Shown here: positions 1 to 64,000 of the stretch, piece by piece | Position numbering within the stretch: position 1 is the stretch's first letter | Layout of the letters: each line of letters starts with the position of its first letter | Origin: a virus | Lineage: Duplodnaviria > Heunggongvirae > Uroviricota > Caudoviricetes | IMG/VR virus record: IMGVR_UViG_3300033070_001087 | Location: 16,177 to 80,176 of that record | Length of the DNA stretch: 64,000 nucleotides | Reading direction: 5' to 3' (one strand) | Notes under the pieces: generated by a model | The model's input: the letters and a program-made list of their open reading frames with translations, nothing else | Told to the model about the DNA's origin: nothing | Database searches by the model: none | Made by a program: the position numbers and the translations under genes

Positions 1-151
1 AATTCTTTATAAATTAAATCTAATTGTTCTATTTCATTATCTTGGTACTGTCTTCTTGTATTTAACATAGTTTAAAATTTACTATTTATTTTTTGTAATT
101 CTTTAGCAATTTTTATTAGTATTGCTGTTTTTACTGTTGCAGATGATTTTC

Positions 152-421
152 TCATTTTAATTTATTTATTTGTAAACAACAATATTCACAATGATAATTT
201 ATTTTTTCTATTATAAATTTTATTTCATTTAAAGTTAAACAATTTAAATTATCTACATTCTGTCTTTTTAATGTTCTTAAATACATAATTAATTCATTTA
301 ATATATCAGAATCTTTTTGAGAACAAGAACTACCTGATTGTTCAGCTAATGCTAAATTATAAGCTTTATTAGCTATACAACATTGAAGTTGAAATAATAT
401 ATCAATATATTCTTGTTGCAT
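152..421 (-). CDS. hypothetical Cys-rich small protein
   Basis: 89-aa ORF at the end of the minus-strand structural block. C-terminal CEYCC cluster. No family recognised. Confidence 0.3.
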   Translation of the reverse strand: MQQEYIDILFQLQCCIANKAYNLALAEQSGSSCSQKDSDILNELIMYLRTLKRQNVDNLNCLTLNEIKFIIEKINYHCEYCCLQINKLK

Positions 422-1491
422 TATGCTATTTTTTGAATTAGTATTACAGTTTTAAATGTGTTTCTAACATCTTCATTAATAGCATCAGGACTTATTTTTA
501 AACCATCAGTTACTCCATTAGCAGTAGTATTATTTGTAGTTTCATAGTATTCTTGATGTTCTCCTGCTCCAGCAGTTAATCCTTGACCTCCACCCCCAAC
601 TGAATGAACATTACTGTCTATATAACTATGAACATGTGCAGGAATATTACCCTTAGTTAAAGTAAAAGATAATGTATCAGAACCTCCAGTTTTAGCTGAT
701 TCATCATAATCTGTATTAGTATGGTCAAATCCTCTAAATGTTCCTTCAGTTAAATCTTCAGTTCCATTATTACCATTACATATAGCCCATTTTTTATATC
801 GAGCCGTATTTTTTCCTTTACCTGCTGTAAAAGCATTAGTAAAATCAAAATCTACTAAATTAATATTTGATATACCAATTTTATCACCAATATTAAATCC
901 TAAATCCCAATATTCATTTGATTGTAATATAGTAGTTATTTGATCAATTATTATATTTTCTATAGCTTGTTGGCTTAATACTTGCCTAACAGTTACAATT
1001 ATGTCAGCACTCGAAGTTTCACTAGAAGAATCTGTTATTGTATATTCAAAATCATCAACACCAAAAAAACCAGTATTTGGTATATATTTAATAGTAATAT
1101 TATCTCCTTCTACAGTTGCCGTTCCATTAGACGGAGGGTTTGTAATAGTTACAGTTACTTCTGGATAATATCTATCATTATTTATTACATCTATATAAAT
1201 TGTAGTATCTTGATCTATTGTTCTATAATCATTTACTGCTTTAGGTAAAACATTTATAGCAGTGTGAGTTTCACAAATAGTATCTATTATAGCTTGAGTT
1301 ATTTCATCTTGTGTATCATCTTCATTTATAATACCTGAATTAACTAAGCAATTTAAATCATATAAAGACCAATCCAGAACACCATCTGTTCCATTTGTAC
1401 CAGGTATTCCTTGTGGTCCTTGTGGTCCAGTAGGACCTCTTCCTGTAGTTATTACACTACTGCATGAGCATTTTCCTTTGCAATTACACAT
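421..1491 (-). CDS. tail fibre protein with collagen-like Gly-X-Y repeat
   Basis: 356 aa. N-terminal GRGPTGPQGPQGIPGTNGTDG gives 7 Gly-X-Y triplets. Thr, Asn and Gly-rich beta-type sequence. Distal position in the tail-fibre cluster. Confidence 0.55.
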   Translation of the reverse strand: MCNCKGKCSCSSVITTGRGPTGPQGPQGIPGTNGTDGVLDWSLYDLNCLVNSGIINEDDTQDEITQAIIDTICETHTAINVLPKAVNDYRTIDQDTTIYIDVINNDRYYPEVTVTITNPPSNGTATVEGDNITIKYIPNTGFFGVDDFEYTITDSSSETSSADIIVTVRQVLSQQAIENIIIDQITTILQSNEYWDLGFNIGDKIGISNINLVDFDFTNAFTAGKGKNTARYKKWAICNGNNGTEDLTEGTFRGFDHTNTDYDESAKTGGSDTLSFTLTKGNIPAHVHSYIDSNVHSVGGGGQGLTAGAGEHQEYYETTNNTTANGVTDGLKISPDAINEDVRNTFKTVILIQKIA

Positions 1492-2001
1492 TTAGCAATT
1501 TTTACAATTATAGTTTATTAATAAATTATTTAACCAATCTAATATTGCTTGAGCCTTGGTTAAGTCTCCACAAGCAATTGCTGCTTCTAAAGCATCTAAT
1601 TTTAATGTTGCATCTAAAGCTAAACTTTTTTTATCTTTATTACAATCATTACAATTATCTACTGCTATACTAGCAATGAAGCTATCTACTATACATTGTA
1701 TATTACATATAATAAAAATTTCTTCTTCAATTATATATTCTTCATCATCAATTACATAAGTAATTTTAATTTGATAAGTACCATCTTTTAATTTTGTCAA
1801 TCCTAAAGATGTAGAAGTTACTTCAAATTCATCTTCATAACCATTTAAATCAGAATCATATGTTGTATTATTATATTTTATTTGAATAGAACTACTATCA
1901 ATATCAGTTAATGGTATAATAGTATCCCAATCAGAAGAATCTTGAATTATAATTTTATTACAATTAGTTTGTATTATACAAACTGAATTTGTTACAGCCA
2001 T
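1492..2001 (-). CDS. hypothetical structural/tail-fibre-associated protein
   Basis: 169-aa ORF abutting the start of the tail-fibre gene. Acidic protein with repeated D and S residues. Confidence 0.35.
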   Translation of the reverse strand: MAVTNSVCIIQTNCNKIIIQDSSDWDTIIPLTDIDSSSIQIKYNNTTYDSDLNGYEDEFEVTSTSLGLTKLKDGTYQIKITYVIDDEEYIIEEEIFIICNIQCIVDSFIASIAVDNCNDCNKDKKSLALDATLKLDALEAAIACGDLTKAQAILDWLNNLLINYNCKNC

Positions 2002-2576
2002 TTTAAATATTTAATTAGTTTTGCGATTCCAATACCAGTTAGTATACATATAATTATGATAAAAAACCAAAAGGTGTATTTACCTAACTGCATGAAGAAT
2101 ACTTCTTTTTTCTTTAATTTTTTTTCAACAGGTACAGTAATTATTCGTGTTTCACTTGAGTCTATTGATTTTGAGATAAATTTCTCTTTGTGAGTATTAA
2201 AATATGAGAATGCTACTTTATTAGAGTCAATCTTACAATCAACATATAATGGTATAGAAATTCTTCTATTTTTTTCAGTAGTTGTTAAACTACTATCTCC
2301 AAATCTAAAGTGCATTTTTAGTTTTTCACCTTGTGTCGTATAAGCTTTAAATATCTGTGGATTATTTAATGAATCACAGTTAATATAAATTATACTTTTA
2401 GCACTATCAGGTAATTGCTGATAGAATGTATCAATTTTAGTTACATACTCTTTTTCACTTAAACTATCTTTAACAGTTACAGACTTATTCACACTTGTAC
2501 CAATATGTGATGTTGATTTACATGCTACCATTTGTAGTAGTATTATAAATAATAAAATCTTTAAAAACTTTTTCAT
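1992..2576 (-). CDS. putative lipoprotein / membrane-anchored protein
   Basis: N-terminal signal peptide ending in VACKS, which is lipobox-like. C-terminal hydrophobic helix. Confidence 0.4.
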   Translation of the reverse strand: MKKFLKILLFIILLQMVACKSTSHIGTSVNKSVTVKDSLSEKEYVTKIDTFYQQLPDSAKSIIYINCDSLNNPQIFKAYTTQGEKLKMHFRFGDSSLTTTEKNRRISIPLYVDCKIDSNKVAFSYFNTHKEKFISKSIDSSETRIITVPVEKKLKKKEVFFMQLGKYTFWFFIIIICILTGIGIAKLIKYLKWL

Positions 2577-2585
2577 ATTATATTT

Positions 2586-4061
2586 TTAAGCTGAAGTAAT
2601 TGTTTCCCAGCTACTAGACGTTCTTACACATAATTTATGAAGAGTAGTGTCATATACTATTAATCCTTCAGCGGGAGAAGAAATAGCATTTTTTTGAGTA
2701 GAGGTCATTCTTGGAGGTAAGAATCCTTGAGTAGTTGATTCGATTTTTAATTTTGCAGACGTTGTAAAAGTAGTTGTACCTAAATTTACATCACCAAAAA
2801 ATACATTTTTATCTAAAGCTCCTTCTTGATACACTCCATATTTATTTGTTATATATGCTGGAGTTGCTAAATTATTTGTACTATCTGCGAGAAATAAGTG
2901 ATAAAAATTACTTATTTCATTATGGTTTACATTCTGCGCAGTAATTAAACTATGATAATTAGCATAGTGAGTAATTTTAGCTTTATTAGCTGCATCATCA
3001 GTATCATTATCTAATTGAGTATATGCTAAATGATTTGCATATACACCAATATTACCACTATTTCCACCCATTGTCAAAGTAGATGTACCCACTCCTCTAA
3101 ATTGCACATAAGAAGATTGATTAGCAGCTTTAGCTGAAAAAGCTATTGTTTTTGAATTATTGACATATAATCTTGTAAGATTATTATCATTAAACAATCC
3201 AGTTCCAGCGCCTAATGAAAATCCTGTATCAATAGTAAATATACTATTTTTAAAATTTGTTGAAAATCCTTGTGATAAGCTATTTAAAGATTTAGTTAAT
3301 TTATGTGCAAATTTTAAACTTGTAGTACCAATTAATGTATTGTCATCTCCAAATATGTAATTTTTATTTCCAAAATAAAAATCGTAATTTCCAGTAAATG
3401 ATGTATTTTGAGTTAACACTGCTCCTAATTTAATTGGAGTAGATGCTTTACCATCACCAGTTATACCATTTATACTTGTTACTGCTGTACCTAAATTATC
3501 TAATGAACATGTATTTAAATCTGAACAAGAGAATGATGTACTTTCGGGTACATTTACAAAAAGATTACCATCAGTTCCTAATGTTAAATTATTTCCAGCA
3601 TTATTAGAAATAAGTCCTGACATTATCAAATTACCAGTTAAAGTGTGGTTATTTATACCTGAAACACTAAAATCAATTCTGGAAGAATCAACAACAGTTA
3701 AAGGTGTTTGTGTTACTTGTGGAACAAATAAACCATTTGAAAGAATTGAAAGCTGATTTCCTGCATTACCTGATATTTTTACTACTCCTGTTAGTGTATG
3801 ATTTGATACACCAGAAGTTGTAAAATCTATTGACGAAGAATCATTTACTATTATAGGACTTTCTGATAATCCTGGAAATATAACATCTCCTTCCTTAATT
3901 CTTTCATTAAGCCATTCTAATAAAGGAATAGAATAATTAGGAACTGGAGCCATTCCAGCATGTCTTTCATTACCTATAAGACGAGCATCATTTCTTACTC
4001 TTTTCTTTTCAGTAAGTCTAAGATTGTTTTGTAGATATATTTCTTTAGGATAGTGTGGCAT
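2586..4061 (-). CDS. tail fibre / receptor-binding protein with internal tandem repeats
   Basis: 491 aa. Imperfect repeats of the form SSxIDF(T/S)xSGxxNHTLTGxxxxSGxxxNN-LxL, at least 2 to 3 copies. Asn, Thr and Gly-rich beta-type sequence. Confidence 0.5.
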   Translation of the reverse strand: MPHYPKEIYLQNNLRLTEKKRVRNDARLIGNERHAGMAPVPNYSIPLLEWLNERIKEGDVIFPGLSESPIIVNDSSSIDFTTSGVSNHTLTGVVKISGNAGNQLSILSNGLFVPQVTQTPLTVVDSSRIDFSVSGINNHTLTGNLIMSGLISNNAGNNLTLGTDGNLFVNVPESTSFSCSDLNTCSLDNLGTAVTSINGITGDGKASTPIKLGAVLTQNTSFTGNYDFYFGNKNYIFGDDNTLIGTTSLKFAHKLTKSLNSLSQGFSTNFKNSIFTIDTGFSLGAGTGLFNDNNLTRLYVNNSKTIAFSAKAANQSSYVQFRGVGTSTLTMGGNSGNIGVYANHLAYTQLDNDTDDAANKAKITHYANYHSLITAQNVNHNEISNFYHLFLADSTNNLATPAYITNKYGVYQEGALDKNVFFGDVNLGTTTFTTSAKLKIESTTQGFLPPRMTSTQKNAISSPAEGLIVYDTTLHKLCVRTSSSWETITSA

Positions 4062-4459
4062 TATATAATATCGTATATATAGTCTTTTAGATTAATAGTG
4101 TTTTTTAAAGGAACGAAACCAATATTTCTACTATCTAGTTTTTTAAGTTTGTTAAGAATTATATTCTTAGAGATGTGAATTGGTTTTATTGAATAATCTA
4201 AAATTAAGAGATTGATGTAAGACTTAATAGAAAATTTAAGAGATTGATTTGAAAATGTTACTTGATATTCTGGTACACTAAATTGTTTCTTTAGTATATA
4301 ATAATCAGGTAAACTAGTAAGAGAAAGACTATTATTCTTTCTATACTTAATTTTTGCAAAATAATCCTTTAGATCTATTGTATTACTAAGATTTCTAAGA
4401 ACTTCATCGTCCTTGGAAATTCTAACAACTTCAATTTGCTCTGTAGTTACTAATTTCAT
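4061..4459 (-). CDS. hypothetical protein
   Basis: 132-aa ORF. Its start overlaps the stop of the upstream gene. Confidence 0.35.
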   Translation of the reverse strand: MKLVTTEQIEVVRISKDDEVLRNLSNTIDLKDYFAKIKYRKNNSLSLTSLPDYYILKKQFSVPEYQVTFSNQSLKFSIKSYINLLILDYSIKPIHISKNIILNKLKKLDSRNIGFVPLKNTINLKDYIYDII

Positions 4460-4523
4460 TTTTGTGTTTTAATATAGAAATAAGACTCCCTGTATTTCAA
4501 GAGAGTCTTATTTGAAGTTTTTA

Positions 4524-6272
4524 TTAACCTAAGATACTAACGATTGGGGCATCGGTAGAGTTAATCCAAGGTAGGATTACTGTAGTCACTAATGACACTG
4601 CACCTGAATCCGGAGTTAATTGTCCACCTGAATCAACATTAGGAATTAAGATAATTGCTTTGAAAGGTTTAACAATACTATCTGTACCAATTAGGTCTGC
4701 ATGATAATGCTCAATAATTGCTGCATCATAATATGTACCATCTATGATTGGAACTGGATATTCAGTTTTCATCTCTTCAAAACCTCTGTAAGCAGAGTAT
4801 TTTCTTAAATTAGCTGTTTCTTTATAAAACATACTCCATTGTCTACTCAAACCTTCACCCTCAAATGCTGTTTGAATTTTAGCATTTTTAACTGTATTGT
4901 AGTTAAAGCCTTCTAACAAACCAACCTCAATACGAGATTTAACTTGTTTAGTTCTGTCTTCAAATACAACATCTCTATCTAATGCCATTAACATAAGAGC
5001 ATCTGCGATTCCAGAAACTACTGTTGCTGCTTGTAAAGTTGTATTACCCCAAGAAGCATTAGTAACTGTATCAGTTGATGCACTAGCTGCACTACCTCTA
5101 ACTACCATTACAGTTCCAGGAGCGTTTTGAGCTCTGATACCTTCAGGTTGAGCAACTGTAGCAGCTGCATAAGCTGTTCCAGCACCTGCACCTAAGTTAA
5201 TAGCTGCAATTAAGTTATTAATAGAATCAGCAGCAGTTGCACCAATTTTAACATTACCATCCACATTTGTTAAAGTACTTTGGAATGTATATGTTTTACT
5301 ACCTACAACTACTGTTTCAGTATTAGATGGTTGACCAGTAAATGTTAGAATTCCTTTATAACCAGCAGAAATTGTACTTCCTGATGGAGATAACAATGAT
5401 GTTCCACCTGTTCCACCTGCATTAGTCAAGTCAATAGGTACAATAGTGGCATCTGCTGGTAAGCCAGAATTAATGAAACTGTTTATAATTTCTTGAGTAA
5501 ATACTATACTTCTAATACCAATATTAGTATTAACAACAGGTATTGCTGTACCAGCTGTGACAGTTCTAGGATCTATACCTTGAGTACCAGTTGTATCAAC
5601 TGCGAATGCAATAATTGGTTTTTTAGCTTGGAAGCCTTTTGTGAAAGACAAAGCTTTAGAATTTTTATTAACTACGTAACCTATATTCTGAACGATATCA
5701 TCGATAGCTTTTGCAGTTGTATAAGTCAAAGTTGTATAATCTTTCGATGTATAACTCGGAGTTAAAGAATTTGGATGTGTGCCTGAATAAGCTTCATCAA
5801 AATCTTTACCATAAAATGCAACTTTCAAACTATAGATTGATTCATCTAAAACATTAATTGCACCAGCATTACCTACTGTGTCACCTATAATAACAGTGTC
5901 ATACGTTGGACGCTTAGCTGATTTATAAGTATAGATAATTTTATTGTTACCAACAATTGGCTCTGATTTTTCATATGGTCTAGTTTCCAAAGGATAAGGT
6001 AGAACATTAGAAGGATTTGATGCAGAAGGATTACCTTGCACGATAAAAATATCAGGTGCATTAGTAACTGTACCACCAGCTGCGATTGTTTGATTTGATG
6101 CTGTAGTACCATAGCCACCATAGCTAAATACTTTTACTTCACCATCTACCAAGTCTACTTTTCCAGTAGAAGCATCAGTTAATGGTTCACCACCAGCATG
6201 TGCGGTTGTAACACCAGCTTTTGCAACAAAAATTTGTTCAATAGGACGTTTGTTGTCTCTTGTTCGATTCAT
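4524..6272 (-). CDS. virion structural protein (tail tube/sheath or capsid-associated; unresolved)
   Basis: 582 aa. Gly, Thr, Ala and Ser-rich. Sits in the structural operon downstream of the capsid genes. Confidence 0.45.
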   Translation of the reverse strand: MNRTRDNKRPIEQIFVAKAGVTTAHAGGEPLTDASTGKVDLVDGEVKVFSYGGYGTTASNQTIAAGGTVTNAPDIFIVQGNPSASNPSNVLPYPLETRPYEKSEPIVGNNKIIYTYKSAKRPTYDTVIIGDTVGNAGAINVLDESIYSLKVAFYGKDFDEAYSGTHPNSLTPSYTSKDYTTLTYTTAKAIDDIVQNIGYVVNKNSKALSFTKGFQAKKPIIAFAVDTTGTQGIDPRTVTAGTAIPVVNTNIGIRSIVFTQEIINSFINSGLPADATIVPIDLTNAGGTGGTSLLSPSGSTISAGYKGILTFTGQPSNTETVVVGSKTYTFQSTLTNVDGNVKIGATAADSINNLIAAINLGAGAGTAYAAATVAQPEGIRAQNAPGTVMVVRGSAASASTDTVTNASWGNTTLQAATVVSGIADALMLMALDRDVVFEDRTKQVKSRIEVGLLEGFNYNTVKNAKIQTAFEGEGLSRQWSMFYKETANLRKYSAYRGFEEMKTEYPVPIIDGTYYDAAIIEHYHADLIGTDSIVKPFKAIILIPNVDSGGQLTPDSGAVSLVTTVILPWINSTDAPIVSILG

Positions 6273-6290
6273 TTGTTTTTAATTTAATTA

Positions 6291-7040
6291 TTATTCGTTT
6301 TCTTTTAATTTTTGCTGTCTTAATTGGTAAAATTGTGGATTTTCAATTATTCTTGAACATTCAAGAACAGCTAAATCTACAATCTCATTGTGAGTATGTT
6401 CAGGTAAGTCACATTGTACTATTGGATCACCAACGGTATTTTGTCCATCTTTAGTATTATATGTACCTATCCATACTTTGTTTGGTTTCTTAAGGTATTC
6501 TGGGTAAATCTCAACTATTTCGAAATTGTCGGTATATACATATATACTACCCTTTTGATCTTGTGCTTCATCAGTTCTTGCCTCAACAGCTAAGGCTTCT
6601 CCCCATATGAAATCAGGCTTAAAAAACTCATCTTCTAATGCAGTAGATAAATCATCATGTTGTGTTTGTCTAACTTTAATTACTTTAGTACAATCATCTT
6701 TTTTTACTTTTGCAGTTAATCTTGTTAAAAACCAATATGGAAATTTAAAGTCTGAGATTCTAAACTCGTATACGTCGCCCTGGTGTTGAACAGGCATCAC
6801 ACCAGGTTGTAAAACTGTAGGCGACTTTATTTGTAGAGTTCGTAAATCATCAGTTCGTTTCTGTATAGATTCGAAGCCTGCTCTCTTTGAATTATTTTGT
6901 CCATATCTTTGTTTAACAAAGATTTGTATAGCTTCATTAATTATCCAATCAATCTCATTAGGTAAAAAGTTTTTCTTAGACATGGAATCAACCTTGTCTA
7001 TTTTAACCTTAAAATCATAATGCATTTCATTGATTGTCAT
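6291..7040 (-). CDS. hypothetical structural-module protein
   Basis: 249-aa ORF in the morphogenesis operon. Confidence 0.4.
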   Translation of the reverse strand: MTINEMHYDFKVKIDKVDSMSKKNFLPNEIDWIINEAIQIFVKQRYGQNNSKRAGFESIQKRTDDLRTLQIKSPTVLQPGVMPVQHQGDVYEFRISDFKFPYWFLTRLTAKVKKDDCTKVIKVRQTQHDDLSTALEDEFFKPDFIWGEALAVEARTDEAQDQKGSIYVYTDNFEIVEIYPEYLKKPNKVWIGTYNTKDGQNTVGDPIVQCDLPEHTHNEIVDLAVLECSRIIENPQFYQLRQQKLKENE

Positions 7041-7042
7041 TC

Positions 7043-8053
7043 TTATCTAATTAATTTTGCTTTTAACTGTCTTTCCAGCTCGTCTCTTTCAGGTTGTTTT
7101 TTAGGATCAAGCAAGAAGTCTACTGCTTCTACTTTTCTTTGACCTATGATAATCTGTTTAGAAATCCAAGTATAAGTACCCCTTGAATCTGTAACAATTC
7201 TATAGTTAACTAAGTCTTCTAATAGTACTGTTGCTTCAAGTTCATTTCTACCTTCAGCTGATTGTGTTAAAGAATAAACTTCTAAAAATTTAGTTAAGTT
7301 GTCTTCTTTTGTTCTTAATCCTTCTTCAATAAAAGTATCTAAGATTAAATAGATTTGTTCATCTGGAATGGTTGTTACATCACCTTTAACTAATTGTAAT
7401 ACTTTACACACTTTTCTTTGGTAAGAAGGAGTGAATTTAGGATCATTCAATTTAGTGTTAGCTTCACCATATAATTTTTTCTTAGTGAACTTCTCTTGAA
7501 TAGATTCGTTCTTATCAGCAATATAGAAATCTGCTCGTGGTTTTTTATGTCTATCTTCTGGTTTATTAGACTCTGCTACCTTTGGACTAGCTTTTAACAT
7601 GTAATAAGCTATTTCTTCCAATGGGTTAGATAAATCTAATATTGTTGCACCATCATTTAGAGAATATTTAAATTGCTGAAAAAATGTTAGATTCTCAGGT
7701 TTATAACCATCTCTTGGATTCCAAGCTCTATTTGTATAGAAGTTTTTAGGTTTCCCATGTTTTACTTCTAATAGTTCTTGAAGTGTTGCAGTTTCTTGTG
7801 CTTTCAAATATTCGAACTCTTTAGGAAGATCTTTGGTTGACTTGTAATAAAGATTGTTAACAACCTTATCAAGTCCTGTTAATAAAGCACCTGTTCTTGA
7901 AGAGTAGAATGCTCTAATAGTATCCTTACATCTTCCTAATTTAGTTCGGTTTAATTTCTTCCCATTCGCACCGTTTCTAAACTCAGAGACTTTAGAAGCG
8001 GTTTCACGGGGTATCGTTTTAATAATAACTTTTGTTGATTCAATATTCGTCAT
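7043..8053 (-). CDS. hypothetical structural-module protein
   Basis: 336-aa ORF immediately downstream of the putative capsid gene. Confidence 0.4.
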   Translation of the reverse strand: MTNIESTKVIIKTIPRETASKVSEFRNGANGKKLNRTKLGRCKDTIRAFYSSRTGALLTGLDKVVNNLYYKSTKDLPKEFEYLKAQETATLQELLEVKHGKPKNFYTNRAWNPRDGYKPENLTFFQQFKYSLNDGATILDLSNPLEEIAYYMLKASPKVAESNKPEDRHKKPRADFYIADKNESIQEKFTKKKLYGEANTKLNDPKFTPSYQRKVCKVLQLVKGDVTTIPDEQIYLILDTFIEEGLRTKEDNLTKFLEVYSLTQSAEGRNELEATVLLEDLVNYRIVTDSRGTYTWISKQIIIGQRKVEAVDFLLDPKKQPERDELERQLKAKLIR

Positions 8054-8075
8054 TTGCCTGTTTAATTAACTTTTA

Positions 8076-9527
8076 TTAATAATCAAAATCTAAAATAAGC
8101 TCACCACCACGAGTAGGGTCTGTCATATGAATAGATCCTGTACCTGATATAAAGTAAGTAACACTTCTATCCATTGTAGCAACTCCACCACCTTGAACTG
8201 GTTTGCCATCTTTTCCAATAATACCTGAATGATATCCATAAGTGAAAGTATCTTTTTCTTTAATAACTTTGATGTTATCTTGACCATCTTTGCTACCAAA
8301 ATCTAATACTGTCATTCTCCAAGAATCAATTGGTTTATCAGTATGGATTGGGTGCATTTTTTTACAGTACTTACGAGAATCGTATAATGGATTCTTAACT
8401 ACTGTTACATCCAAACCTTCTGGTCCAATATAATGTGTAAACTGAGCACCATATGATAAGTGTCTAGGATCTGAACCAGTGATGTAGTGACTATCAACTG
8501 TCAAGAATGAACTTGCAGAACTTGCCAATAAATCATGGAACATAATAGAACCCATAGTACCTGTCATCAAAGTTACTTTTCTGTTATTCTCATCCTCACG
8601 AGAGAAGAAGATATCCATTAAGTATTCTTTTAACATTTGCTCTGTCAATGGACCATTGTAATATTCTACCCAACCATCTTTCAACAATTGACGAAGACCA
8701 GGTGCTTGGCGTTTGATATATCCATCAGGACCATTACCAGTGAATTTTTCACCATACCACCATTGGGCTTCCATTGACATATAGAATTCATTATCCATTT
8801 TAGCCTGAGCCATAGGAATGAATTTCTCTACTTTTTTACCTTTGTAGGTAAAAGGAATACCAAAGCGACCATCACGTCTAAATGCTTTGTCAGTTACAGT
8901 TAATTTTTGAGCAAAACCACCAATTTGAGACTCTAATTGAAATACACCTCTGTAAGATTGTGTACCATAATCAGTATTCATCTCAGATTGAACAGTTGTC
9001 CAAACTTTACTAAATTCTTTACCAGCATCTAATAATTCCAATGGAATAAATTTAGAGTAGTCATCTGTTTCCAATTGACATAGGTAAACATAACCTGTAC
9101 CTTCTTGGAATGGACCTTCTAACACTTGAATAGCATAATCATTGTCTTCTCCAAAAATTACATCCGGTCGAGAAAACCAATCCTCATCCAATTTAATTTT
9201 GAAACTTGTTTTGTTAATACCAGGTGTCATATTACCTGCTGCTCTTTCAAGATTCTCTACAGAGCGTAAACATTTATCTTCAGAACCTTCAAGGTACCAT
9301 CGATAGATGTCTGTTTCTAATTCCAAAGTTTTACCTTTGGCTACAGTCATACCAAGTAAAGGTTTACCATTAAACCTGTCAGTTGAACTGTAAATTTGTG
9401 CTAACGTTTGCTCAAGCACTTGTGGCTTGTCTGTATCGTAAGCTGCGGCTAAGTGATCGGAATCTGTGAAGTTTCCACCTGCCATACCTTCATAATGTTT
9501 TATTGTCTGAAAAGGTAATTGTGCCAT
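8076..9527 (-). CDS. putative major capsid protein
   Basis: 483 aa. Gene order is terminase, portal, scaffold, then this ORF. No motif-level proof. Confidence 0.4.
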   Translation of the reverse strand: MAQLPFQTIKHYEGMAGGNFTDSDHLAAAYDTDKPQVLEQTLAQIYSSTDRFNGKPLLGMTVAKGKTLELETDIYRWYLEGSEDKCLRSVENLERAAGNMTPGINKTSFKIKLDEDWFSRPDVIFGEDNDYAIQVLEGPFQEGTGYVYLCQLETDDYSKFIPLELLDAGKEFSKVWTTVQSEMNTDYGTQSYRGVFQLESQIGGFAQKLTVTDKAFRRDGRFGIPFTYKGKKVEKFIPMAQAKMDNEFYMSMEAQWWYGEKFTGNGPDGYIKRQAPGLRQLLKDGWVEYYNGPLTEQMLKEYLMDIFFSREDENNRKVTLMTGTMGSIMFHDLLASSASSFLTVDSHYITGSDPRHLSYGAQFTHYIGPEGLDVTVVKNPLYDSRKYCKKMHPIHTDKPIDSWRMTVLDFGSKDGQDNIKVIKEKDTFTYGYHSGIIGKDGKPVQGGGVATMDRSVTYFISGTGSIHMTDPTRGGELILDFDY

Positions 9528-9580
9528 TTTTTAATACGTTTTGTTAATAATTGATTTTAAATTTATTCGAAATAGTGTGT

Positions 9581-10690
9581 TTAATATTTGAAGCCTAAAC
9601 TCGCCTTTGATAAGTCGAAGTCTGATTGACTCTGTCCGCTCTTACCATTGGTTTTATTTTTTACATTTGTATTTTTGAAATCTCGTATAGACTTCTTGAT
9701 ATTTTTTGTTGCTATTGTTTCTGCTTTTTTTTGCATTTTTGAGAAGTCAAATCCTTTCTCTGTTGAATTTAGTAAAAGATCAGCTAAAACTAAAACTTTA
9801 TCTGGATCATTTAAAACTTGAGTTAATTTATCATTAAACTCTGTAGTAATATTTCCATCATCTAATTTAATTGGTTTGTAAATTGCATTAAAGATTCGAT
9901 CTTTATTTGCATCATTAATTACATATCCATTATAATCAGATGTAGTTTGTAACTTAGTTTTAAGAATATTTTGAGATTCTTTATAAGCCTTTTCTTGTAC
10001 TACTTTCTTTTCAGCAGCCATTCTAGTTTCTTCTTCGATTCTTTTCTTTTCTTCTTTTTCTAAGTATTTAACTGCAATACCTAATTCTTTTCCTAATTTG
10101 ATGTCATTTTCAGCTAAGTCCTCAATTAAACTATCAATGTCTGCATCTTCATAATCTTTACTCTTGTAGAATTCTCTAATTACTTCTAACTTTTCATCTA
10201 CTTTAAGAGTCTCTGTATCCATGTTTTGATAAGACTCAATTTTTTTAATTGATTTCTCTATTTTAAAAGCATCCAATCCTTCTTTAGAAGTTAAGTATTT
10301 AACTGCTTCTTGAAAAGCTAATTGATTACGAAAGTTCTCAGAATCCTCAAAAGCTTTCTGTAAGCCTTCTTCAGTATCTTCATACTCATAATCATCAGGT
10401 AAAAGAAGAATGCCTTTTTCAAGTAAACTTGACATTGTCTTACCTATTTCACTAAGCTCAACTTCTTCAGTTGTTTCTTCTTCCTCTTCTTCTTCAGTTT
10501 CAGTTGTTTCTTCAACTACTTCTTCTATCTTTTCTTCTTTAATTTCAGGTTTTTTCTTATCTTCTTCAACTTCTTCAACCTCTTCTTTAAAGTTTTCTCC
10601 TGGAATAAATGCGGACTCATCTGGAATTGTAAACAACTCTAAATTAAATCCTTCTAGTTTTTCCTCAAATTTTTCTGCCTGTTCTATCAT
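9581..10690 (-). CDS. scaffolding-like acidic coiled-coil protein
   Basis: 369 aa. Long poly-Glu and Glu/Lys low-complexity tracts. Lies between the portal and the capsid gene. Confidence 0.45.
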   Translation of the reverse strand: MIEQAEKFEEKLEGFNLELFTIPDESAFIPGENFKEEVEEVEEDKKKPEIKEEKIEEVVEETTETEEEEEEETTEEVELSEIGKTMSSLLEKGILLLPDDYEYEDTEEGLQKAFEDSENFRNQLAFQEAVKYLTSKEGLDAFKIEKSIKKIESYQNMDTETLKVDEKLEVIREFYKSKDYEDADIDSLIEDLAENDIKLGKELGIAVKYLEKEEKKRIEEETRMAAEKKVVQEKAYKESQNILKTKLQTTSDYNGYVINDANKDRIFNAIYKPIKLDDGNITTEFNDKLTQVLNDPDKVLVLADLLLNSTEKGFDFSKMQKKAETIATKNIKKSIRDFKNTNVKNKTNGKSGQSQSDFDLSKASLGFKY

Positions 10691-10765
10691 ATTTTAAGTT
10701 TGCAAAGTTATGAAATTATTTTTATCTAGTAATATTTTTTTATTAAAGCTTAACAACTATAGCTT

Positions 10766-11311
10766 TTATTGGTTTATCATGCATTCTGATTTATTGTCCA
10801 TTTTAGCTGCTAATCTTGCTTTCATACCTAAAGTTAATACTTTTCTATTACCATCTTTATCAATAAAATACTCATTTTTTATTTTTTTAGGTACTTTTTT
10901 ATAATAACTTTTTGGTTTTTTTGGTCTTCCTTTCTTCCTTTTTCTCTTTTTAATAGTCTTTACTTCTTTTTTTTCTATTGGATTTCTTATTATTCCTTCT
11001 CCTCCCTCACTTGAATTTGTTAAATTAAATCCTAATTCTTTATAATATTTAATGTAATATTTCTCTGCTTCTTGCCAACTTTCTTCTTTTACTTCCTCAA
11101 TTAAAGTAATTAGAATATTATTTAAATTTAATAATTCTTTTCTAATCCAATTATTTTTATAAGAGCAATTTTTCTTTTTACCTATAGCTTCGCTTATATG
11201 TTGTTTTAATCTACGCTTTAATTCTCCAGCAGTTTTTCCAATATAACGATAATTATCTGGATAATTTGAATTACTTAAAGCATAGATCTTAACTAATTTT
11301 TCTTCTTCCAT
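10766..11311 (-). CDS. GIY-YIG homing endonuclease (free-standing)
   Basis: KIYAL...YRYIGKT GIY-YIG core. Lys-rich DNA-binding tail. Inserted between portal and scaffold genes. Confidence 0.65.
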   Translation of the reverse strand: MEEEKLVKIYALSNSNYPDNYRYIGKTAGELKRRLKQHISEAIGKKKNCSYKNNWIRKELLNLNNILITLIEEVKEESWQEAEKYYIKYYKELGFNLTNSSEGGEGIIRNPIEKKEVKTIKKRKRKKGRPKKPKSYYKKVPKKIKNEYFIDKDGNRKVLTLGMKARLAAKMDNKSECMINQ

Positions 11312-13914
11312 TACTTTTTCTTACTAGTTGCTTTCGGTTTAGGTTTCATGCGAGCAATTTGTTTTTGTGCAGCAATTTTAGCTAATTCAATTTCTCTGTC
11401 TTTTTCAGCCTCAGAAGACTCATGTTTTCTATTTTTAGCTGCTTCATTTGATTCATGTTGCATCTTAGCTTTCTCTTTAACAACTTCTAAAGTATCAGGT
11501 ATTTCATTGTTATTAACATCCTGAGCTTTAGCAAATCTTTCAGATTCCATTTGAGCTTTAGCAAGTTCAGTTTCAGCTTTAAGTAAAGCCAATTCTTTCT
11601 CATGTGCTTGCTCATCTTCTCTTGCATCAATTTGCATTTGAACCATTTTTTCTTCTGAAGCTTGTTGAGCTTGTTGCATTTGTTCTTCACGTTTTTCTCT
11701 TTTACGTTTAGAAGCTTTTAACTCTCTTTTCAATTCAGACATACTATCAGCATTCAAGATTTCAATTAAGTCATCTATATCTATTTTATCATTTTGTAAT
11801 AATGGTTGAGTAAGTTGTCTTAATTCTTGGAATACTTGGTAGTCCTTAGAGTTATCTGAATTAAAGATACCATATGAAGCATTATTAAATACTTCTTCAT
11901 CTATTTCTAATACTTTTCTTGATCCATCATTTAAAACAAATTGTGTAATTAGTGGTTTTCTTTTATAAGCTACTTCAGCTACTTCAATCAATCCAGTTTT
12001 AATTTCTCTCCATAAGTTATCATGAACCATAAACAATGGTTCAGTAATATAAGAAGATTGCATAATAGATTGTTGATTATTTGTTACTGCTTCATATGGA
12101 GCAGAAGAACCTTCTCTTGCTTTAGTAACACCAGCTGCATCTGAAATTTGTTCATCAAAATAAGCAAGGATTTGCACAAAGTTTAAAACATGTTGAATAC
12201 TTGATGCATCAATTGTTTCTATACCTGGTCTTGTAGAAGAACCTGGATTCTCTCCACCTTGTAAACCATTATATACATAATAACCTGCTTGTTCTAAAAA
12301 GTGAATAGTTTTTTCAATTGGAAAGTTAGGATCAATTCTTGAAGTATCAATACCAACTAATTGACCTTTATCTTTAGCAATTAAAGACTTAAGTCTATCC
12401 ATACCAATTAATAATAAGTATTGCCATGGTTTCATTCTATCCATTGTAGACTGAGATGTAGCATTCATATTATTATATACTACTCCATAGTAACCTAATT
12501 TAACTTTATATGGATTATCTAAAGAATAATGTTGATTAGGTTTTGGACCTACATTAACAAATATATCAGTATCTATTCTAACAGCTTCCCATACTTCTGG
12601 AATCCATTCCCATTCTAATGAAAAATTATCCCATTCATAACAAATATAAGGATTATTATTTTCATCTTTATATTCACACCTTTTAGCATATTTAGGTACT
12701 TCAAAACTTTCATCTACTTTCATCATTTGATCTTCACCATTTTCATCAGTAAATGATAAAAAACCTACTTCTCTTTGAGATACCCATTCTAAATGAATAA
12801 CTTCTATATCATCATAAAAGCTAGGTCCATAAGATCCGAATCGAGCATAATATCTACCTTGTTCTGCAAATTTATATTCATATGTATCAAGATCTCCATA
12901 TTTCATACTAGGTGATATAAGACTAGAATCAGCACCATCTATTTTAGATGAATACCTATCTTCTAAAATATCTTTTTGATCTTCTGTAAGATCATCACAA
13001 AATTTATCTAATACATCTCCAATTGTCATAAATGTTCTATAGCCTGCATATAGGCCATCCTGAATATATTTTACTTCAGGTGATTTATGAAAAAACATTT
13101 TTAATGGATTTAAAACTTCCACTACTGGTTCTCCATTTACTATTCCAATCCACACATGTTCTTCACCTGATATATTTCCATGTTTAAATCCATCATTTTT
13201 TTTCTCTTTAATGTTTTCTTTATAGTATAGGTAATTAAGCAAGTCACCTGCTAATATCTCTTTTGCATCAAGATAAGTCTCAGCCATATACTTTTCAATT
13301 TGCTCAGGATCCATAACACTATCAACCATTTGTTGGATTTCTTGTTCTTGTTCCTGCATAGCTTGTTGATAAGCTTCTTGAGACTGATAAGCTTCTGGAT
13401 TTATTTCTGGAAATTGTTTTTTAACTTTTAGTATCTCTTGCTGTAAAGCTGTATTAATTGATTCACGATACAGTTTATTCTTATATTCTGCTTTGGATTT
13501 AATACCTTCTGCATTTACAAGAACTACTTTTTGGTTATCGGGTCTTTTATATTCTTCACCTAACAAAACATTAATTTTATTATACGTTTTATTATAAGCT
13601 TTAATATCATGAGTAATTGCACCTACTTCTTTTTTGATTCCTAATGAATCACAATATTCAACAAAATCTTGTTGATCTAATTGGTTGTTATATAATCGAT
13701 AATTTGATAGCATATTTTTTAGTCGTCTATGCTGCCAATTCATTCCATTATAGGTATTATCATCATTATGTCCTGTTTTATGTTCATCACATGTTAAACA
13801 AAAATCTTCTTGATGATATCTAACAATTGAATTTACAAATTGTCTTACTTTCTCAAAATCATTTTCTGATTTCTGAGAATAAGATAATCTTTGTTTTGGG
13901 AAAAAGGTTCTCAT
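11311..13914 (-). CDS. portal protein (putative)
   Basis: 867 aa. Immediately downstream of the large terminase. C-terminal charged coiled-coil tail. Confidence 0.45.
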   Translation of the reverse strand: MRTFFPKQRLSYSQKSENDFEKVRQFVNSIVRYHQEDFCLTCDEHKTGHNDDNTYNGMNWQHRRLKNMLSNYRLYNNQLDQQDFVEYCDSLGIKKEVGAITHDIKAYNKTYNKINVLLGEEYKRPDNQKVVLVNAEGIKSKAEYKNKLYRESINTALQQEILKVKKQFPEINPEAYQSQEAYQQAMQEQEQEIQQMVDSVMDPEQIEKYMAETYLDAKEILAGDLLNYLYYKENIKEKKNDGFKHGNISGEEHVWIGIVNGEPVVEVLNPLKMFFHKSPEVKYIQDGLYAGYRTFMTIGDVLDKFCDDLTEDQKDILEDRYSSKIDGADSSLISPSMKYGDLDTYEYKFAEQGRYYARFGSYGPSFYDDIEVIHLEWVSQREVGFLSFTDENGEDQMMKVDESFEVPKYAKRCEYKDENNNPYICYEWDNFSLEWEWIPEVWEAVRIDTDIFVNVGPKPNQHYSLDNPYKVKLGYYGVVYNNMNATSQSTMDRMKPWQYLLLIGMDRLKSLIAKDKGQLVGIDTSRIDPNFPIEKTIHFLEQAGYYVYNGLQGGENPGSSTRPGIETIDASSIQHVLNFVQILAYFDEQISDAAGVTKAREGSSAPYEAVTNNQQSIMQSSYITEPLFMVHDNLWREIKTGLIEVAEVAYKRKPLITQFVLNDGSRKVLEIDEEVFNNASYGIFNSDNSKDYQVFQELRQLTQPLLQNDKIDIDDLIEILNADSMSELKRELKASKRKREKREEQMQQAQQASEEKMVQMQIDAREDEQAHEKELALLKAETELAKAQMESERFAKAQDVNNNEIPDTLEVVKEKAKMQHESNEAAKNRKHESSEAEKDREIELAKIAAQKQIARMKPKPKATSKKK

Positions 13915-13916
13915 AC

Positions 13917-16172
13917 TTAATATATATATTGTTCTCTTTTGTTGTTTTTAAATAATTTAGAGTTATTAAAAATAAAATCCATAGGATCTTTATCTCCTTT
14001 CTCTTTTTCATAAGGATTGTAAATTTCTTCTAATCGAATTACACAACCCATTAATGCCATAACTCGGTCAAAATTTCCTTTCCTATTATAAGCTATTAAT
14101 TCTTCAATTAATGGTTTAGAAGTTAAATAATCTATATTAGTTAATTCTAAGCCAGTATTATCATCTACTCCTCTTCTTTCACCTAACCAATCATATAGAT
14201 ATTGTTCACCAATACCTTTCATTGTGTCAGAACTCATAGAATAACCAAACTTACGTCCAGCCATATTAGAGCTTTGTAAATGTCTAGCAATAGTTGTATA
14301 TGGTGGAGGACATAATAAATCTAATCTTTTTCTCTTAGTAAAGAAGGGTCTTACTTCACCTCGATCATTTTCAAAATTGATTTTTGCATTATAATATAAT
14401 GCTAATTTTTCTAAGTTATAATTGTATTCATCCATACCACCTGGATCAGGTCTACCAACATATTCAGCTACTATTTCATCATGACCAAATCCTTGTAATC
14501 CTAATTTTTTAGTCTTAAGTACATAAGATGCACCTAATGATTTACCACCTTCAGCATTAATACCCCAAGGGTCATGACCTATAATATATAAATCATCTGG
14601 TATATTTCCTTTATATTCTATAGGAGGTTCATACATTATAATACATCCTTGAGTATCTTCATTTGGTTTTAATGGATAATTTAATAATGGTTTTAATTGT
14701 TCTTTTAAATCAGGTACCCAAGTAATCTTACCATCTATTTCAGCAAGCTCTCCTGGAGTTCCTAAATATTTAAAATTATCATCTGATTTAAGTTTAGATA
14801 ATCTTGCATATAATTCAGCAGTCTGAAATACATTTCCCTCAGTTACTAAGAAAGCTTCTGAAGGTGTCTTACATTTTTGAGTTAAAGCAGCGTTATATGC
14901 TTTCTTATCTGAACCTCTTTTAGAATCTCTTTCAATATCTAAATTATATTCAGCAACCCATCTATGTGCATTACCATTTTTATCAACTCCTTCAAATAAA
15001 GTTCCATCAATTACTAATTCACCAGGTCTAAACCACATTTCATCAACAAACCAACCACATTTACCATTGACATCTGTTTTCTCATAAATGTTTTGATACT
15101 CAGCTAATCCATATTTTTTAGGATTATAAAACATATCAGCAAAATCTTGTGTTGCTCCACTCATATCACCACCTGTACCGAATATAATAGGTATACCAAT
15201 CATACGATCACCATCTCTAAATAGTGGTTCTGACATAGTATAAGCAGTCTTTAGATTTTGAAATAAACCAGCCTCTTCAAATATCATACGAGTCGCTGAC
15301 TTACCTACTGATTTAAAAGCTGAATTTTTAAAAGTCATAATCTTTATAATAGATTTATAACCTTTTTCAATTTGGATACCATTGGCATCCTTTTCAATAT
15401 AACCAGATTTTATTTCATCTTGTCTATTGATAATTCTTGGATGTCTAAACTCAGTAAATTCATTTAAGAAGTTTGACATCTCAAGAGCCATACTCATAGT
15501 TGCATTTGCAAATTCTTCTAAATAAGAAGCTATGATAATAAATGATTCTTTAAAGAATGTATATTTCCATAAAGCACCTGCTGCATTTTTAAAGGAATAA
15601 CCCTTTCTACGTGATTTAGCACATATCATTCCTTTTTTTGCTGAACTAGGTAATCCATACTTTTGTGGATTTTCATTTTTTTCTAGCTCTAAGAACCAAT
15701 AGTAATCCATTGAACAGAAATCAGGAAAATCTAATCTTTTGATTTCTTCACCTGTTCTCTCATCTTTAGCATACTTTCTAATTCTAGTAAAGTTTAAATA
15801 GAAATAGTGTTCACCTGTAATTTTAACACCACAGGGAACACCATTTAAAGTTGGCTCATACCCATTAATACATCTATTTCGTTGTGTTTCCCAATACTCG
15901 TTGTATTGAATTGTTCCTTCTATTGCATTTGTATATGAAGGTTGTAAGTTTGTACCCTTACATGCTTTTAAGGATCTATTGAAATCATTTGCAGCTGGAG
16001 AAAATAGAGATGAATCATGAAATTTAAGGTACATCCATTGTGTATTCCTAACCGGATTGGATATGGACATCTCTGAGATGTTACCATTTACTGATTTTGG
16101 AATCTCCTTATATAACATTTCATCTGACCATTCAGATGCTACTTCTGGTAATATGTATGAGCCTTTTATCAT
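13917..16172 (-). CDS. terminase large subunit (putative)
   Basis: 751 aa. Walker-A-like AKSRRKGYS matches the terminase KSRRxG(S/T) pattern. Acidic residues later in the nuclease region. Synteny with the portal. Confidence 0.5.
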   Translation of the reverse strand: MIKGSYILPEVASEWSDEMLYKEIPKSVNGNISEMSISNPVRNTQWMYLKFHDSSLFSPAANDFNRSLKACKGTNLQPSYTNAIEGTIQYNEYWETQRNRCINGYEPTLNGVPCGVKITGEHYFYLNFTRIRKYAKDERTGEEIKRLDFPDFCSMDYYWFLELEKNENPQKYGLPSSAKKGMICAKSRRKGYSFKNAAGALWKYTFFKESFIIIASYLEEFANATMSMALEMSNFLNEFTEFRHPRIINRQDEIKSGYIEKDANGIQIEKGYKSIIKIMTFKNSAFKSVGKSATRMIFEEAGLFQNLKTAYTMSEPLFRDGDRMIGIPIIFGTGGDMSGATQDFADMFYNPKKYGLAEYQNIYEKTDVNGKCGWFVDEMWFRPGELVIDGTLFEGVDKNGNAHRWVAEYNLDIERDSKRGSDKKAYNAALTQKCKTPSEAFLVTEGNVFQTAELYARLSKLKSDDNFKYLGTPGELAEIDGKITWVPDLKEQLKPLLNYPLKPNEDTQGCIIMYEPPIEYKGNIPDDLYIIGHDPWGINAEGGKSLGASYVLKTKKLGLQGFGHDEIVAEYVGRPDPGGMDEYNYNLEKLALYYNAKINFENDRGEVRPFFTKRKRLDLLCPPPYTTIARHLQSSNMAGRKFGYSMSSDTMKGIGEQYLYDWLGERRGVDDNTGLELTNIDYLTSKPLIEELIAYNRKGNFDRVMALMGCVIRLEEIYNPYEKEKGDKDPMDFIFNNSKLFKNNKREQYIY

Positions 16173-16334
16173 TATAATTTATAATATTCATTTAAAGCAC
16201 TTTGTAAATTTTCTAAAATTTCTAATTTATTATTTATTTCACTTTGAGTAAATTTATCTATTCCTTGTGTCATTTTTAATCTACTTTGCAATTCATAAAT
16301 TATTATTGTTAATTCATCTAATCTACTTAACATA

Positions 16335-16856
16335 TTAATCATTTAATATACTTGATGGTCTTATTCCACCTTTTATTTTTCTTGTTGTTTCTAATTCTTT
16401 CTCAGAAATTTCTTTCAATTTAATATAAGACTGAGCATATTTTTCATACTTCTCTATTGTGTTACCTATTTGATTCATTTCTCTAGCATCTGCTGCATCT
16501 AAATTTTCTAATGTTTTGTTTAGCTTATCTAGTGCAATTGATACTGATTTAAATGATCTTGTAATAGGAGTCTCAATTAACATCTTATATTTATCAATAG
16601 CATCTTGAATAATTGGTGTTGGTTTCCAGCCTTCTTCTTCCTGAAAGTAATCATGAATGATAACTTTTTCTCTTGTATCTTGAGACAATTTAGCATATAC
16701 AGATTTAGGATCAGCCATATGATAAACATAAATCAACTCTTTAGTTGCTACTATTTTATCTTTAGATTTATCTGCATTCCATATATTTAACATCTCAGGT
16801 ATAAAAAGACCTTCAGGAGTTATTCTTGGTATGTTATTAATTATTGTAAATATCAT
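16335..16856 (-). CDS. hypothetical protein (position consistent with small terminase)
   Basis: 173-aa ORF upstream of the large terminase. No motif support. Confidence 0.3.
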   Translation of the reverse strand: MIFTIINNIPRITPEGLFIPEMLNIWNADKSKDKIVATKELIYVYHMADPKSVYAKLSQDTREKVIIHDYFQEEEGWKPTPIIQDAIDKYKMLIETPITRSFKSVSIALDKLNKTLENLDAADAREMNQIGNTIEKYEKYAQSYIKLKEISEKELETTRKIKGGIRPSSILND

Positions 16857-17105
16857 TTAGTTATTTGCTAGTATTAATTCTGCTTTATCATCTAAATGGA
16901 TTCTAACTTCTAACAGTTTAGAGTTAAGATAACCTCTATCTTCAGCTTCTAAGATTAAGCAGCTTCCACTTATTGATTCTTTTAATTTAATTTTGAATTT
17001 AATATTATTCCAATCAAAAGCCATTCCATTATAATCTAAATTGCTTACAACTAAATCAGTCTCTTCAATTGTTCTAATTTTTTTTGTTTGATTATACTTT
17101 ATCAT
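16857..17105 (-). CDS. hypothetical protein
   Basis: 82-aa ORF in the same operon. Confidence 0.3.
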   Translation of the reverse strand: MIKYNQTKKIRTIEETDLVVSNLDYNGMAFDWNNIKFKIKLKESISGSCLILEAEDRGYLNSKLLEVRIHLDDKAELILANN

Positions 17106-17415
17106 CTAATTGAATTTCAATATTATTTTCCTGTTTAAACTTCTCCCAATCTTCAGCTTTTAACATCATATCAGGCCATCTTTTTCCTTTGCATTGCTGA
17201 TCAGCAAACCATTTTCCAGGTACACTACACCCACAATATAAACATTTAGATTCTTTAAAACAATCTTGACATTTACTTGATCTATAGTATACCTGTTCTT
17301 GAATGTGTTTACTTAAACGCAAATACTTGGTAGTATACCTACCAAGTGAATCTGCGAACATTCTAAAGTTTCCTTGAACAAATTGTTTTATATTATTCCA
17401 AGTTATTTCTGCCAT
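17092..17415 (-). CDS. Cys-rich zinc-ribbon-like protein
   Basis: CQDCF...CLYCGC...QQCKGK cysteine cluster. Confidence 0.35.
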   Translation of the reverse strand: MAEITWNNIKQFVQGNFRMFADSLGRYTTKYLRLSKHIQEQVYYRSSKCQDCFKESKCLYCGCSVPGKWFADQQCKGKRWPDMMLKAEDWEKFKQENNIEIQLDDKV

Positions 17416-18074
17416 TATTTTACTATATTTTCAATTACAAATTCAGGTATAATAAAGTAATTGTCAAAATCATTTGTTACATTATCCTTATGAATCCATC
17501 TCTGCATTCTTCCTGGATTGAAAGCTGTTGGATCTACCTCTACAATTGTACCTGGTGTTACCTTAGCTTTAAAATTCTCCGTACAAGTATCTGATACTTG
17601 GATTACTACTCCTTTATCTTGAAACTGCATATGATCTGGTAATTGTTCTACATTCTTTCTCATCTCTGATTTAGATAAAACTTCATGAGTTCTACCACCT
17701 GTATACATACCTGCTGAATTATATAACTTTAATCTTAACATTCTTACTAGAACTTTAGGTCCTAACAAGATGATCTTGTCTGCAGCTGGATCCCTCTCTG
17801 AATAGAGTTTATCATTTTGCTCATCTATTTTTTTATTGTGTGCTAAACCATCTGATAAACCATTACCAATTACTTGATAATCATTTTCTGATGTAAAAAT
17901 CCTTTTTTCAGGTACAATAATATCTGCTAAGTCACCAAAGCTTTCTGATTTGAAAGCACTTTCCTTTGCTGGTATAATACCATCTTTAGTTATTGTTGTT
18001 GTTGTCAATCCTGTTTTTCTAATCTTTGTATCATTAACGCCTTTTCCGTTAATCTTTGTATTGTTTGAAGCCAT
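17415..18074 (-). CDS. hypothetical protein
   Basis: 219-aa ORF. Its stop overlaps the start of the next gene. Confidence 0.35.
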   Translation of the reverse strand: MASNNTKINGKGVNDTKIRKTGLTTTTITKDGIIPAKESAFKSESFGDLADIIVPEKRIFTSENDYQVIGNGLSDGLAHNKKIDEQNDKLYSERDPAADKIILLGPKVLVRMLRLKLYNSAGMYTGGRTHEVLSKSEMRKNVEQLPDHMQFQDKGVVIQVSDTCTENFKAKVTPGTIVEVDPTAFNPGRMQRWIHKDNVTNDFDNYFIIPEFVIENIVK

Positions 18075-18384
18075 GTATTGTTTTGTGTTCTGATTTGTTT
18101 AAATCCTGTTTTAACTTTTGATAATCTCCTTTTACAACTATAGGTCCATAAAGATCATGCATTATACTTGTATAACCTTTGATGAATCTTCCTTTATCAT
18201 TATAATAAGGTTGAAAATCATGAACTTTTGTTAAGTCCCGAACTTGCCAAGGAACTTCCAGCTTTCTTTTAACTGGAATTTTAAAAGTAATCCTTTCAAG
18301 TTCTCCATTCTCATTTATAACCTCTTCTTCTGTTTCTTTAAAAAGGTCTACTACTTTTATGAATTCATACTCATTTAAGTACAT
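18049..18384 (-). CDS. hypothetical protein
   Basis: 111-aa ORF. Confidence 0.3.
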   Translation of the reverse strand: MYLNEYEFIKVVDLFKETEEEVINENGELERITFKIPVKRKLEVPWQVRDLTKVHDFQPYYNDKGRFIKGYTSIMHDLYGPIVVKGDYQKLKQDLNKSEHKTIHGFKQYKD

Positions 18385-18683
18385 ATCTTTTGCTTTATTA
18401 TTTCATTTCTTAAGTTCCATAGTTTGGTAACTATCTCAACTGTAAATTCTCTGGTTGTTTTACCTGCTTTATAATACCTAAGATATTTCATTATCTCAGC
18501 ATTAGTTTTGCTTAGTGAACCTGAAAATGTACCGAAATTGTGTATCAAGATAGGATCTGTTCTTCTCTCTCTTTCATGCATAGCTATGTATGAGAAGTTA
18601 TGTCGTATTACTTTCTCAACTAGTTCCTCTGATACACCATGTTTTTCAGCAACTCTTTTATACAAATCTGATATATTCCTCAT
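18375..18683 (-). CDS. hypothetical protein
   Basis: 102-aa ORF. Confidence 0.3.
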   Translation of the reverse strand: MRNISDLYKRVAEKHGVSEELVEKVIRHNFSYIAMHERERRTDPILIHNFGTFSGSLSKTNAEIMKYLRYYKAGKTTREFTVEIVTKLWNLRNEIIKQKICT

Positions 18684-18891
18684 ATTTATCTACAACTGTT
18701 ATGATATATCCGTGGTATTCTTCCATTTCTCGCTCTTCTCCCAAGCCTCTTTCATATTTTAAAGCGTTATAAGAAATCCGGTCCAATACTAGGAAATCAC
18801 TTGCTGGTTGTTTTAAAGCAGCTTTGTCTTTTAACATCTCTCTTTCTTTGATATCTATTTTATCCAAGATGTTAACCATATCGTCAATCAT
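18658..18891 (-). CDS. hypothetical protein
   Basis: 77-aa ORF. Confidence 0.3.
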   Translation of the reverse strand: MIDDMVNILDKIDIKEREMLKDKAALKQPASDFLVLDRISYNALKYERGLGEEREMEEYHGYIITVVDKYEEYIRFV

Positions 18892-19255
18892 TTATTTTAA
18901 ATTTAAAATTTAATTCTAACTCATTTACTTCTAATAATTTATTTATCATTCTATTTAGTGAGCTGATATTATCAGAATCTTTTTCAATATATCCTTTCTT
19001 TTTAAGATCCTTAATGTATCGCTCAAGATTTGGTTTAGTTATTTTCAAAGTATCAGCAACCTTGTCTTTTGCTATTTTTCCAAATCTATTGTATTTAAAT
19101 TTCTCATCTGTTAGTTCCATAAACTCGATTAACACTTTTCTTTCATTTTCTGTTAATCTTCTTTCTTTTGGATAGTTTGAACCTAACATAATAAGAAAAG
19201 TATCATAAAAATCTTTTCGAGTTAATGATCTCTCTAAAACTCCTCCTGTTTTCAT
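18884..19255 (-). CDS. winged-helix/HTH DNA-binding regulator (putative)
   Basis: VADTLKITKPNLERYIKDLKKKGYIE is an HTH-like segment. It is the first gene of the minus-strand operon, next to the divergent regulatory region. Confidence 0.4.
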   Translation of the reverse strand: MKTGGVLERSLTRKDFYDTFLIMLGSNYPKERRLTENERKVLIEFMELTDEKFKYNRFGKIAKDKVADTLKITKPNLERYIKDLKKKGYIEKDSDNISSLNRMINKLLEVNELELNFKFKIND

Positions 19256-19824
19256 TGTGTTGCAAAGATAATACTTTTTATTTTAATGTGCTGGAAAAAT
19301 AAATAAAAATTATTTAATTTCCAAAAGACCCTTAATTCTCTCTATGTCTTCTTTAGTAATCTCATCTTTCTTTAGGATCCTAGTAATCTCCCATACTATA
19401 ATTGGACTTCTAAGTCGATCTTCTATTTCTTTCTTCTCTAAATCTGTGTAAATTTCTTTCATATCTTTCTTATTGATATACCAATCCCCTTACGAATCGG
19501 CTTCGTTTTAATAGGTAGTAACCATTAAACTAAGATTTTCATTTAAACTGTACGTCAGCAAATTTGCCTACACCCACTTGGAAACTTAATCTCTCTGTTA
19601 ATTCAGAAGACAATACTTATATCTAATGCTCCAACTTTAAACTTATATCTTAGTCATTTTTGCAATTAGAGGAGAAAACTCTGGATCTATTTAACCCTAC
19701 AATCCTCTGTCTATGCCTAGTGGTCTATAATCTCTTATCCTGCTAGGCTGTACTACTCTTACTGCTGTATTTGTAGATTGCAGTGCAAAGATACGAAAAA
19801 AAAACTAATTATCCAAATTTTTTG

Positions 19825-19841
19825 CGTTAACAAATTGTTAA
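19825..19841. promoter_or_regulatory. operator-like inverted repeat GTTAACAAaTTGTTAAG in divergent intergenic region
   Basis: An 8-1-8 near-perfect palindrome seen directly in the sequence. It lies between the divergent minus- and plus-strand gene blocks. Confidence 0.35.
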
Positions 19842-19979
19842 GCTTTTGTTCTGTAAAATTTTTTATATTTTTTTTAAAAGTTGTGTGAGAGCGGATGCTG
19901 ATACCACCACAAACCAAACCCCCACATAAACTTGCACTGCAAGACAGGGGGGATAGCTAAAATACAAAATTAAATTGCA

Positions 19980-20630
19980 GTGTTTAACTCCAAAATTAAA
20001 ATCAAATATATGGAAGATACACAAAAAAAACAAGAAGAAACCAAAAACGACCGATTTATAGGAGTTTTGGCAGCACAAACAGCACTTAATAAAAGTGGTG
20101 TCATCTTAAAAGATAGTATTATCTTAGATGCTAAAGATGAGAACGCTATTGATAACGCATTTAATGAGTTATTTGGCGAAAATGGCAAATTGCCACAATC
20201 AGCACGATTCGCTGGTAGTACACAATCAATCTCAATGCCTGCGGACATATCAGATGAATTTGATGTGACAGTTGAAGGTACATTTGCATTGGACTACAAA
20301 TTAAGCAAAAATACAACAATTGCTGATAGAGAAAATGAAACTCTAAGAACGCAACCAATTGAAAGTATTAATGCTTCTGTTAAAGTTCCTGTTAAAACAC
20401 ATTTTAACAATAAAATGTATTCTATGAATTTAAACGTAACTCGTGAAAACATAGAAGAAGTTAAAGCATTGTTGAAAAATGGAACAGCAAAAGCTACTAC
20501 ATCACATTGGGAAGGTTTACCACCTCGCAAAGATGGTAGTTTGGTTGCTAAATTGGTTTTAACTCCAATTAACGCACCTGCACCAAAGATTGCTAACACA
20601 ACCGAAGCAAGTTTAACTACTGAATCTTAG
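19980..20630 (+). CDS. hypothetical protein (first gene of plus-strand block)
   Basis: 216-aa ORF. The true start is possibly the internal Met at about 20010. Confidence 0.4.
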   Translation: MFNSKIKIKYMEDTQKKQEETKNDRFIGVLAAQTALNKSGVILKDSIILDAKDENAIDNAFNELFGENGKLPQSARFAGSTQSISMPADISDEFDVTVEGTFALDYKLSKNTTIADRENETLRTQPIESINASVKVPVKTHFNNKMYSMNLNVTRENIEEVKALLKNGTAKATTSHWEGLPPRKDGSLVAKLVLTPINAPAPKIANTTEASLTTES

Positions 20631-21101
20631 TAGATTAAACAATCAATAACAGTTAAATAGCTATCCTCTCTGTTATTTTTTTAAGCAGAGCTATCTCACA
20701 GCGTGACAATAGTTCCATAATATATAAATATAAGGGTTTTTATGTTTCAGATTATTAGTGCAATACTAATAGTTGACTGATGAGTTATATAGGTACAAGA
20801 AAGAGTTTATTAAACAGCTTGGAGAGATTAAAACCAATGAAAGCATTGCGACTAATATCTTTCTGTACCTATATCATCAGTTTCTTACGAACAAGTGGCT
20901 TAATTGGTGTTTACCGTTGACTCACACGATGACTATCGAGGTCATTAGGTAAGCCTGCATTCATTGCGGGTGCAGGTGTTAATTTTTATTAGTTATTTGG
21001 GGTTATACGAGTCGTACCTGACCAACAAATCCAATAAACAAACAAATCCAAAAACCACAAAAACACACAATTTCCTCACAATATATAGCCAAACTTAACA
21101 A

Positions 21102-21518
21102 ATGAACACATATAAAGGATTTATTACAAAACTACCAAATAATGGTATATTTGTATTTGGTTCCAATCCACAAGGCAGACATGGAAAAGGAGCAGCATTA
21201 ACAGCAAGAAGATTATTTGGTGCAAAATATGGACAAGGAAAAGGATTAATGGGACAATCATATGGTATTATTACCAAAGATTTAACTAAATCTAAACATC
21301 CAAGTATATCATCATCAGATATAAAACAACAAATTAAAGCATTATATAATTATGCTGATGCTAACTTACATTTACAATTCTATATCATATATTCAGGTAA
21401 AGGAAATAATCTAAATGGATATACCAACCAACAAATGGCTGATATGTTTAGTTGTACTACTATTCCTGTAAATATAGTATTTGAAGAAGAGTTTGCCAAA
21501 TTACTAACTATTAAGTAA
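21102..21518 (+). CDS. hypothetical protein, Gly-rich nucleotide-binding-like N-terminus
   Basis: IFVFGSNPQGRHGKGAALTA...GKGLMGQSYG has Gly-rich loops. Family not resolved. Confidence 0.35.
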   Translation: MNTYKGFITKLPNNGIFVFGSNPQGRHGKGAALTARRLFGAKYGQGKGLMGQSYGIITKDLTKSKHPSISSSDIKQQIKALYNYADANLHLQFYIIYSGKGNNLNGYTNQQMADMFSCTTIPVNIVFEEEFAKLLTIK

Positions 21519-21554
21519 ATAACCAAAATTAATTAATCACCAAAAACCAAAACA

Positions 21555-21794
21555 ATGAAAATTAAATTCGATATTTTAAATCAAGAAATTGATCTAACTG
21601 ATGTATTCTTAAATGAACAAAGAAAAAAATGGTATTTTAACAATTGTATCCCAAAAATACCAGAAGAAACAAAAATAGAAGACTTAACAGATGATCAAAA
21701 AATTAGTTTAATAAAATTAGATATTTACGAAGGAGCTTTAGAACAAGAAGATATTTGTAATTTACCTAATAAATCATTTAAAATAAACCAATGA
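21555..21794 (+). CDS. hypothetical protein
   Basis: 79-aa ORF with an A-rich leader. Confidence 0.3.
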   Translation: MKIKFDILNQEIDLTDVFLNEQRKKWYFNNCIPKIPEETKIEDLTDDQKISLIKLDIYEGALEQEDICNLPNKSFKINQ

Positions 21795-22042
21795 AAATAC
21801 TATTAATAATACTACTAAGTAGCTTTTTTGTAGCCTTTATGATGAAAAATTCTATTAGAGTAATAATAATGAATCTAATAGTAGCATTAATATGGATGTT
21901 AAATGCTATAAGTATTGCTCAAGCAGAAGCACAATTACATTTAATAATGATACCACTATTTCTCTTTTTAATGCACTTAGTGTTTATTAAACAACAAATT
22001 AGTTTAAATAAAAATGAATTAATAGATTGGATCAATAAATAA
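21791..22042 (+). CDS. small membrane protein
   Basis: 83 aa with two or three hydrophobic helices. Confidence 0.35.
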   Translation: MKILLIILLSSFFVAFMMKNSIRVIIMNLIVALIWMLNAISIAQAEAQLHLIMIPLFLFLMHLVFIKQQISLNKNELIDWINK

Positions 22043-22190
22043 AACTAAACTTTTTTATTCACACTCACTAAACAATCAAACCAATGAAAAGATCAAGAAT
22101 TAAAACAACATTAGCTCTTTACACAACAGCATTAAGCAGAAGAACTATCTGTTTAAGAAACAAATTTCAACCAATTAATATTGGATTTAA

Positions 22191-22403
22191 ATGATAGCAA
22201 TTTGCACACAACAGTTTAAATGTGATAACTTCATAGTCAATAAAGACGATTACATCTTTATTCCTGAGTATTATAAAACTATAAAAACTGAAAAGTATTT
22301 TAGTTGTAAATACATAGGACCAGATAGTGAAGCTAAACCAACTACACAATTTGATATAACACAGAATACCTTCAAAGAATTTTTTGAAGAAACAGAAATT
22401 TAA
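22191..22403 (+). CDS. hypothetical protein
   Basis: 70-aa ORF. Confidence 0.25.
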   Translation: MIAICTQQFKCDNFIVNKDDYIFIPEYYKTIKTEKYFSCKYIGPDSEAKPTTQFDITQNTFKEFFEETEI

Positions 22404-22523
22404 CGGCTAGCGAACTAAATAGTCGTAACAGGGCATCATACACATGATAAGTAGATTTTATAAAAAGATTTAGTCTATGGTTCAGAGTATGATGCTTTTA
22501 TTTTTAAACCCAAACCAATCTAC

Positions 22524-22766
22524 ATGTGTAATAATAACACAAGCAAAACTCAAATTGAGTACAGAGTAGAAATTGTTAAATGCACACCTCCATTAGGTTG
22601 GTATAGAAGTCATATTGGCTTAGAATATACATGTTTTGACATTAAAAATGATAAATTCTATGGTATTAAACTAAATGAATCATCAGTTGGATGTCAAAGA
22701 CTAATAACTAAGGAAGATGTGAGAATAATTTATGAAAAACAAGGAGAACATTATATGTATCACTAA
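22524..22766 (+). CDS. hypothetical protein
   Basis: 80-aa ORF. Confidence 0.3.
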   Translation: MCNNNTSKTQIEYRVEIVKCTPPLGWYRSHIGLEYTCFDIKNDKFYGIKLNESSVGCQRLITKEDVRIIYEKQGEHYMYH

Positions 22767-22956
22767 AACCAAAACAATGTTATTTACAACACACAATCCA
22801 ACAAAAAGAGTATCTCATACTGTATTAAAAGATGAGAAACACTTTACAGTTCAATTTACTTGTTTAATAACAGGTAAAACAGCTATTGAAAAATATGCTG
22901 TTCCACTTACAACTAAAGAGATAGAAGCAGAATATGATTATATTTCTTTTAAATAA
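22732..22956 (+). CDS. hypothetical protein
   Basis: 74-aa ORF. Confidence 0.3.
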   Translation: MKNKENIICITKTKTMLFTTHNPTKRVSHTVLKDEKHFTVQFTCLITGKTAIEKYAVPLTTKEIEAEYDYISFK

Positions 22957-25020
22957 AACTTTAGAGAGTCTGGCTGAGATATTATCTATGATTAGCTATC
23001 CTGAAATAGTGGACATAATAGCTAATAGAATATCAAAGCTGGATTCTATATTATAATGATTAATCCACGTTAAAGAGATTAATCATATTTCCAAAGCTTG
23101 AGTTATAACAGGTGAATGTAGTCCTGATGAAAGATGCTTTTCAAATTGCGAGGGAGTGACTTATAACTCTTGTTAAGGAAATAAGATAAATCATTTGCTT
23201 GAAGATAAACAATATACTAGGCATCCCTAAAAAGCCATTGGTTGTATATAAACTGTACTAGCAGTTGTGTTCCTGAAAAGGTATTAAATATTGTAGAGGT
23301 ATAGACTAGGGAAGACACCTTGTAATTAACGTAGTTTATATTCCACTAGAATTTGGACAAGTGATTAACCCACAGTGAGATTACCTATCAATCTGTGGGT
23401 TCTCTAATTAAGCTAGTTTATGAACAGCAACACTTCTTGTAGTAAGATGCGGTAAATACCTTAAATCTGAAAATCTAGTGAAAAGAGGTGTGATTCCTCA
23501 ACTAGATGTACCTATAACAGGATACTAGCATGTTTAATACCTGAGAAAGCCGTCGCCAGAAATGGAGTAGTACGTGGTATGATTGCAGTGGTGAACAAAG
23601 CCTGTTATTTTATTTTTCTGGTATAACCAGCATTTTAGCGACAGTTATTGTATTTAAAACTGCGTTGGTGGTAACATAAGAACCATTATTATTAACCAAA
23701 CATAACTGGTTACTTTTGATTAGTAAAAATAATGTAAGTTTAATCCTATTTAAAGGCAATGAATAACATTTACTATCAATTAGCGAAAGTGGGCATTAAT
23801 ACACGGATAGCTAATCAAAAGGTTTTAATAATAATTCATATCAAATACAACTTGTTATTATAATTATAACTGAGCTGTTGGTAGAGAATTGTAAAGCATA
23901 CTTGAATTTGTGGATATATTGCTTGTAAGACAGCAGTAGATAACGATATAATCTAAGTAAAGTATGTGGTGGCAGCATAAATTAATTCCCATAGTCTACT
24001 AAGTTAATTCAGATGTAGCAACCTTGTAAGTGGAGACCTCGCTGTAGGATAATCAGTATTAATTTATGCCTCAACAATAGTAATATTGTTGTAGTAGTTG
24101 TTATAGTAAAAATAGGTTGCAGACAATTAATTGAGCTTATTTTGAAGTTAATATGTGTAAGGTTATAACAATATTAATAACAACATTGTGCAGACTGGAG
24201 TGATTACCAGTAACAAACCATACAGGATAATACATAAACTGTATGTAGTTGATAGGTAAAATAGAGAAATCTATCTACTGATAATGACAACTATCAACGA
24301 GGTTAGCGAAGTCCTTGAATTATAAATTAAAAGTTACTAAGATAGAAATATCGACTTATTCCATTAGTGTTAGTGGATTTGGTGGATAAAAGGTAGTGTC
24401 TTCCATCAAAGTAATTATCTATGACTTAATTTATAATTCATAAAATTCATACTGATTAATAATTGTTGTTGGAGCATGCCCAAATGAGGGATAACTTTTA
24501 AAAAAAGCTTAGTTCAAACAGTAACGAAATTCCTGATATAGGCGTGTAAGTCTATTGGTTATTAATCAGTAATCTGAAGTAAGAAGTTATAAGTGAAAGA
24601 TGTTGCCAAACAGTGATATACATCTATAACTTTCTTACTGAAGATAAAAATACATGGAACTATTAGCATAAGGTATTGGAGTATGCAGATTTCCAAATGT
24701 TATTAACCTTTGATAGGAGATAAGATTACCAGTTCAAATCTGGTATAGTTCCCACAACCACTTGTCGTTTAAACAAGTATGGTTAGTCCAAGACAATTCT
24801 ATTGTAAGAATTTGTGCCAAGTAAGGTAGATCCGCCACTAAAATCACAGAGAATACTGAAGAAATAATATAACTTTAAAGAATAAGAGAGGTGATACTAT
24901 AGGTCTTTAAAGAAGTACAGAACAGAGTTGTTAACAGTAGCGTATCTAACTATAAACCGAGTTCTGGAAAAAATATAACTATTAATAAATCATTTACTAA
25001 CCAAAAAAACTAAAAACACA
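22957..25020 (+). ncRNA. ~2 kb ORF-free, hairpin-dense region; candidate large structured RNA(s) / Y-RNA locus
   Basis: No ORF of 60 codons or more in any frame across about 2 kb. More G and C than the flanks. Many local stems such as CCCACAG/CTGTGGG, GAGTTATAA/TTATAACTC and GTGGA...TCCAC. Contains the tRNA-like module at 24656-24754. Strand assumed from neighbouring genes. Confidence 0.35.
24656..24754 (+). ncRNA. tRNA-like element lacking anticodon arm (Y RNA-like tRNA mimic)
   Basis: Acceptor stem GAACTAT/ATAGTTC is 7 bp, or 8 with the G-C pair from 24656. U8-A9, then D-stem GCAT/ATGC. T-arm ACCAG-TTCAAAT-CTGGT. CCA encoded directly after the acceptor. The 40 nt between the D and T arms do not form an anticodon stem. 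Confidence 0.4.
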
Positions 25021-26433
25021 ATGAGTAAAGTCAATCCGCTTGTAAAACCTGAATCAAAATTCAGTAACGAAAGAACAGCTGGTGGAGCTGGTATAAAGTC
25101 TGCTAAACAAGACAATATATCCATGCTTAGAAGAACTGTGCTAGCAAACCTATTATGGGAAAAAAATGCTTATGTAGATGGTATTACTACAGCACAGCAA
25201 ATCGCAGAATTAATACCAAAATGCAATCCTAAGGAAGTTGCAAACTTAGCTATTGAAACGAGATTAGTTCAAAAACTAAGACACACTCCATTATTTATTG
25301 CTGTTGAAATGCTTAAACATAAAGAGCATAAAAAATATGTAGCAGATGTATTAGCTAAAGTAATTACTAGAGCTGATATGTTAACAGATTTTTTAGCTAT
25401 TTATCAAGTACAAAATGGTGGTAAACTTAAACCAATAGCTGCACAGGCTAAAAAAGGTTTAGGTAATGCATTTAATAATTTTAGTGAGTACCAACTTGCT
25501 AAATATGACAGAGATGCTGCCATTAAGTTAAGAGATGTTTTATTCTTAGTACATGCTAAACCACAGCAAGGTAAAGAAGAATTATTCTCCAAAATAGCAA
25601 ACAGAGAGTTAAAAACTCCTGATACATGGGAAGTATCGCTATCTACAGGTAAAGATAAAAAACAAACCTGGACAAGATTGATTGAAGAAGGTAAAATTGG
25701 TGGCTTAGCTATGCTAAGAAACATTAGAAATATGATGGAAGCAAGTGTTGATAAGAAAGTAATAAACAGAGGTTTAGAAACTTTAAAATCACAAATGCTA
25801 TTACCATTAGATTTCTTAAAAACTGCCAGAATCAATCCTGAATTTAGTAGAGAAATAGAAGATGCTATGATAGGCTCCTATGCTAATCTACCTAGAATAC
25901 CAGGTAAAACATTATTTGTATTAGACCGTTCAGGCTCTATGAATGCACGTGTTTCTGATAAATCAGACTTTACAAGATTAGATCAAGCAATGGCTATGGC
26001 TATGTTAGCTGCTAATCAATGTGAAGATTATACACTTGTATGTACAGCTGGTGCAGACCATAATTGGACACATACAACTGAGCTAATTAAATATCCTAAA
26101 AAAGGATTTGATATAGCAGATCAAATTAAAGGATTAAAAATTGGTTATGGTGGAATTTTCACCAGACAAGCTTTAGAATGGTGTGAAAAGAATGTGGGTA
26201 AAGTGTTTGACCGTATTATTGTGTTCTCTGATTCACAAGATATGGACAGAAAAAATAAAATTCCTAAACCTTTTGGTAAATATAACTATATTTGTGATGT
26301 ATCAGCACATAAAAATGGTGTAAACTATAAAGGCGTATGGACTGCTGAAATAAGTGGACATAGTGAGCACTTTTTAACTTATATAGCTGCCTATGAAGGC
26401 TTAGAGAATTCATTCTTGGAACAGGATGTATAA
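25021..26433 (+). CDS. rsr: Ro60-like RNA-binding protein (TROVE + von Willebrand A domain)
   Basis: 470 aa. Alpha-helical N-terminal half about 300 aa long. C-terminal vWA with MIDAS motif DRSGSM. Domain order and size fit Ro60/Rsr. Flanked by tRNA-like RNAs. Confidence 0.5.
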   Translation: MSKVNPLVKPESKFSNERTAGGAGIKSAKQDNISMLRRTVLANLLWEKNAYVDGITTAQQIAELIPKCNPKEVANLAIETRLVQKLRHTPLFIAVEMLKHKEHKKYVADVLAKVITRADMLTDFLAIYQVQNGGKLKPIAAQAKKGLGNAFNNFSEYQLAKYDRDAAIKLRDVLFLVHAKPQQGKEELFSKIANRELKTPDTWEVSLSTGKDKKQTWTRLIEEGKIGGLAMLRNIRNMMEASVDKKVINRGLETLKSQMLLPLDFLKTARINPEFSREIEDAMIGSYANLPRIPGKTLFVLDRSGSMNARVSDKSDFTRLDQAMAMAMLAANQCEDYTLVCTAGADHNWTHTTELIKYPKKGFDIADQIKGLKIGYGGIFTRQALEWCEKNVGKVFDRIIVFSDSQDMDRKNKIPKPFGKYNYICDVSAHKNGVNYKGVWTAEISGHSEHFLTYIAAYEGLENSFLEQDV

Positions 26434-26518
26434 AATATAAATATACTGTGGTGTATTACAGGGTTACTTCTTTTGGTGAAACAACACCCTGTTAACTTGT
26501 TCCCAGTATAAAAATAAA

Positions 26519-26653
26519 GTTGTCGGTAGCTCAGTGGTAGAGCAATGGTTTAAAAAAGCCTATTATGTCTATTCTTACATTATGGTATAGTGAAATAATA
26601 GTTACTTCAATTCGGCACCGTGGGTCCTGCGTTCGAATCGCAGTCGGCAACCA
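26519..26653 (+). ncRNA. tRNA-like RNA with ~67-nt insertion replacing anticodon loop (Y RNA/YrlA-like candidate)
   Basis: Acceptor (G)TTGTCGG/TCGGCAA(C). U8-A9. D-arm GCTC-AGTGGTA-GAGC. A stem ATGGT/ACCGT encloses a structured insert with CTATTAT/ATAATAG. Perfect T-arm CTGCG-TTCGAAT-CGCAG. CCA encoded at 26651-26653. Confidence 0.45.
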
Positions 26654-26837
26654 ATAGGATGGTGATTAAACAGTTACATCAATACAGAATTCACTCTTCC
26701 GTTAACAACAACACTGTTTAAAATGTTCCTCCTTTTCTTTTATTTGACATATAGTGGTGTCTTATAGTGTTACATCAAAATTATTCGTTACAATTTTCTC
26801 AAACACACTATAAATTGTTCCCTACGATGTCAAAAAT

Positions 26838-26908
26838 ACGTGTATAGTTTAATGGTAGAATAATGGTCTCCAAAACCATTGGTTGAGGTTCGAATCCTTG
26901 TATGCGTG
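26838..26908 (+). tRNA. tRNA-Trp (anticodon CCA)
   Basis: Hand-folded cloverleaf. Acceptor ACGTGTA/TATGCGT with 2 G-U pairs. U8. Anticodon stem ATGGT/ACCAT, loop CTCCAAA. T-loop TTCGAAT. Discriminator G. Confidence 0.5.
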
Positions 26909-27159
26909 CAATTTTATTAACAACTAAAAATAAAAGTGATTTTAGTTGTATTTAAATAACATTTAACTCTATTGATTGCCGTGAGGCAATTGGGTTTTTC
27001 ATAGTTTTATGGTTTTTGTGGACTAAATCCAGGCCGAGAGTAATACCAGTTTGGTATAGCTAAAGCAACCTGGATTTAGACTACTAACTCGTTTGAGCGA
27101 GTATAAATAGCAGTGTTAGGCTCAAAGCGTTATATTTATAGGTCACTAAAACAACCATT

Positions 27160-27468
27160 ATGAAAAAAATTATCAATTTATTTCCTCCATTTCAAATTAA
27201 TCAAATGCAGGAAGTGCAACACATTATCAAACAAATATTTGGTAATTCAAAACACGACTGTGAAATTATAATATTACACAGTTGTAATAATCCTCAATGT
27301 CCTATGGGTACTATTTATGGTATTATTGGTTCAGAAGAAGATGAAATAATGGCAATAAATTTTGCTATTGATCAAATTGACAAAGAAGAAAGAGATTTAA
27401 GATTTGTCATGAAAAACATAATTGCTTTACCTGAAAATAAATTAAAGCAAATGACTGAAAATAACTAA
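27160..27468 (+). CDS. hypothetical protein
   Basis: 102-aa ORF. Confidence 0.35.
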   Translation: MKKIINLFPPFQINQMQEVQHIIKQIFGNSKHDCEIIILHSCNNPQCPMGTIYGIIGSEEDEIMAINFAIDQIDKEERDLRFVMKNIIALPENKLKQMTENN

Positions 27469-27485
27469 CACCATTATTGGTTTTT

Positions 27486-27547
27486 AGTGAGAGGAGTTTA
27501 TGGATCGACTTCGGTTGATCTGTAACTCCGTATCACTAAAGTTTTTA
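27486..27547 (+). terminator. long imperfect hairpin with UUCG loop followed by T-run (terminator/processing hairpin)
   Basis: AGTGA-GGAGTT-GGATCGAC-ttcg-GTTGATC-AACTCC-TCACT, then aaaGTTTTT. Confidence 0.4.
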
Positions 27548-27748
27548 CACATTTTAAACAAATTTATTATTTGCTATTCATGAAATCCAAAAAGATAAAG
27601 TTCTTAAAGGAGGATTTGTTGCTATAACTATGCATCGCTTTGATATTGAAGAAGCTAAAAAAGGATACATTAGAAAATATAATAGTAGAAGTGAAGCGGA
27701 TTTTATTTTTAAAACATTAAAAACATTTTATAAACAAATTTTTAACAT

Positions 27749-28120
27749 ATGAAACAGTATATTTTAACATTATTACTTGTATTTGCATTAGCTTTATTAA
27801 CAAAAGGAAACGATTGTTATTATCACACAACATTTAAATCACTTAAAAGTGAAGAAAATAGAAAATGGATACAAGATACTATAGTATTTGAATTTAATTT
27901 AAAAGATTCATTACTATCTATTAAAACTGAAAAAGAAGATAGAAAATTTAATATCTTATCAGTAAGTTTTAACGATTACCTAGTTGAAGATGATACTAAA
28001 GCAGATATATATAAATTATCAGAAGGATATTATCTATGGATAGAAAAAAATCCTAATAATTTAAATATATTACAATTAATATTGTTTGATAACAAGGAAA
28101 AACATTACATTTATAAATAA
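27749..28120 (+). CDS. secreted hypothetical protein
   Basis: N-terminal signal peptide MKQYILTLLLVFALALLTKG. Confidence 0.4.
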   Translation: MKQYILTLLLVFALALLTKGNDCYYHTTFKSLKSEENRKWIQDTIVFEFNLKDSLLSIKTEKEDRKFNILSVSFNDYLVEDDTKADIYKLSEGYYLWIEKNPNNLNILQLILFDNKEKHYIYK

Positions 28121-28147
28121 ATTTAAAAACATTAAACCAAAATTATT

Positions 28148-28366
28148 ATGAAAAAACTTTATTTTTATTTAACAATTAGTTTTCTTATTCTTTTAGGAGG
28201 ATGCAAAAAAGAAAATGAATGCAAATCACAAGATAAAAAATATCAATACCGAGAGATTTCTACACACAATGTTACAGGTATAACTATTATTAATCCATGT
28301 GATGCTGCAAAAAAAAGTGCTTATTATGCTTCTTGTCCTCCAGGATGGGAAGTAATATGGAATTAA
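28148..28366 (+). CDS. small lipoprotein
   Basis: Signal peptide with lipobox LLGGC. Confidence 0.4.
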   Translation: MKKLYFYLTISFLILLGGCKKENECKSQDKKYQYREISTHNVTGITIINPCDAAKKSAYYASCPPGWEVIWN

Positions 28367-28548
28367 TTTTAAGTTTTATGTTAAAATTTAAATTACTTCA
28401 AGAATATCCAAACAGTCCTAAAACAGGCACAATTATTAGTACACCAGATGATTCACTAAAACAATGGCCTCAATATTGGGTTCAAGTGTGTCTAAAGTGT
28501 GAAACTAATATAAAAGTCTGTAAGACATTTGGATGTAAGAAAAAATAA
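28333..28548 (+). CDS. hypothetical small Cys-containing protein
   Basis: 71-aa ORF overlapping the end of the upstream gene. Confidence 0.25.
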   Translation: MSSRMGSNMELILSFMLKFKLLQEYPNSPKTGTIISTPDDSLKQWPQYWVQVCLKCETNIKVCKTFGCKKK

Positions 28549-28577
28549 ATTAACCAAACCTCATTAAAAATCAATTT

Positions 28578-29609
28578 ATGACAACACAACCAATCAAAAA
28601 TCCATACACTTTTAGTAAAGATGCATGGCATTGTAAACTATTTAAATGGTGCTATGGTGTAAATCCTCCAGATGTATTTAAGACAATGTGCCCTTATTTC
28701 TGGAGTTTTGTAGGTACATTATTTATAATTCCTTTTATTGCAATAGCTAAAGGAATGAAAATTCCATCCAAATCTATTGGTGATTTTGTATCTAACAGAG
28801 TTAAAGACTGTGAAAATTACAAACAAAAAAGGAAAGATAAGAAATTAGCTAAAGAATTAGCTAATCTTAATGAATGTTATCTAATTGTTAAAGCTATAAT
28901 GGATAATCCAAATGCAACTGATGAAGAATTAGTAAAAGCATATGAATTTTTAAGATTTAAACAAATAGGAATAGGAAAGATTGGCTTGTTTATACAAGAT
29001 AATTTACAACTCATGAATTATGATGATGCAAGCAGTTATATATGGCAATTCAAAGTACGAGTTAATAAAGCAATAACCAATATTAAAACTAAGCAAGAAG
29101 AAATAGATAGAGTTAAAAAACACAATGAGATACAAAAACTAGATAATACTATTATTACATTAGAGAAAATACAAGATAGTAAAATTCTTAAATGGATTCT
29201 AATGATAATTGCAGGATTTATTATCATATGTATTATTGGAGCTTTATTTTATGGTATTTACACATTATTTGCTTGTGTTATTGTACCTAATATAACACTT
29301 ATTCTAACATCAATAACTATTGGAGTAATTATAATAGCTCTATTAGCTGGTTTTATATTTTCAGTATATCAATTCTTTAAATGCTGGGGTGAGACTATTG
29401 GTAATGGATTAACATGTTTCTTTAAAGCACTGTGGAAAAAATTGTGCTGGTTAGGAAATGGAGTTGTTCATTTACTAGGATATTGTAAACCATTACTAAA
29501 TATATTTCTTATCTTTAAATACATAGCATTAGCATGTGTATTAATAGGTAAAACAATATATGCGATTTATAAACAGTATTGTCCAATAATTACATGGGTT
29601 GAAGAATAA
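28578..29609 (+). CDS. integral membrane protein
   Basis: 343 aa. Multiple hydrophobic helices at 45-60 and 200-330. Confidence 0.4.
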   Translation: MTTQPIKNPYTFSKDAWHCKLFKWCYGVNPPDVFKTMCPYFWSFVGTLFIIPFIAIAKGMKIPSKSIGDFVSNRVKDCENYKQKRKDKKLAKELANLNECYLIVKAIMDNPNATDEELVKAYEFLRFKQIGIGKIGLFIQDNLQLMNYDDASSYIWQFKVRVNKAITNIKTKQEEIDRVKKHNEIQKLDNTIITLEKIQDSKILKWILMIIAGFIIICIIGALFYGIYTLFACVIVPNITLILTSITIGVIIIALLAGFIFSVYQFFKCWGETIGNGLTCFFKALWKKLCWLGNGVVHLLGYCKPLLNIFLIFKYIALACVLIGKTIYAIYKQYCPIITWVEE

Positions 29610-29614
29610 TAATT

Positions 29615-30121
29615 ATGGAACAGTTAAAAAAAAATTGTTCTAATATTATAGACCGGTGTAACAAGTGGCTAGAAAAATGTAGAACACAAAATCGCTCAGA
29701 ACAATGGATAGATTGTAATTTTCCAGCAATGTTCTTACATCTTTGTAAAGGTAATGATGAACTACATTTTTTAAAGCATCGTGATGGTGACTTATTAAGA
29801 AATAGAGGTTTATCTTATCGAATACAAGATTATAGATTATTATCTATTGAATTTACTAGTCCTTGGAATTGTGATGATTATGTAAAGAGAGTTGACGAGA
29901 TTAATAATATCTTTAAACTATCTTTACCTGTTACATTTAATTTGAATGCTATACCAAAAAAATCATTTCAAGGTAAAAGAACAACTAGTGTAAGAGGTAG
30001 ATTCTTATCACATCATCAAAGAATTCAGCTAGCAACTGAAAAACAACAACAAGATATAAAAAGTCTTGGTTATTCTGTTCAATATCAAATGAATAGATTA
30101 CAAAATTTCTCATTTAAATAA
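29615..30121 (+). CDS. hypothetical protein
   Basis: 168-aa ORF. Confidence 0.35.
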   Translation: MEQLKKNCSNIIDRCNKWLEKCRTQNRSEQWIDCNFPAMFLHLCKGNDELHFLKHRDGDLLRNRGLSYRIQDYRLLSIEFTSPWNCDDYVKRVDEINNIFKLSLPVTFNLNAIPKKSFQGKRTTSVRGRFLSHHQRIQLATEKQQQDIKSLGYSVQYQMNRLQNFSFK

Positions 30122-30140
30122 CTAAAACAATTTCCAAAAA

Positions 30141-30587
30141 ATGGATCCAAATCAAAACAAAGACGGACAAGGCGGAGACGCTAACAAAATTGAAAAGCAA
30201 TTTGATCATGCTTTCAACACAATGCTGGCAATTTTCAGAGGACCAGGTGTATTTAAAAGACAAACTGTAGGTAACGACACAGTTGCCGGTTTAGTAGATG
30301 AGCTACTAAAAGAACGCGAAGAAGCTACAGCTAAAACTTTTAAAGAAAAAGTAAGTGCTTTAATTGATAAAAAAATTGCATTCGACAAAGAATGTAGGAA
30401 AGCAGAAGAAGATTACAAAAAACTTATTCTGGAAAAAAAGAAAGCATTTACGAGTGAAATTAAAGATGTATTACAATTAATTGGAAATGCTGAAGAATTA
30501 CGCAAAGCATATGTATCAACTTTAGGTGAAGCAAAAGATGCTTTAGCTGAAGAAGATCAACAAGCACAACAGGTAAATCCTGAATAA
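30141..30587 (+). CDS. hypothetical coiled-coil protein
   Basis: 148-aa ORF. Glu and Lys-rich helical sequence. Confidence 0.35.
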   Translation: MDPNQNKDGQGGDANKIEKQFDHAFNTMLAIFRGPGVFKRQTVGNDTVAGLVDELLKEREEATAKTFKEKVSALIDKKIAFDKECRKAEEDYKKLILEKKKAFTSEIKDVLQLIGNAEELRKAYVSTLGEAKDALAEEDQQAQQVNPE

Positions 30588-30618
30588 CTGCTTGATTATA
30601 CACAAAAAAATAATAAAT

Positions 30619-30691
30619 TGCGGGTTGGAGCAGTTGGTAGCTCGCCAGGCTCATAACTTGGAGGTCGAGGGTTCGAGTCCCTCACCCGCTA
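30619..30691 (+). tRNA. tRNA-Met/Ile2 (anticodon CAT)
   Basis: Hand-folded. Acceptor TGCGGGT/ACCCGCT with a U1:U72 mismatch. U8. D-arm GAGC-AGTTGGTA-GCTC. Anticodon loop CTCATAA. Perfect T-arm GAGGG-TTCGAGT-CCCTC. Discriminator A. Confidence 0.55.
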
Positions 30692-30716
30692 TTTATTTAT
30701 TTAAAACATTGCTTAT

Positions 30717-30918
30717 GAATGAATACCATATTTTATTTCACCAACCAAATCTTTTAAAAGAAGATGAAGAAAGTGGAAGAGTACTTGCTAATTATACAAT
30801 AGGAGAAAACTTTGAAGGAGAAAATCCTAATGAAGCATATAATAAATTTAAAGAAAAATATCCTAATGCTACATATTTAGGTACATTTTCAAAAGAGCTT
30901 TCAAATATAAAACAATAA
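30717..30918 (+). CDS. hypothetical small protein
   Basis: Trimmed from the 30592 ORF, whose N-terminus overlaps the tRNA. Start at Met MNEYHILF. Confidence 0.3.
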
Positions 30919-31160
30919 TGCAGTATTTTATCAAAAACAAGAATCAAATTAAAAAAGAAGATTTACCTATGTATCCAGAAGGTAGAGCTGAAATAACTGA
31001 CTTTAGTGACAGTATCTTTGGAACTAGAATAACAGATAACCAATACAGAAATGCAAAAGCGTATGGTACTGTTAAAATTCAAAGAGACAATAGAAATTAT
31101 TTTGTCGGTATTAAAATGATTCGAAGAGAGTTAACACACAAAATTCGAAGCTATGTATAA
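30918..31160 (+). CDS. hypothetical protein
   Basis: 80-aa ORF. Confidence 0.3.
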   Translation: MQYFIKNKNQIKKEDLPMYPEGRAEITDFSDSIFGTRITDNQYRNAKAYGTVKIQRDNRNYFVGIKMIRRELTHKIRSYV

Positions 31161-31416
31161 TGCAGGAGATGTTTTGATTAACAAAAAAAATCCTACACTA
31201 GTAGTTAGAGTTTTAGATTCAGAAACAAGAAGTTGTGTAGTTGTTGATTCAAAGAACAGTGAGTATATTGGAAAGAAATCCACATACAACAAAGATGAGT
31301 TCTATAATAAATTTGAACCAAAAACACAAGAAGACAATCTAAAGCTTATTCGATATAAACAAAAGTGTAAGACTTACGAAAAGAGAAAAAAAGAGAAAGT
31401 AAGAAGTTACTTATAA
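31153..31416 (+). CDS. hypothetical protein
   Basis: 87-aa ORF. Confidence 0.3.
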   Translation: MYNAGDVLINKKNPTLVVRVLDSETRSCVVVDSKNSEYIGKKSTYNKDEFYNKFEPKTQEDNLKLIRYKQKCKTYEKRKKEKVRSYL

Positions 31417-31643
31417 TCTCATTAATAATCACTAAAATCAGCTTTTTATGAATTCAAGTTGAATTTAAAAACTTTACAAAACATGCAAAAAACTGTATTT
31501 TTAACACTCCTATTTTTCGTACTATTGTATGGAGGAGTATGGTTATTTAACCATATCAATGCTTGGCTTGGATTTGCTTTTATAGGAGGAGTAATATACT
31601 TCTATGCCAAAAAAAAAATATTTTAAATCAAACATCTAAAAAA

Positions 31644-32453
31644 ATGAAAAGAAACAATTTCAAGTTACTGTTATTCATGCTATTAGCAGTATCATTAACG
31701 TTCTCATCATGTGAACGTGTCGCACCTAATTATGCAGGTGTCTTAATGGAGAATTACGGTAAAGCCGGAAAATCTGATTTTTCAATTGTAACAGGTAGAG
31801 TATTTACAGCTTTTTCACTAGGTACAGAATTGTTTACAGTTCCTTTGTGGGAACAAAGAGCAGGTTATGAAAAAGTATCTACATTAAAAGATGCAGATAA
31901 TACAGAACTTTATGTTACACCTAAATATTCATATAAAGTTCAAAAAGATAGAGTTATTGATCTAGTATTTAATAATTCAAATCTTGGAAGTGGAAATGAT
32001 TTTATGGTGTCATTAGAAAATAATGTTCTTGAATCAAGAATATATGATATAATTAAAGAAGAAGCTAAATCATCACCAACAGATTCATTAATGCAAAAAG
32101 GTGGTAATTTAAAATTTGAAAAAATTATTCAATCTAAAGTCGAAAAAGCATTTAATGAAATCGGTATTACTTTGATTACTTTTTCAACTAATCTTGATTA
32201 TGGAGATAAAGTAAAAAAGAAAATTGAAAACAGAAATGAAGTAAATACTAATGTTACTGTAATTGATCAACAAATTATTGAACAAAAAAAAAAGAATGAA
32301 TTAGCTGAACTTCAAACTCAAGAAAAATTAATACAAAGTAGAGGTATAACAGAAGAAATACTGAAACAACAGGCAATTGAAAAATGGAATGGTGTATTAC
32401 CATCTACTGTAGCTGGTGGAACTGGAACAGTATACAATATTCCATTAAAATAA
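31644..32453 (+). CDS. lipoprotein, possible SPFH/band-7-like
   Basis: Start reassigned to MKRNNFKLLLFMLLAVSLTFSSC, a signal peptide with lipobox. C-terminal coiled-coil. Confidence 0.3.
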   Translation: MKRNNFKLLLFMLLAVSLTFSSCERVAPNYAGVLMENYGKAGKSDFSIVTGRVFTAFSLGTELFTVPLWEQRAGYEKVSTLKDADNTELYVTPKYSYKVQKDRVIDLVFNNSNLGSGNDFMVSLENNVLESRIYDIIKEEAKSSPTDSLMQKGGNLKFEKIIQSKVEKAFNEIGITLITFSTNLDYGDKVKKKIENRNEVNTNVTVIDQQIIEQKKKNELAELQTQEKLIQSRGITEEILKQQAIEKWNGVLPSTVAGGTGTVYNIPLK

Positions 32454-32478
32454 ATAAGCGGTACGCACATAATTTATA

Positions 32479-32520
32479 AAAGTAAAAGTTGGTGAAATAT
32501 ACAGCTTTTACTTTTTTTTA
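32479..32520 (+). terminator. rho-independent terminator
   Basis: Perfect 10-bp stem AAAGTAAAAG/CTTTTACTTT with a 16-nt loop, followed by a T-run. Confidence 0.5.
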
Positions 32521-32545
32521 GTTTAATTAAAATAAAACACTAAAC

Positions 32546-32884
32546 ATGACTTTATTACGCCACCAGTTAAAGACTGGAAACAAAGGTATTGGATTTACCT
32601 TAGCAGCAAGCTATGATGAGCAAACAGCAACAATGTCATTTGGCGTTGCTAAATGCTGTAAACATGATGCATTCACTAAAAAGAAAGGAAGAGAAATTGC
32701 ATTAGGTAGGTTGGAAAATAATCCTACTTATACTTTACCTGTTCCACCAGAAAGTGATTTACGTCAATTCTTTAATTCTCAATTTGATGATTTACCTACT
32801 ATATTAAAGAAGATGAATATCAAAAAATTAAAAGAAACTAAAACTCTACCACAAGTTCACGAGCCAAGTTTTGAGATTAATTAA
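32546..32884 (+). CDS. hypothetical protein
   Basis: 112-aa ORF. Confidence 0.35.
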   Translation: MTLLRHQLKTGNKGIGFTLAASYDEQTATMSFGVAKCCKHDAFTKKKGREIALGRLENNPTYTLPVPPESDLRQFFNSQFDDLPTILKKMNIKKLKETKTLPQVHEPSFEIN

Positions 32885-32931
32885 AGTTTACAAAAACACA
32901 AACCTATACATTCATTAGCACACAACACAAA

Positions 32932-33168
32932 ATGTTGAAAGAAGAAATCAAACGTATAAAACAAGAAGCTAATAAAAACTTTAACCATCGTAAAGGTAGT
33001 AAAAGACAAATTATTATTGCTTCTACTCTGTCAGACAGAAAGAAGGTTTTATACACAAACAATCCGTTTAGAAAATTAGAAATTATTAATCCACTTTTGG
33101 AAAAAGACATTCAAAGAAATGATAGATTTAAAGGAAAACGAATATTTGAACGAAATCCCAAGATTTGA
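32932..33168 (+). CDS. hypothetical basic protein
   Basis: 78-aa ORF. Lys and Arg-rich. Confidence 0.3.
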   Translation: MLKEEIKRIKQEANKNFNHRKGSKRQIIIASTLSDRKKVLYTNNPFRKLEIINPLLEKDIQRNDRFKGKRIFERNPKI

Positions 33169-34279
33169 TCCTTTCAAAGGTAAAATGCCTACACCATTTA
33201 TGGCAACACACTCTTATAGTTATGGAGTAGACACAAATGGTAAGAAAATAATAATGGATTCAATTCACACAGGATGTCATTCTTTTGTAAAAAGTAGAAT
33301 TTATGGAAAAGGTCACTCGTTATGTGTAGTAGTACCAATTACCTGCTGCTTTTATCAAAAAGAAGAAATTGAAGAATATATCAATCTTTTAAAACAAATA
33401 GGATTTCAAATCGAATTTAAAGGAATCTTAACAGACGCAGAAGTAGAAAAGAATCACGGCGGAGTATACAATATGGCTAATAAAGAAAATTATGTTTTCT
33501 TATTAGGCGAAGATTACAAGAATAATGTTGCTAGCGTGAGATATGCTGCATTGTGTTTGGTAAGGGCACTTTGGAATACAAACCAATTTTGGCTACCATA
33601 TAGATTTGTTGAATTCTACAGGTATTTTAAAAAGCGAAAAATTAAACCATCTTTAAGTAAAATATTAGTTCTTGCTAACCTCTGTCCACATAATCTAATT
33701 AGTGATTCATATATATTCCATAGAATAAAAGAAACAGAAAAAGGAGATTGGGAAGCGAAGAAAGATATAATTAATAAAGAATCTGGTTTGTTAGGTGGAT
33801 ATTACGGATTTATAGGACATTCAAATACTGATGTAATTTTAAATTCTGACTACGAATGTATTTATAAAAGCTTTTATATTTCTCTACTCTTAATAGGAGA
33901 TAATAAATTTAATATAATTGATTTTATTGAAAATTATAATATTAATGGTAAATTAACTGGTAACCTTTCGCAAATTAATCATTTAAACATTAATACATAT
34001 GGTAAAACACGAATGATTCGTGATGATAAAAACATATTAAATAATAAGTTAAGAGAATTATTAAAAGATAAACTGTATTACAAAGCTTTCCTTTATTTAA
34101 AAGAAATTGCAATAAGTTATAAACAATTTCCTGATTCACATTTTACAAATTTAGATCTGCAAAATATAGGTACAATGGATAATGTGTCGTCACATTACAT
34201 CCTACCAGAAGAAAAATCAGAGAAATTTATAGCAGAGTTTGTTGAGAAAACAAGTAAGGAAAAGAAAAAATCAAAATAA
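33119..34279 (+). CDS. hypothetical protein
   Basis: 386-aa ORF. Confidence 0.35.
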   Translation: MIDLKENEYLNEIPRFDPFKGKMPTPFMATHSYSYGVDTNGKKIIMDSIHTGCHSFVKSRIYGKGHSLCVVVPITCCFYQKEEIEEYINLLKQIGFQIEFKGILTDAEVEKNHGGVYNMANKENYVFLLGEDYKNNVASVRYAALCLVRALWNTNQFWLPYRFVEFYRYFKKRKIKPSLSKILVLANLCPHNLISDSYIFHRIKETEKGDWEAKKDIINKESGLLGGYYGFIGHSNTDVILNSDYECIYKSFYISLLLIGDNKFNIIDFIENYNINGKLTGNLSQINHLNINTYGKTRMIRDDKNILNNKLRELLKDKLYYKAFLYLKEIAISYKQFPDSHFTNLDLQNIGTMDNVSSHYILPEEKSEKFIAEFVEKTSKEKKKSK

Positions 34280-35151
34280 TGGAAAAAGACAAAGACAAAC
34301 TTAACAATAGCCACATAACACTTGGCACCGATCCAGAGGTATTTTTATACTCTTTGATTGATAAAATATTTTATCCTTCCTTTGGTGTTATCAAAGGTGA
34401 TAAAGAAATACCATTTCAGATACCTGATTTACCAAAAGGATTTACTACTCAAGTAGATAATGTAATGTGTGAATTTAATATTCCACCTGCATCTAATCCA
34501 CAAGAGTACTCTGATAATATTCAGAAAATCTATGATTGGTTAAAAAAAAATCTTCCAGAATCACTAGTTGTACGAGTACAACCAAGCGCAGAATTTACTA
34601 ATGCAATGTTGGCTGATGATAAGGCACATATTGTTGGTTGTTCTGAAGACTTCTCAGCTTATAGCGGAGAGAATGTTAGTGTAACAAATTTATCTGAATC
34701 AAACTGGCGTTTTGCTGGTGGTCATATCCATGTTGGATATCCAAGTCCTGCTTATTTTAGCAGTAAAACCATTATTAAATGGATGGATATTTTCTTAGGA
34801 TTACCATCTGTTATTTTGGACACAGATGAACGAAGAAAAGCTATTTATGGTACACCAGGAAGATGGCGTGATAAAGACTTTGGTCTTGAATATCGTGTTT
34901 TATCAAACTGGTGGACAGAAAGAGAAGAGTATCGTAAATGGGTATTCCGTCAGACTGAAAAAGCATATTATGCTTTTAAAGAGAATGTAGAAATTGGTGA
35001 AGACTTTGAAAGACAGGTACAAGACTGTATTGAGCAGAACAATGCAGAACAAGCACGTGTCTTGATGGCACATTTTGGTGTGGCTGATGAGTCATTTACT
35101 GAGATTTTTAACATTAAAATGAAAGAATATGCAGACCAACACGCTGAATAA
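34279..35151 (+). CDS. hypothetical protein
   Basis: 290-aa ORF. Confidence 0.35.
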   Translation: MEKDKDKLNNSHITLGTDPEVFLYSLIDKIFYPSFGVIKGDKEIPFQIPDLPKGFTTQVDNVMCEFNIPPASNPQEYSDNIQKIYDWLKKNLPESLVVRVQPSAEFTNAMLADDKAHIVGCSEDFSAYSGENVSVTNLSESNWRFAGGHIHVGYPSPAYFSSKTIIKWMDIFLGLPSVILDTDERRKAIYGTPGRWRDKDFGLEYRVLSNWWTEREEYRKWVFRQTEKAYYAFKENVEIGEDFERQVQDCIEQNNAEQARVLMAHFGVADESFTEIFNIKMKEYADQHAE

Positions 35152-35523
35152 AAAAGAAGAAGTTGCTGGTGAAACTCCAGCAGGTGGAACACAACCTAAT
35201 GTAGAAGTTCCAGTTAAAACACCAAGAATTGGTATAGTAGGACATATGTTGCCAAATGGCACATCAGTAGGAGTTAGCCTTCCTTATCTTACCTATTTTA
35301 CTAAATTTGGTAATGTTATTATTGTAAATCCAGTTGCTATTCTTGTAGAAGAGAACTTAGATTTATTAGTAATACCAGGTGGACCAGATGTATCTACTAT
35401 ACGATATCTAGGAAAAGGTGATAAACATTCCTTTTTTAATCAAAAACCTGATCAAGCAAGAGAATGGTTTGATGTTAATATGTTACCTAAGTATATTGAA
35501 AAGCGTATTCCAATTTTCGGGAT
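35129..35523 (+). CDS. peptidase C26 / class-I glutamine amidotransferase-like protein, exon 1
   Basis: VIPGGPDV motif. The ORF reads ...IPIFGI just before the expected catalytic Cys. It ends at U35523. Confidence 0.5.
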
Positions 35524-36497
35524 AAAATTACATGTCCCACTCTATAGTAATATAGATGTTAAAAACAGGGTGAACTCATGGAAAGCTGAAATGCCAATCA
35601 TGAGCCAAGCTTAGATAGAAATATCTTTGAAGGTGCAGAGACTAACAATCGAGACTAAGTTTTAAGAGTTATATCTTGAAATACGTCAGTAACATTGACA
35701 AGAGCGCCCTGATTCTTATAAAAATTTATTAATAATTGCATATTTTTTGAAAATACTTCTACTTGATCAAAAGTGGCTTGATTTTTCATCATATTTGCAA
35801 GTCTTGAAAGAACAATTATATTACCTTTAATATATCCTTTATTATTATCTATTCTATCTATTGTAGCATAGTTATAATTTTGATAATCTCCTTCTTTTGT
35901 ATTATATAAAAGAGGAAATTTAAATATTGGACATTCATTTGGTAATTGTAAATCTTGATATTCTAAATTAAACTCTAAATTTCTTCTTTTAGCAGAATAT
36001 TTTATATTTCTAATCATATATCCTTTTACTCTATCTAACTCGTTAGTATAAGTGTTTTGAAACATTTTAGGTTTTAGTCCTAATTTATTTCTAAAATAGT
36101 TTACTTGCTTTTGAGATATACCTAAAGTAGAAGCAATTTGATTATCAGTATAATCTAATTCTCTTAACTCAGAAATTCTTGATTTTAATTTTTCAAAGTA
36201 AACATCTCTATTATTTGGTAAATCATTTTTAATACGAAACTCATAGATCGTACTCATTGCTTTATTAAATATTTCAGATAATTCTTTGTCAGATTTTCCT
36301 TGATTATAAAGTTCAAGAAACTTAATTTTGTCTATCATGTAAATTTGTTTTTATTGTTGCAAATATACAAAATTAATTGTTATTTTAAGAAAAAATAAAT
36401 AATTTTTATTTAAGAATATGATATAGTCCAAACTTATACAAAATACAAGTATAAGAATTCGGAAATAAAGAGTTCCGAAGATAATAGGCCCTATTTG
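35524..36497 (+). mobile_element. group I intron (putative) in C26 peptidase gene, with antisense HNH ORF
   Basis: The 5' exon ends in U and the intron ends in G36497. Joining the exons gives GI-CRGHQ, which restores the catalytic-Cys motif. P7-like AGACUA occurs twice at about 35628-35650 and UAGUCC at about 36424. Confidence 0.5.
35655..36338 (-). CDS. HNH (HNH_3) homing endonuclease
   Basis: IDRIDNNKGYIKGNIIVLSRLAN HNH_3 motif plus N-terminal HTH modules. Located inside the intron on the opposite strand. Confidence 0.6.
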   Translation of the reverse strand: MIDKIKFLELYNQGKSDKELSEIFNKAMSTIYEFRIKNDLPNNRDVYFEKLKSRISELRELDYTDNQIASTLGISQKQVNYFRNKLGLKPKMFQNTYTNELDRVKGYMIRNIKYSAKRRNLEFNLEYQDLQLPNECPIFKFPLLYNTKEGDYQNYNYATIDRIDNNKGYIKGNIIVLSRLANMMKNQATFDQVEVFSKNMQLLINFYKNQGALVNVTDVFQDITLKT

Positions 36498-36963
36498 ATG
36501 TAGAGGCCACCAAACTATTGCAGTACACTTTGGTGCAAAGTTAATTCAACACTTATCTGGTCATGATCAAAATAAAGAAGATGAAAGAAATTACTTAATT
36601 CAATCTTTAGCATATTTACATACTGAAGTACAAGATGATTTACTTGTAGTAAGAGATATACAAGAAAGAATTGATGTAAACTCAATGCATCATCAAGCAG
36701 TTGAAACCTGCCCAGCTAATGCAACAGTTGCTGCATGGACTTGTGAAATATATTCTAATACTAAGAACAACCAAGCATGGATGAGTTCTTATAAGTATAA
36801 AGGACATTTACCAGAATTTGTTCACAATAATCGTAAATATATTATTGAAGCATTAGTATATAATAACTACCCCATCGCTTCTGTTCAATGGCATCCTGAA
36901 GAGATTCATGATGAGTTTTCAGATGGACTTATAGCGATGTTAATTGCGTGTTCCAATAGCTAA
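36498..36963 (+). CDS. peptidase C26 / GATase1-like protein, exon 2
   Basis: Frame reads (I)CRGHQTIAVHFGAK...NSMHHQAV...VQWHPE, the canonical C26 Cys-His motifs. A stop lies immediately upstream in frame. Confidence 0.55.
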
Positions 36964-37294
36964 TAAGTTTTTCAAAAAACCTTTTTCATAGGACCAATTG
37001 AGGTATTCGTGCTTCAACCTTAAGAATATAGGTCTTATTAGTGAACACAAACATCTACCCGTTTTGAAATGTGAAAGCTTTCCCTTCCAAAAGGAAAGTG
37101 AAAAAACCATTTATTCGGTAAAATATAATAAGCATTAGCGTAACTGTAAATTACGTGCTCTTCTTGAGCTGTAGATGTGTAGATGTCTCCCAAGCCCAGA
37201 TGGTGTAATAGTCAAGCACGCGATCACTACCTGTGATGAGAGGAAAGGTAAGCTCACAGCTGCCATGGGCAACTAAAAAATAATAAAAAAATAA

Positions 37295-37370
37295 TGGTTT
37301 CGTTAGTTCAGTCTGGCTAGAATGTCTGCTTGTGGTGCAGAAGGTCACGAGTTCGAATCTCGTACGAAAC
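37295..37370 (+). tRNA. tRNA-His (anticodon GTG)
   Basis: G-1 paired with C73. Acceptor GTTTCGT/ACGAAAC. Anticodon stem TCTGC/GCAGA, loop TTGTGGT. Perfect T-arm ACGAG-TTCGAAT-CTCGT. Confidence 0.6.
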
Positions 37371-37374
37371 CCTT

Positions 37375-37446
37375 AGGAGAATTAGCTCAGTTGGTAGAGC
37401 AGCGGATTGAAGATCCGTGTGCAGTGGTTCGAATCCATTATTCTCC
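37375..37446 (+). tRNA. tRNA-Phe (anticodon GAA)
   Basis: Perfect acceptor GGAGAAT/ATTCTCC. D-arm GCTC-AGTTGGTA-GAGC. Anticodon loop TTGAAGA. T-loop TTCGAAT. Confidence 0.65.
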
Positions 37447-37497
37447 ACTCCATTTTAAAGAAGGTTATCAAAGTCAGATCACCTTCAATTTATATTA

Positions 37498-37839
37498 ATG
37501 ATTAGTAATAACGATAAAAGACAAGACAATAGCGAAAATGTATTAAAAAGAATTACAGAAAACAAATTTAAAGTATTAAGAGATAGAAATGGAATCGCCC
37601 TTAATGTATCCTATTCACACGATGGATTAAAATGGACTATTGATGCTAAAGGTAGAAATTTATATTACCAAGATGGCAACTATGTAGAAGATTTTAAACC
37701 TAATTATAGGATCTTAAAACAGAATTCATTTATGTCAAAATGTGAAAAAAGATGGGTTGATAAAGCAAATGCAATGCTTTATGAACAAAGACCTTTTTTC
37801 ATGGCTGAAAATAAAATGAAAAGAAAAAACGAATGTTAA
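37498..37839 (+). CDS. hypothetical protein
   Basis: 113-aa ORF. Confidence 0.35.
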   Translation: MISNNDKRQDNSENVLKRITENKFKVLRDRNGIALNVSYSHDGLKWTIDAKGRNLYYQDGNYVEDFKPNYRILKQNSFMSKCEKRWVDKANAMLYEQRPFFMAENKMKRKNEC

Positions 37840-38444
37840 ATATCTTAACAACATCTGAAGAAGACAAACAACCAAAGAAAGCTCACCCTGGAGATGCATG
37901 TGCAGACATAATAGCAACATCTGTTGTATATGATGCAAAGTACATAGAATATAGCACAGGATTAAAAATGTTACCCGATGAAGGATATTTAGGATTAGTA
38001 TTTCCTAGAAGTTCAATATCAGGGTACGATTTGATTCTATGTAATTCTGTAGGCGTAATAGACGAGTATACAGGTGAGTGGAAAATTCGATTCAAAAGAA
38101 CCAAACAACCATTAATTGATTTCTTGTATCGATCTTACACAGCTAAGAGAGACGAATACATCGATAAAAGTAATTATCATAAGACATTAAGTTTTCTTAA
38201 TCCAAAAAGAGCCAGAGTTTTTGACCAGGTTTATAAGTTAAAGAAAGAAGTAGAATTCATAGACAAGCAAATTCATGAAGCTGAAGCATCTGAAAAGATA
38301 TATCAAATTGGTGATAAAATTGCACAGTTTATGTTTGTACCTAAAACTGAATGGACTTATGTATTTACAGAAAAGATGCCTGAAACAACTAGAGGAGAAA
38401 AAGGTTTTGGAAGTTCAGATTTAAAACATGGGAAGAAGAACTAA
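37833..38444 (+). CDS. dut: dUTPase (trimeric) with large insertion between motifs III and IV
   Basis: Motifs GDACADI, PRSS, GVIDEYTGEW, GDKIAQFMF and TTRGEKGFGSSD. An extra ~65 aa lies between motifs III and IV. Confidence 0.6.
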   Translation: MLNILTTSEEDKQPKKAHPGDACADIIATSVVYDAKYIEYSTGLKMLPDEGYLGLVFPRSSISGYDLILCNSVGVIDEYTGEWKIRFKRTKQPLIDFLYRSYTAKRDEYIDKSNYHKTLSFLNPKRARVFDQVYKLKKEVEFIDKQIHEAEASEKIYQIGDKIAQFMFVPKTEWTYVFTEKMPETTRGEKGFGSSDLKHGKKN

Positions 38445-38916
38445 AATAGGAAATTTCATACATTCTTCATGGACTAATATAAATATAAGATGTGGTAAAT
38501 ATAAACATTTACAAAATGTTGATAAATGCAAATCTTATAAAAGTGTTAAAATTGAAATGACAAGAGATGAATACAAAGATTATTGTATAGAAAATAGAGA
38601 TAATATATTATCTTTAAAAAGACCTTCTATAGATAGAATTGATTCATCTAAAAATTATTCTTTAGATAATATACAAATTATAGAGCTTAGAGATAATATA
38701 TCTAAGAAAAAAACTGCTAATAATTATACTAATTTTTCTAAACTTAGAGGAGTTAGAATGTCTAGTTCAGGAAAATATGTAGCTCGTATTTGTGTAAATA
38801 AAAAGGAAGTTAATCTTGGAAGTTTTGAGAAACAAGAAGATGCATATGATGCTTTTTATAATAAGTATCTTGAAATTTATAAAAAGGAACCATGGAAACA
38901 ATACAGGAAGATTTAA
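38428..38916 (+). CDS. HNH-AP2 homing endonuclease
   Basis: SIDRIDSSKNYSLDNIQIIELRDN is HNH_3. GVRMSSSGKYVARICVNKKEVNLGSFEKQEDAYDAF is an AP2 domain. Confidence 0.6.
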   Translation: MGRRTKIGNFIHSSWTNINIRCGKYKHLQNVDKCKSYKSVKIEMTRDEYKDYCIENRDNILSLKRPSIDRIDSSKNYSLDNIQIIELRDNISKKKTANNYTNFSKLRGVRMSSSGKYVARICVNKKEVNLGSFEKQEDAYDAFYNKYLEIYKKEPWKQYRKI

Positions 38917-39365
38917 AAGCAAATAAACTGATAACTGTTTTTAATGATTGGGAAAATCAAAAAGATGTAATAGGTACAGTATTGCTCATTAAGAGATTAA
39001 AGAGAGGCTTACCATTTATCTTAAAAGATACAGTAACTAAAAGAACACCTGAAAAGAAGAAGTTTCATGAAACAATATTCTTTGAATGGAGTGATGAAGA
39101 GGAATCATTAGAGACAACTAAAGTATATGGCTATGAACAATGGCTATGTAAAGTTATCAAATCTGTAAATCCATCCTATCCTATTAACACAGAAGTAAGA
39201 TTAAATATCAGGTACTTAAAAGGAGATTTTAAGGATGCAGAAATCCAAAGCAACTATAAGAACTTTGATGAAGATGAATTAGAAGAAGAAGCTTATCTTA
39301 CTCAATGGAAAATAAAAAATCTAATGGATAAGTTTATTGAAGTTAACGGAGAAGAGATTTACTAA
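38892..39365 (+). CDS. hypothetical protein
   Basis: 157-aa ORF. Confidence 0.35.
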   Translation: METIQEDLKANKLITVFNDWENQKDVIGTVLLIKRLKRGLPFILKDTVTKRTPEKKKFHETIFFEWSDEEESLETTKVYGYEQWLCKVIKSVNPSYPINTEVRLNIRYLKGDFKDAEIQSNYKNFDEDELEEEAYLTQWKIKNLMDKFIEVNGEEIY

Positions 39366-40340
39366 CATCAAATACGTAATTTATGATATTGAAACTTTAA
39401 AAGAGTGCTTTACATTTTGTTTCTTAGACTACGAAACAAAAAAAAGAAAACAATTCATAATTCACAAAACAAAAAATGAGTTTAATGAACTCATAGACTT
39501 CATTGTTAGACTAAAACAACATAATTATTATTTTGTTGGATTTAATAATCTAGCATTTGATGGACAAATACTACAATATTTATTTAAGAATAAAACATTT
39601 AGAAAAGCACCTGTAGAATTGGTATTAAAAGAATCTTATAAATTTGTACAGGATTTAATTGCCTTACAAAATAGAGACGATAAATATCAACATGTAGTTG
39701 CAGAGAAGAATTTAATATTCCCACAAATAGATTTGTTTAAACAAAAGCACTATGATGGTACAGCAAAGAGAGGAACTTCTTTAAAATGGATTGAATTCAC
39801 GATTGGTTTTGATAACATTCAAGAAATGCCAATTCATCATAGTGCTTGTGTAGATCAAGAGGATATAGATTTAATCTTATCCTATAATTGGAATGATGTG
39901 GAAGCAACCACCAAATTTTTTGAACTCATAAAGTTTGAAACTGATTTACGAATCAACTTATCAAATGAATATGATATTAATTTATTAAATGCATCTGAAC
40001 CAAGATTAGCGAAAGAAATTTTTGCAAAATTCTTATCAGAAGAATCAGGAATTAGTCCGTGGGAGTTAAAAAAGCTTAAAACAAGAAGAAATATAATTAA
40101 TGTAAATGAAATTATATTTCCTTATATTAAGTTTCAAACAGAACAACTAAATATTCTTTTAGATCAAATCAAGCAATTGAAGATTGATGGGAATAATACA
40201 AGAGATTCATTTGAAAAAGTTTTTAACTACCATGGAATAGAAACTGTAATGGCATTAGGTGGAATACATGCATGTTGTGAGCCAGGAGTTTATAAAGATA
40301 ATGAGAATCTAATTATGGAAGATATTGACGTTAAAGATGT
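39337..40340 (+). CDS. family B DNA polymerase, exon 1 (3'-5' exonuclease domain through motif A Asp)
   Basis: Exo I YDIET. The ORF ends ...DIDVKDVAS with a stop. The proposed junction restores DVTSFYPN, which is motif A DxxSLYPS. Boundary within a few nt. Confidence 0.5.
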
Positions 40341-41247
40341 AGCGTCATAACTGTGTGAATTGCTGGAAGCCTAAGTGAAAATATGGTAATCAGCAGCCAA
40401 GTTAAATCGGGTTCAGAGACTATCGAAATCCTATGCCAATAGAGAAAGTAGAGTACAGCTTTATGCTGGAAGCGCACAGAGATTCTTTAAATAATTATCC
40501 TTTAATTTTTAGGATAATAAGATATTATTTTGTATATTTGTAATATGAAATTAAATATACAACATAAAGGAAAATCAGGAATTTATTGTATTAGAAATAT
40601 AATAAATAATAAAGTTTACATTGGAAAATCTATAAATATTTATTATAGACTAAAAAATCATATTGGAGCTTTAAATGGAAAAATTAGAAAACATGAAAAT
40701 GAATACTTAATTAATTCATGGTATAAATATGGTAAAGAAAACTTTGAATATTTTATATTAGAATATTTAGATAAAGAAGAAAGTATTTTATCAGAAAGAG
40801 AATTGTATTGGATTAATTACTATGATTCAATTAATCCTTCTAAAGGATATAATCTAAGATTAGATGTAAGTTCTAAGTGTATTGTCTCTACTTCAACTAG
40901 AGAAAAACTTAAAATAGCAACTAGTAAGAGATTTGAAAAATTAGAAGAAAGAGAAAAAGTTTCTAAGCATTTTAAAAATTTTTGGAAAAAAAATCCAGAT
41001 ATTTTAAGAGAAATGTCTAATAAAGTTTCGAAAGCAAAATGTAAATATAAAATTCTTCAATATACAAAAGAAATGGTTCTTATTAAAGAATATAATTCTG
41101 TTAAACAAATTATTGAAGAAAATCCCGATTACAAATGGCAAAATATATATTCTGTATGTAATGGTTATAAACCAACTATGTATGGATATATATGGAGAAA
41201 AGAATCTAAGATATAGTCCGATCCTATAGGAAACTGTAGAAAAATTG
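40341..41247 (+). mobile_element. group I intron (putative) in polB with GIY-YIG ORF
   Basis: Exon 1 can end in U40340 and the intron ends in G41247. GC-richer structured 5' segment with cAGAGACUAucg near 40412 and UAGUCC at 41215. Contains a same-strand GIY-YIG ORF. Confidence 0.45.
40530..41216 (+). CDS. GIY-YIG homing endonuclease (intron-encoded)
   Basis: SGIYCIRN...KVYIGKS...R...E...YNLR GIY-YIG core. Confidence 0.65.
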   Translation: MYICNMKLNIQHKGKSGIYCIRNIINNKVYIGKSINIYYRLKNHIGALNGKIRKHENEYLINSWYKYGKENFEYFILEYLDKEESILSERELYWINYYDSINPSKGYNLRLDVSSKCIVSTSTREKLKIATSKRFEKLEEREKVSKHFKNFWKKNPDILREMSNKVSKAKCKYKILQYTKEMVLIKEYNSVKQIIEENPDYKWQNIYSVCNGYKPTMYGYIWRKESKI

Positions 41248-42175
41248 TACATCATTTTATCCAAATTTAGCAATTCAAAACGATTTAAAACCTGCTCATT
41301 TAGGAGATTCTTTTACGAAAATATATAACAATATTTTTCAAGAAAGAAAAGGTATTCCAAAAACAGATCCAAGAAATTATGTATATAAAATTATTCTTAA
41401 TAGTACCTATGGATTAAGTAATGAAGAGAATTCTTACTTATATGATCCATTGTTTACTATGTCAATTACTATTAATGGTCAATTGAGTATCTTAATGTTA
41501 GTAGAAATGCTAACATTAGCTATTCCAGAAATTAAAATTTATCAAGAGAATACTGATGGTGTAACTATTGGATATGCTCCTGATAAGAAGCAGGTAGTAC
41601 ATGATATATGTAGAGAATGGGAAAAAATCACTAAATTAGAATTAGAGAATAACTTTTATAAACAAATGGTTATTATGGATGTTAACAATTATATTGCTGT
41701 TGATATTAAAGGAAAAATTAAAAGAAAAGGATTGTTTGAATATCAATTAGATTATCACAAAAACCATTCTTTTTTAATTGTAGCTAAAGCATTAGAAGCA
41801 TATTTTGTTAATGGTATAGACTATAAACAGTTTATCAAAAACCATAATAATTATTCAGATTTCTTTGGAGCTGTAAAAGGTAAAAGTGATTTTGAAATAA
41901 ATCTTTATTTTATTAAAAATAGAGAATTTATAAAAGAAAAACAACAAAAAGTATGCAGATACTATATATCAAATAAAGGTGGTAAACTTATTAAAGATTA
42001 TCATGATGGTAGACAAGTATCTGTAGAAGCTTCAAGTGTATGTAATATTATTAATGATATTAAAGGAATAGAATCTTTTGATATTAATTATAACTATTAC
42101 ATTAACGAAGTGCGAAAAATAATTAGCTTGATTGAGAAACCAAAAGTTATCCAAACAAGCTTAATATTTAATTAG
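41248..42175 (+). CDS. family B DNA polymerase, exon 2 (palm/thumb)
   Basis: The in-frame read upstream of the listed ORF gives SFYPNLAIQ...KIILNSTYGLS, which is motif B KxxxNSxYG. Motif C is YQENTDGV. A frame stop lies just upstream. Confidence 0.5.
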
Positions 42176-42179
42176 ATTA

Positions 42180-43061
42180 ATGAACGAAGAAGTAATTTTT
42201 TTAGAAAGAGAAGAAGCCAATGTCCATTTTACGGAATCATATGGTGCGAATAATGTAAGCGAATACTGTTTTCTTGACAAAGAGAACAAACCATTACACC
42301 CACAAGTGCGATGCAAAGATTATATTCAAGATTTATTTTGGACAACAAAACTCATTCAATCTACTAGCGACGAGAATGAGTTGCAAAAACTAAGGACAAA
42401 CCAAGTTTATGGTTTTAAACCTTGGCTTTACTGCGAAAGTTATCCATTTATAGATAGAGACTTTTACAGAGTTGGAATTAGGTTTAGAACTGAAGGGCAA
42501 AACTTCAGACAATATGATAATACGCACGTTGAGCTCGCTCAGCAATTAATCAGTCGTATTGAAACTGGTTTTGAATTTCCAATTTCTAAAGTTTCACTGA
42601 GTAATAGTGGAGAGGTATTAATATTTGAGTTTAGTTCTCGATGGACAACAACTCCGTATTTAGTATCTCTCTACCTACTCTTGATACGAATATTAAACAA
42701 AGCATCTATTGAGGAAATGAAAGCTATTGATAATTTTGAAGAATATTTATTAACATATCCAAATAAAAATAGTGGTAATGATGCTGTTAATTTAGCTGGT
42801 GCCTTATATTTATTAGAAAAATTATTTAAGGAGAAAGTGTTTCCTGAGCAAAAGTGGGAAGATTATAAGACCATCAATGATATTCATAATAACTCTGGTG
42901 TATCTTCTTTTTCTAAATTCTTAAAAAAAACTGAAGAATTAAAAGCTACTGGTGAGAAATCAATTCCACTACCACTAGCCCAAATGACAGAAGAGGAGTA
43001 CAATGAAGATGAAGAAGAATGGGAAGAAGAAAGCTGGGAAGAAGAAGATGATCTTATTTAG
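42180..43061 (+). CDS. hypothetical protein with acidic C-terminus
   Basis: 293 aa with a C-terminal Glu and Asp-rich tail. Confidence 0.35.
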   Translation: MNEEVIFLEREEANVHFTESYGANNVSEYCFLDKENKPLHPQVRCKDYIQDLFWTTKLIQSTSDENELQKLRTNQVYGFKPWLYCESYPFIDRDFYRVGIRFRTEGQNFRQYDNTHVELAQQLISRIETGFEFPISKVSLSNSGEVLIFEFSSRWTTTPYLVSLYLLLIRILNKASIEEMKAIDNFEEYLLTYPNKNSGNDAVNLAGALYLLEKLFKEKVFPEQKWEDYKTINDIHNNSGVSSFSKFLKKTEELKATGEKSIPLPLAQMTEEEYNEDEEEWEEESWEEEDDLI

Positions 43062-43091
43062 TAATTAAAATAAAATTTTTATCAATCTTTA

Positions 43092-44231
43092 TTGAGTAAA
43101 AATTTAAAAAGAGAAACTTTACAAAAAGAAGCATTGCAAGCTGTTTTAGATAATAATGGATCAGGTATTCTATGTTTAGCTACTGGTGTAGGTAAAAGTA
43201 AAATAGCAATTGATTATTGTCGATTACTTCATACTAAACTTAAAAAGAAACTCAAATGCCTACTTGTTGTACCTACTGAAAAGTTAAGAGATACTAATTG
43301 GGCAGATGAATTTTATAAGTGGAAGTCTAAAGTAATTTACACTGATTGTGTAGAAAGAACTTGTTATGCTTCTTTTAACAAATTTAAGAATCAAGAATAC
43401 GATTTAGTTATTCTTGATGAGTGTCATAGGAGCACTGAAAACAACTTTAAGTTCTTTAAAAACAATGTAGCTAAAAATATCTTAGGATTAACAGCTACAT
43501 ATCCAAAGGATGATATTAAGAAAGCCTTATTTGACGAGTTAAAATTAGATATAGTTTACACTGTATCTCTTGATAAAGCAGTTAAAGAAGGTGTAGTTGC
43601 ACCTTATAAGATAAAAGTTATTGAGTTATTTTTAGATGATAAAAATAAGTATATACAAGCAGGTAACAAAGAAAAGTCATTTATGACTACAGAATATGGA
43701 CAATATCAATATATCACTAATATGATACAGAAAATATTATATTCTGGAAGACCAGCTCCTCAATGGTTATTTTTAAAAAGAATGCATCTTATTTACAATT
43801 TAAAGTCTAAGACTGAAATTGCAAAAAAAGTTCTTGAATCAATTCCAGAGGATGATAGAACATTAATCTTTTGTGGTTCTATTTCTCAAGCAGAAGAACT
43901 CTGTAAGAAATCATATCATTCACAAACTGATGATAAGAATTTAACAGCTTTTTGTGACGAAAAAATTAACAAGCTATCCTGTGTAAATGCTCTAAATGAA
44001 GGAATTAATATTCCTAATTTAGATAATGCAGTAATTGTACAATTAAATTCAAATGAATTATCAACAATTCAAAGGATAGGTAGATGTATTAGATATCGAG
44101 AAGGTCATGAAGCAACAATTTATATTTTATCAGTAGTGCAAACACAAGATGAGAAATGGGTTAAAAAAGCTTTAGAAAATTTTGATTCAACTAATATTGA
44201 ATATCTTAGTTACAAGAACTATTTAAAATAA
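43092..44231 (+). CDS. SF2 DEAD/DEAH-box helicase
   Basis: Motif I ATGVGKS, motif II DECH, motif VI QRIGRCIR. Confidence 0.6.
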   Translation: MSKNLKRETLQKEALQAVLDNNGSGILCLATGVGKSKIAIDYCRLLHTKLKKKLKCLLVVPTEKLRDTNWADEFYKWKSKVIYTDCVERTCYASFNKFKNQEYDLVILDECHRSTENNFKFFKNNVAKNILGLTATYPKDDIKKALFDELKLDIVYTVSLDKAVKEGVVAPYKIKVIELFLDDKNKYIQAGNKEKSFMTTEYGQYQYITNMIQKILYSGRPAPQWLFLKRMHLIYNLKSKTEIAKKVLESIPEDDRTLIFCGSISQAEELCKKSYHSQTDDKNLTAFCDEKINKLSCVNALNEGINIPNLDNAVIVQLNSNELSTIQRIGRCIRYREGHEATIYILSVVQTQDEKWVKKALENFDSTNIEYLSYKNYLK

Positions 44232-44250
44232 AAATCTAAAAAAAAGATTT

Positions 44251-44880
44251 TTGGAAGAACTAAAAAAATTCCTATTAGACAGCGATTTGTCTATCGAGCA
44301 ATATTTTATACTTTCATTGTTAAATGAAGACATTAAATATCTCGAAAAATATCTTCTAAAAACGAAGAATAAAATCGATAAAGTAAGCGTATTTCAAGAT
44401 CTGTTACTTAAAGGGTTTATAACTCTTAAGGATATGGACGATGGATATATTTTGCACAATATAATCTTAACTAAAGATTTATCTCAGGTTTTTGATCTGG
44501 TTAGTCTTGGTGAGGATTATGTAAAACAAATTGAAACACCGAATAACGAGTTAGAGGAAAAGTGGAGAGAATTTATTACTCTTTATCCTAAATCCGTTAA
44601 TGGAAGACCTTTACATAACACAAAAGAAAAGAATAGACTGAAATATTTTAGATATTTAAAATCAGGGTTAAGTCATGAAGATGTTATGAAAGGCTTACAA
44701 GCGGAAATAGAAGCACGAAAAGGTGCTAAGTTAAGAGCTCAGTTTTTTCCAGAGTGGCAATTATTGTCTACCTATATCAACAACAAATCATGGGAGCAAT
44801 TTGTCGAACTGAAAGAAGATATAGATCAAAATAAAGGTCTAAATTTCGATTCTAATGGACGAATCACTCGAACTTTCTAA
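44251..44880 (+). CDS. hypothetical protein
   Basis: 209-aa ORF upstream of the helicase exon. Confidence 0.35.
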   Translation: MEELKKFLLDSDLSIEQYFILSLLNEDIKYLEKYLLKTKNKIDKVSVFQDLLLKGFITLKDMDDGYILHNIILTKDLSQVFDLVSLGEDYVKQIETPNNELEEKWREFITLYPKSVNGRPLHNTKEKNRLKYFRYLKSGLSHEDVMKGLQAEIEARKGAKLRAQFFPEWQLLSTYINNKSWEQFVELKEDIDQNKGLNFDSNGRITRTF

Positions 44881-45064
44881 GGAAAGTAATGATCAAATTA
44901 TTGAATTAGGTTTTCAGCCTATCTCTAAAGCCGTAGATCAGTGCTATGCAAACATCATAGCAGGAAAGAAAGGTGAGAGATTTGTATTTCCCACGAAATG
45001 GAAGAAACTAAATGGACTTTTACTTGGAGGTTTACAACCAGGTAAAATGTACGTTATAGCGGGT
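44855..45064 (+). CDS. DnaB-like (SF4) helicase, exon 1
   Basis: LNGLLLGGLQPGKMYVIAG, the start of the H1/Walker-A region. The ORF then runs into a stop inside the intron. Confidence 0.45.
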
Positions 45065-45903
45065 AAAGTTCTGCCCCTTTTGCTGGTAACAGCAATCGAA
45101 TAACTCAGAATATCGGTGAAACTCTTATGGTAAAGCAGAGAACAGACATGCGTACTTTTGCATGTCACTATTACAAGCTAGAAAAAGAAAAGTTAGTTAA
45201 GAATGGCAATAGTAGTTGTTGGGCAGGTCTAAGAAGATATGAGGTGGAAAAAAAGCCTGATGGAAATCTGAAATATAGTACTGGAAAGTATATAATGCAA
45301 GAAGATTATCAAGAAATTTACATTGATGAATTTGAGATGCCTAGAACTAAAGATCATATTGATAGATTAATAAAAATAGTAAATGAAATCACACCATGTG
45401 AAATTGTTACTATTGATAAAAAAAGGTATATTAAAGTTAAAATGTTAAAAACTTATGATCAATCTTTAGTTGTATTGAATTTTATTAGAAACTTATGGTA
45501 TGAACCAATACCATTTGCTACTAGTAGTAAAGATTATGAAGCAAAAGTTGGAGTTTATACTGATACTTTCTTTGAAATATTAAAGAAATCAAGGTTTAAA
45601 GATCCTCTTAAAAAGCTTACAAAAGCTAATAAAATAGCTTGTGAAAAAGCTGGAGCAAAAGGTTATTATGGTCACTCAAATTTCAACATAGCAGATAAGC
45701 TAAAAATTAAGGAGAAAGAACAACTTTTGAAATATAAAGGTGAATCTACTTCTGGATTCTTAACTACATAAGACAATACCGAGAGATAGGTTTATAATTT
45801 ATATAAACAAGCTCGTAACGACCACCAATGAGGTTCCTATTTATAGGAATAAGGTATGGCCTAGACTACAACAGAAATGGCTATGGTGACATAGAGTAGT
45901 AAG
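45065..45903 (+). mobile_element. group I intron (putative) inserted in P-loop codons of DnaB-like helicase
   Basis: Exon 1 ends in U45064 and the intron ends in G45903. Joining the exons gives VIAG-RPGSGKSAF, an intact Walker A. AGACUA at about 45863. An in-frame stop lies 3 codons upstream of exon 2. Confidence 0.45.
45127..45771 (+). CDS. intron-encoded ORF (possible homing endonuclease, family unrecognised)
   Basis: 214-aa ORF inside the putative intron. No GIY-YIG, HNH or LAGLIDADG motif. Has a TKDHID segment. Confidence 0.35.
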   Translation: MVKQRTDMRTFACHYYKLEKEKLVKNGNSSCWAGLRRYEVEKKPDGNLKYSTGKYIMQEDYQEIYIDEFEMPRTKDHIDRLIKIVNEITPCEIVTIDKKRYIKVKMLKTYDQSLVVLNFIRNLWYEPIPFATSSKDYEAKVGVYTDTFFEILKKSRFKDPLKKLTKANKIACEKAGAKGYYGHSNFNIADKLKIKEKEQLLKYKGESTSGFLTT

Positions 45904-46644
45904 AGACCAGGTAGTGGGAAAAGTGCATTTTCAAATAAAATGCTTTTCGATTTACTGGATCACCCAAAGAACCAAGGAAGATTAATAGTCTTATATTGGT
46001 CATTTGAGATGCCAGGATATCAACAACTTATGAGGATTGGCTCTTCAAATGTAGGTAAAAAGATGTCGGATTTACTATCAGTAGATAGTGAATTTCAAGA
46101 CTGTCATCTTGAAGAGTTTATAAAAACAATGAATCCTTATAAAAAGTATCCAATCTATTTTAATAATAATGCAAAAGATATAGCTTATGTTAACAAGATA
46201 ACAAGAAGAGTAGCTGCTTTGAATCCAAATAAGATTATCATAAATCTATTTGACCATTCAAGATTATTCAAAAAAAAGAGAGAGGAGTCTGAACTCCAAA
46301 TGTTAACTGAATTATCTCATACTTGTATTGAATTACAACAACAAACAGAATGTATAACTATTCTTTTATCACAACTTAATAGAAATATTGAAAGTAATGA
46401 AAGAGCAGCTAACTTATATCAGCCAATGTTGTCTGATTTATTTGGTTCAGATAGTATAGGTCATGATGCTCATGTTGTAATGATTATTAACAGACCATAT
46501 GATATGTATAATATAACAGCACCTTATTGTGGACATAATCCAAAAGGTTTATTGGCAATACATATGGAAAAAAATAGAGATGGAGAACTCGGCATGTTGC
46601 CTTTTGAAGCAAACATGTCAACTTTTACTATTAATGAACGATGA
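45904..46644 (+). CDS. DnaB-like (SF4) helicase, exon 2
   Basis: In-frame RPGSGKSAF lies before the listed Met. WSFEMPGYQQLMRI is the DnaB FSLEMS motif. Later RecA-fold motifs are present. Confidence 0.5.
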   Translation, partial: RPGSGKSAFSNKMLFDLLDHPKNQGRLIVLYWSFEMPGYQQLMRIGSSNVGKKMSDLLSVDSEFQDCHLEEFIKTMNPYKKYPIYFNNNAKDIAYVNKITRRVAALNPNKIIINLFDHSRLFKKKREESELQMLTELSHTCIELQQQTECITILLSQLNRNIESNERAANLYQPMLSDLFGSDSIGHDAHVVMIINRPYDMYNITAPYCGHNPKGLLAIHMEKNRDGELGMLPFEANMSTFTINER

Positions 46645-47138
46645 CCAAACGATTATTTATTGATCTCGAAACAACAGGACTAGATAATAAGAATGACCAA
46701 ATTATTGAATTTGGTTATATCTATAAGGTTGGAAAAGTAATCAAGAAAAGAGGTCTTATTAAAGTACAAATTGGGGAGAACATTTATCCTGAGATAATTA
46801 AACTTTTAAATACTTTAGTTGATAGATTCAACAAAGAAGATAAGTTATATTTCTTAGCATATAATGCTCATTTTGATACTGATTTTATAAGAGAACTCTT
46901 CTTGAAAAATGGAAATAAATTCTTTGGTTCATACTTTTATACACCTTCAATTGATATTATGCAAATAGTGGCAGATCGATTAATGAGTAATAAAGTAAGA
47001 CCGGAAAATTTCAAACTTAATACAATATGTAAGTATTACAAAGTTCCTGTTATCGAGAACAAACTTCATAGTGCTGATTATGATATCGATATAACACATC
47101 AGTTGTATACGAAGCTAAAAGCAAAGAAGAAAAACTAG
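46641..47138 (+). CDS. DnaQ-like 3'-5' exonuclease (DEDD family)
   Basis: Exo I FIDLETTGL, Exo II YNAHFDTDF, Exo III HSADYD. Confidence 0.6.
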   Translation: MTKRLFIDLETTGLDNKNDQIIEFGYIYKVGKVIKKRGLIKVQIGENIYPEIIKLLNTLVDRFNKEDKLYFLAYNAHFDTDFIRELFLKNGNKFFGSYFYTPSIDIMQIVADRLMSNKVRPENFKLNTICKYYKVPVIENKLHSADYDIDITHQLYTKLKAKKKN

Positions 47139-47201
47139 AAGAGTCCCAGAAGGGTAGTTCTCTATTAGTTATTAAAACGAAAAAGTAAATCAAACCGTAA
47201 T

Positions 47202-47966
47202 TTGATATTACCAACACAAAAAGTAAAAGCAGAGATACAGAGTCCTGAAACACTAGTTGTTTATGGACCACCTAAGATTGGGAAAACAACTTTATTAGCT
47301 ACATTGGATAATTTTCTTATACTCGATTTCGAGAAAGGAACTAAAAAAATTGACTCATTAAAGTTGGAGATAAACGATTTAAAAGAATTGAAAGAAGCAG
47401 GTACAGAAATAGTTAAGGCAGGGTTACCTTATAAAGGAACAATAACTGATACAGTAACCGCACTGGAAGAATGGTGTGAATGGGCTGCAACCGAAGACTA
47501 TATGAACAGTACTATGGGTAAAGCATTTAATACTAAACAAGGTCAGGTTTTACCAAGATCTGAATGGAAAAGTGTTTTAACTTTATCAAATGGTGCAGGA
47601 TATTTGTGGCATAGAAATTCTTTTAAAGATTGGATTACAAAGATAAATAGGTTAGCAAAGTACAAAATTCATGTTGCACATGTTAAAGACATTTTTTTAG
47701 AAAAAGATAACGAAATGGTATCTTCTAAGGACTTAGATTTAATAGGTAAAGATAAGAATATATTGTGTGCTAATGCTGATGCAATTGGATATATTTATCG
47801 TAATCCAAAAGCTCCATTAGAGCTTCGAATATCTTTTAAAAACCATAATCAAGATTTAGTTGGTTCCAGATGTCAACATCTAAGGAATCAGGATTTTGTA
47901 TTAGCTGTAAACAATGAGGATGGCTCAATCAAAGAGGCATTCTGGAATAAAATCTATATTGACTAA
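47202..47966 (+). CDS. P-loop ATPase (RecA-like/AAA_24-type phage recombination-replication ATPase)
   Basis: Walker A VVYGPPKIGKTTL and Walker-B-like LILDFE. Confidence 0.45.
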   Translation: MILPTQKVKAEIQSPETLVVYGPPKIGKTTLLATLDNFLILDFEKGTKKIDSLKLEINDLKELKEAGTEIVKAGLPYKGTITDTVTALEEWCEWAATEDYMNSTMGKAFNTKQGQVLPRSEWKSVLTLSNGAGYLWHRNSFKDWITKINRLAKYKIHVAHVKDIFLEKDNEMVSSKDLDLIGKDKNILCANADAIGYIYRNPKAPLELRISFKNHNQDLVGSRCQHLRNQDFVLAVNNEDGSIKEAFWNKIYID

Positions 47967-47980
47967 CGAAAGTAAGGTTA

Positions 47981-48472
47981 ATGGAAGTAACAGCAATTGA
48001 AATGTCAGAGGAGTTAAGAAATCAATGCATGAGCATCTTTAAATATGTTAGAGATTGTTATGGCACTGAGGTTACCAAATCTATACTTTTCAGGGAATTT
48101 AACATTAGTGAAAACAACAAAGAGAAAATTTTTAAATTTTTAGAATCAAATGGTATTAAATTGATTAAAGGTTCTAAAGAACCACAAAAAAAAGCTTTAG
48201 GTAACAAAAAATTACCTAACTTTGATGATGATAATTCTTTTGGTTATAGTGGATTTAAACCACAAACTTATAATCCAAAAAAAGCTACTATTGTTTCAGA
48301 AGGTAAAATAACAGCTTCTAAATCTAATGCAAAATCTTTAGCAGACTCTATTATAAAGAGAACAGCTGAAGAAATGCAAAAGAAAAAAGAGCATGAAAAA
48401 AAAATACTTGAAGCTTTAAAACAAGTGTCTGTTCAAGGTTATTATGGAAAGGTTCGTAGTGGACAATTTTAA
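47981..48472 (+). CDS. hypothetical protein
   Basis: 163-aa ORF. Confidence 0.35.
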   Translation: MEVTAIEMSEELRNQCMSIFKYVRDCYGTEVTKSILFREFNISENNKEKIFKFLESNGIKLIKGSKEPQKKALGNKKLPNFDDDNSFGYSGFKPQTYNPKKATIVSEGKITASKSNAKSLADSIIKRTAEEMQKKKEHEKKILEALKQVSVQGYYGKVRSGQF

Positions 48473-48525
48473 TACCAATAGAGTCAGGTTAAAAGACTAT
48501 AAAACCAAAGTAACACAAACAATTA

Positions 48526-49071
48526 ATGTCATTAAATTTTAGCATTACAAAAGAAACAAAAGAAAACACAAGTAAAGGACTTTATCCTGTAAAGATTCAT
48601 GAAGGTGGTAATTTTATTACTGGAGCAGAATACAACGAAGAATTCGATTGTCTGGATATAACATTTGAAAATGATAGCTATAAGCATCGTGAAAGAATGT
48701 TTAATCCAACTAAGAATGTACCTACTTGGACTACACCAGAAAAACAATTAGCTGCTTTTCAATCAAGAATTGCACATTATTTACGAAGATTTATGGATAT
48801 TAACGAAAACAATCAAATTGAAGGAAACACCTTTAAAGAGATGTGTGAAAACGTTGCTATAGCTTTAAAAGAAAATGCAACAGGTAAACCTTTTTCATTA
48901 AAATTAGTTTATGATAAAGCATTTCAGTATCCACGTATTCCGAACTTAGGTCGTGTAATAGCAGTTGAAGGTGAGGAGCCATTATCGTATTCTAAATGGG
49001 AAAAAGAAAATGTACTTTTACCAGAAGTTTCATCTGCTCCATCTAACACAGATGCATCGGAATTGTTTTAA
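48526..49071 (+). CDS. hypothetical protein
   Basis: 181-aa ORF. Confidence 0.35.
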   Translation: MSLNFSITKETKENTSKGLYPVKIHEGGNFITGAEYNEEFDCLDITFENDSYKHRERMFNPTKNVPTWTTPEKQLAAFQSRIAHYLRRFMDINENNQIEGNTFKEMCENVAIALKENATGKPFSLKLVYDKAFQYPRIPNLGRVIAVEGEEPLSYSKWEKENVLLPEVSSAPSNTDASELF

Positions 49072-49111
49072 TTGTCTAATTTTAATTTAATTTTTTAAGC
49101 TAGTTAGGCTA

Positions 49112-49186
49112 GGGCGATTAGCTCAGGTGGTTAAGAGCCCTAGATTGTATCTGGGAGGTCACTGGTTCGAATCCGGTATGGTCCTA
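49112..49186 (+). tRNA. tRNA-Thr (anticodon TGT)
   Basis: Acceptor GGGCGAT/ATGGTCC with one G-G mismatch and one G-U. D-arm GCTC-AGGTGGTTAA-GAGC. Anticodon stem CCTAG/CTGGG, loop ATTGTAT. T-arm ACTGG-TTCGAAT-CCGGT. Confidence 0.45.
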
Positions 49187-49209
49187 GCTGACTAGTTTCA
49201 TTTTTTAGT

Positions 49210-50244
49210 ATGACTACATTTAATCTAAAAAATGTATCTAAAGAAGAACGAGAGTTGACTAAAGAGAATGTTTTAAAAAAAGTGTCTGAATTACAGATTT
49301 TCGAGTATTATTTTGAAAACAAAATAAATTTAAGAGATTCTTATACTAATCCTTTACGAGCTGATAGTTCACCAGGTTGTAAGTTTTTTATAGGTAGAAC
49401 AAATAAGTTGCTGTTTATCGATACATCAAGACAAAACTCAGTTAGAGATTGTTTTGGTTTTGTATGTGATAAGTATAATTGTAATTTAAGAATGGCTCTA
49501 CAGATAATTAACAGAGACTTTAAGCTTGGCTTTGAAGGGGAAGAATTAGGACATCTTGTTTATGACTTTTCTCAACCAACTCTTGATTACTTCGAAGAAC
49601 AAAAACAAGAGGAAAAAAAACTGTTATGTCTAAAGAGAGCCTTTAGATATGCAGACAAAAAATATTGGCAGCAATATGGAGCAGGCTTAGCAACACTAAA
49701 GAAATTTAATGTCGTACCTATTCAAACGGTATTCTATGATAATCGTATCTTATGGAGAGATTCAGAAGAAAACCCAATATATTGTTACAATTTTCCTAAT
49801 GAAAAGAAAAAGAAGATTTATCGTCCTTTAGAAAAGGATAAAAAATACAAGTTCATTAGTTCTTCTGGAATGGGAGGAATATATCAAGGATTTGATCAGT
49901 TACCTAAAAAAGGTGATTTACTTATTATTACAAAATCAATGAAAGATGTGATGACTTTACATGGATTTGGTTATCCAGCAATAGCACCTAACAGTGAAAA
50001 TTGTAGTATTCCACTTGATTTTTATGATAATTTGTTAGATAGATTTCGAGAAATTGTATTATTTTATGATAATGATGAAGCTGGTCTATTAGCAACAAGT
50101 CAAATATCTGAAGACTTAGATATGTCTTATATTCTTATACCTAAACAATACGGTGTAAAAGATATATCTGATTTCTTTAAAAAATATGGTCCTCAAGATA
50201 CAGAAACATTACTTGATGAACTATTGTATAAACCGTTCAAATGA
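49210..50244 (+). CDS. DNA primase (TOPRIM domain)
   Basis: TOPRIM acidic motif VLFYDNDEAG. Adjacent to other replication genes. Confidence 0.5.
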   Translation: MTTFNLKNVSKEERELTKENVLKKVSELQIFEYYFENKINLRDSYTNPLRADSSPGCKFFIGRTNKLLFIDTSRQNSVRDCFGFVCDKYNCNLRMALQIINRDFKLGFEGEELGHLVYDFSQPTLDYFEEQKQEEKKLLCLKRAFRYADKKYWQQYGAGLATLKKFNVVPIQTVFYDNRILWRDSEENPIYCYNFPNEKKKKIYRPLEKDKKYKFISSSGMGGIYQGFDQLPKKGDLLIITKSMKDVMTLHGFGYPAIAPNSENCSIPLDFYDNLLDRFREIVLFYDNDEAGLLATSQISEDLDMSYILIPKQYGVKDISDFFKKYGPQDTETLLDELLYKPFK

Positions 50245-50933
50245 AAACAAGTGAAAAATTAAAAGGAGTAATTGATCCAAAATGGTTGCAAAAATTAACT
50301 CCAATACTTGATTCAAATGAAATGGTTAATACCTTTGCTGAATTAAGTATACGAAAACAAAAAGCAAATATATATCCTGCTCAAGAAAATATTTTTAATG
50401 CATTTAAACTTCCATTTGATGATATTAAAGTAGTAATTTTAGGACAGGATCCTTATCATACAACAGGAGTAGCTGATGGTTATGCTTTCAGTACTAAAAG
50501 TAAAATCTGTCCACCGTCTTTAAGAAATATCTTACAAGAAGTAGAAGATGATTATTATGGTGGATTAAACTTATACCGAAAACCAGGAGATTACTCATTA
50601 GATTCTTGGGTAAAACAAGGTGTATTATTATTAAACACTTCATTAACAGTAGAAGAAGGAGTACCAGGTAGTCATTTACACTTATGGGCACATTTTACAA
50701 TAGAAGTAATAAAAATTCTTAGTGCTGAAACTACAGCTGTAGTATTTATGCTCTGGGGAAAAAAAGCTCAATTCTACAAAGCCTATATTGATGAAAGATA
50801 TCACTACATCTTAGAAGCTGCACATCCGTCTCCATTTTCTGCAAATAATGGATTTTTTGGATGTCATCATTTTTCAGAGGCAAATAAAATTATCAAAGAT
50901 GTTAATGGTCAAGAATTTATGATCGAATGGTAA
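50241..50933 (+). CDS. ung: uracil-DNA glycosylase (family 1)
   Basis: GQDPYH water-activating motif and HPSPFS DNA-intercalation loop. Confidence 0.65.
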   Translation: MKTSEKLKGVIDPKWLQKLTPILDSNEMVNTFAELSIRKQKANIYPAQENIFNAFKLPFDDIKVVILGQDPYHTTGVADGYAFSTKSKICPPSLRNILQEVEDDYYGGLNLYRKPGDYSLDSWVKQGVLLLNTSLTVEEGVPGSHLHLWAHFTIEVIKILSAETTAVVFMLWGKKAQFYKAYIDERYHYILEAAHPSPFSANNGFFGCHHFSEANKIIKDVNGQEFMIEW

Positions 50934-50943
50934 AAAACAAATT

Positions 50944-51351
50944 ATGGAAAAACAAAACGAGCAAAAAACAGTATTACTGTTTGTTTATGGAACTTTAATG
51001 AGTGGATTTGGCAACAATATATTACTCAAAGGTCAAAATCTTATTGGACCTGGAGAAACAGTCAATGACTACACAATGTATGCATCTGGAATCCCATTTG
51101 TTAATGATGAAAAACAAACATCAAAAATTAAAGGAGAATTATGGGAAGTTCAACCTTCCAGAATGCCATCGCTTGATGGCTTAGAAGGTCATCCCAATTG
51201 GTACCAAAGAAAACTTGTACCTGTTACTGTTAATGGTGAAGAATTCCAAGCTTGGTTATACTTCAATACAGAAAACAGAGGAAATTTAGTAGAAGATGGT
51301 GACTATCGTAAATACAGAGAAGAAATTGCAAAACCAAAAGCAGTCGTATAA
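50944..51351 (+). CDS. gamma-glutamyl cyclotransferase-like (AIG2/GGCT fold)
   Basis: N-terminal LLFVYGTLMSGFGNN, the YGTL motif of the GGCT/AIG2 family. Confidence 0.5.
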   Translation: MEKQNEQKTVLLFVYGTLMSGFGNNILLKGQNLIGPGETVNDYTMYASGIPFVNDEKQTSKIKGELWEVQPSRMPSLDGLEGHPNWYQRKLVPVTVNGEEFQAWLYFNTENRGNLVEDGDYRKYREEIAKPKAVV

Positions 51352-52245
51352 ATGGCATTAGCAAAAAAGAAAACTCCAGTAGCAAAAGTAGGTACAGGTT
51401 ATTACTCACAAATTAGAAGTAGACATCCATCTCATGATGTATTTAGAAATAGAAAAGAATTAAAATTTCCTTTTCGTTCTGTAATCAGATTTGGAAGTAC
51501 TACTGAGTTACCTGACACTATAGCTAAAGGTGGAAAACGAATTGAATTAAACTCAACTGAAGCAATTAAAAACTCAGCTTCAAAATTAAGAATGAAAAAT
51601 TGCTTTACATTAAGTAAAGTTAAAACCGCTGATTGGTATTATATAAGAAAAGATAAGTTTTACAAAATAAATAATTACGAAAATCAAATACAGGAAACTG
51701 TATTATTGATTTCTGATTTACCATATCCAATAGTAGCTAAACATCATTTTGGCTCAAGAGGTAATGGAAATTATCTTTTGAATTCTCAAGAAGAATTACA
51801 AAATTGGATGAAAGGTAAAGATTTAAGCAATTATCTCTTTGAAAAATTCTACAATTACAACAGAGAATATAGATTACATGTAACTAAAAATGGTTGCTTC
51901 TATACCTGTCGTAAAATGTTAAAATCTGATGCTCCTAAAGATAAGAGATGGTTCAGAAATGACAGCAATTCGGTTTGGATTGTAGAAGAAAATGAACAGT
52001 TTGACAAACCAATAAACTGGAAATTAATCGAAGAACAATGTGTAGAAGCATTGAAATCAACTGGTTTAGACTTTGGTGCATGTGATGTAAGAGTACAATC
52101 ATCAAAAAATAATGATGGAAAAAAACGTAAAGATGTTGACTTCATCATTGTTGAGATTAACTCTGCTCCATCATTTGGAGAAAGAACTGAAATTGAATAC
52201 TTAAAAGAATTACCAAAAATTTTAAAGGAAAAATCTACAAATTAA
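51352..52245 (+). CDS. ATP-grasp domain protein (putative peptide/amide ligase)
   Basis: IVAKHHFGSRGNGNYLL region plus a downstream Asp and Glu-rich segment, typical of ATP-grasp enzymes of the RimK/GshB type. Assignment tentative. Confidence 0.4.
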   Translation: MALAKKKTPVAKVGTGYYSQIRSRHPSHDVFRNRKELKFPFRSVIRFGSTTELPDTIAKGGKRIELNSTEAIKNSASKLRMKNCFTLSKVKTADWYYIRKDKFYKINNYENQIQETVLLISDLPYPIVAKHHFGSRGNGNYLLNSQEELQNWMKGKDLSNYLFEKFYNYNREYRLHVTKNGCFYTCRKMLKSDAPKDKRWFRNDSNSVWIVEENEQFDKPINWKLIEEQCVEALKSTGLDFGACDVRVQSSKNNDGKKRKDVDFIIVEINSAPSFGERTEIEYLKELPKILKEKSTN

Positions 52246-52246
52246 A

Positions 52247-52939
52247 ATGATAAAAGACAGAAAAATTTTCGTAGTAGGACCTTCAAGTCATTATGCAAAT
52301 TGGATGGGTGGAACATTAGTAAAAACTATTGAAGAAGCTGACTTAGTTGTATTTACTGGAGGAGCTGATGTCTTCCCAGGAATCTATAAAGAAGAAGATA
52401 TTCATCCAAGAACATCTTATTTTCTTGAAAGAGATGACTTTGAAATGACTGCTTACGAAAAAGCTTTAAAACTAGGTAAAAAAATGATTGGTATCTGCCG
52501 TGGCCACCAATTATTAAGTGCGTTAAATGGTGCAAAATTAATTCAGGATCAACCAAATCCTGGAATGCATTTTATGAAAACTCACTATGGAGATGAAATC
52601 TTTATAAACTCTATGCACCATCAAGCGGTGTTTCCTTTTAATCTACCTGAAGATAATTATTTTATTTTAGGTTGGACAGAAGGTCTAAGCTCACACCACG
52701 AAAATGGTAAAAAAGAAGAGATGAATCCACCGGTTGAAGTTGAAATGATATATTTTCCAAAAACTAATTGTTTAGGAATTCAATGTCATCCAGAAATGAT
52801 GCATACAATAAATACAACTAATAATCAAAAAGCTATGAAATTCTTTAAGAATCAACTTCATAGATTTATGATAGATTGTCTATTTGTTGATAAGCAAGCA
52901 AACGAAAAACTAAAAAAAAAGAAGTTGGTAATTAATTAA
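52247..52939 (+). CDS. peptidase C26 / class-I glutamine amidotransferase-like (gamma-glutamyl hydrolase type)
   Basis: GICRGHQ nucleophile elbow, NSMHHQAV, and GIQCHPE His-Glu. Paralog of the intron-containing gene at 35129/36498. Confidence 0.6.
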   Translation: MIKDRKIFVVGPSSHYANWMGGTLVKTIEEADLVVFTGGADVFPGIYKEEDIHPRTSYFLERDDFEMTAYEKALKLGKKMIGICRGHQLLSALNGAKLIQDQPNPGMHFMKTHYGDEIFINSMHHQAVFPFNLPEDNYFILGWTEGLSSHHENGKKEEMNPPVEVEMIYFPKTNCLGIQCHPEMMHTINTTNNQKAMKFFKNQLHRFMIDCLFVDKQANEKLKKKKLVIN

Positions 52940-52952
52940 TTAAAATAAAATA

Positions 52953-55076
52953 ATGAACGAGCTTAGCTTAATAAACAGCATACTTCTATTTCAAATAGTA
53001 GGATATGCTATACTACGTATATTTTTCAAACCAGATATAGGTAGAAGATTGTATTGTGGTGTATTCGCGTTCAATGGTCCAACTAATTTATCAAAAGCTT
53101 TATGTCATCTTGTACTAAACAATATTAAAATATTGGGTATGTACAATGATGAACGAGGTGGTGATAATGCAGGTATAGTAATCAATAATGAAGTACTAAG
53201 AACTATTGGAACTGAATATAAATTCAAGACTCTACTGGAGAGAAATCATATAGATGTGTTAGATCCTGCTATTTCAACTATCGTTATTGGACATTCAAGA
53301 AAAGGCTCTGTAGGTGGGAAAGGTCATGAGAATGCTCATCCTTTTGAAATCTATGAAGACAAAAAGAATCCAAGTCCTGATTGGTACATGACTGGCGTTC
53401 ATAACGGAACTATAGAAAATTGGCAAGATTTACTTAAAAATCATGTATTAGACGAAAAAGAGTTTAAGAATGATAGTAAAACTATGTTAAAAATTATAGC
53501 TCGCCAGAGAAAACTTAAAAAAGTTAAAAAGTATAATGTACTTGAAAAATACAAAGGTAATGGAGTATTTATCTGGTATTTCCGTGATGAACCTGATACC
53601 ATGTATGTGTTTAAAGGAGCACATAAAAAGTACAAAACTGCAACAAAAGCTGACGAAGAAAGACCATTATTTTTCTATGAATGTCCAATCACAGAAGGTA
53701 TTTATTTTAGTTCTATCAAAGATTCTTTAATTGCTATTAGTGTAGATAGAGAATTAGTGAAAGATTTAGCAACAAATACTGTTTTCAAGTTCCGTCAAGG
53801 TAAACTTGTTGTAAAAGATTCGATAACAATAGAAAGAGAAAATATCTATGAATTTGAGTCAGCTAATTCATCAGTTATGTATGGTTACGGTGAAGAATAT
53901 GATGGTCATTGGGAAGGATGTGGTTTTGAACCAGCGATTCGACCAGGTATTCAAAAGCAAATTGGCTTCAAAGACTATACAGCACAAAGTCAAGAAGCAA
54001 TGGCTAAACAAGCTCTAAAAGAAAGAGCTGATCATTTGGTTAATAAAACTTTACCCAGTAATAGCTCAAATGTTTGTCCTATACCAATCTCTTCGTCTAC
54101 TTCTCCCACAAAAAGAGAAGGAAAAACCATCATTTTGGGAACAGATGATGTTCCCTTAAAAAACATTGCTAATTATAAAGATAAAATTTATAGAGAGCAT
54201 GGTTTATATAAGTTTGGTGGTGAATTACTCAATGGTGAGTATATTATTAATATGAAAACGTATGAAGTTCATTCTTCTTCTAAGAAAAATTTACTTGAAC
54301 AAGATCATATTTTTGAATCTCGCTTCTTCTATGAAGGATATATGTTAAAAAACAAAATAGCTTTAATTGATTTACAAGAATTGGATAAAGACAATTCAAA
54401 TTGGAAAGCTGATAAAGCTCAATATATCATGAGTAAATACTGCTCTTATCCTGTACCTACTACAGATGGTAAAATGTACTATTTAAACCTTAACAAAGCT
54501 CAAGGTTACTTCGAAGGAATTCCTTATAGTGAAGGTAAAGTTTATGATTACAAGGATGGCAAACTTATTGAAGTAAGAAAGATTGTGGAAACAACAAATC
54601 AGGAGAGCTCCATTCCACCACAGGAGATTGAATACGGACCTATTATAGGTCCAAAAACAAAGATAATAAATTTACATTGTCCAAACTATGATAGAGATAT
54701 TACAGATCCAGATGGTATAACATCTACACCTCCTAAGTTGACTGAAGAAGAAATCGCAGATCAACTTAAAAAAAATCAGGAAGAAGATAGCAGACAAGAA
54801 GAACTTTCTGTTATTGATTCTGCTGAACAAGAAATTCTTGAGCAATGGCTTAATTTAAAAGAAAAGATAGAAGAACAAATGTATAATATGGATCCATTTA
54901 TTAAAGATGGTTCGTTAAAAAAGTTGGATTTTTTATCTGGTAGTCTTTTCGATTGGGGTATTGATTGTATAGAAGGTGGTGTAGTAGGTACACCAAAAAA
55001 TTTATCTCCTTATTATAAGTTAGACGATAAAGGGAAATTAGCATACAGCAACATTTCTAAAATGAGATTTTTTTAG
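52953..55076 (+). CDS. class-II (Ntn) glutamine amidotransferase domain protein with long C-terminal extension
   Basis: Internal LYCGVFAFNGPTN matches the GATase-II N-terminal nucleophile CG(I/V)xG. It follows a ~34-aa hydrophobic leader. About 450 aa of extra C-terminal sequence. Confidence 0.45.
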   Translation: MNELSLINSILLFQIVGYAILRIFFKPDIGRRLYCGVFAFNGPTNLSKALCHLVLNNIKILGMYNDERGGDNAGIVINNEVLRTIGTEYKFKTLLERNHIDVLDPAISTIVIGHSRKGSVGGKGHENAHPFEIYEDKKNPSPDWYMTGVHNGTIENWQDLLKNHVLDEKEFKNDSKTMLKIIARQRKLKKVKKYNVLEKYKGNGVFIWYFRDEPDTMYVFKGAHKKYKTATKADEERPLFFYECPITEGIYFSSIKDSLIAISVDRELVKDLATNTVFKFRQGKLVVKDSITIERENIYEFESANSSVMYGYGEEYDGHWEGCGFEPAIRPGIQKQIGFKDYTAQSQEAMAKQALKERADHLVNKTLPSNSSNVCPIPISSSTSPTKREGKTIILGTDDVPLKNIANYKDKIYREHGLYKFGGELLNGEYIINMKTYEVHSSSKKNLLEQDHIFESRFFYEGYMLKNKIALIDLQELDKDNSNWKADKAQYIMSKYCSYPVPTTDGKMYYLNLNKAQGYFEGIPYSEGKVYDYKDGKLIEVRKIVETTNQESSIPPQEIEYGPIIGPKTKIINLHCPNYDRDITDPDGITSTPPKLTEEEIADQLKKNQEEDSRQEELSVIDSAEQEILEQWLNLKEKIEEQMYNMDPFIKDGSLKKLDFLSGSLFDWGIDCIEGGVVGTPKNLSPYYKLDDKGKLAYSNISKMRFF

Positions 55077-57230
55077 ATGAACAAAAAGAAAAACAAGGAC
55101 TATGCATTAACAGTTTCTGGAAATGAAGTTCTAAAAACAAATTGCATATTAATCAATAAAGAGTATTATGAGAAGAATGTTGACTGTTTCCTTATTAACT
55201 ATAAAGGAAATGAAAGATGGGTTCCATTTGATAACTCTTATTGTTTTAATTTTGTAAATGGACAATACGAAAAGAGAAAACTCGTAGAAGAAAAAGGACT
55301 TACTAAGTTCTTAATTGGGTTCGGTGGTAAACAACTAGAAAAACTTGTGTTTGGCTATGATGTTGCCAATTTTGCGATAAATACCAAAGTGTTTTCTCAC
55401 TACGGAAATAAAAGTCTTGATTATCAGACATATCAAACAGAAATTAAAAGATCTGAAGAGCGAATTGTAAAATATGAAGAGAGACTTCAACCTCAAATAT
55501 TATTTAACGATAATTATGGAAGTTATATTAATATTATATGTAAGTTATATTACTACAGAAACTTTATCAATAAAGAACTTCCATTTCCAATAGAGGATAT
55601 TACTCTAAAAGATTTTGTTAAAATTATTAGAGAAGTTGAAAATTATACTCTAAGAGATAATGATATCAGAAATGATTTTCAAGAATTCTATAATGACTAT
55701 TGCTGTTATGTTCATACTGGTTATGATCCTGTTAGTCCAGAAGATGATCCAGATAATACTCTACAAAAAATCACTTATGAAATTGTACAACAAACTCCAG
55801 TTTTAGCAAAAATATTTGATTTTGTTATATCTTATTTTGAAATTACATCTTCTTTAAAGAATGAAATTTCAGCTGAAAAAGCAAAATTACAAAAGTATAA
55901 TGCAAAACTTAAAGAAATTAAAGATGCTAATTTCTTTAGTGAAATTTGTAGAACAAAAGAAGATGCAATAAATCTTGGTTTTATTGAATCATTCTCAAAT
56001 GACTCTTATTATTTAAAAAGAAATCTCAGTACTGGTGAGATAGCAGCTTTATCCAAAATTCCATCGCATAATCAAGATGGTTCTTATAGTAAAAACATAA
56101 GAATTAATTATAATGCAAATCAAGGAACAGATGTTTTCACAAGGATATTAGAAAGCTACTATCTTACGAGAGAAGAGAATACTAAATTAGAAAGAAAGAG
56201 TTATAATATTGCAAGGTTATTAAATGGTTTAACTTATGGTATTGAATTTGAAACTTGTTTAGGTAGAATTAGAGAACCTGATTTATATAGACATGGAATT
56301 ATTCCTTTAAGAGATGGTTCTGTAACTGGTTTTGAATATACAACTATACCTTATGGTTATTCTAATGTGAATTTAAATGAAACAAGCACTCAAGCATTAG
56401 CTAAAGACTTGACTAATTTAAAAGAACTTTGTAATGAATTAACCAAGCGTTGTCAAATAAACTCACGATGTTCTATGCATATACATATTGGAGGAGTAAG
56501 AAAAGATAAACTTTATTTACTTGCTGTATATATGTTATGTTATATGATACAAGATGAGATGTTTGAGATGTTTCCAAAGTTTAAGGAAGATTCTCCTAAG
56601 TATTTAGGTACACAAAAGAATTACTGTAAAAAATTAGACCATTTGGATTTATTCGATAACTGTATATTTGACAAAAGTTCTGTTTTAAAAGAAAATTATT
56701 GTGATAATATCAATGAGTATTTTAACAGAATTTTTAAGTTCTTATCTGATGGACAAGATATAGGTTCTAAATTTAATCGTAAATTATTAAGACACCCAAT
56801 AGATCAAAAATGGAATAGACATGGTAGATATCATTGGGTTAATTTAGTAAATTCCGTATTTAGTAATTCAAGAACTATTGAGTTTCGATTACATACAGCA
56901 ACCTTAAACTTTACTAAAACTTTAAATTGGATGTTAATCTGTTCAGCAATTGTAAAATTTGCTGATACTCACACTAAAGAAATTGTGTCAGGTAAAATAT
57001 CTAAAATTAGTTTAGATGAGTTGATAGGTGGTTATTGTAATGGATTCAGAGATAAGAAAAAAACAAACGAAAACGGACTATTCGTTCATAAGTATCTAAA
57101 TGAGTATATTAATACTCGTAAGGTATACTTTGCAAATAAGACTGTTCAAAAAGACTTTGTTTGTGAAGTAGAGTTAGAACAAGATAAGAATTTTGTATTT
57201 AACTACATGGGCGTAACTAGCCTGATTTAA
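55077..57230 (+). CDS. amidoligase (GCS2/carboxylate-amine ligase-like) large protein
   Basis: TYGIEFETCLGRI resembles the GxExE start of the GCS2/amidoligase catalytic domain. 717 aa. Cluster context with GATase-II, C26, ATP-grasp and GGCT. Confidence 0.4.
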   Translation: MNKKKNKDYALTVSGNEVLKTNCILINKEYYEKNVDCFLINYKGNERWVPFDNSYCFNFVNGQYEKRKLVEEKGLTKFLIGFGGKQLEKLVFGYDVANFAINTKVFSHYGNKSLDYQTYQTEIKRSEERIVKYEERLQPQILFNDNYGSYINIICKLYYYRNFINKELPFPIEDITLKDFVKIIREVENYTLRDNDIRNDFQEFYNDYCCYVHTGYDPVSPEDDPDNTLQKITYEIVQQTPVLAKIFDFVISYFEITSSLKNEISAEKAKLQKYNAKLKEIKDANFFSEICRTKEDAINLGFIESFSNDSYYLKRNLSTGEIAALSKIPSHNQDGSYSKNIRINYNANQGTDVFTRILESYYLTREENTKLERKSYNIARLLNGLTYGIEFETCLGRIREPDLYRHGIIPLRDGSVTGFEYTTIPYGYSNVNLNETSTQALAKDLTNLKELCNELTKRCQINSRCSMHIHIGGVRKDKLYLLAVYMLCYMIQDEMFEMFPKFKEDSPKYLGTQKNYCKKLDHLDLFDNCIFDKSSVLKENYCDNINEYFNRIFKFLSDGQDIGSKFNRKLLRHPIDQKWNRHGRYHWVNLVNSVFSNSRTIEFRLHTATLNFTKTLNWMLICSAIVKFADTHTKEIVSGKISKISLDELIGGYCNGFRDKKKTNENGLFVHKYLNEYINTRKVYFANKTVQKDFVCEVELEQDKNFVFNYMGVTSLI

Positions 57231-57252
57231 AATAAAGTTCTAATTTTAATAT

Positions 57253-57672
57253 TTGAAAGGAAACACAAATAGGAATAAAGGACATGATTTTGAAAGACAA
57301 TGGGCTAGAACAATGAGAGATATGGGTTATGTACATTGCAAGACATCACGTCAAGCAAGTAGATTACTTGATAGCTGTAAAGTTGATTTAGCTTTTATAC
57401 CTTACAATATTCAATGTAAAAATGTTAAAGCCAATATTAATTATATAGATCTAATAAAGACTATAAAAGAAACATTAGCTGAAAACTATCCTGAAGAAGA
57501 TCCTATATTCGATAACCCTATCATTATAGCTCACAAGAGAGGAAGAAAACCAGAAGATCATTTAGTCATCATGGAAGCTTCCTCTTTTGTTGACCTAGCA
57601 AGGAAAGTGAAAGAATATGAAACAATTGAAAATGAAAGAATAAAAAGACGTAAGAATGCAGAGAATCATTGA
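57253..57672 (+). CDS. hypothetical protein (possible Hjc-like resolvase/PD-(D/E)xK nuclease)
   Basis: KGHDFERQWARTMRDMGY resembles the Hjc N-terminal motif. Confidence 0.25.
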   Translation: MKGNTNRNKGHDFERQWARTMRDMGYVHCKTSRQASRLLDSCKVDLAFIPYNIQCKNVKANINYIDLIKTIKETLAENYPEEDPIFDNPIIIAHKRGRKPEDHLVIMEASSFVDLARKVKEYETIENERIKRRKNAENH

Positions 57673-58684
57673 TTATGGTAATAACACTGGTATTTCTCAA
57701 TCTATGCTTAAAGACTTTCTAATACATCCAATGTTTTTTAAACTTAAGCACTTTGATGGAGTTATTAAGAAAGAAAAGAAGTCATATTTTGACTTAGGTT
57801 CGCTTGTTGATTGCTTGGTATTAACAGCAGATTGGTTTGACAAAATCTATGCTATTTATCCAGGTAAAATAAGTCCTCAAGCGAAAGTATTGTGTGAGCA
57901 TATAGTAAACGAAGGAATTGATTATTCCTCTTATGACATCATTCTTGATGAAATAAGAAAATTGAATATTTTTAATACTATTAAGAAAATTGATACTATT
58001 AAAAAGAAACTGGAAGAAGAAAACTTTGAAACCTATATAAATTTCTATTCAGCTAATAAAGGAAAAGCAATTATCGATCAAGAGTTCTATCTTAAGGGTA
58101 TTGAAATAGCTTCATCATTATTAAGTAGTGAGTTTACAAAAGAATATTTCCGTTTAGGAAAAGGAATTGAAATACTTACAGCACATCCTATTTACTGGGA
58201 GTACGATGATGATAATCATAGTTATGGACCTACTGATTGTAAGTCTTTAATTGATATGATAAGAATTAATCATAATACTCATACTATTGCTCTGTTTGAT
58301 TTAAAGACTACAGCGGAATCAACTTCGCTATTTCCTAAATCAATTATGAAATATAGATATGATTTTCAGGCAGCTTTTTATATGGCAGCAGTGAAATGGT
58401 GGATTAACAATCATAGATTAGATTTAAAAGACTATAAAATTAAGCAAGAATTCAGTTTTATTGTTGAATCAACAACAACTGTTGGATCGCCTCTTATATA
58501 TCAACTAGCTCCACATACAATTGATATAGGCAAACATGGAGATATGTTTACTGAGAGAAATGTTCTTAAATTTATACCTGGTTTTAAAGAAGTAATAGAA
58601 AATCTTAACTGGCATATTATCGAAGATAAATGGCATTACACAAGAGAACAGTACGAAAATAAAGGAATAGTAACTTGTTGTTAA
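57656..58684 (+). CDS. PD-(D/E)xK family nuclease (putative exonuclease)
   Basis: IALFDLKTT resembles a D...(D/E)xK core. 342 aa. Confidence 0.3.
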   Translation: MQRIIDYGNNTGISQSMLKDFLIHPMFFKLKHFDGVIKKEKKSYFDLGSLVDCLVLTADWFDKIYAIYPGKISPQAKVLCEHIVNEGIDYSSYDIILDEIRKLNIFNTIKKIDTIKKKLEEENFETYINFYSANKGKAIIDQEFYLKGIEIASSLLSSEFTKEYFRLGKGIEILTAHPIYWEYDDDNHSYGPTDCKSLIDMIRINHNTHTIALFDLKTTAESTSLFPKSIMKYRYDFQAAFYMAAVKWWINNHRLDLKDYKIKQEFSFIVESTTTVGSPLIYQLAPHTIDIGKHGDMFTERNVLKFIPGFKEVIENLNWHIIEDKWHYTREQYENKGIVTCC

Positions 58685-58687
58685 ATC

Positions 58688-59242
58688 ATGAATATAGAAA
58701 CATATGCAAATAAGAGAAGAAATCGCTCCACATTATATCTCTTTCCTTTAATATACGATGAGTTTAATGTAACTACATCAAATGTTATTAAAGAAGAGAA
58801 TGGATTTAAGATGGTAAACCTGTATATAAAGGACCAAAAGAAAGAACAAGAATATGAGAATTGTATTTTCATGCTAATAAAAATATTAGATTATGATAAT
58901 CCAAATTTTAGACTATTTCTTTCTAATCTTAAAAACAATATTTTCTTTAAAGAGTATTATAATGTTGACACTCATTATATAATGATTGTATTTCAAATGA
59001 GAGAAGAGGAAAGACAAATACTTAATAAATTTATTTTAGGTAAATATAGTAAATTTCCAGAATTCTATCAGAACTTTTTTCCAAAGGGTATGAATACAAA
59101 TATTAAATGTCAATATAATGTACTCACAAAAAACAGTTTATTAAAACATAAAATCGAACAAGATTTAGGTATATCTTTGTCATCTGATGCAGAATTAGAT
59201 GACAAACCATACTTAGAAGAAGAAATATTCAGATATGAGTAG
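58688..59242 (+). CDS. hypothetical protein
   Basis: 184-aa ORF. Confidence 0.35.
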   Translation: MNIETYANKRRNRSTLYLFPLIYDEFNVTTSNVIKEENGFKMVNLYIKDQKKEQEYENCIFMLIKILDYDNPNFRLFLSNLKNNIFFKEYYNVDTHYIMIVFQMREEERQILNKFILGKYSKFPEFYQNFFPKGMNTNIKCQYNVLTKNSLLKHKIEQDLGISLSSDAELDDKPYLEEEIFRYE

Positions 59243-59480
59243 AGTAGATATTGAAGAAGTACAAAAAGAAACTCAGATACCAAGTAATACTGATATTATC
59301 ATTGAGATAAAAAGTGGTGAAATTAATATCATGGCATCTGGACCACCAAAAAAATTTTTAATTATCAATGAAGACGAGAAAACGATAATCCTTAAAAATG
59401 TTAAGGATCCATTCATGAATATCGCTGCAGTTGTAAAAAGCAGATTGGAAAAATGGCGGAAGATACTGAAAATCGATTAG
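59235..59480 (+). CDS. hypothetical protein
   Basis: 81-aa ORF. Confidence 0.3.
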   Translation: MSRVDIEEVQKETQIPSNTDIIIEIKSGEINIMASGPPKKFLIINEDEKTIILKNVKDPFMNIAAVVKSRLEKWRKILKID

Positions 59481-60409
59481 AAAGAGAAGAACCAAGTACT
59501 GTTACTACAACTAAAGGTGAAGAGTATCTAAAACAAGTAAATTTTTTACAAGACTTTGAAAAAAAAAATATGGAATTCTATCAACCGATAAATTATCATA
59601 AGTATTTTTTCCCTGTTGATACTGCTACTTTGTCACAGAAGATTTCAAGTACAGAAATTCCAAAACATAATCATACCAAAAGCTATGATGGAAGTTCGAG
59701 TGTAGGAGTAGTCTTTTCTGATGAATTAGGTCCAATATCAGTTGAAAATCCAGTTGAAGAAATTCCAATACCAACTAAAACTTTCATCATGAATAATGAT
59801 GGTAACGTTGAGTTGGAAATGAATAATAGTTTTGACCAAAAATCATGGGATGCTGAGATAGCAAGAGCAAATGATGCATATACTAATTTTGCTAAGAAAC
59901 CTCTTATAACCTGGAATAATAAGCCAGATAGAGATCAAATTCAAAATATAGGAATAGGTCATACTGTTTCTGTAAATGGAGTTCAAGGAATGGGTAATGG
60001 TAATCCAAAAAGAGTTCCTATTATTTGTCGTAGTTATGATAACTTTATAGCTACTATACAAGAATTATATGGACCTAAACCTGAACAACCAACTTTAATA
60101 CCTGTAGCTCTTCTTTTTCAATTTGAATTAAATGAAGACCATTATAACATCGATTACAAACCTGAGCGACGCTATAGGGATGATTATGAAGATGAGTATT
60201 CTGGTCAAAAAAACTATTTAGTTAAGGAAAGAAGAAAAGCAGGATATCAGAAGATTCCTGACTCTGGTTTTAGTTGTATCTTATGGTTAATTGAAAATAA
60301 CTATATACCAGCCTATTATAGTATTCATACTGATGAAGAAGAAATCTATGAATTAATGGCTCAAACCTTGCATGAATGGATGAATGCAAATAATTTTCGT
60401 GATAATTAA
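59453..60409 (+). CDS. hypothetical protein
   Basis: 318-aa ORF. Confidence 0.35.
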   Translation: MAEDTENRLEREEPSTVTTTKGEEYLKQVNFLQDFEKKNMEFYQPINYHKYFFPVDTATLSQKISSTEIPKHNHTKSYDGSSSVGVVFSDELGPISVENPVEEIPIPTKTFIMNNDGNVELEMNNSFDQKSWDAEIARANDAYTNFAKKPLITWNNKPDRDQIQNIGIGHTVSVNGVQGMGNGNPKRVPIICRSYDNFIATIQELYGPKPEQPTLIPVALLFQFELNEDHYNIDYKPERRYRDDYEDEYSGQKNYLVKERRKAGYQKIPDSGFSCILWLIENNYIPAYYSIHTDEEEIYELMAQTLHEWMNANNFRDN

Positions 60410-60423
60410 AAATAAAAATTAAA

Positions 60424-60693
60424 ATGGTACTTACCTTTGAAGATTTCAAAAGAAAATTTAAACCTTTCATTGGTGATGACAGAAAAACGAAAGTTTTCTC
60501 TTCCAATGACGAAGAGGTTAGAAACAGTAAAAATTTAAAAAAAGTTTGGGACATAGAAGAGAGAGATAATACAATTATGAAAATTGTTCCAAATCGCAGA
60601 CAGTATATAACATTCGGAATGCATTTAGTTACTGAGAATCCTTTTTCTCAGCATCATGAAGAAACTCTTAAAGTTATAGGACCTGTCTATTAA
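60424..60693 (+). CDS. hypothetical protein
   Basis: 89-aa ORF. Confidence 0.3.
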   Translation: MVLTFEDFKRKFKPFIGDDRKTKVFSSNDEEVRNSKNLKKVWDIEERDNTIMKIVPNRRQYITFGMHLVTENPFSQHHEETLKVIGPVY

Positions 60694-60718
60694 AATAAAA
60701 ATTTTATCGTAGATAAGA

Positions 60719-62626
60719 TTGATTGAAAAAAATCAGATTCCTTGGGGTGAGATAGGGTACATTGTATTTAAACGAACTTACGCCAGAAAATTGAACGAAA
60801 ACGACATAAATTCAAAGACAGAAGAATTCGAAGATGTTGTTAATAGAGAATTAAAAGCCTCTGAAACACAACTTAAAGTGAACTTTACAGAATATGAAAA
60901 AGAGAGATACAAACAACTAAGAATGCAACTTAAATTTAGTCCTGCTGGACGATTTATGTGGCAACTAGGAACGAAAACCGTGGACAAATTAGGCTTGCCA
61001 AGTTTGCAAAACTGCGCTTTTACAGTTGTTAATGATCCAATTAAACCATTTGTTTGGACTTTTGAATTATTAATGCTTGGTGCAGGTGTAGGTTATAATA
61101 TACAAAAACATAATGTATATCAATTACCTAAACTTAAATCAAAAATTAAGATTGAAAGAAAAGAAGAAAACGATGTAGATTTTATTGTACCTGACAACAG
61201 AGAAGGTTGGATAAAATTATTATCAAAGGTTTTAAAAGCTCATTTCTATTCAGGTAAAGGATTTAGCTATTCAACTAAATGTGTGCGTCCTAAGGGACAA
61301 CCTATAAAATCTTTTGGTGGAATTTCTTCTGGTCCAGAAGATTTAGTATGGGGAATTGAAGAAATTCATAAGATTCTAAATTCCAGAGCTAACAAAAAAC
61401 TAAGACCTATTGATTGTTTAGATATAATGAATATTATTGGTTTTGTTGTAGTTTCAGGTAATGTAAGAAGAAGTGCACAAATTGCAATAGGTGATCATGA
61501 TGATTTTGAATTCTTAAAAGCTAAAAGGTGGGATTTAGGTCCAATACCAAAATGGCGAAGTATGTCTAATAACTCTATAGCTTTACCTGATAATTTTGAA
61601 GATATTCCACAAGAATTTTGGGATACTTATCAGCAAGGAGAGCCGTACGGAATTATTAATATTGAATTGTCTAAAAAGATTGGAAGAACTAATGATACAC
61701 GTTATCCTGATCCCGATGTGGAAGGATTTAATCCTTGTGCAGAACAGTCTTTAGTTGATAAGGAAACTTGTTGCTTAGCAGAGTTATATCTACCTAGAAT
61801 CACAACTTATGAAGAGTTACTTGAGTGTATGACATATGCATATAGAATGTGCAAGCATTCTTTAGCTTTACATTGTCATATTAAAGACACTGAAGATATT
61901 GTTCATAAAAATATGAGAATGGGTATAGGTGTAACTGGATATTTACAAGCAACTGAACAACAAAGAGAATGGCTAACGAATGCGTATGAATGGTTAAGGA
62001 AATATGATGAGGAATATTCAAAGTTAAATGGATTTCCTATAAGTATTAAGCTAACAACTTGTAAGCCTTCAGGTACATTATCATTGTTACCTGGTGTCAC
62101 ACCAGGTGTACATCCCAATCCAGCTGGACCTTACTATATTCGTAGAGTAAGAATAGCATCGAATTCACCTCTAGTAGAGGTTTGTAGAACTCATGGTTAT
62201 CATATCGAACCTCAGAGGAATTTTGACAAAACAATTGATAACTCTACCATGGTAATTAGTTTTCCATGTAGAGTATCAGAAGACACACCAATTGAATCTC
62301 AATTTACTTGGAAAGAACAACTTGATACTGTTAGACGATTACAAAAAGAATGGTCTGATAATTCAGTATCTTGTACTGTTTATTATAAACTTGAAGATAT
62401 TCCAGAGATTAAACAATATCTTAAAGAACATTTAAAGAGTGAAATAAAAACAGTATCTTTCCTATTAGCAAGTGATCATGGCTTTGATCAAGCTCCTTTT
62501 GAAACTATTTCGAAAGAAAGATATTTTGAAATGATTGAAAATGTTAAGCCTATTACTTCAATTGAGATCAAAGAAGAAGATATGCAGCTACAAGATTGTG
62601 ATAATGGTAGCTGTCCAATTAAGTAA
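60719..62626 (+). CDS. nrdJ: ribonucleotide reductase, class II-like (B12-dependent monomeric type)
   Basis: LGAGVGYN glycine loop and the NPCAEQSL active-site Cys-Glu motif, as NPCGEQ in NrdJ. 635 aa. C-terminal CDNGSCP cysteine pair. Confidence 0.5.
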   Translation: MIEKNQIPWGEIGYIVFKRTYARKLNENDINSKTEEFEDVVNRELKASETQLKVNFTEYEKERYKQLRMQLKFSPAGRFMWQLGTKTVDKLGLPSLQNCAFTVVNDPIKPFVWTFELLMLGAGVGYNIQKHNVYQLPKLKSKIKIERKEENDVDFIVPDNREGWIKLLSKVLKAHFYSGKGFSYSTKCVRPKGQPIKSFGGISSGPEDLVWGIEEIHKILNSRANKKLRPIDCLDIMNIIGFVVVSGNVRRSAQIAIGDHDDFEFLKAKRWDLGPIPKWRSMSNNSIALPDNFEDIPQEFWDTYQQGEPYGIINIELSKKIGRTNDTRYPDPDVEGFNPCAEQSLVDKETCCLAELYLPRITTYEELLECMTYAYRMCKHSLALHCHIKDTEDIVHKNMRMGIGVTGYLQATEQQREWLTNAYEWLRKYDEEYSKLNGFPISIKLTTCKPSGTLSLLPGVTPGVHPNPAGPYYIRRVRIASNSPLVEVCRTHGYHIEPQRNFDKTIDNSTMVISFPCRVSEDTPIESQFTWKEQLDTVRRLQKEWSDNSVSCTVYYKLEDIPEIKQYLKEHLKSEIKTVSFLLASDHGFDQAPFETISKERYFEMIENVKPITSIEIKEEDMQLQDCDNGSCPIK

Positions 62627-62628
62627 AC

Positions 62629-63078
62629 TTGATTAAAAATAAAATGGGTCTAAGAGAAATCAATAGACAATTAAAGAATGATTTTGCACCTAGAGAACTT
62701 CGGGTGCAAGGTCTTCTTAGAAAACGAAAAGAAACATTAGAGCAGTTCTTAGTTGACTTCTTCAACAAATGGAATAAAGAAAAGGATACTCTATATGTAG
62801 ATACGCAAGAAGTTCAAACAAAACCAGGTAAAAGAAGAAGTTTTGCAGATATCTATGCGATAGTAAATTATTATTATCCAAAGACTCATGTTCGTGACTT
62901 AAGAACTTTACTTTACATAACTTTACCAGAATTAATTCCTAATTTTAGAACATCTCCATGTAGTATAATTAAGAAAAGAGTATGGTACAAAGGAAATCCA
63001 GACCAAGAAACAGCCATTATAAGTAAAACACATATTGATGAATTCGGTATGACAGTACAAGAATGGTTAGACCTTTAA
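62629..63078 (+). CDS. hypothetical protein
   Basis: 149-aa ORF. Confidence 0.35.
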   Translation: MIKNKMGLREINRQLKNDFAPRELRVQGLLRKRKETLEQFLVDFFNKWNKEKDTLYVDTQEVQTKPGKRRSFADIYAIVNYYYPKTHVRDLRTLLYITLPELIPNFRTSPCSIIKKRVWYKGNPDQETAIISKTHIDEFGMTVQEWLDL

Positions 63079-63386
63079 AACAACAACAAATATCAATGAA
63101 AAAATCAGCACAACTGGCTTTACAGCCAAAAAGAGTAAAAACCTCTAAGAGTGAAATCTCAAGATTAATCAAAAATTCTAACGGAAAATTTATTACAGTA
63201 ACATTTGGTACTAAAAAAGATCCTATAAGAACAATGAATTGTGTATTTCCAAAAAACCTGGGTGACAACCCTGCTAAACAGTTAGGACACATAACTGTTA
63301 AAGCTATCAAAGAAGATGGCTATCGTAATATTGATCCACGAAAATTGCAGTCTGCAAAAATTGGTGGTGTAGAATACTACGTGTAA
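63063..63386 (+). CDS. hypothetical basic protein
   Basis: 107-aa ORF. Confidence 0.35.
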   Translation: MVRPLKQQQISMKKSAQLALQPKRVKTSKSEISRLIKNSNGKFITVTFGTKKDPIRTMNCVFPKNLGDNPAKQLGHITVKAIKEDGYRNIDPRKLQSAKIGGVEYYV

Positions 63387-63393
63387 CAATAAA

Positions 63394-63488
63394 GAGTGTG
63401 GCAGGATGCAAGCTTGGTTCGATTCCAGGGGTAGAGAGATGGTCTGCGTAGCTCGCTGTACAGGGGTTCAATTTCCCCTGCACACTCC
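63394..63488 (+). ncRNA. aberrant tRNA-like element (7-bp acceptor, two T-arm-like hairpins)
   Basis: Perfect acceptor GAGTGTG/CACACTC, then C. Internal hairpins CTTGG-TTCGATT-CCAGG and CAGGGG-TTCAATTT-CCCCTG. No canonical D or anticodon arms found by hand. Confidence 0.3.
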
Positions 63489-63504
63489 AAACTAAATTTA
63501 AAAA

Positions 63505-63639
63505 TATGAAAAAACTATCAATGATCGTTGCTTGGGTAATAATTCTAAGTGCTATAGCATATGATGATGCTAAAACTAAATACGAAGATTGGAAAGAAAA
63601 AAGATTGCGTAAAAAGATAATTAGAAAGTTGAATAAGTG
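63505..63639 (+). CDS. small membrane protein
   Basis: 44-aa ORF MKKLSMIVAWVIILSAIAYDD... with a hydrophobic helix. Below the ORF-track cutoff. Confidence 0.25.
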
Positions 63640-64000
63640 ATAAAAGAAACAGATAACTTCGATCAGATATTAGACTTAATGATGTTTGATAATCCTAATG
63701 AATTTTACTTCGTACAGATAATTCAAAGGAAGAAAGAAGTTGCAGAATTAGATAGAAGTAATAGGATGATTAAAGCTTATTACGTTTACTCTAAAGAGAA
63801 ACTAAAAGAATACAAAACAGAAATTATCACTCTCTGTAGAACTCTAAATGCAAGAGCTTATATTCACTTTAACAAAAGAAACGATAAAGTAGTAGCTTTA
63901 GATTGTATGAAAGAGTTAGCTCATTATATTCAGGTAGAACAATATGTTGCAATAAATAAAATTTATAATACATGCTGTGGAAGATCTTATTCTAAATATA
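63637..64000 (+). CDS. hypothetical protein (5' partial in window)
   Basis: Open frame from GTG 63637 to the end of the window. Confidence 0.3.
   Translation, partial: MIKETDNFDQILDLMMFDNPNEFYFVQIIQRKKEVAELDRSNRMIKAYYVYSKEKLKEYKTEIITLCRTLNARAYIHFNKRNDKVVALDCMKELAHYIQVEQYVAINKIYNTCCGRSYSKY

What the first reader, a model, noticed from the sequence alone, without database searches (positions are those of the whole stretch)
24656..26653. Ro60-like (TROVE+vWA) protein flanked by two anticodon-less tRNA-like RNAs: candidate phage Y RNA / Ro60 RNP module
The 470-aa protein at 25021-26433 has a long helical N-terminal region followed by a vWA domain with the MIDAS motif DRSGSM. This is the Ro60/Rsr architecture.

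Directly downstream, at 26519-26653, is an RNA with a tRNA-like acceptor stem, a canonical D-arm (GCTC-AGTGGTA-GAGC), a perfect T-arm (CTGCG-TTCGAAT-CGCAG) and an encoded CCA. A 67-nt structured insertion sits where the anticodon loop should be.

Upstream, at 24656-24754, is a second element of the same design. Its acceptor is GAACTAT/ATAGTTC followed by CCA, its D-stem is GCAT/ATGC, and its T-arm is ACCAG-TTCAAAT-CTGGT. It has no anticodon stem.

Bacterial Y RNAs of the YrlA type are known to carry tRNA-mimicking modules and to be encoded next to rsr, including in some phages. This locus fits that pattern but the RNAs look divergent. In both elements CCA follows a 7-bp acceptor with no discriminator, or equivalently an 8-bp acceptor is followed by CA.
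Basis: partly seen in the sequence, partly recalled or inferred. Interest (0 to 1): 0.85.

Follow-up and report, generated by a model that had tools for sequence, protein, structure and literature searches.

The report
Phage Ro60 gene with Y-RNA array
A crAss-like gut phage encodes a Ro60-type RNA-binding protein followed by four small RNAs that share one conserved stem module, one of them built into a tRNA-like scaffold; this is an undescribed, rearranged relative of the bacterial Y RNAs called YrlA.

Summary
ORF 25021-26433 is a Ro60-type protein: Pfam TROVE and vWA, a DRSGSM MIDAS motif, and a predicted fold whose 13 best PDB matches are all Ro60.

The downstream element (26520-26651) is tRNA-like, with a 63-nt insert. 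Three stand-alone, circularly permuted copies flank it, at 26442-26510, 26653-26736 and 26747-26830.

Two covariance models find about 300 copies in about 100 phage loci. Every copy is on the TROVE strand and nearly all lie next to the gene. Covariation is strong (98% of cells paired versus 59% when shuffled). The module stays beside TROVE genes that have diverged to about 25% identity.

In GC-rich phages the same motif aligns to the Ro-binding strand of Rfam YrlA. I therefore read the array as YrlA/YrlB-like partner RNAs, and the tRNA-like copy as a circularly permuted YrlA with an open acceptor end.

The upstream element (24657-24752) is also tRNA-like but carries no module and is absent from the closest relatives, so its membership is unsupported.

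Protein-RNA binding is inferred, not shown. Verdict: a new variant of a known kind.

The parts
25021..26433 (+). Ro60-like protein gene (TROVE HEAT-repeat ring plus vWA domain with MIDAS motif DRSGSM), 470 aa
   Evidence: Pfam TROVE 1.9e-12 and VWA_2 1.3e-6. phmmer to the Thermus phage phiRo60 structures 9kop/9l5y gives 8e-10 over residues 34-409. The AF2 model (pLDDT 74.6) has all of its top 13 Foldseek PDB hits in Ro60/Rsr. It is 64% identical to crAss001 Gp96, annotated 'TROVE domain-containing protein'.
26442..26510 (+). Module copy 1, stand-alone (type B). Layout: helix B 5' strand ATACTG, UGGUG, helix A strand 1, UUACUUC, 16-nt loop, helix A strand 2 CCCTGTT, AACTTGTTC, helix B 3' strand CAGTAT. 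It starts 9 nt after the TROVE stop codon.
   Evidence: Model R2, built without any window sequence, scores it 57.7 bits, E 1.3e-11. It is about 97% identical in L205/L206.
26520..26651 (+). tRNA-like RNA read as a circularly permuted YrlA-like RNA. It has an open 7-bp acceptor, D arm, 5-bp anticodon stem AUGGU/ACCGU extended by GCC/GGC, module copy 2 at the tip, variable loop GGGUC, T arm and discriminator C.
   Evidence: Rfam tRNA 32.1 bits with a 63-nt insertion. Homologous elements lie 3' of TROVE in crAss001 (L001:5693-5836, 46.6 bits) and cr112_1 (L003:6211-6352, 50.2 bits). The acceptor stems covary.
26554..26611 (+). Module copy 2 (type A, helix B closed by a loop). Layout: helix A CUAUUAU/AUAAUAG, UAUUC, hairpin, UAUAGUG, then tail UUACUUCA.
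   Evidence: Model R1 scores it 49.7 bits, E 1.6e-10. This window sequence was one of the 16 seed sequences of R1. The independent support is the 142 other hits.
26653..26736 (+). Module copy 3, stand-alone (type B), tail variant UUACAUC. It starts 2 nt after the tRNA-like element.
   Evidence: R2 49.7 bits, E 1.3e-9. Nearly identical in L205/L206.
26747..26830 (+). Module copy 4, stand-alone (type B), tail variant UUACAUC. It ends 7 nt before tRNA-Trp.
   Evidence: R2 51.0 bits, E 5.9e-10. Nearly identical in L205/L206.
26838..26908 (+). Ordinary tRNA-Trp(CCA) that closes the array. It probably supplies the RNase P cut that frees copy 4.
   Evidence: Rfam tRNA 61.7 bits and ARAGORN. A tRNA-Trp sits at the same place in L205/L206.
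26972..26993 (+). Terminator-like hairpin followed by GTTTTT; possible end of the TROVE-RNA transcription unit.
   Evidence: Consensus scan only: 3 sites found against 1.1 expected. This is weak evidence.
24657..24752 (+). Upstream tRNA-like element with 7-bp acceptor, D arm with a 13-nt loop, aberrant 40-nt anticodon/variable region and a perfect T arm. Whether it belongs to the system is unsupported.
   Evidence: Rfam tRNA 31.6 bits when searched alone. No module (R1 at most 8 bits; R2 no hit). The region is not conserved in L205/L206. No exact 24-mer match in IMG/VR.

Best explanation
This is the Ro60 ribonucleoprotein locus of a crAss-like phage (family Steigviridae, relatives of crAss001).

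Anatomy. The TROVE+vWA protein gene is followed on the same strand by an array of four small RNA genes. All four share one structured module:
- helix B;
- an asymmetric internal loop (U-R-G-U-G on one strand, G-U-U-C-Y on the other, whose C-G and Y-R pairs covary);
- helix A (consensus ACUCU/AGAGU);
- a conserved single-stranded UUACUUCA directly 3' of helix A.

Proposed role of the module (inferred). It is the docking site for the phage Ro60 ring. In GC-rich relatives the same motif occupies the position of the Ro-binding 5' strand of YrlA.

The two forms.
- Three copies have their 5' and 3' ends in helix B and a short apical loop. That is the shape of a classical Y RNA or of YrlB.
- The fourth copy is the same module with helix B closed by a loop. 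It is mounted on the end of the anticodon stem of a complete tRNA-like body (acceptor, D arm, T arm, elbow nucleotides). The element connectivity is that of YrlA, but the chain break is at the acceptor end instead of in the Ro-binding stem. It is a circular permutation of YrlA.

Proposed maturation (inferred). The array is made as one early transcript with the TROVE mRNA. RNase P and RNase Z cut it at the tRNA-like element and at tRNA-Trp, because module borders lie 2-9 nt from tRNA(-like) borders.

Proposed function (inferred). By analogy with Deinococcus, Salmonella and Thermus-phage Ro60 RNPs, the RNAs gate the Ro60 cavity and/or tether Ro60 to host tRNA- or RNA-decay factors early in infection.

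Shown here: sequence anatomy, structural covariation, linkage and co-orientation with TROVE, and the relation to YrlA. Inferred: binding, processing and cellular function.
For: Protein.
- TROVE and vWA by Pfam.
- Homology to a solved phage Ro60.
- All 13 significant Foldseek PDB hits are Ro60/Rsr, full length, probability 1.0.

Module in the window.
- R2 was built from 14 sequences of other phages. It finds exactly three hits in 64 kb, all on the + strand and all within 400 nt 3' of the gene.
- R1 finds the fourth copy inside the tRNA-like element.

Conservation and structure.
- R1 gives 143 hits. R2 gives 158 hits in 98 sources. Every hit is on the TROVE strand.
- Type A pairs are 94.9% standard against 75.4% shuffled and 36-54% slid. 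All 9 pairs show double changes.
- Type B pairs are 98.0% standard against 58.6% shuffled and 31-54% slid, with 630 double-change cells.
- An independent test placed the 3' half by helix A alone. Helix B then pairs 5.11 of 6 positions against 3.45 +/- 0.07 for permuted partners.

Linkage across divergence.
- Modules lie immediately beside TROVE genes that are only 24-31% identical (L097, L102, L103, L114, L127, L173, L191).
- The motif UGGUG-N-GG-UUACUUC lies upstream of TROVE in Xanthomonas phage 10KY502B, Caulobacter phage CcrColossus and Brevundimonas phage Bambus.
- Three of 120 pattern matches in bacterial genomes sit next to a TROVE gene on the same strand.

Relation to YrlA.
- Rfam YrlA gives significant hits below its gathering score in those GC-rich loci (30-56 bits, E down to 3e-10).
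- These alignments start on the motif, matching CGACGGUUACUUC to cggCgaAUGCuu.
- In L278 the full order is helix B, UGGUG, helix A, UUACUUC, T arm, closed acceptor-like stem, D arm, helix A, GAUUCC, helix B.

Other support.
- The crAss001 homologue is an early gene (PMC8375218).
- Same-strand adjacency within 4 kb is the published signature of Y RNA genes (PMC4201824).
- Modules abut tRNA genes within 1-7 nt here and in other phages.
Against: - No experiment links this protein to these RNAs. Binding is inferred from linkage and from a positional analogy with YrlA.
- The published Ro-binding signature GNCGAAN0-1G / CGAA is absent, so recognition would have to differ.
- In several phage tRNA islands real modules occur with no TROVE gene in the 13-14 kb held (L086, L112, L199, L201, L107). 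The module may therefore work without an adjacent TROVE gene, or without TROVE at all.
- The YrlA hits in relatives are below Rfam's gathering score. The window itself gives no YrlA hit at E<=10.
- Alignments A7 and A11 were fitted to the models, which inflates pair counts somewhat.
- The single-sequence fold of the tRNA-like element is no more stable than shuffles (z -0.6).
Confidence: 0.68

Rival explanations
1. The tRNA-like element is an ordinary tRNA gene interrupted by a small intron (the module). The intron is spliced out to give a normal anticodon arm, and the TROVE protein is unrelated or acts as a splicing chaperone.
For: - Rfam tRNA passes its gathering score (32.1 bits) with one clean insertion in the anticodon loop.
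- ARAGORN in intron mode calls tRNA-Phe(aaa) with a 60-nt intron.
- Relatives with the module in the D loop keep perfect 5-bp anticodon stems and canonical 7-nt loops such as CUGUUAA, CUGAUAA and UUUGGGU.
Against: - The same module occurs three times as a free-standing, permuted unit outside any tRNA in this window.
- In relatives its insertion point differs: before or after the GG of the D loop, at the 26/27 junction, or at the tip of the anticodon stem. That does not fit one splicing mechanism.
- ARAGORN assigns unrelated anticodons and intron positions to homologous elements.
- No module-free allele was seen among about 100 loci.
- 63 nt is far too short for a group I intron, and no intron or ribozyme family matches.
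- Removing the module from D-loop types leaves a 22-nt D loop.
Confidence: 0.05
2. The module is a self-contained RNA element of phage tRNA clusters, for example a processing or stability signal or an undescribed small ribozyme. It works without Ro60, and its position next to TROVE only reflects TROVE genes sitting in tRNA-rich regions.
For: - Modules abut tRNA genes within a few nucleotides in tRNA islands that hold no TROVE gene in 13-14 kb.
- The module exists in two circular permutations, as many small ribozymes do.
- A Pistol ribozyme lies 250 nt further on in the window.
Against: - In the roughly 100 TROVE loci every copy is on the TROVE strand and nearly all are within about 1 kb of the gene. 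The side switches from 3' in crAss-like phages to 5' in other phages.
- Linkage survives protein divergence to about 25% identity and a change of host phylum.
- The motif aligns to the Ro-binding strand of YrlA.
- No Rfam ribozyme matches at E<=10.
- About 50 TROVE-less control loci (about 450 kb) that matched only the short pattern gave no R2 hit.
Confidence: 0.14
3. The upstream element 24657-24752 is a second Y-like partner RNA of the TROVE protein.
For: - It is tRNA-like (31.6 bits), on the same strand and 270 nt upstream of the gene.
- Like the downstream element it has G-1 opposite the base after the acceptor, followed by CA.
- In other phages the partner RNAs lie upstream of TROVE.
Against: - It has no module (R1 at most 8 bits with filters off; no R2 hit).
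- Its region has no similarity in L205/L206, where the downstream array is 77-89% identical.
- It has no match in IMG/VR or in INPHARED phages.
- A decayed tRNA, or one of the long-loop tRNA variants seen in crAss001 relatives, explains it equally well.
Confidence: 0.1

Closest known systems
YrlA (Rfam RF02553), the tRNA-like Y RNA of bacteria and some phages (Chen et al. 2014, PMC4201824)
   Same: - It is encoded on the same strand next to a Ro60/TROVE gene.
- It has a tRNA-like body with canonical D and T arms and elbow nucleotides.
- A protein-binding stem takes the place of the anticodon arm.
- A conserved single-stranded segment lies directly 3' of the first strand of that stem.
- In GC-rich phage relatives the YrlA model aligns onto the motif found here.
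   Different: - The window gives no YrlA hit at E<=10.
- GNCGAAN0-1G is replaced by RGRG-UUACUUCA.
- An extra conserved internal loop (UGGUG/GUUC) and an outer helix B lie outside the Rfam model.
- In the window the chain is broken at the acceptor end. The order is D arm, module, T arm with a free 3' end, not T arm, closed acceptor-like loop, D arm.
- Relatives carry the module in the D loop together with a full anticodon arm.
YrlB / classical Y RNAs (metazoan Y RNAs, D. radiodurans Yrn1/Yrn2)
   Same: The three stand-alone copies have the classical Y RNA shape. The 5' and 3' ends pair in a stem, a conserved internal loop or bulge follows, then a second helix and an apical loop. Several copies per locus are probably cut from one precursor, as reported for M. 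smegmatis YrlA/YrlB (PMC4201824).
   Different: The conserved nucleotides differ. There is no GGUCCGA/CGAA. The apical loops are short (16-33 nt in the window). Whether they bind Ro60 or any effector is untested.
phiRo60 with Yrl1/Yrl2 of Thermus phage phiLo (PMC12135203; PDB 9KOP, 9L5Y)
   Same: It is the closest solved protein (phmmer 8e-10; Foldseek 3e-15). It is a phage Ro60 with partner RNAs encoded beside the gene. It is reported to bind those RNAs and to form complexes with host PNPase.
   Different: Protein identity is only about 20%. The Thermus RNAs were defined by a CGAA motif in a bulge and lie upstream of the gene. They are not described as tRNA-like or as an array of permuted modules.
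[quoted passage not shown]
   Same: The processed form has an open 7-bp acceptor stem with a free CCA end on a tRNA-like body attached to the Ro-binding stem. That is the architecture the window element has as encoded.
   Different: In M. smegmatis the open acceptor arises by cutting a closed loop and leaves a two-piece RNA. Here the gene order itself is permuted and the RNA would be one piece.

Membership tests
Ro60 / TROVE protein family | TROVE (HEAT-repeat ring) domain detectable by profile | tested here: met
   Pfam PF05731, E 1.9e-12, 47.5 bits against a cutoff of 23.
Ro60 / TROVE protein family | C-terminal vWA domain with a MIDAS motif (DxSxS) | tested here: met
   VWA_2, E 1.3e-6, 29.4 bits against a cutoff of 27. 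DRSGSM at residues 302-307. D302, S304, G305, S306 and M307 are invariant in 15 homologues.
Ro60 / TROVE protein family | Overall fold matching solved Ro60 rings | tested here: met
   Foldseek against PDB: ranks 1-13 are all Ro60/Rsr (9kop, 9l5y, 2nvo, 1yvp, 2i91, 9nep and others), probability 1.0, TM about 0.55, 480-500 aligned columns. The next hit has E 5e-3. Model pLDDT is 74.6.
Ro60 / TROVE protein family | Binds Y RNA or misfolded RNA | not testable with these tools
   Needs EMSA, co-immunoprecipitation or a complex structure.
YrlA (RF02553) | Encoded within about 4 kb of a Ro60 orthologue on the same strand (PMC4201824) | tested here: met
   All four module copies lie 9-400 nt 3' of the gene on the + strand. 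The same holds in about 100 loci.
YrlA (RF02553) | Match to the Rfam covariance model at its gathering score (69 bits) | tested here: not met
   No YrlA hit at E<=10 in 24300-27300 or at E<=0.1 in crAss001, cr106_1 and cr112_1. GC-rich relatives reach 30-56 bits.
YrlA (RF02553) | GNCGAAN0-1G motif near the 5' end | tested here: not met
   A regular-expression search finds none in 26434-26840 or 24600-24800. The only CGAA is in the T loop. UUACUUCA occupies the homologous position.
YrlA (RF02553) | Order T arm, closed acceptor-like stem-loop, D arm, with the RNA ends in the Ro-binding stem | tested here: not met
   The window element runs acceptor 5' strand, D arm, module, T arm, acceptor 3' strand, with helix B closed by a loop. 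It is a circular permutation of the YrlA order, which is seen intact in L278 and L209.
YrlA (RF02553) | D and T arms with the tRNA elbow nucleotides (U8, A14, G18G19, A21, G53-C61, U54U55C56, A58, C48) | tested here: met
   Read directly from UA-GCUC-AGUGGUA-GAGC ... GGGUC-CUGCG-UUCGAAU-CGCAG.
Canonical tRNA | Cloverleaf match at the Rfam gathering score | tested here: met
   32.1 bits (downstream) and 31.6 bits (upstream) against 29. Both are marginal. True tRNAs in the window score 38-71 bits.
Canonical tRNA | 7-nt anticodon loop with U33 and a purine at 37 on a 5-bp stem | tested here: not met
   The downstream stem encloses 67 nt. The upstream element has no consistent anticodon arm.
Intron-containing tRNA (group I or other known intron) | Recognisable intron core, or an intron-less allele in relatives | tested here: not met
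   No intron family matches at E<=10. The insert is 63 nt. No module-free allele is seen in about 100 loci.
Known self-cleaving ribozyme classes (Rfam) | Match of the module to a ribozyme covariance model | tested here: not met
   No ribozyme hit overlaps 26434-26840 at E<=10. The Pistol hit is a separate element at 27087-27147.

The most novel reading that the evidence does not exclude
The tRNA-mounted copies are not mere mimics. They may be Ro60-tethered tRNA surrogates whose anticodon arm is deliberately exchangeable.

In relatives the scaffold and module are 100% identical, while the anticodon-like arm, variable loop and T stem are swapped for those of different tRNAs with compensatory changes. 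The loops are authentic-looking anticodon loops of Lys, Thr, Asn, Ile, Pro, Gln, His and others. In this window the whole cassette is replaced relative to relatives whose TROVE protein is 91-92% identical.

This pattern would fit an arms race. The phage Ro60 RNP would present decoy or sensor anticodon arms to host tRNA-targeting defences such as anticodon nucleases, or would recruit tRNA-specific host enzymes.
Probability: 0.15. Interest if true: 0.85.

Novelty: new variant of a known kind. Interest (0 to 1): 0.62.

Why it matters
- Ro60 and its Y RNAs are a conserved RNA-surveillance machine, and the role of the tRNA-like domain of bacterial Y RNAs is still unknown.
- crAss-like phages are among the most abundant viruses of the human gut. 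The crAss001 TROVE gene is annotated and is expressed early (PMC8375218). In the literature I could search, no partner RNAs have been described for it.
- This locus supplies candidate partners and a defined binding-module consensus that Rfam 15 lacks.
- It also supplies natural circular permutations and grafts of that module onto full tRNAs. These act as ready-made structure-function variants for asking what the tRNA-like domain does.
- crAss001 is culturable, so the system is directly testable.
- From my own knowledge, not checked here: gut-commensal Ro60 orthologues have been proposed as triggers of anti-Ro60 autoimmunity. An abundant phage-encoded Ro60 RNP in the gut would be relevant to that question.

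Tried and rejected
- Single-sequence folding does not support either element. The z-scores are -0.6 and -2.1, so I relied on comparative evidence instead.
- I first read the insert as lying in the anticodon loop of a real tRNA and tried to derive one anticodon. ARAGORN gave a different anticodon and intron site in almost every relative, so I dropped the intron reading.
- I looked for the published Ro-binding motif GNCGAAN0-1G / CGAA and found none.
- I searched the held literature for the motif sequence and for crAss + TROVE + Y RNA. Only primer-like chance hits came back, and two papers that merely mention the TROVE gene.
- Short-pattern scans of IMG/VR and of bacterial genomes returned mostly chance matches inside coding regions. 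They were useful only after filtering with the covariance models and a TROVE HMM.
- My first regular-expression classifier for type A versus type B was too noisy in AT-rich DNA. Models R1 and R2 replaced it.
- Comparative analysis of the upstream element failed. There is no similarity in the closest relatives and no exact 24-mer in IMG/VR.
- A TROVE-less crAssphage control (NC_024711) could not be fetched. About 50 TROVE-less chance-match loci served as a weaker control.
- I could not establish whether the TROVE-less tRNA-island phages (L086, L199, L107) carry TROVE elsewhere, because only 13-14 kb of each contig is held.

Full report
**Origin of the window.**
- The 470-aa ORF has thousands of homologues at 65-92% identity on contigs of about 97-105 kb.
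- It is 64% identical to Gp96 of Bacteroides phage crAss001, annotated 'TROVE domain-containing protein'.
- The neighbourhood holds a large terminase on the minus strand, and dUTPase and DNA polymerase on the plus strand.
- The window is therefore a crAss-like phage of the family Steigviridae. In crAss001 the TROVE gene belongs to the early transcription module (PMC8375218; PMC10136315).

**The protein.**
- Pfam gives TROVE (E 1.9e-12) and VWA_2 (E 1.3e-6).
- The MIDAS motif DRSGSM is present, and its D, S, G, S and M are invariant in 15 homologues.
- phmmer against PDB sequences finds only the Ro60 of Thermus phage phiLo (9KOP/9L5Y, E 8e-10, residues 34-409).
- An AlphaFold2 model (pLDDT 74.6) has all of its 13 significant Foldseek PDB matches in Ro60 structures: phage, Deinococcus Rsr, Xenopus and human. 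These are aligned over the full length with probability 1.0. The next hit has E 5e-3.
His refutation condition 'vWA only' is excluded.

**The two tRNA-like elements.**
- Downstream, Rfam tRNA scores 26521-26649 at 32.1 bits against a gathering score of 29. It finds a true 5-bp anticodon stem (AUGGU/ACCGU) that encloses a 63-nt insertion.
- The upstream element reaches 31.6 bits when searched alone.
- A scan for perfect T arms finds only 8 sites in the 64 kb, all on the + strand. Five are ordinary tRNAs and two are these elements.
- Both observations are real.
- The 'encoded CCA' is literally present but is not conserved in homologous elements.

**What the insertion is.**
- crAss001 and cr112_1 have unannotated tRNA-like elements with a similar 70-nt insertion in the non-coding gap 3' of their TROVE genes (46.6 and 50.2 bits).
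- I collected 80 loci around TROVE homologues from IMG/VR. ARAGORN in intron mode finds such an element 100-300 nt after almost every crAss-like TROVE gene, and often a second one. The assigned anticodons and intron sites are inconsistent.
- Alignment shows an invariant block AGTTACTTCA inside the insertion.
- That block occurs 2-5 times per locus, always on the TROVE strand. It also occurs outside tRNA-like contexts.
- The repeated unit is a module made of:
  - helix A (consensus ACUCU(G)/(C)AGAGU);
  - an asymmetric internal loop with ...AAUGUUC-Y on one strand and U-R-G-U-G plus 5-6 nt on the other, in which C pairs with G and Y pairs with R;
  - a variable helix B;
  - UUACUUCA immediately 3' of helix A.
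- The module exists in two circular permutations.
  - In type A, helix B is a hairpin and helix A is open, so the module can sit inside another RNA.
  - In type B, helix A is closed by a loop that begins with UUACUUCA, and helix B is formed by the two ends.

**Statistics for the module.**
- Model R1 (type A) gives 143 hits at E<=1e-3 in 81 sources, all on the TROVE strand.
  - 94.9% of cells are paired, against 75.4% after shuffling and 36-54% with slid partners.
  - All 9 pairs show double changes.
- Model R2 (type B) was built from 14 sequences, none from the window. It finds exactly three hits in the window, all on the + strand: 26442-26510 (57.7 bits), 26747-26830 (51.0 bits) and 26653-26736 (49.7 bits).
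- Across 98 sources R2 gives 158 hits, all on the TROVE strand.
  - 98.0% of cells are paired, against 58.6% shuffled and 31-54% slid, with 630 double-change cells.
- These alignments are fitted to the models, which favours pairing. I therefore ran an independent test that located the second half of type-B units by helix A only. Helix B then pairs 5.11 of 6 positions, against 3.45 +/- 0.07 with permuted partners.
- The window thus holds four copies between the TROVE stop codon (26433) and tRNA-Trp (26838): three stand-alone copies and one (26554-26611, R1 49.7 bits) at the tip of the anticodon stem of the tRNA-like element.
- Module borders lie 2-9 nt from tRNA(-like) borders. A terminator-like hairpin follows at 26972-26993.

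**Link to TROVE.**
- A pattern scan of IMG/VR returned many chance matches in coding DNA. It also returned genuine modules immediately upstream of TROVE genes that are only 24-31% identical to the window protein (L097, L102, L103, L114, L127, L173, L191).
- In cultured phages of Proteobacteria the motif UGGUG-N-GG-UUACUUC lies in the gap upstream of TROVE. This holds for Xanthomonas 10KY502B, Caulobacter CcrColossus and Brevundimonas Bambus, whose proteins are 36-39% identical.
- Three of 120 largely random pattern matches in bacterial genomes also sit next to a TROVE gene on the same strand.
- About 50 TROVE-less loci that matched only the short pattern gave no R2 hit.
- There are exceptions. 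In phage tRNA islands (L086, L112, L199, L201, L107 and some short loci) real modules are interleaved with tRNA genes, and no TROVE gene is present in the 13-14 kb held. Whether those genomes encode TROVE elsewhere is unknown.

**Relation to the known family.**
- Rfam has a YrlA model (RF02553). It does not hit the window at E<=10 or the crAss001 group.
- It does give significant hits below its gathering score (30-56 bits against 69; E down to 3e-10) in the GC-rich loci.
- Those alignments begin exactly on the motif. CGACGGUUACUUC is aligned to the model's 5' strand cggCgaAUGCuu, which contains the GNCGAAN0-1G element that Chen et al. propose as the Ro-binding site (PMC4201824).
- Reading L278 and L209 in full gives this order: helix B 5' strand, UGGUG, helix A strand 1, UUACUUC, (anticodon-like 'V' hairpin), T arm, closed acceptor-like stem-loop, D arm, helix A strand 2, G(A/U)UCC, helix B 3' strand.
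- The module is therefore the stem that carries the RNA ends in a YrlA-type RNA, extended by an internal loop and an outer helix that the Rfam model does not cover.
- On this reading:
  - the three stand-alone copies in the window are YrlB-like or classical Y-like RNAs with short apical loops;
  - the tRNA-like element has the same connectivity as YrlA (D arm, strand 2, GUUC, helix B, UGGUG, strand 1, tail, T arm), but the chain break is at the acceptor end and helix B is closed.
- That makes the tRNA-like element a circular permutation of YrlA. [quoted passage not shown]
- The defining YrlA tests fail (model hit, GNCGAA motif, element order). I therefore file it as a related variant, not as a member.

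**The upstream element.**
- It has no module (R1 with filters off gives at most 8 bits over 23000-25100; no R2 hit).
- The 1 kb upstream of the gene has no similarity in L205/L206, whose TROVE proteins are 91-92% identical and whose downstream arrays are 77-89% identical.
- It has no match in INPHARED or IMG/VR.
- It may be a decayed tRNA, an aberrant tRNA variant, or an unrelated tRNA-like RNA.
- Nothing ties it to the TROVE system beyond proximity and strand.

**Variation that remains unexplained.**
- Between the window and L205/L206, copies 1, 3 and 4 are about 95-100% identical. The tRNA-like cassette between them is replaced by a different one: another acceptor, another D arm, another module sequence, and an added UUCGA-UUUUGGU-UCGAG hairpin.
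- In crAss001, cr112_1 and L018 the second tRNA-like RNA is 100% identical over scaffold, module and 3' end. Its anticodon-like arm, variable loop and T stem are exchanged with compensatory changes.
- Across relatives these arms carry canonical-looking anticodon loops of many specificities. The module can sit in the D loop before or after GG, at the 26/27 junction, or on the anticodon stem.
- This argues against a simple intron. It suggests selection on the combination 'tRNA body plus module', with a rapidly exchanged anticodon arm.

**Mechanism, with status of each step.**
- Shown: a Ro60-fold protein gene; four co-oriented module RNAs; structure supported by covariation; linkage conserved across deep protein divergence; positional homology to the Ro-binding stem of YrlA.
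- Inferred: the protein binds the module; the array is co-transcribed early with the gene and cut by RNase P and RNase Z at the tRNA(-like) units.
- Inferred by analogy with Deinococcus, Salmonella and Thermus-phage systems (PMC4201824, PMC12135203): the RNP gates or tethers Ro60 to host RNA-decay or tRNA-binding factors.
- Main rival: a TROVE-independent tRNA-cluster element. The TROVE-less islands keep it alive.

**Novelty.**
- Phage Ro60 genes with adjacent tRNA-like Y RNAs are known. Chen et al. list 22 phages (PMC4201824), jumbo phages are discussed in PMC7824862, and phiLo in PMC12135203.
- As far as the held literature and Rfam 15 show, the following are new:
  - the module consensus;
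  - its array organisation in crAss-like phages;
  - the circularly permuted and tRNA-grafted forms;
  - the exchangeable anticodon arms.
- I rate it a new variant of a known kind, of clear interest to Ro60/Y RNA and crAss-phage specialists, and directly testable in crAss001.

Noticed in passing
window 27087-27147 (+): A Pistol self-cleaving ribozyme (Rfam RF02679, 57.9 bits against a gathering score of 34.5) lies 12 nt upstream of ORF 27160-27468. It is about 95 nt after the terminator-like hairpin that follows the RNA array.
   Followed up: no
window 23056-25021: About 2 kb has no ORF of 60 aa or more, directly upstream of the TROVE gene. At least its last 1 kb (24000-25020) has no similarity to the same position in relatives whose TROVE protein is 91-92% identical (L205/L206). 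Its content is unknown apart from the tRNA-like element at 24657-24752.
   Followed up: partly
L001:721-811 (crAss001), L003:2103-2192 (cr112_1), L002:1335-1420 (cr106_1): These are 88-91-nt tRNA genes with 13-20 extra nucleotides in the anticodon loop. They are annotated 'tRNA-OTHER (taat)' or tRNA-Ile and score 46-58 bits with Rfam tRNA. They lie 2-3 kb upstream of TROVE. They may be short-intron or expanded-loop tRNAs, which are not expected in phages.
   Followed up: no
L002:1431-1735 (cr106_1): A phage-encoded tmRNA (Rfam 74.3 bits, tag peptide DNTYRVAA) sits directly after two tRNAs in the early region upstream of TROVE.
   Followed up: no
L001:5948-6106, L003:6367-6524, L018:5341-5499: In the second tRNA-like RNA of three phages, the scaffold, module and 3' end are 100% identical. 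The 17-nt anticodon-like arm, the variable loop and the T stem are swapped with compensatory changes (CAGUAAA, UUAGGGA and UUUGGGU loops).
   Followed up: partly
L185:1-1000, L107:10384-10900, L199:1-3100, L086:4300-5400: Stand-alone modules are interleaved with tRNA genes in phage tRNA islands (up to 27 tRNAs in 14 kb) and abut them within 1-6 nt. Several of these loci hold no TROVE gene in the stretch available.
   Followed up: partly
window about 63413-63429 (+): A further perfect T-arm-like hairpin (CTTGG-TTCGATT-CCAGG) is present. It was not called as a tRNA by ARAGORN or Rfam.
   Followed up: no
L209:2253-2320 (Xanthomonas phage 10KY502B) and L210:1619-1686 (Caulobacter phage CcrColossus): Features annotated in GenBank as tRNA-Thr and tRNA-Gln overlap the UGGUG...UUACUUC motif. 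In L209 the feature also overlaps a YrlA-like Rfam hit (2263-2367). They are probably parts of Y-like RNAs mis-annotated as tRNAs.
   Followed up: partly
type-B modules in many loci, e.g. window 26478-26486 and 26795-26805: An A-rich run ending in (C)AC precedes helix A strand 2 in most stand-alone modules (…AAACAAC-ACCCUG, …CAAAC-ACACUAU). This additional conserved feature is not covered by my structural description.
   Followed up: no

Follow-up and report, generated by a model that had tools for sequence, protein, structure and literature searches.

A candidate mobile group I intron in a phage GATase gene, with an antisense endonuclease gene in its P8 loop

In a distant crAss-like phage, a Peptidase_C26/GATase gene is interrupted, beside its catalytic Cys codon, by an insert which carries an apparent endonuclease gene on the opposite strand. 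This arrangement raises the questions of whether the interruption represents an intron or simply a broken gene, and of how a gene facing backwards within such an element might be expressed and disseminated. The locus lies within a 64,000-nt stretch of Caudoviricetes DNA (IMG/VR record IMGVR_UViG_3300033070_001087, positions 16,177 to 80,176), here termed the window. We propose, with a probability of approximately 0.8, that it represents a mobile group I intron in the GATase gene, harboring an antisense endonuclease cassette in its P8 loop.

The interrupted GATase gene and the group I core

The window harbors two GATase paralogs, as follows.

35129..35523, + strand: exon 1 of Peptidase_C26/GATase paralog A, ending in CCA AUU UUC GGG AU
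36498..36963, + strand: exon 2, GATase, starting with A, then UGU AGA GGC CAC CAA (completing I, then C R G H Q), and carrying the HPE motif
52247..52939, + strand: GATase paralog B, no intron; in other phages its orthologs host the same intron-endonuclease unit, inserted 10 nt farther downstream

The exon 1 open reading frame (ORF; 35129 to 35614, + strand) ends its GATase-like portion with ...KRIPIFGI, and the frame from position 36499 encodes CRGHQTIAVHFGAK...NSMHHQAV...VQWHPE, both readings as recorded in the first-pass annotation; the exon 1 ORF continues for 30 further codons inside the insert. Joining U35523 to A36498, the splice proposed there, yields an 861-nt in-frame ORF of 286 amino acids, which reads ...IPIFGI followed by CRGHQ and matches the Pfam families Peptidase_C26 (PF07722; 1.8e-26) and GATase (PF00117; 3.2e-16). 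It is only after splicing that the GICRGHQ nucleophile elbow and the His-Pro-Glu motif (VQWHPEE) are present in one polypeptide. The gene had been described as split exactly at the catalytic Cys codon; the junction does adjoin that codon (UGU, 36499 to 36501), being located 1 nt 5' of it, but the cut itself falls within the Ile codon (AU plus A). Exon 2 is without a start codon at CRGHQ, both exons are conserved and in frame in seven phages, and in orthologs without the intron (P0001, P0002, P0004, P0007, and P0009) the motif is uninterrupted, the intron-less L003 allele having the sequence CCAATTTTTGGAATTTGTCGTGGTCATCAA. Paralog B was correctly annotated as intact and intron-less, and its product also matches Peptidase_C26. 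JGI metagenome contigs did not contain the 26-mer that spans the junction of the joined exons, and a search of IMG/VR with the single spliced protein returned zero related loci.

The elements assigned to the insert, which is preceded by U and, as first reported, comprises 974 nt with a terminal G, are given below.

35524..36497, + strand: IA-like group I intron of 974 nt, in which an additional P7.1/P7.1a separates P7 from the P3 3' strand (Rfam partial match, nhmmer, and covariation)
35519..35538, + strand: P1 and internal guide sequence, GGGAU (35519-35523) with GUCCC (35534-35538); U35523·G35534 at the splice site
35528..35533 with 36498..36503, + strand: P10, UUACAU with exon 2 AUGUAG (covariation)
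35541..35556, + strand: P2 hairpin UCUAUA-GUAA-UAUAGA; site-A introns have P2, site-B introns are without it
35566..35572, + strand: P3 5' strand, CAGGGUG
35576..35581 with 35598..35603, + strand: P4, UCAUGG with UCAUGA
Within 35566..35634, + strand: P5
35604..35606 with 35632..35634, + strand: P6, GCC with GGU
Within 35566..35634, + strand: P6a, AGAUA-GAAA-UAUCU
35638..35644, + strand: P7 5' strand, G-A(bulge)-GACUA, pairing with UAGUCC at 36424-36429; this pseudoknot is the guanosine-binding helix
35646..35649 with 35694..35697, + strand: P7.1, CAAU with AUUG, enclosing P7.1a (whole element 35646..35697)
35653..35655 with 35685..35687, + strand: P7.1a hairpin, GAC with GUC, site of the endonuclease stop codon (CTA, 35655-35657 on the + strand)
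35705..35711, + strand: P3 3' strand, CGCCCUG, opposite the Gln-Gly-Ala codons of the endonuclease tail
35712..36417, + strand: P8, 5' AUUCUUA (35712-35718) and 3' UAAGAAU (36411-36417); its loop of ~700 nt contains the endonuclease cassette
36424..36429, + strand: P7 3' strand, UAGUCC
36433..36439 with 36449..36455, + strand: P9, CUUAUAC with GUAUAAG
36458..36479, + strand: P9.1, UUCGGAA-AUAAAGAG-UUCCGAA
36497, + strand: terminal G

Related introns were retrieved from IMG/VR by means of the P9.1 motif, an exact 25-mer of the P4-P6 core having given zero matches in that database. As the P3/P7 pseudoknot cannot be drawn by RNAalifold, which paired the 5' exon wrongly with the P7 3' strand, the core structure was specified by hand. 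Pairing in the core extends to 97.0% of cells across 16 introns, versus 79.1% in shuffles, and double changes are apparent at 28 of the 38 core pairs, a result equalled by 0 of 500 shuffles (slid controls, 31 to 45%). Five pairs of P7 are invariant in these 16 introns, and its outer pair is G-C in seven and A-U in nine; P7.1 covaries (CAAU/AUUG, CAAC/GUUG, CAGC/GCUG, and UAAC/GUUA), as do P8 and P9 in a four-sequence alignment and P8 among the seven GATase introns. The P8 duplex of the window is weak (-7.9 kcal/mol, matched by 43 of 300 shuffles), and family members lacking this ORF possess a P8 hairpin of 4 to 6 bp.

The U·G pair at the 5' splice site and the terminal G are present in all seven GATase introns, six of which possess a P10 of 3 to 6 bp. 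P10 covaries between the window (UUACAU/AUGUAG), L034 (UUGCAU/AUGCAG), and L002 (GGCAG/CUGCC), the changes in the guide sequence matching synonymous codon changes in exon 2. A local search with Rfam model RF00028, a check proposed at the outset, produced a partial match in the window (29.1 bits; E = 3.2e-5) and in the ORF-less L002 (28.5 bits; E values of the two, ~2-3e-5), and nhmmer matched both halves of the core. Neither sequence reached the RF00028 gathering score of 50, and Rfam at gathering thresholds returned no intron in the window, L001, L002, or L003; the alignment covers only P1/P3 to P7 to P3', and the long P7.1 and P8 inserts are penalized. The P7-like motifs of the first-pass annotation proved partly correct: UAGUCC is located at 36424-36429, as indicated, and is the P7 3' strand, and AGACUA is indeed present twice, but at 35639-35644 and 35652-35657 rather than at ~35630 and ~35645, and only the former copy is P7, the latter lying within P7.1a, where it holds the endonuclease stop codon. 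The second GAGACUAA was considered as an alternative P7 and rejected, since relatives read GAGUCUUA at this position, forming P7.1a. With P1 and P10, the terminal G, core covariation, an ORF-less copy, and intron-less orthologs all in agreement with the group I intron first proposed at these splice sites, the 974-nt insert is, by sequence comparison, a genuine group I intron which is presumed to be active in splicing.

The antisense gene in P8 and its predicted product

Two features are located on the opposite strand of the P8 loop.

35655..36338, - strand: putative homing endonuclease gene, 227 amino acids, with two N-terminal HTH units and a nuclease-like domain; in the P8 loop
36360..36371, - strand: promoter-like element TTTGTATATTTG (putative function), with the endonuclease ATG 21 nt downstream, within the P8 loop

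The antisense ORF of 227 amino acids is present as first annotated and adopts the same orientation in every lineage examined. It had also been suggested that the core would fold with this ORF in a peripheral loop, which holds for the core and for the P8 loop; the ORF is not simply peripheral, since its 3' portion is antisense to part of the ribozyme core. In reverse complement, its last ~19 codons correspond to P7.1a, P7.1, and the P3 3' strand, and the next ~6 oppose the P8 5' strand. This antisense overlap of ~57 nt imprints a conserved protein tail, QGALG-ITD, which is found in 76 of the best 120 protein clusters. Both the RNA structure and the protein tail place constraints on this stretch. 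Comparison of the window with L034 gave a pS of 0.202 versus a pN of 0.022 for the ORF (pN/pS, 0.11), which is under purifying selection.

The AlphaFold model of the 227-aa protein (pLDDT 90.7) has PacI as its best fold match. The nuclease domain spans approximately residues 107 to 211 and contains the motif D161-R-I-D...G168-Y169...N173...N182..K185, whose invariant pattern, D-R-x-D...G-Y...N...N..K, sits on a predicted beta-beta-alpha element, with the invariant G168-Y169 between the two strands. No His is conserved in 46 sequences, an invariant Arg162 (D161-R162-I-D164) occupies the position of the catalytic His of HNH enzymes, and just one Cys is invariant in the family. PHROG matches were obtained to 'endonuclease' (3e-26), 'HNH endonuclease' (2e-11), and 'endonuclease VII' (2e-10). 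The protein has no match to a Pfam HNH family at E<0.1 or to Endonuclease_7 and no meaningful NCBIfam match; its homologs carry no nuclease Pfam domain, and PDB sequence searches with the protein and the family profile returned HTH matches only. The label HNH_3 (PF13392) given in the first-pass annotation was consequently rejected, there being neither a Pfam HNH match nor a conserved His, and membership of the DHHRN or Endo VII-motif groups was likewise rejected, as the defining residues and a conserved His are absent. The protein is, according to its model, a putative His-less beta-beta-alpha-Me-like nuclease with PacI as its closest fold; because it lacks a conserved His and any Pfam, NCBIfam, or PDB nuclease match and has a single invariant Cys, catalysis is presumed.

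The same features could also befit a DNA-binding protein of the regulator or decoy type, encoded within a real intron that is spread by another endonuclease or by recombination. Arg at the general-base position without a conserved His, the lack of Pfam HNH and Endonuclease_7 matches, an N-terminal half dominated by the two HTH units, and the annotation of some relatives as 'Srd anti-sigma factor' or 'decoy of host sigma70' all point in this direction, as does the inactivity of His-Me finger groups in which both the His and an equivalent Tyr are missing (PMC5714182). We nevertheless regard a non-nuclease function as unlikely, as in each of the 8 lineages the ORF shows tight and exclusive linkage to a single target gene, the intron and ORF are far more conserved than the exons, and the invariant pattern is positioned on the predicted beta-beta-alpha element. 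Furthermore, PacI is an active enzyme though His-less, employing a loop tyrosine in place of His (PMC5714182), and a distant relative of the 227-aa protein is encoded by a free-standing gene adjoining that of ribonucleotide reductase, a classic site for endonuclease genes.

Mobility, expression, and proposed mechanism

The endonuclease gene is antisense in P8 in all eight lineages (the window, P0121, P0134, P0145, P0155, P0170, P0182, and P0161), which reach down to ~41% endonuclease identity and all involve phage GATase genes, and the intron-endonuclease unit has colonized two GATase paralogs, at two sites 10 nt apart. The phages that carry tail-bearing endonucleases are crAss-like and related phages of 83 to 144 kb where contigs are long, and the host of the window element is a distant crAss-like phage, for which a megablast search of the first 25 kb of the window against GenBank phages detected no relative. 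Between the window and L034 the introns are 94% identical and the exons ~65% identical. The 92%-identical ortholog L002 bears the same intron at the same site, with a length of 359 nt and the ORF absent. Based on these comparisons, the element looks active and mobile.

It appears highly improbable, by comparison, that the minus-strand ORF is a decaying remnant in an intron which is now immobile and inherited only vertically. Loss of the ORF from L002 with retention of the intron is the expected degeneration phase of a homing cycle, but 17 contigs of the P0121 type, like every other lineage, possess an intact ORF, and the pN/pS ratio, the number of distinct tail-bearing clusters, and the disparity between intron and exon identity all argue against decay. 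Least credible of all is the alternative that a selfish endonuclease insertion split the GATase gene without splicing, giving two separate polypeptides, as noted in the first-pass annotation, or a dead gene compensated for by paralog B: gene callers do annotate two fragments and a second intact paralog is present, yet this is contradicted by a complete group I core with compensatory changes, by P1 and P10 which fit each exon context and track synonymous codons, by precise retention of the ORF-less intron, by the missing exon 2 start codon, and by the conservation of both exons in frame.

With regard to expression, GTATATT is located upstream of seven of the eight antisense endonuclease genes and of the GIY-YIG gene of the window, as against 0 of 57 other ORFs, and in the window the promoter-like motif is found upstream of its two endonuclease genes only. 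Within the + strand block from 19980 to 63078, the minus strand contains no credible ORF of 110 aa or more apart from that of the endonuclease, the other listed minus-strand ORF (25404 to 25835) being situated within a + strand ORF (25021 to 26433). A sigma-70 promoter scan was at chance level, this consensus being uninformative for a phage that presumably infects Bacteroidota. Separate minus-strand transcription of the endonuclease is plausible. Counting against the proposed mechanism, an mRNA of the minus strand would have the intron RNA as its complement, with the potential to block folding of the latter.

For the mobile intron proposed here, we infer from sequence the splicing, the minus-strand promoter, antisense transcription, cleavage by the endonuclease together with the site that it cuts, and the reason for the orientation. 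The GATase gene would be transcribed on the + strand, and the intron RNA is predicted to fold as a ribozyme and to splice at U35523 and A36498, thus restoring the nucleophile-elbow codons Ile-Cys-Arg-Gly-His-Gln. The P8 hairpin has, on this reading, been expanded by ~700 nt through a reversed cassette, consisting of the promoter-like box followed by the 227-aa endonuclease, in which the two HTH units would mediate recognition and the His-less beta-beta-alpha-Me-type domain would act as the nuclease. Expression is presumed to proceed from a dedicated minus-strand transcript, so that the pre-mRNA would at no time serve as template for the endonuclease and the ribozyme would be kept free of ribosomes. 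During co-infection, the endonuclease would cut intron-less GATase alleles near the GICRGHQ-coding DNA, and repair off the intron-bearing genome would copy the intron and the endonuclease gene together.

A bolder extension, which we consider doubtful, is that the backwards orientation constitutes an adaptive and widespread answer to the conflict between ribosome and ribozyme, with the mRNA doubling as an antisense splicing switch and with a new nuclease family. According to this extension, the endonuclease may be made solely from its own minus-strand promoter, and its mRNA may be complementary to P3', P7.1, P8, and further parts of the intron, ~700 nt in all. Its expression may block splicing, and hence GATase production, and homing and host-gene expression may represent mutually exclusive phases of infection. 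The endonuclease may, in addition, be the founding member of an uncharacterized His-less, Tyr-dependent homing endonuclease family.

Significance and comparison with known systems

That phages carry mobile group I introns is textbook knowledge and, to our knowledge from the literature, the endonuclease gene is on the strand of the intron in every characterized bacterial or phage case, an arrangement in which its expression must be throttled lest ribosomes unfold the ribozyme. The present case is that of a whole lineage (at least 76 protein clusters) with a backwards gene in P8, its own promoter-like box, and an overprinted core, which provides a natural test case of a selfish gene and a ribozyme on the same nucleotides but opposite strands, and a prokaryotic counterpart of the antisense endonuclease genes of nuclear rDNA without compartments separating the transcripts. 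The uncharacterized, compact (~100-aa) His-less nuclease domain, with its modular HTH recognition, represents a possible scaffold for site-specific nucleases. For the annotation of crAss-like phages, a rule emerges whereby a minus-strand 'hypothetical' between two GATase fragments denotes an intron missed by Rfam.

The T4 td intron with I-TevI resembles the window element in several respects: it is a group I intron that interrupts the gene of a phage enzyme within conserved sequence for the catalytic site, its endonuclease gene occupies a peripheral loop, with the 3' end extending into the structured core (PMC2988022), and it displays a cycle of invasion and subsequent ORF loss. However, I-TevI is a GIY-YIG enzyme encoded on the sense strand in P6a, whereas the gene of the window is antisense, in P8, and specifies a His-less beta-beta-alpha-Me-like protein. 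Translation of I-TevI inside the intron impairs splicing (PMC2988022). It is restrained by RNA hairpins and a late promoter. The core overlap of the window involves the opposite strand.

The orientation seen here is shared with Didymium Dir.S956-2 and Diderma Dsq.L2066/I-DsqI, which possess an antisense His-Cys box endonuclease gene, and such nuclear rDNA genes have an internal promoter and a separate transcript (PMC9548176). These cases concern eukaryotic rRNA genes, with Pol I/Pol II, separation of nucleolus and nucleoplasm, polyadenylation, and spliceosomal introns, whereas the phage is without compartments, and in comparison with the window the enzymes belong to another family, the host genes are different, and the ribozymes are of another subgroup (IE in rDNA). 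A literature search for group I introns of phages or bacteria with an endonuclease gene in antisense orientation yielded eukaryotic nuclear rDNA cases only.

PacI binds two zinc ions, in contrast to the single invariant Cys of the endonuclease family. It has 15% identity to the window protein (PDB 3m7k; His-Me finger group 20), with no sequence-level match. F-CphI and the DHHRN enzymes are, as is predicted also for the product of the window, phage homing endonucleases of the beta-beta-alpha-Me superfamily that fall outside classical HNH, but are defined by D-H-H-R-N residues (PMC6083498), which are absent in the window protein. Introns are frequent in crAss-like phages (PMC7886860), and the dUTPase intron of cr1_1 (MT774380) differs from that of the window in its host gene, its sense-strand HNH ORF in the P1 loop, and its 4-bp P8, but belongs to the same ribozyme family, its core being 79% identical over ~95 nt, with P7.1 and a P9.1 bearing the AUAAAGAG loop in common.

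The split GATase gene and its proposed restoration

Features of the split GATase gene, its insert and its surroundings
35129-35523 (+): first exon of the split GATase gene (paralog A)
35524-36497: insert of 974 nt
35655-36338 (-): antisense ORF of 227 aa, a putative homing endonuclease gene
36498-36963 (+): second exon of the split GATase gene
52247-52939 (+): intact GATase gene (paralog B)
34279-35151 and 52953-57230: module containing the split GATase, also present at loci L042, L049 and L052

The + strand ORF at 35129-35614 reads ...KRIPIFGI and continues for 30 more codons inside the insert, and the reading frame from 36499 specifies CRGHQTIAVHFGAK...NSMHHQAV...VQWHPEE. Joining U35523 to A36498 restores GI|CRGHQ, as the first-pass annotation had proposed, and yields an in-frame ORF of 861 nt (286 aa) whose product has Pfam matches to Peptidase_C26 (1.8e-26) and GATase (3.2e-16). 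A protein search with this product recovered orthologs with an uninterrupted IPIFGICRGHQ (P0001, P0002, P0004, P0007 and P0009), P0001 being 78% identical and showing the same synteny, after a COOH-NH2 ligase gene. The split had been placed exactly at the catalytic Cys codon; its location is borne out, but the exon junction splits the Ile codon (AU|A), 1 nt ahead of the Cys codon. Splicing of the insert is proposed from sequence comparison.

The conserved phage module around the split gene contains a phiEco32-type COOH-NH2 ligase, an amidoligase and GGACT-like genes besides both GATase paralogs, a gene content suggestive of a gamma-glutamyl or peptide-modification pathway.

Comparative evidence for a mobile group I intron

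The Rfam check gave a divided outcome: nothing in the insert matched at gathering thresholds, but a local RF00028 search aligned P1-P2-P3-P4-P5-P6-P7-P3' (29.1 bits, E 3.2e-5). It is the comparative evidence, namely an ORF-less copy, guide sequences that track the exons and covariation of the core, which is decisive in identifying the insert as a group I intron, and which upholds the original claim. At locus L002, whose GATase is 92% identical, the same intron occupies the same site with a length of only 359 nt, the endonuclease gene being deleted save for a remnant of its 3' end. Further ORF-bearing GATase introns, reached via relatives of the endonuclease, were found at L034-L041, L042/43, L044-46, L047/48, L049, L051 and L052. 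Among the distinct GATase introns, the predicted splice produces an in-frame G-x-C-R-G-x-Q, the terminal U of the 5' exon pairs with G in P1 and the intron ends in G in every case (7/7). Six have a P10 of 3-6 bp: UUACAU pairs with AUGUAG in the window, UUGCAU with AUGCAG in L034 and GGCAG with CUGCC in L002. Exon 2 differences in L034 and L002 are synonymous, and the guide sequence tracks the exons, the replacement of the Gly codon GGA by GGG being matched in P1 by GCCCUCU in place of GUCCUCU.

Covariation was assessed in 16 aligned cores using a hand-specified structure (P3, P4, P6, P6a, the P7 pseudoknot, P7.1 and P9.1). Paired cells amounted to 97.0%, versus 79.1% in column shuffles, with both-sided changes in 28 of the 38 core pairs; the observed pairing values were reached by 0 of 500 shuffles, and sliding the 3' partners lowered pairing to 31-45%. 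P7 is invariant save for its outer pair, which is G-C or A-U across the bulged base. RNAalifold independently recovered P2, P3, P4, P5, P6, P7.1, P7.1a, P8, P9 and P9.1 from the four closest introns. Between P7 and P3' lies an additional P7.1/P7.1a, which the Michel-Westhof classification treats as a trait of IA-type introns.

A P9.1 motif search of IMG/VR retrieved 30 contigs carrying the same ribozyme family (16-140 kb, mostly 50-130 kb), in several of which the intron precedes dUTPase-like exon 2 sequence (GYRGE). The dUTPase intron of cr1_1 (MT774380), annotated 'putative intron-encoded HNH endonuclease', is a GenBank member of this family. A second window intron of the family splits the DNA polymerase gene (nhmmer E 2.5e-8 at 40349-40422); its boundaries are approximate, since positions 357-426 of the polymerase profile are covered by neither of the two ORFs.

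The DNA polymerase intron
40351-41449 (approximate): intron, with exons 39337-40350 and 41450-42175
40545-41216 (+): sense-strand GIY-YIG homing endonuclease ORF within it (PHROG 5e-23)

A further core, at 207-332 (-) of the 83-kb contig L052, adjoins a GIY-YIG gene. The ribozyme family is host to several endonuclease types.

The introns of the window and L034 are 94% identical across 974 nt, and their host exons average ~65% nucleotide and 60% protein identity; the exons of L002 are ~90% identical to those of the window, yet its ORF is lost. Introns occur at site A (GGGAU|A UGY) in orthologs of paralog A and, 10 nt downstream, at site B (UGY AGA GGN U|) in orthologs of paralog B. A homing element aimed at the conserved DNA encoding GICRGHQ, with occasional transposition from one paralog to the other, would be expected to give this pattern. 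In some L034-type contigs, the catalytic His motif of the same GATase gene is itself split (VQYHP|E) by a second group I intron (minus strand; L036, ~400-760; L037, ~2030-2380), so that this one small gene is an intron target at each of its two catalytic motifs.

The antisense ORF: product, placement and proposed expression

Purifying constraint values for the antisense ORF between the window and L034 were pS 0.202 and pN 0.022 (ratio 0.11). PHROGs assigned its product to 'endonuclease' (3e-26), 'HNH endonuclease' (2e-11) and 'endonuclease VII' (2e-10), and Pfam returned weak HTH matches and no HNH match. Residues C136, D161, R162, G168, Y169, N173, S178, A181, N182 and K185 are invariant in the family alignment, which contains no conserved His, and the product consequently lacks the defining residues of both the HNH and the DHHRN (F-CphI) families. 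The opposite-strand position reported in the first-pass annotation stands, but the HNH assignment does not; from its alignment, the ORF is considered to encode an uncharacterised, His-less putative nuclease family. P0230, a distant relative, is encoded by a free-standing gene that adjoins ribonucleotide reductase in the same orientation, a typical neighborhood for homing endonuclease genes.

The antisense orientation recurs in all eight other endonuclease lineages checked (41-95% identity, contigs up to 144 kb), where the gene lies between two Peptidase_C26 fragments. Of the minus-strand ORFs of 110 aa or more in the 43-kb + strand block, the window's antisense ORF is the only credible one; the other listed (25404-25835) lies within the + ORF 25021-26433. 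The ORF sits in the P8 loop, bracketed by the stem 35712-18/36411-17 and its extension, P8 being a hairpin of 4-6 bp in family members without it. When each half of the core was searched as an nhmmer profile, every related locus showed the same layout: the 5' half overlaps the ORF 3' end by ~55-60 nt on the opposite strand, with the 3' half situated upstream of the ORF start. In P7.1a, the CUA within the conserved CGAGACUAAG serves as the stop codon, and the last codons (+ strand reading, GUC-AGU-AAC-AUU-GAC-AAG-AGC-GCC-CUG) span the P7.1a 3' strand, the AGUAAY bulge, P7.1' and P3'. Because these codons lie opposite the ribozyme core, the tail 'YKNQGALGxITDVFP' is strongly conserved in intron-borne members (the core-overprinted tail is present in 76 of the best 120 protein clusters) and missing from short free-standing relatives. 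The RNA sequence encoding it is also conserved in family introns without the ORF, and it is therefore the RNA that constrains the protein tail, not vice versa. On these comparisons, the element is a phage group I intron with a stably antisense endonuclease gene in P8 which overprints the ribozyme core.

Occurrences of the 12-mer TTTGTATATTTG in the window (exactly two)
36360-36371 (-): 21 nt upstream of the antisense ORF ATG
40529-40540 (+): upstream of the intron-borne GIY-YIG endonuclease gene

The two genes so preceded belong to unrelated families, and TTTGTATATTTG may represent a promoter specific to endonuclease cassettes. Since GTATATT precedes seven of the eight antisense ORFs in related loci and none of the 57 other window ORFs of at least 110 aa (within 60 nt upstream), and TATATTTG fits the Bacteroides -7 consensus, TAnnTTTG, a dedicated promoter within the P8 loop would drive the antisense ORF. 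We infer minus-strand transcription of the ORF and DNA cleavage by its product. Placement on the opposite strand would keep ribosomes off the intron RNA, at the cost of a transcript complementary to the ribozyme. Antisense P9.1 and the T-rich tract that follows it give a terminator-like score at 36458-36479 (-), just upstream of the promoter-like box, and could shield the cassette from read-through on the minus strand. Another terminator-like site (35164-35182, -) follows the endonuclease stop codon, ~470 nt downstream.

Host phage and comparison with known systems

The window is AT-rich (29.7% G+C), with the major head protein, portal and large terminase on the minus strand and a long + strand gene block at 19980-63078. 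Its terminase shares ~33% identity with the terminases of crAss-like phages (Flavobacterium, Bacteroides) and no close relative was found in GenBank, on which basis the phage is placed as distantly Crassvirales-like.

RNA features of the window
24670-24753 (+): tRNA-Asn, 84 nt, unusual anticodon ATT (ARAGORN; below the Rfam gathering threshold)
26521-26649 (+): tRNA match, 129 nt (Rfam 32.1 bits; not called by ARAGORN), possibly a degenerate tRNA or a tRNA gene interrupted by an insertion or intron
27087-27147 (+): Pistol ribozyme RF02679 (57.9 bits versus a gathering score of 34.5), located between genes in a tRNA-rich stretch at 26.5-27.2 kb

Group I introns are known as frequent elements of some crAss-like phages (PMC7886860) and of gut jumbo phages. 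When I-TevI is translated inside its T4 intron, splicing is impaired, and several controls delay that translation (PMC2988022). Antisense or opposite-strand endonuclease genes are not mentioned in a bacterial group I intron review, a Bastillevirinae intron study, a 2025 intron and endonuclease database paper or, for intron genes, a T4 review, nor did targeted literature searches return any mention, an absence which does not prove novelty. Such genes are documented for myxomycetes and fungi, in introns of their nuclear rDNA, for which Pol I/Pol II compartmentation has been invoked (PMC9548176).

Follow-up and report, generated by a model that had tools for sequence, protein, structure and literature searches.

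A seven-gene amidoligase cassette of a crAss-like phage with predicted gamma-glutamyl and glutamine amide-bond chemistry

What might a phage do with a set of genes whose products both make and break amide bonds of the glutamine or gamma-glutamyl type, and on which acceptor might they act? The question is raised by a 64,000-nucleotide stretch of a crAss-like phage (hereinafter the window), in which five ORFs, all on the plus strand, occupy positions 50944-57230, exactly where a preliminary description had placed them. They are separated by gaps of 0, 1, 13, and 0 nt, and the first begins 10 nt after the stop codon of a UDG gene. The five had been viewed as a self-contained ligation-and-hydrolysis system; the gamma-glutamyl/glutamine chemistry indeed fits the published comparative-genomics prediction, but these genes are only part of a set of seven, as a second locus, 15 kb upstream, holds a COOH-NH2 ligase and a second, intron-split C26 gene (Table 1). 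The complete set comprises three ATP-dependent carboxylate-amine ligases (RimK-like ATP-grasp, phiEco32-type COOH-NH2 ligase, and Amidoligase_2) and four enzymes of families that cleave amides of glutamine or of the gamma-glutamyl type (the Ntn GAT-II, GGCT, and the two GATase1 paralogs of the C26 family).

Enzymes of the cassette

Table 1. Features of the cassette in the window (aa, residues of the encoded protein).
Feature	Position	Strand	Basis or remark
phiEco32-type COOH-NH2 ligase, 290 aa	34279..35151	+	PF14395
C26b, intron-split gene	35129..36963	+	
C26b exon 1 (second Peptidase_C26/GATase1)	35129..35523	+	aligns to aa 3-96 of Lbo-JY46 ortholog
Intervening sequence, 974 nt, probable group I intron	35524..36497	+	sub-threshold Rfam Intron_gpI
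Intronic ORF, 227 aa, antisense to C26b	35655..36338	-	ORF list; helix-turn-helix motifs
C26b exon 2	36498..36963	+	begins A/TGT AGA GGC CAC CAA, giving (I)CRGHQ
GGCT/AIG2-like gamma-glutamyl cyclotransferase, 135 aa	50944..51351	+	GGACT PF06094, phrog_2520
RimK-like ATP-grasp carboxylate-amine ligase, 297 aa	51352..52245	+	phrog_2599, orthology to phi14:2 g038
C26a, Peptidase_C26/GATase1 gamma-glutamyl-hydrolase-type, 230 aa	52247..52939	+	PF07722
GAT-II, class-II (Ntn) glutamine amidotransferase-like, 707 aa	52953..55076	+	Ntn domain, invariant Cys-Gly
GAT-II hydrophobic leader, aa 1-34	52953..53054	+	
GAT-II Ntn domain, aa 35-300			then linker
GAT-II conserved beta-rich domain, aa 391-545	54123..54587	+	
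GAT-II C-terminal part			acidic linker, then coiled-coil tail aa 598-707
Amidoligase_2 (GCS2/glutamine-synthetase-like) ligase, 717 aa	55077..57230	+	PF12224
Amidoligase domains			N-terminal beta aa 1-112; helical insert aa ~121-380; catalytic aa ~381-717

ORFs were assigned to families with Pfam profiles and PHROGs, and each family call of the preliminary description for the five proteins is backed by an HMM, a structure, or conserved catalytic residues. In all seven cassette proteins the catalytic residues are intact and conserved; we encountered neither a ligase without its active site nor a glutaminase-type domain that had lost its Cys, His, or Glu. The protein first called GGCT/AIG2-like, with a YGTL motif, matches PF06094 (E 6e-26, 91.8 bits against a cut-off of 22.8) and phrog_2520 (2e-32), with PH0828 and YtfP as PDB relatives; its motif (VYGTL, aa 14-18) is conserved, Y15-G16-[S/T]17-L18 being kept in 47-53 of 56 orthologs and the candidate catalytic Glu81 in 48 of them. 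The adjacent ATP-grasp-like protein stays under the Pfam ATP-grasp cut-off (20 versus 27 bits) and gives sub-threshold NCBIfam matches to the RimK family, MptN, and PurK, but is assigned by phrog_2599 (RimK-like; 4.5e-33), by 55% identity to g038 of the crAss-like Cellulophaga phage phi14:2, and by at least 90% conservation of K78, E172, R174, K188, D240, D245, E268, and N270 among 69 orthologs; its nearest characterised relatives are the alpha-L-glutamate ligases RimK and MptN, far below the family cut-offs. The COOH-NH2 ligase (PF14395, 1.3e-8, 34.8 bits against 25) has orthologs in cr108_1 (gp032, 5e-45), the Leptolyngbya phage Lbo-JY46 (XAI97309, 2e-34), and phi14:2 (g039, 1e-25), with D18, E20, E65, H149, R186, E204, and R206 conserved.

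Both C26 paralogs have gamma-glutamyl-amide hydrolases, namely PuuD, gamma-glutamyl-CDP-amidate hydrolase, and Lin1909, as their nearest characterised relatives. C26a matches PF07722 at 7.5e-18, carries the motifs reported earlier (GICRGHQ at aa 81-87, HHQAV, and QCHPE), conserves its triad C84/H181/E183 at 90% or above, and finds Lin1909 (3fij, 4e-12) as its best PDB sequence match, with 7d4r weaker. C26b is interrupted at the catalytic-Cys codon, with exon 1 ending in ...IPIFG-AT, and its Lbo-JY46 ortholog is uninterrupted. The earlier claim of a second paralog carrying a group I intron (35129/36498) stands as to the paralog: the spliced frame ...IPIFGI-CRGHQ... encodes 286 aa that match PF07722 across the junction (1.8e-26), with the triad C133/H264/E266 conserved. 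As to the intron class, Rfam Intron_gpI matches at 35514-35719 with 29.1 bits, below its gathering score of 50 (E 3.9e-5 for the 1.35 kb searched), so the insert is likely a group I intron that falls short of the curated score. Its 5′ exon ends in U, its last base is G36497, a GGGAU pairs with a GUCCC, and its GC content is 24.6%. The 227-aa ORF within it gave only weak HTH matches in Pfam; we read its C-terminal region (…IDRIDNNKGYIKGN…) as possibly HNH-like.

In the GAT-II protein, the nucleophile motif CGVFAFNG behind a leader of ~34 aa is present as predicted (Y34/C35-GVFAFNG), the Cys-Gly is invariant in orthologs, and the Ntn domain has matches among true amidotransferases as well as to EgtC, a gamma-glutamyl hydrolase. 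A propeptide of transmembrane-grade hydrophobicity precedes the Cys-Gly in 38 of 81 orthologs, including that of the window (Kyte-Doolittle hydrophobicity 1.86; family median 2.09), and basic residues follow the hydrophobic helix; the other 43 start with Met-Cys and have no leader. Ntn chemistry and the precedents considered below suggest that the leader-bearing versions, the window's included, would be proenzymes, in which cleavage between Tyr34 and Cys35 would expose the nucleophile.

The GCS2-like amidoligase, whose catalytic region was correctly recognised from YGIEFETC (aa 387-394), matches PF12224 (3.3e-10, 40.7 versus 22 bits) and displays the invariant residues G388-x-E390-x-E392, D413-G-S, E420, H468-x-H470, R584, and E602-x-R604. 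Foldseek searches with its structure model (pLDDT 89.8, pTM 0.79) placed YbdK, GshA, and plant GCL on top, followed by Dop and GS (E about 0.03). The sizes of this protein and of the GAT-II extension, earlier left unexplained, can now be accounted for in part by a combination of conserved family-specific domains (the GAT-II beta-rich domain in 76 of 84 loci, the amidoligase N-terminal beta domain in 73) and lineage-specific helical inserts (the coiled-coil tail in 3 and the amidoligase insert in 9 of the 84); known relatives of these extra domains were looked for and none was detectable.

Distribution and prior descriptions

IMG/VR holds 256 relatives of the window amidoligase, the closest being that of an uncultured contig, L004 (47% identity). 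Our synteny census of 84 loci recovered GAT-II in 83, the amidoligase in 82, the ATP-grasp in 80, the COOH-NH2 ligase in 72, GGCT in 63, C26a in 55, and C26b in 34; GAT-II, amidoligase, and ATP-grasp form the obligatory core, and the hydrolases are the most dispensable parts. The amidoligase gene, whose start codon abuts the GAT-II stop in the window, lies directly downstream of GAT-II in 82 of 82 loci (median gap 3 nt), and the pair is always located in the replication module. In nearly all loci the cassette stands between primase and UDG/RusA/exonuclease, and in 40 of 72 a C26 gene directly precedes the COOH-NH2 ligase. Seven significant and mutually consistent enzyme families, with synteny kept in more than 80 other phage contigs, place chance far out of consideration: the cassette is real, intact, and very common in crAss-like phages.

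The five-gene cluster is itself not a discovery, as it belongs to the described phiEco32/LUZ24/RIO-1-type phage cassette, to which tblastn ties the window ATP-grasp and GAT-II, and it shows orthology and synteny with the cassettes of phi14:2 (annotated since 2013 as g037-g041), cr108_1 (also annotated), and Lbo-JY46. According to PMC5498523, PMC11945000, and PMC3890496, which relay Iyer et al., 2009 (Mol Biosyst) and Hardies et al., 2013 (J Virol), the first prediction of the cassette was that of Iyer et al. for phiEco32, LUZ24, and their relatives, and its carriers include phiEco32, LUZ24/PaP3/tf/MR299-2, PA11, RIO-1/PSA-HP1, 7-11, and CW02. This literature, which agrees with the prediction of such clusters mentioned in the preliminary description, treats the cassette as a conserved, predicted-only module (PMC5498523, PMC11945000, PMC3890496, PMC10580990); full-text literature searches found no biochemical characterisation of its enzymes, in agreement with that description. 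Directed evolution of a Pseudomonas phage yielded convergent missense mutations in amidoligase and GAT-II (PMC11450229), which suggests a function relevant to fitness. New here are the seven-gene set of the window, the 256 relatives, the 84-locus synteny, the recurrence of the GAT-II leader, and the extension domains.

Candidate pathway and acceptors

We favor, with a probability of roughly 0.6, the reading that the window holds a complete, intact amidoligase cassette for a multi-step cytoplasmic glutamate/gamma-glutamyl/glutamine amide-bond pathway on a non-ribosomal acceptor, which would be expressed together with the replication genes. The ATP-grasp and COOH-NH2 ligases would add glutamate-type or amino-acid units. 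GAT-II and amidoligase would be translationally coupled and, being adjacent wherever both occur, are probably one two-subunit enzyme, a physical complex suggested by that adjacency. This might be a glutamine-dependent amidoligase, in which an acyl-phosphate formed on the GS-like subunit would capture ammonia released by the Ntn glutaminase, or else a ligase working alongside a gamma-glutamyl hydrolase of the EgtC kind. Gamma-glutamyl groups, used for protection or subject to turnover, would be taken off by GGCT and the C26 enzymes, much as happens in the Puu, ergothioneine, and butirosin pathways. We infer these substrates from distant homology, and with such variable gene content the pathway may prove a looser toolkit around the GAT-II/amidoligase/ATP-grasp core.

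The published proposal for the acceptor is the peptidoglycan stem peptide (Iyer 2009; Hardies 2013, J Virol), and PMC5498523 and PMC11945000, which relay it, speak of a 'peptidoglycan modification cassette'. Working on the cytoplasmic side of the membrane, the ligases would modify UDP-MurNAc-peptide or lipid II by adding residues or amidating them, and the hydrolases and GGCT would trim gamma-glutamyl links, blocking superinfection or pre-conditioning the wall for lysis. The hydrophobic leader with its basic residues would place the GAT-II proenzyme at the inner membrane, the site of lipid-linked precursors, but over half of the orthologs lack it and its cleavage on activation would lose the tether. 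The ATP-grasp profile weakly matches D-Ala-D-Ala ligases, cyanophycin synthetase, and a pseudomurein ATP-grasp; still, none of the cassette proteins showed a Mur-ligase domain or a domain for binding peptidoglycan, UDP-sugars, or a lipid carrier. Glutamine-dependent stem-peptide amidation by MurT/GatD and AsnB1/LtsA offers precedents, and the hosts of cultured carriers are almost only diderm, a bias that may reflect sampling. With the cassette always among replication genes and not with lysis genes, we hold wall editing to be unlikely.

Protein tagging, the 'peptide-tag' of the preliminary description, strikes us as quite improbable. It would have RimK- or pupylation-like glutamate or peptide tails put on a protein of the host or the phage, for example a ribosomal protein, RNA polymerase, or a virion protein, and removed by the C26, GGCT, and Ntn enzymes. 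The affinity of the ATP-grasp to RimK-family ligases and the placement of Dop/PafA in the amidoligase fold class point this way, as do papers from the Aravind group arguing that proteins may be the substrates of ATP-grasp and COOH-NH2 ligases in phages (PMC4431377); against it, the RimK and Dop similarities are far below family cut-offs, GGCT and C26 enzymes typically have small gamma-glutamyl amines and amino acids as substrates, and the cassette contains no conserved gene for a small tag or a target. When the 310 unassigned ORFs of the loci were clustered, no universal extra gene emerged. More doubtful still is DNA or nucleotide hypermodification, in which a base or nucleotide would receive an amino-acid-type side chain, built or extended by the ligases and then deprotected by the hydrolases, shielding phage DNA from host nucleases. 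The cassette does adjoin replication genes, in unrelated podophages too, in Lbo-JY46 it is directly preceded by a gene for PRPP synthetase, and amidoligase and glutamine-amidotransferase Pfam domains co-associate with thymidine-hypermodification genes in virome contigs (Lee et al., PMC8989533). However, when the ORFs around the two loci (about 25-46.6 and 58.7-63.1 kb) and the cassette neighbors were annotated with PHROGs, none proved to be a dUMP/dCMP hydroxymethylase, 5-hmdU kinase, aGPT-pyrophosphorylase, DpdA, or base-flipping transferase; the cassette proteins have no detectable domain for binding nucleic acids; the neighboring UDG is an ordinary crAss replication gene, not strictly linked (50 of 84 loci); and the best, if weak, PDB matches of the ATP-grasp to the purine-pathway PurK, PurT, and PurD span the generic ATP-binding part only. 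Equally doubtful is scavenging, whereby host glutathione, gamma-glutamyl amines, murein peptides, and glutamine would be broken down and re-routed to give glutamate, ammonia, or cysteine, from which nucleotides and proteins could be made while the phage replicates. Of the seven enzymes, four belong to types that hydrolyse or cyclise gamma-glutamyl or glutamine amides, RNR, dUTPase, and replication genes are co-located with the cassette, and PMC5498523 itself speaks of 'host material recycling genes'; yet pure catabolism hardly needs three conserved ATP-consuming ligases, the hydrolases are what the loci most readily dispense with, and cellular genomes have virtually no copy of the crAss-type version, a distribution that speaks against its being a housekeeping route borrowed from cells.

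Comparison with known systems

The window shares with the phiEco32/LUZ24/RIO-1-type cassettes the families GGCT/AIG2, ATP-grasp, COOH-NH2_lig PF14395, Amidoligase_2 PF12224, GAT-II, and GATase1 and a position among early/replication genes, both being known from prediction only. It differs in sequence (identity only about 23-31%), in being split over two loci, and in the length of GAT-II and amidoligase (707 and 717 aa in the crAss type versus about 440-490 and 320-385 aa in LUZ24-like phages), the crAss-type proteins having extra conserved domains and, in about half of the cases, the hydrophobic GAT-II leader. Both phi14:2 (g037-g041) and cr108_1 (gp028-gp034; both Crassvirales, Steigviridae) have direct orthologs in an identical arrangement, flanked by primase and UDG/RusA/exonuclease, with ATP-grasp identities of 55% and 44%, respectively. 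The phi14:2 GAT-II has leader and middle domain in common with that of the window; unlike the window, phi14:2 lacks a C26 gene, cr108_1 has no GGCT and contains two additional hypothetical genes, and both keep the COOH-NH2 ligase inside the cassette.

Among cellular systems, stem-peptide amidation by MurT/GatD (GATase1 plus ligase) and AsnB1/LtsA (class-II GAT) has experimental backing and, like GAT-II with amidoligase, couples a glutaminase, GATase1 or class-II Ntn, to an ATP-dependent carboxylate ligase. Homology is detectable in the glutaminase domain only, the ligase fold being of the Mur-ligase or asparagine-synthetase PP-loop type in these systems and GS/GCS2-like in the phage. Class-II amidotransferases such as Bacillus subtilis PurF and the glutamate synthase large subunit are also made with a propeptide, whereas the leader of the phage protein is a hydrophobic helix of transmembrane grade, and only about half of the orthologs have one. 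Finally, a gamma-glutamyl group is added and later removed by PuuA/PuuD on putrescine, EgtA/EgtC in ergothioneine, and BtrJ/BtrG in butirosin synthesis; the window's proteins stay far below the NCBIfam cut-offs of all these families, and what sets the phage apart is that all three pairings come together in a single operon.

Gene layout and enzyme families of the cassette

The window, which has a GC content of ~30% and no near-identical DNA among 50,697 phage records, carries all seven genes of a cassette comprising an Amidoligase_2 protein, a class-II (Ntn) glutamine amidotransferase-like protein (GAT-II), an ATP-grasp protein, a COOH-NH2 ligase, a GGCT (GGACT/AIG2-like) protein and two GATase1/C26 proteins (C26a and C26b). 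Five of these form a main locus, whose ORFs the preliminary description had placed exactly, all on the plus strand; we located the COOH-NH2 ligase and C26b in a second locus by searching the window with the cassette proteins of Cellulophaga phage phi14:2, the crAss-like phage cr108_1 and Leptolyngbya phage Lbo-JY46. Consecutive main-locus genes are separated by 0, 1, 13 and 0 nt, and the GGCT gene starts 10 nt after the stop of a UDG gene. The neighbors of this locus are ordinary crAss-type replication genes, with a primase and the UDG upstream and a RusA-like resolvase, an exonuclease-VIII-like nuclease and a ribonucleotide reductase downstream. Genes lie on the minus strand before ~20 kb and on the plus strand after it, with both GC skew and AT skew flipping sign at this switch (~20000-20600), where two gene blocks meet divergently; the plus-strand block is the replication module. 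A search for a link to defense returned no match to PADLOC anti-phage families, and promoter and terminator scans gave matches at chance level.

Coordinates and family matches of the cassette genes and other features in the window (gathering scores or cut-offs in brackets; the last column gives the number of the 84 census loci possessing the component)
Feature	Coordinates	Strand	Match and score	Loci
COOH-NH2 ligase, phiEco32-type (type 2)	34279-35151	+	PF14395, 34.8 bits (25)	72
C26b, two exons	35129-35523, 36498-36963	+	spliced: Peptidase_C26, 1.8e-26, 93.7 bits (20.5), match across junction	34
GGCT	50944-51351	+	PF06094, E 6e-26, 91.8 bits (22.8)	63
ATP-grasp	51352-52245	+	Pfam ATP-grasp, 20 bits (below 27); NCBIfam rimK_fam, 24.9 (below 143)	80
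C26a	52247-52939	+	Peptidase_C26/GATase, 7.5e-18, 65.5 bits (20.5)	55
GAT-II	52953-55076	+	GATase_6, 8.6e-7	83
Amidoligase	55077-57230	+	Amidoligase_2 PF12224, 3.3e-10, 40.7 bits (22), spanning aa 442-626 only	82
386-aa ORF	33119-34279	+		
227-aa ORF in C26b insert	35655-36338	-	weak helix-turn-helix (Pfam)	
dUTPase	37833-38444			
HNH endonuclease, free-standing	38428-38916	+		
DNA polymerase, two pieces	39337-40350, 41450-42175	+	both phrog_1252	
GIY-YIG homing endonuclease	40530-41216			
tRNA-Asn, anticodon ATT	24670-24753	+	ARAGORN alone	
tRNA-like element, 129 nt	26521-26649	+	Rfam, 32 bits	
Pistol self-cleaving ribozyme	27087-27147	+	RF02679, 57.9 bits (34.5)	

Profile searches (Pfam, PHROGs) bore out the families previously proposed for the five main-locus proteins, with the ATP-grasp protein, sub-threshold in Pfam, being recovered by the phage-specific RimK-like profile phrog_2599 (4.5e-33); both the ligase active sites and the Cys/His/Glu residues of the amidotransferase and peptidase domains are conserved among homologs. 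For the smaller enzymes, active sites were compared in 56-77 orthologs. The substrate-binding motif of GGCT (Y-G-[S/T]-L; Y15-G16-T17-L18) is conserved in 47-53 of 56 orthologs and its candidate catalytic E81 in 48. The ATP-grasp residues K78, E172, K188, D240/D245 and E268-x-N270 show at least 90% conservation in 69 orthologs and, judged from sequence, would include the ATP-binding Lys/Glu and the Mg2+-binding E-x-N motif; profile-to-PDB matches (PurK/PurT/Ddl) span the ATP-binding region, and the nearest characterized relatives, at scores below the family cut-offs, are the alpha-L-glutamate ligases RimK/MptN. The triads of C26a (C84/H181/E183) and C26b (C133/H264/E266) are conserved at 90% or above, and their nearest characterized relatives, all below family cut-offs, are PuuD, gamma-glutamyl-CDP-amidate hydrolase and Lin1909. 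The COOH-NH2 ligase shares D-x-E, H-x-H and E-x-R motifs with its orthologs, and its separate gene rules out a fusion into the 717-aa amidoligase. The stop of the 386-aa ORF overlaps the start of the COOH-NH2 ligase gene. Searches of PHROG, Pfam, NCBIfam and PADLOC gave no match for this ORF, and the ORFs of the 83 fetched loci include no relative; it may be unrelated to the cassette or an accessory of it peculiar to this lineage.

The amidoligase and its putative GAT-II partner

A set of amidoligase residues, namely G388-x-E-x-E392 (E390/E392), D413-G-S, E420, H468-x-H470, R584 and E602-x-R604, is invariant across 50 sequences, and the structure model is confident (pLDDT 89.8, pTM 0.79). A GS/GCS2-like fold with predicted metal/ATP ligands in E-x-E, H-x-H and E-x-R is indicated by these residues and by Foldseek searches against the PDB: the seven top matches were all to gamma-glutamylcysteine-ligase/YbdK enzymes (YbdK, GshA and plant GCL), with Dop and glutamine synthetases next, at weak scores throughout (E ~0.03, TM ~0.2-0.4), and no close relative has a solved structure. 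GAT-II displays the Ntn glutaminase fold. Its putative glutamine site (Arg, Asn-Gly oxyanion hole and Asp) shows no or almost no variation among 48 sequences at R68, H114-x-R116, N127-A-H-P, H150-N151-G152 and D174. The preliminary description had found no explanation for the size of the amidoligase or for the C-terminal extension of GAT-II, and these now resolve into conserved domains and lineage-restricted parts. The amidoligase has an N-terminal beta domain (aa 1-112; conserved in 73 of the 84 loci) and a helical insert (aa ~121-380; 9/84) ahead of the catalytic domain; GAT-II comprises a leader (aa 1-34), the Ntn domain (aa 35-300), a disordered linker, a beta-rich domain (aa 391-545; 76/84), an acidic linker and a coiled-coil tail (only 3/84).

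The 34-aa leader of GAT-II in the window precedes an invariant Cys35-Gly36. Of the 81 orthologs in which a Cys-Gly can be identified, 43 begin with Met-Cys, the canonical Ntn arrangement, and 38 have a leader of ~21-48 residues; all but one of these leaders (37/38) contain a 19-residue stretch whose Kyte-Doolittle hydropathy reaches 1.6 or more (the median is 2.09, and the window's leader has 1.86), with basic residues after it. Conservation of the leader sequence among close relatives and the lack of a start codon before Cys35 show that the leader is translated. An Ntn nucleophile requires a free alpha-amino group, and GAT-II activity would therefore require cleavage between Tyr34 and Cys35. 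The hydrophobic leader helix suggests a membrane-tethered or masked proenzyme. A combined reading, in which GAT-II of the leader-bearing half is a membrane-anchored, self-cleaving proenzyme and the inner membrane is where the cassette acts, we regard as unlikely; were it true, a dedicated pathway of several enzymes for chemically rewriting an envelope precursor during infection, such as lipid-linked peptidoglycan stem peptides, would be encoded by crAss-like phages and by many others. To our knowledge, a phage-directed cell-wall editing system of this kind has never been demonstrated.

Interrupted genes and RNA elements

C26b is interrupted by 974 nt exactly at the codon of the catalytic Cys, and joining 35523 to 36498 gives FGI-CRGHQ, colinear with an uninterrupted ortholog. 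The borders are those of a group I intron: the 5′ exon ends in U35523 within P1 (GGGAU pairing to GUCCC), the insert ends in G36497, and its removal restores the frame. The Rfam group I model (RF00028) scored 29.1 bits against a gathering score of 50 (E 3.9e-5 in a 1.35-kb search), and a whole-window Rfam search at the gathering score returned no group I intron. Thus, of the second, intron-bearing C26 paralog described earlier, the paralog and the interruption stand, and the insert is a probable group I intron that scores below the Rfam threshold. The 227-aa ORF inside it runs antisense to the interrupted gene, its Pfam matches being limited to the weak helix-turn-helix ones, and this opposite orientation is unusual for an intron-borne homing endonuclease. 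In other crAss-like contigs, inserts of ~0.3-1.1 kb split the COOH-NH2 ligase (homologous loci L005, L043, L050, L061 and L082) and C26a (L059, L071 and L078); therefore, intron-like invasion of cassette enzyme genes seems to be recurrent in this lineage.

Elsewhere in the window, the two pieces of the DNA polymerase gene are separated by an insert containing the GIY-YIG homing endonuclease ORF; this insert is probably another intron missed by Rfam. The dUTPase shows an apparent internal insertion when aligned to its PHROG profile, and the end of its gene is overlapped by that of the free-standing HNH endonuclease. The Pistol ribozyme lies in a tRNA-rich region (26.5-27.2 kb), and the tRNA-like element may be an intron-containing tRNA. 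Five ordinary tRNAs (Trp, Met, His, Phe and Thr) were found by both Rfam and ARAGORN; the anticodon of the tRNA-Asn is unusual.

Distribution, proposed chemistry and relation to known cassettes

Searches with tblastn using the amidoligase as query recovered only three cultured or named phages, phi14:2 and cr108_1 (both Crassvirales, Steigviridae) and Lbo-JY46, and an alignment-based scan of IMG/VR recovered at least 256 relatives. We fetched 80 of the latter loci and, with local family HMMs, took a census of 84 loci (83 fetched plus the window). GAT-II, the amidoligase and ATP-grasp are the obligatory parts; GAT-II is immediately 5′ of the amidoligase in 82 of 82 loci (median gap 3 nt), and, of the 72 loci with a COOH-NH2 ligase, 40 have a C26 gene immediately 5′ of it. 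The loci display 50 distinct gene orders, with the cassette nearly always positioned between the primase and UDG/RusA/exonuclease genes. Clustering of 310 unassigned ORFs yielded lineage-specific families only, and no further universal gene for a tag, target or accessory enzyme. The largest internal family (clusters 9 and 13 merged) occurs in 19 of the 84 loci and is absent from the window; it consists of divergent 260-340-aa proteins inside the cassette, sometimes as tandem paralogs (e.g., L003 3568-5487, L057 5601-6407). A scan of 185,579 cellular species genomes, which used the crAss-type ATP-grasp since the amidoligase alignment is too divergent for this purpose, found this subtype to be essentially absent, with six matches, all on MAG contigs resembling mis-binned phage. 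The MAGs are labeled archaeon, Saccharibacteria, Pedobacter and Allosphingosinicella, and two of the contigs are 86-104 kb long; the most likely explanation for these GTDB contigs (L085-L090) is phage DNA wrongly binned with cellular genomes.

The earlier interpretation of a ligation-and-hydrolysis enzyme set is supported, as a member of a known cassette. The reading we favor (probability about 0.6) is a pathway in which three ATP-dependent steps form amides and up to four steps cleave them, with glutamate/gamma-glutamyl/glutamine chemistry on a non-ribosomal acceptor. In this reading, GAT-II and the amidoligase would be the two coupled subunits of one enzyme, which could be a glutamine-dependent amidoligase or could pair a ligase with an EgtC-like hydrolase. 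Gamma-glutamyl-removing enzymes are partnered with ligases in the Puu, ergothioneine and butirosin pathways, and by analogy the C26 and GGCT proteins may be the gamma-glutamyl-removing partners of the other ligases.

As to the acceptor, the published idea of a peptidoglycan precursor has modest support: it agrees with the hydrophobic leader of GAT-II and with the diderm host range of the carriers (the cultured ones infect Pseudomonas, Klebsiella, Citrobacter, Vibrio, Pseudoalteromonas, Xanthomonas, Cellulophaga and a cyanobacterium), but the cassette proteins contain no wall-specific domain. Archaeal-virus carriers, considered as a counter-argument to this role, were dropped as weak, their host assignment being a prediction. 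On a par with the membrane or envelope reading stands the alternative of a new amino-acid-type DNA hypermodification pathway. The genomic position of the cassette agrees with this, and amidoligase and amidotransferase domains adjoin thymidine-hypermodification genes in viromes (Lee et al., PMC8989533); however, every known hallmark gene is absent from the annotated part of the window. Protein tagging and nutrient scavenging are also possible. Candidate products are an edited cell-wall precursor, a modified nucleotide, a tagged protein and a gamma-glutamyl metabolite, and the interest rests on what the cassette makes, not on this particular locus. The cassette takes up ~8 kb, roughly 8% of a ~97-kb phage genome, and those 256 or more crAss-like IMG/VR contigs, as well as many cultured phages whose hosts are Gram-negative, retain it with conserved active sites; its product is probably a general, costly part of host-cell takeover by these phages.

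The seven-gene set is known as the "peptidoglycan modification cassette" in PMC5498523, with phiEco32, 7-11, PA11, tf, MR299-2, LUZ24, PaP3, CW02 and RIO-1 as carriers; that paper cites Iyer et al. and also Hardies et al. 2013. The same cassette is described in a LUZ24-like phage in PMC11945000, which relays two proposed roles, to exclude superinfection or to prepare the wall for lysis, and the genes of UFV-P2 are tabulated as COOH-NH2_lig, Amidoligase_2, GAT-II, ATP-grasp and AIG2 (PMC3890496). In agreement with the preliminary description, the full-text literature searched, which conveys Iyer 2009 and Hardies 2013 second-hand, yielded no biochemical characterization or assay of any cassette member; the only experimental hint found there comes from the directed evolution of a Pseudomonas phage, in which the amidoligase and GAT-II genes convergently acquired missense mutations (PMC11450229). 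In phi14:2, cr108_1 and Lbo-JY46 the amidoligase gene lies within the same cassette, previously annotated as gamma-glutamyl cyclotransferase, "ribosomal protein S6 glutaminyl transferase" (ATP-grasp), COOH.NH2 ligase, aminotransferase (GAT-II) and amidoligase. The cassette is accordingly not new, being already annotated in a cultured relative and, as relayed by citing papers, predicted in 2009; to this unchanged picture the window adds a clean seven-gene example, a census of obligatory parts and a hydrophobic propeptide on the glutaminase. It holds the crAss-like variety, orthologous and syntenic to the cassettes of phi14:2 and cr108_1, with the seven components split between two loci ~15 kb apart, whereas in Lbo-JY46 they are contiguous.
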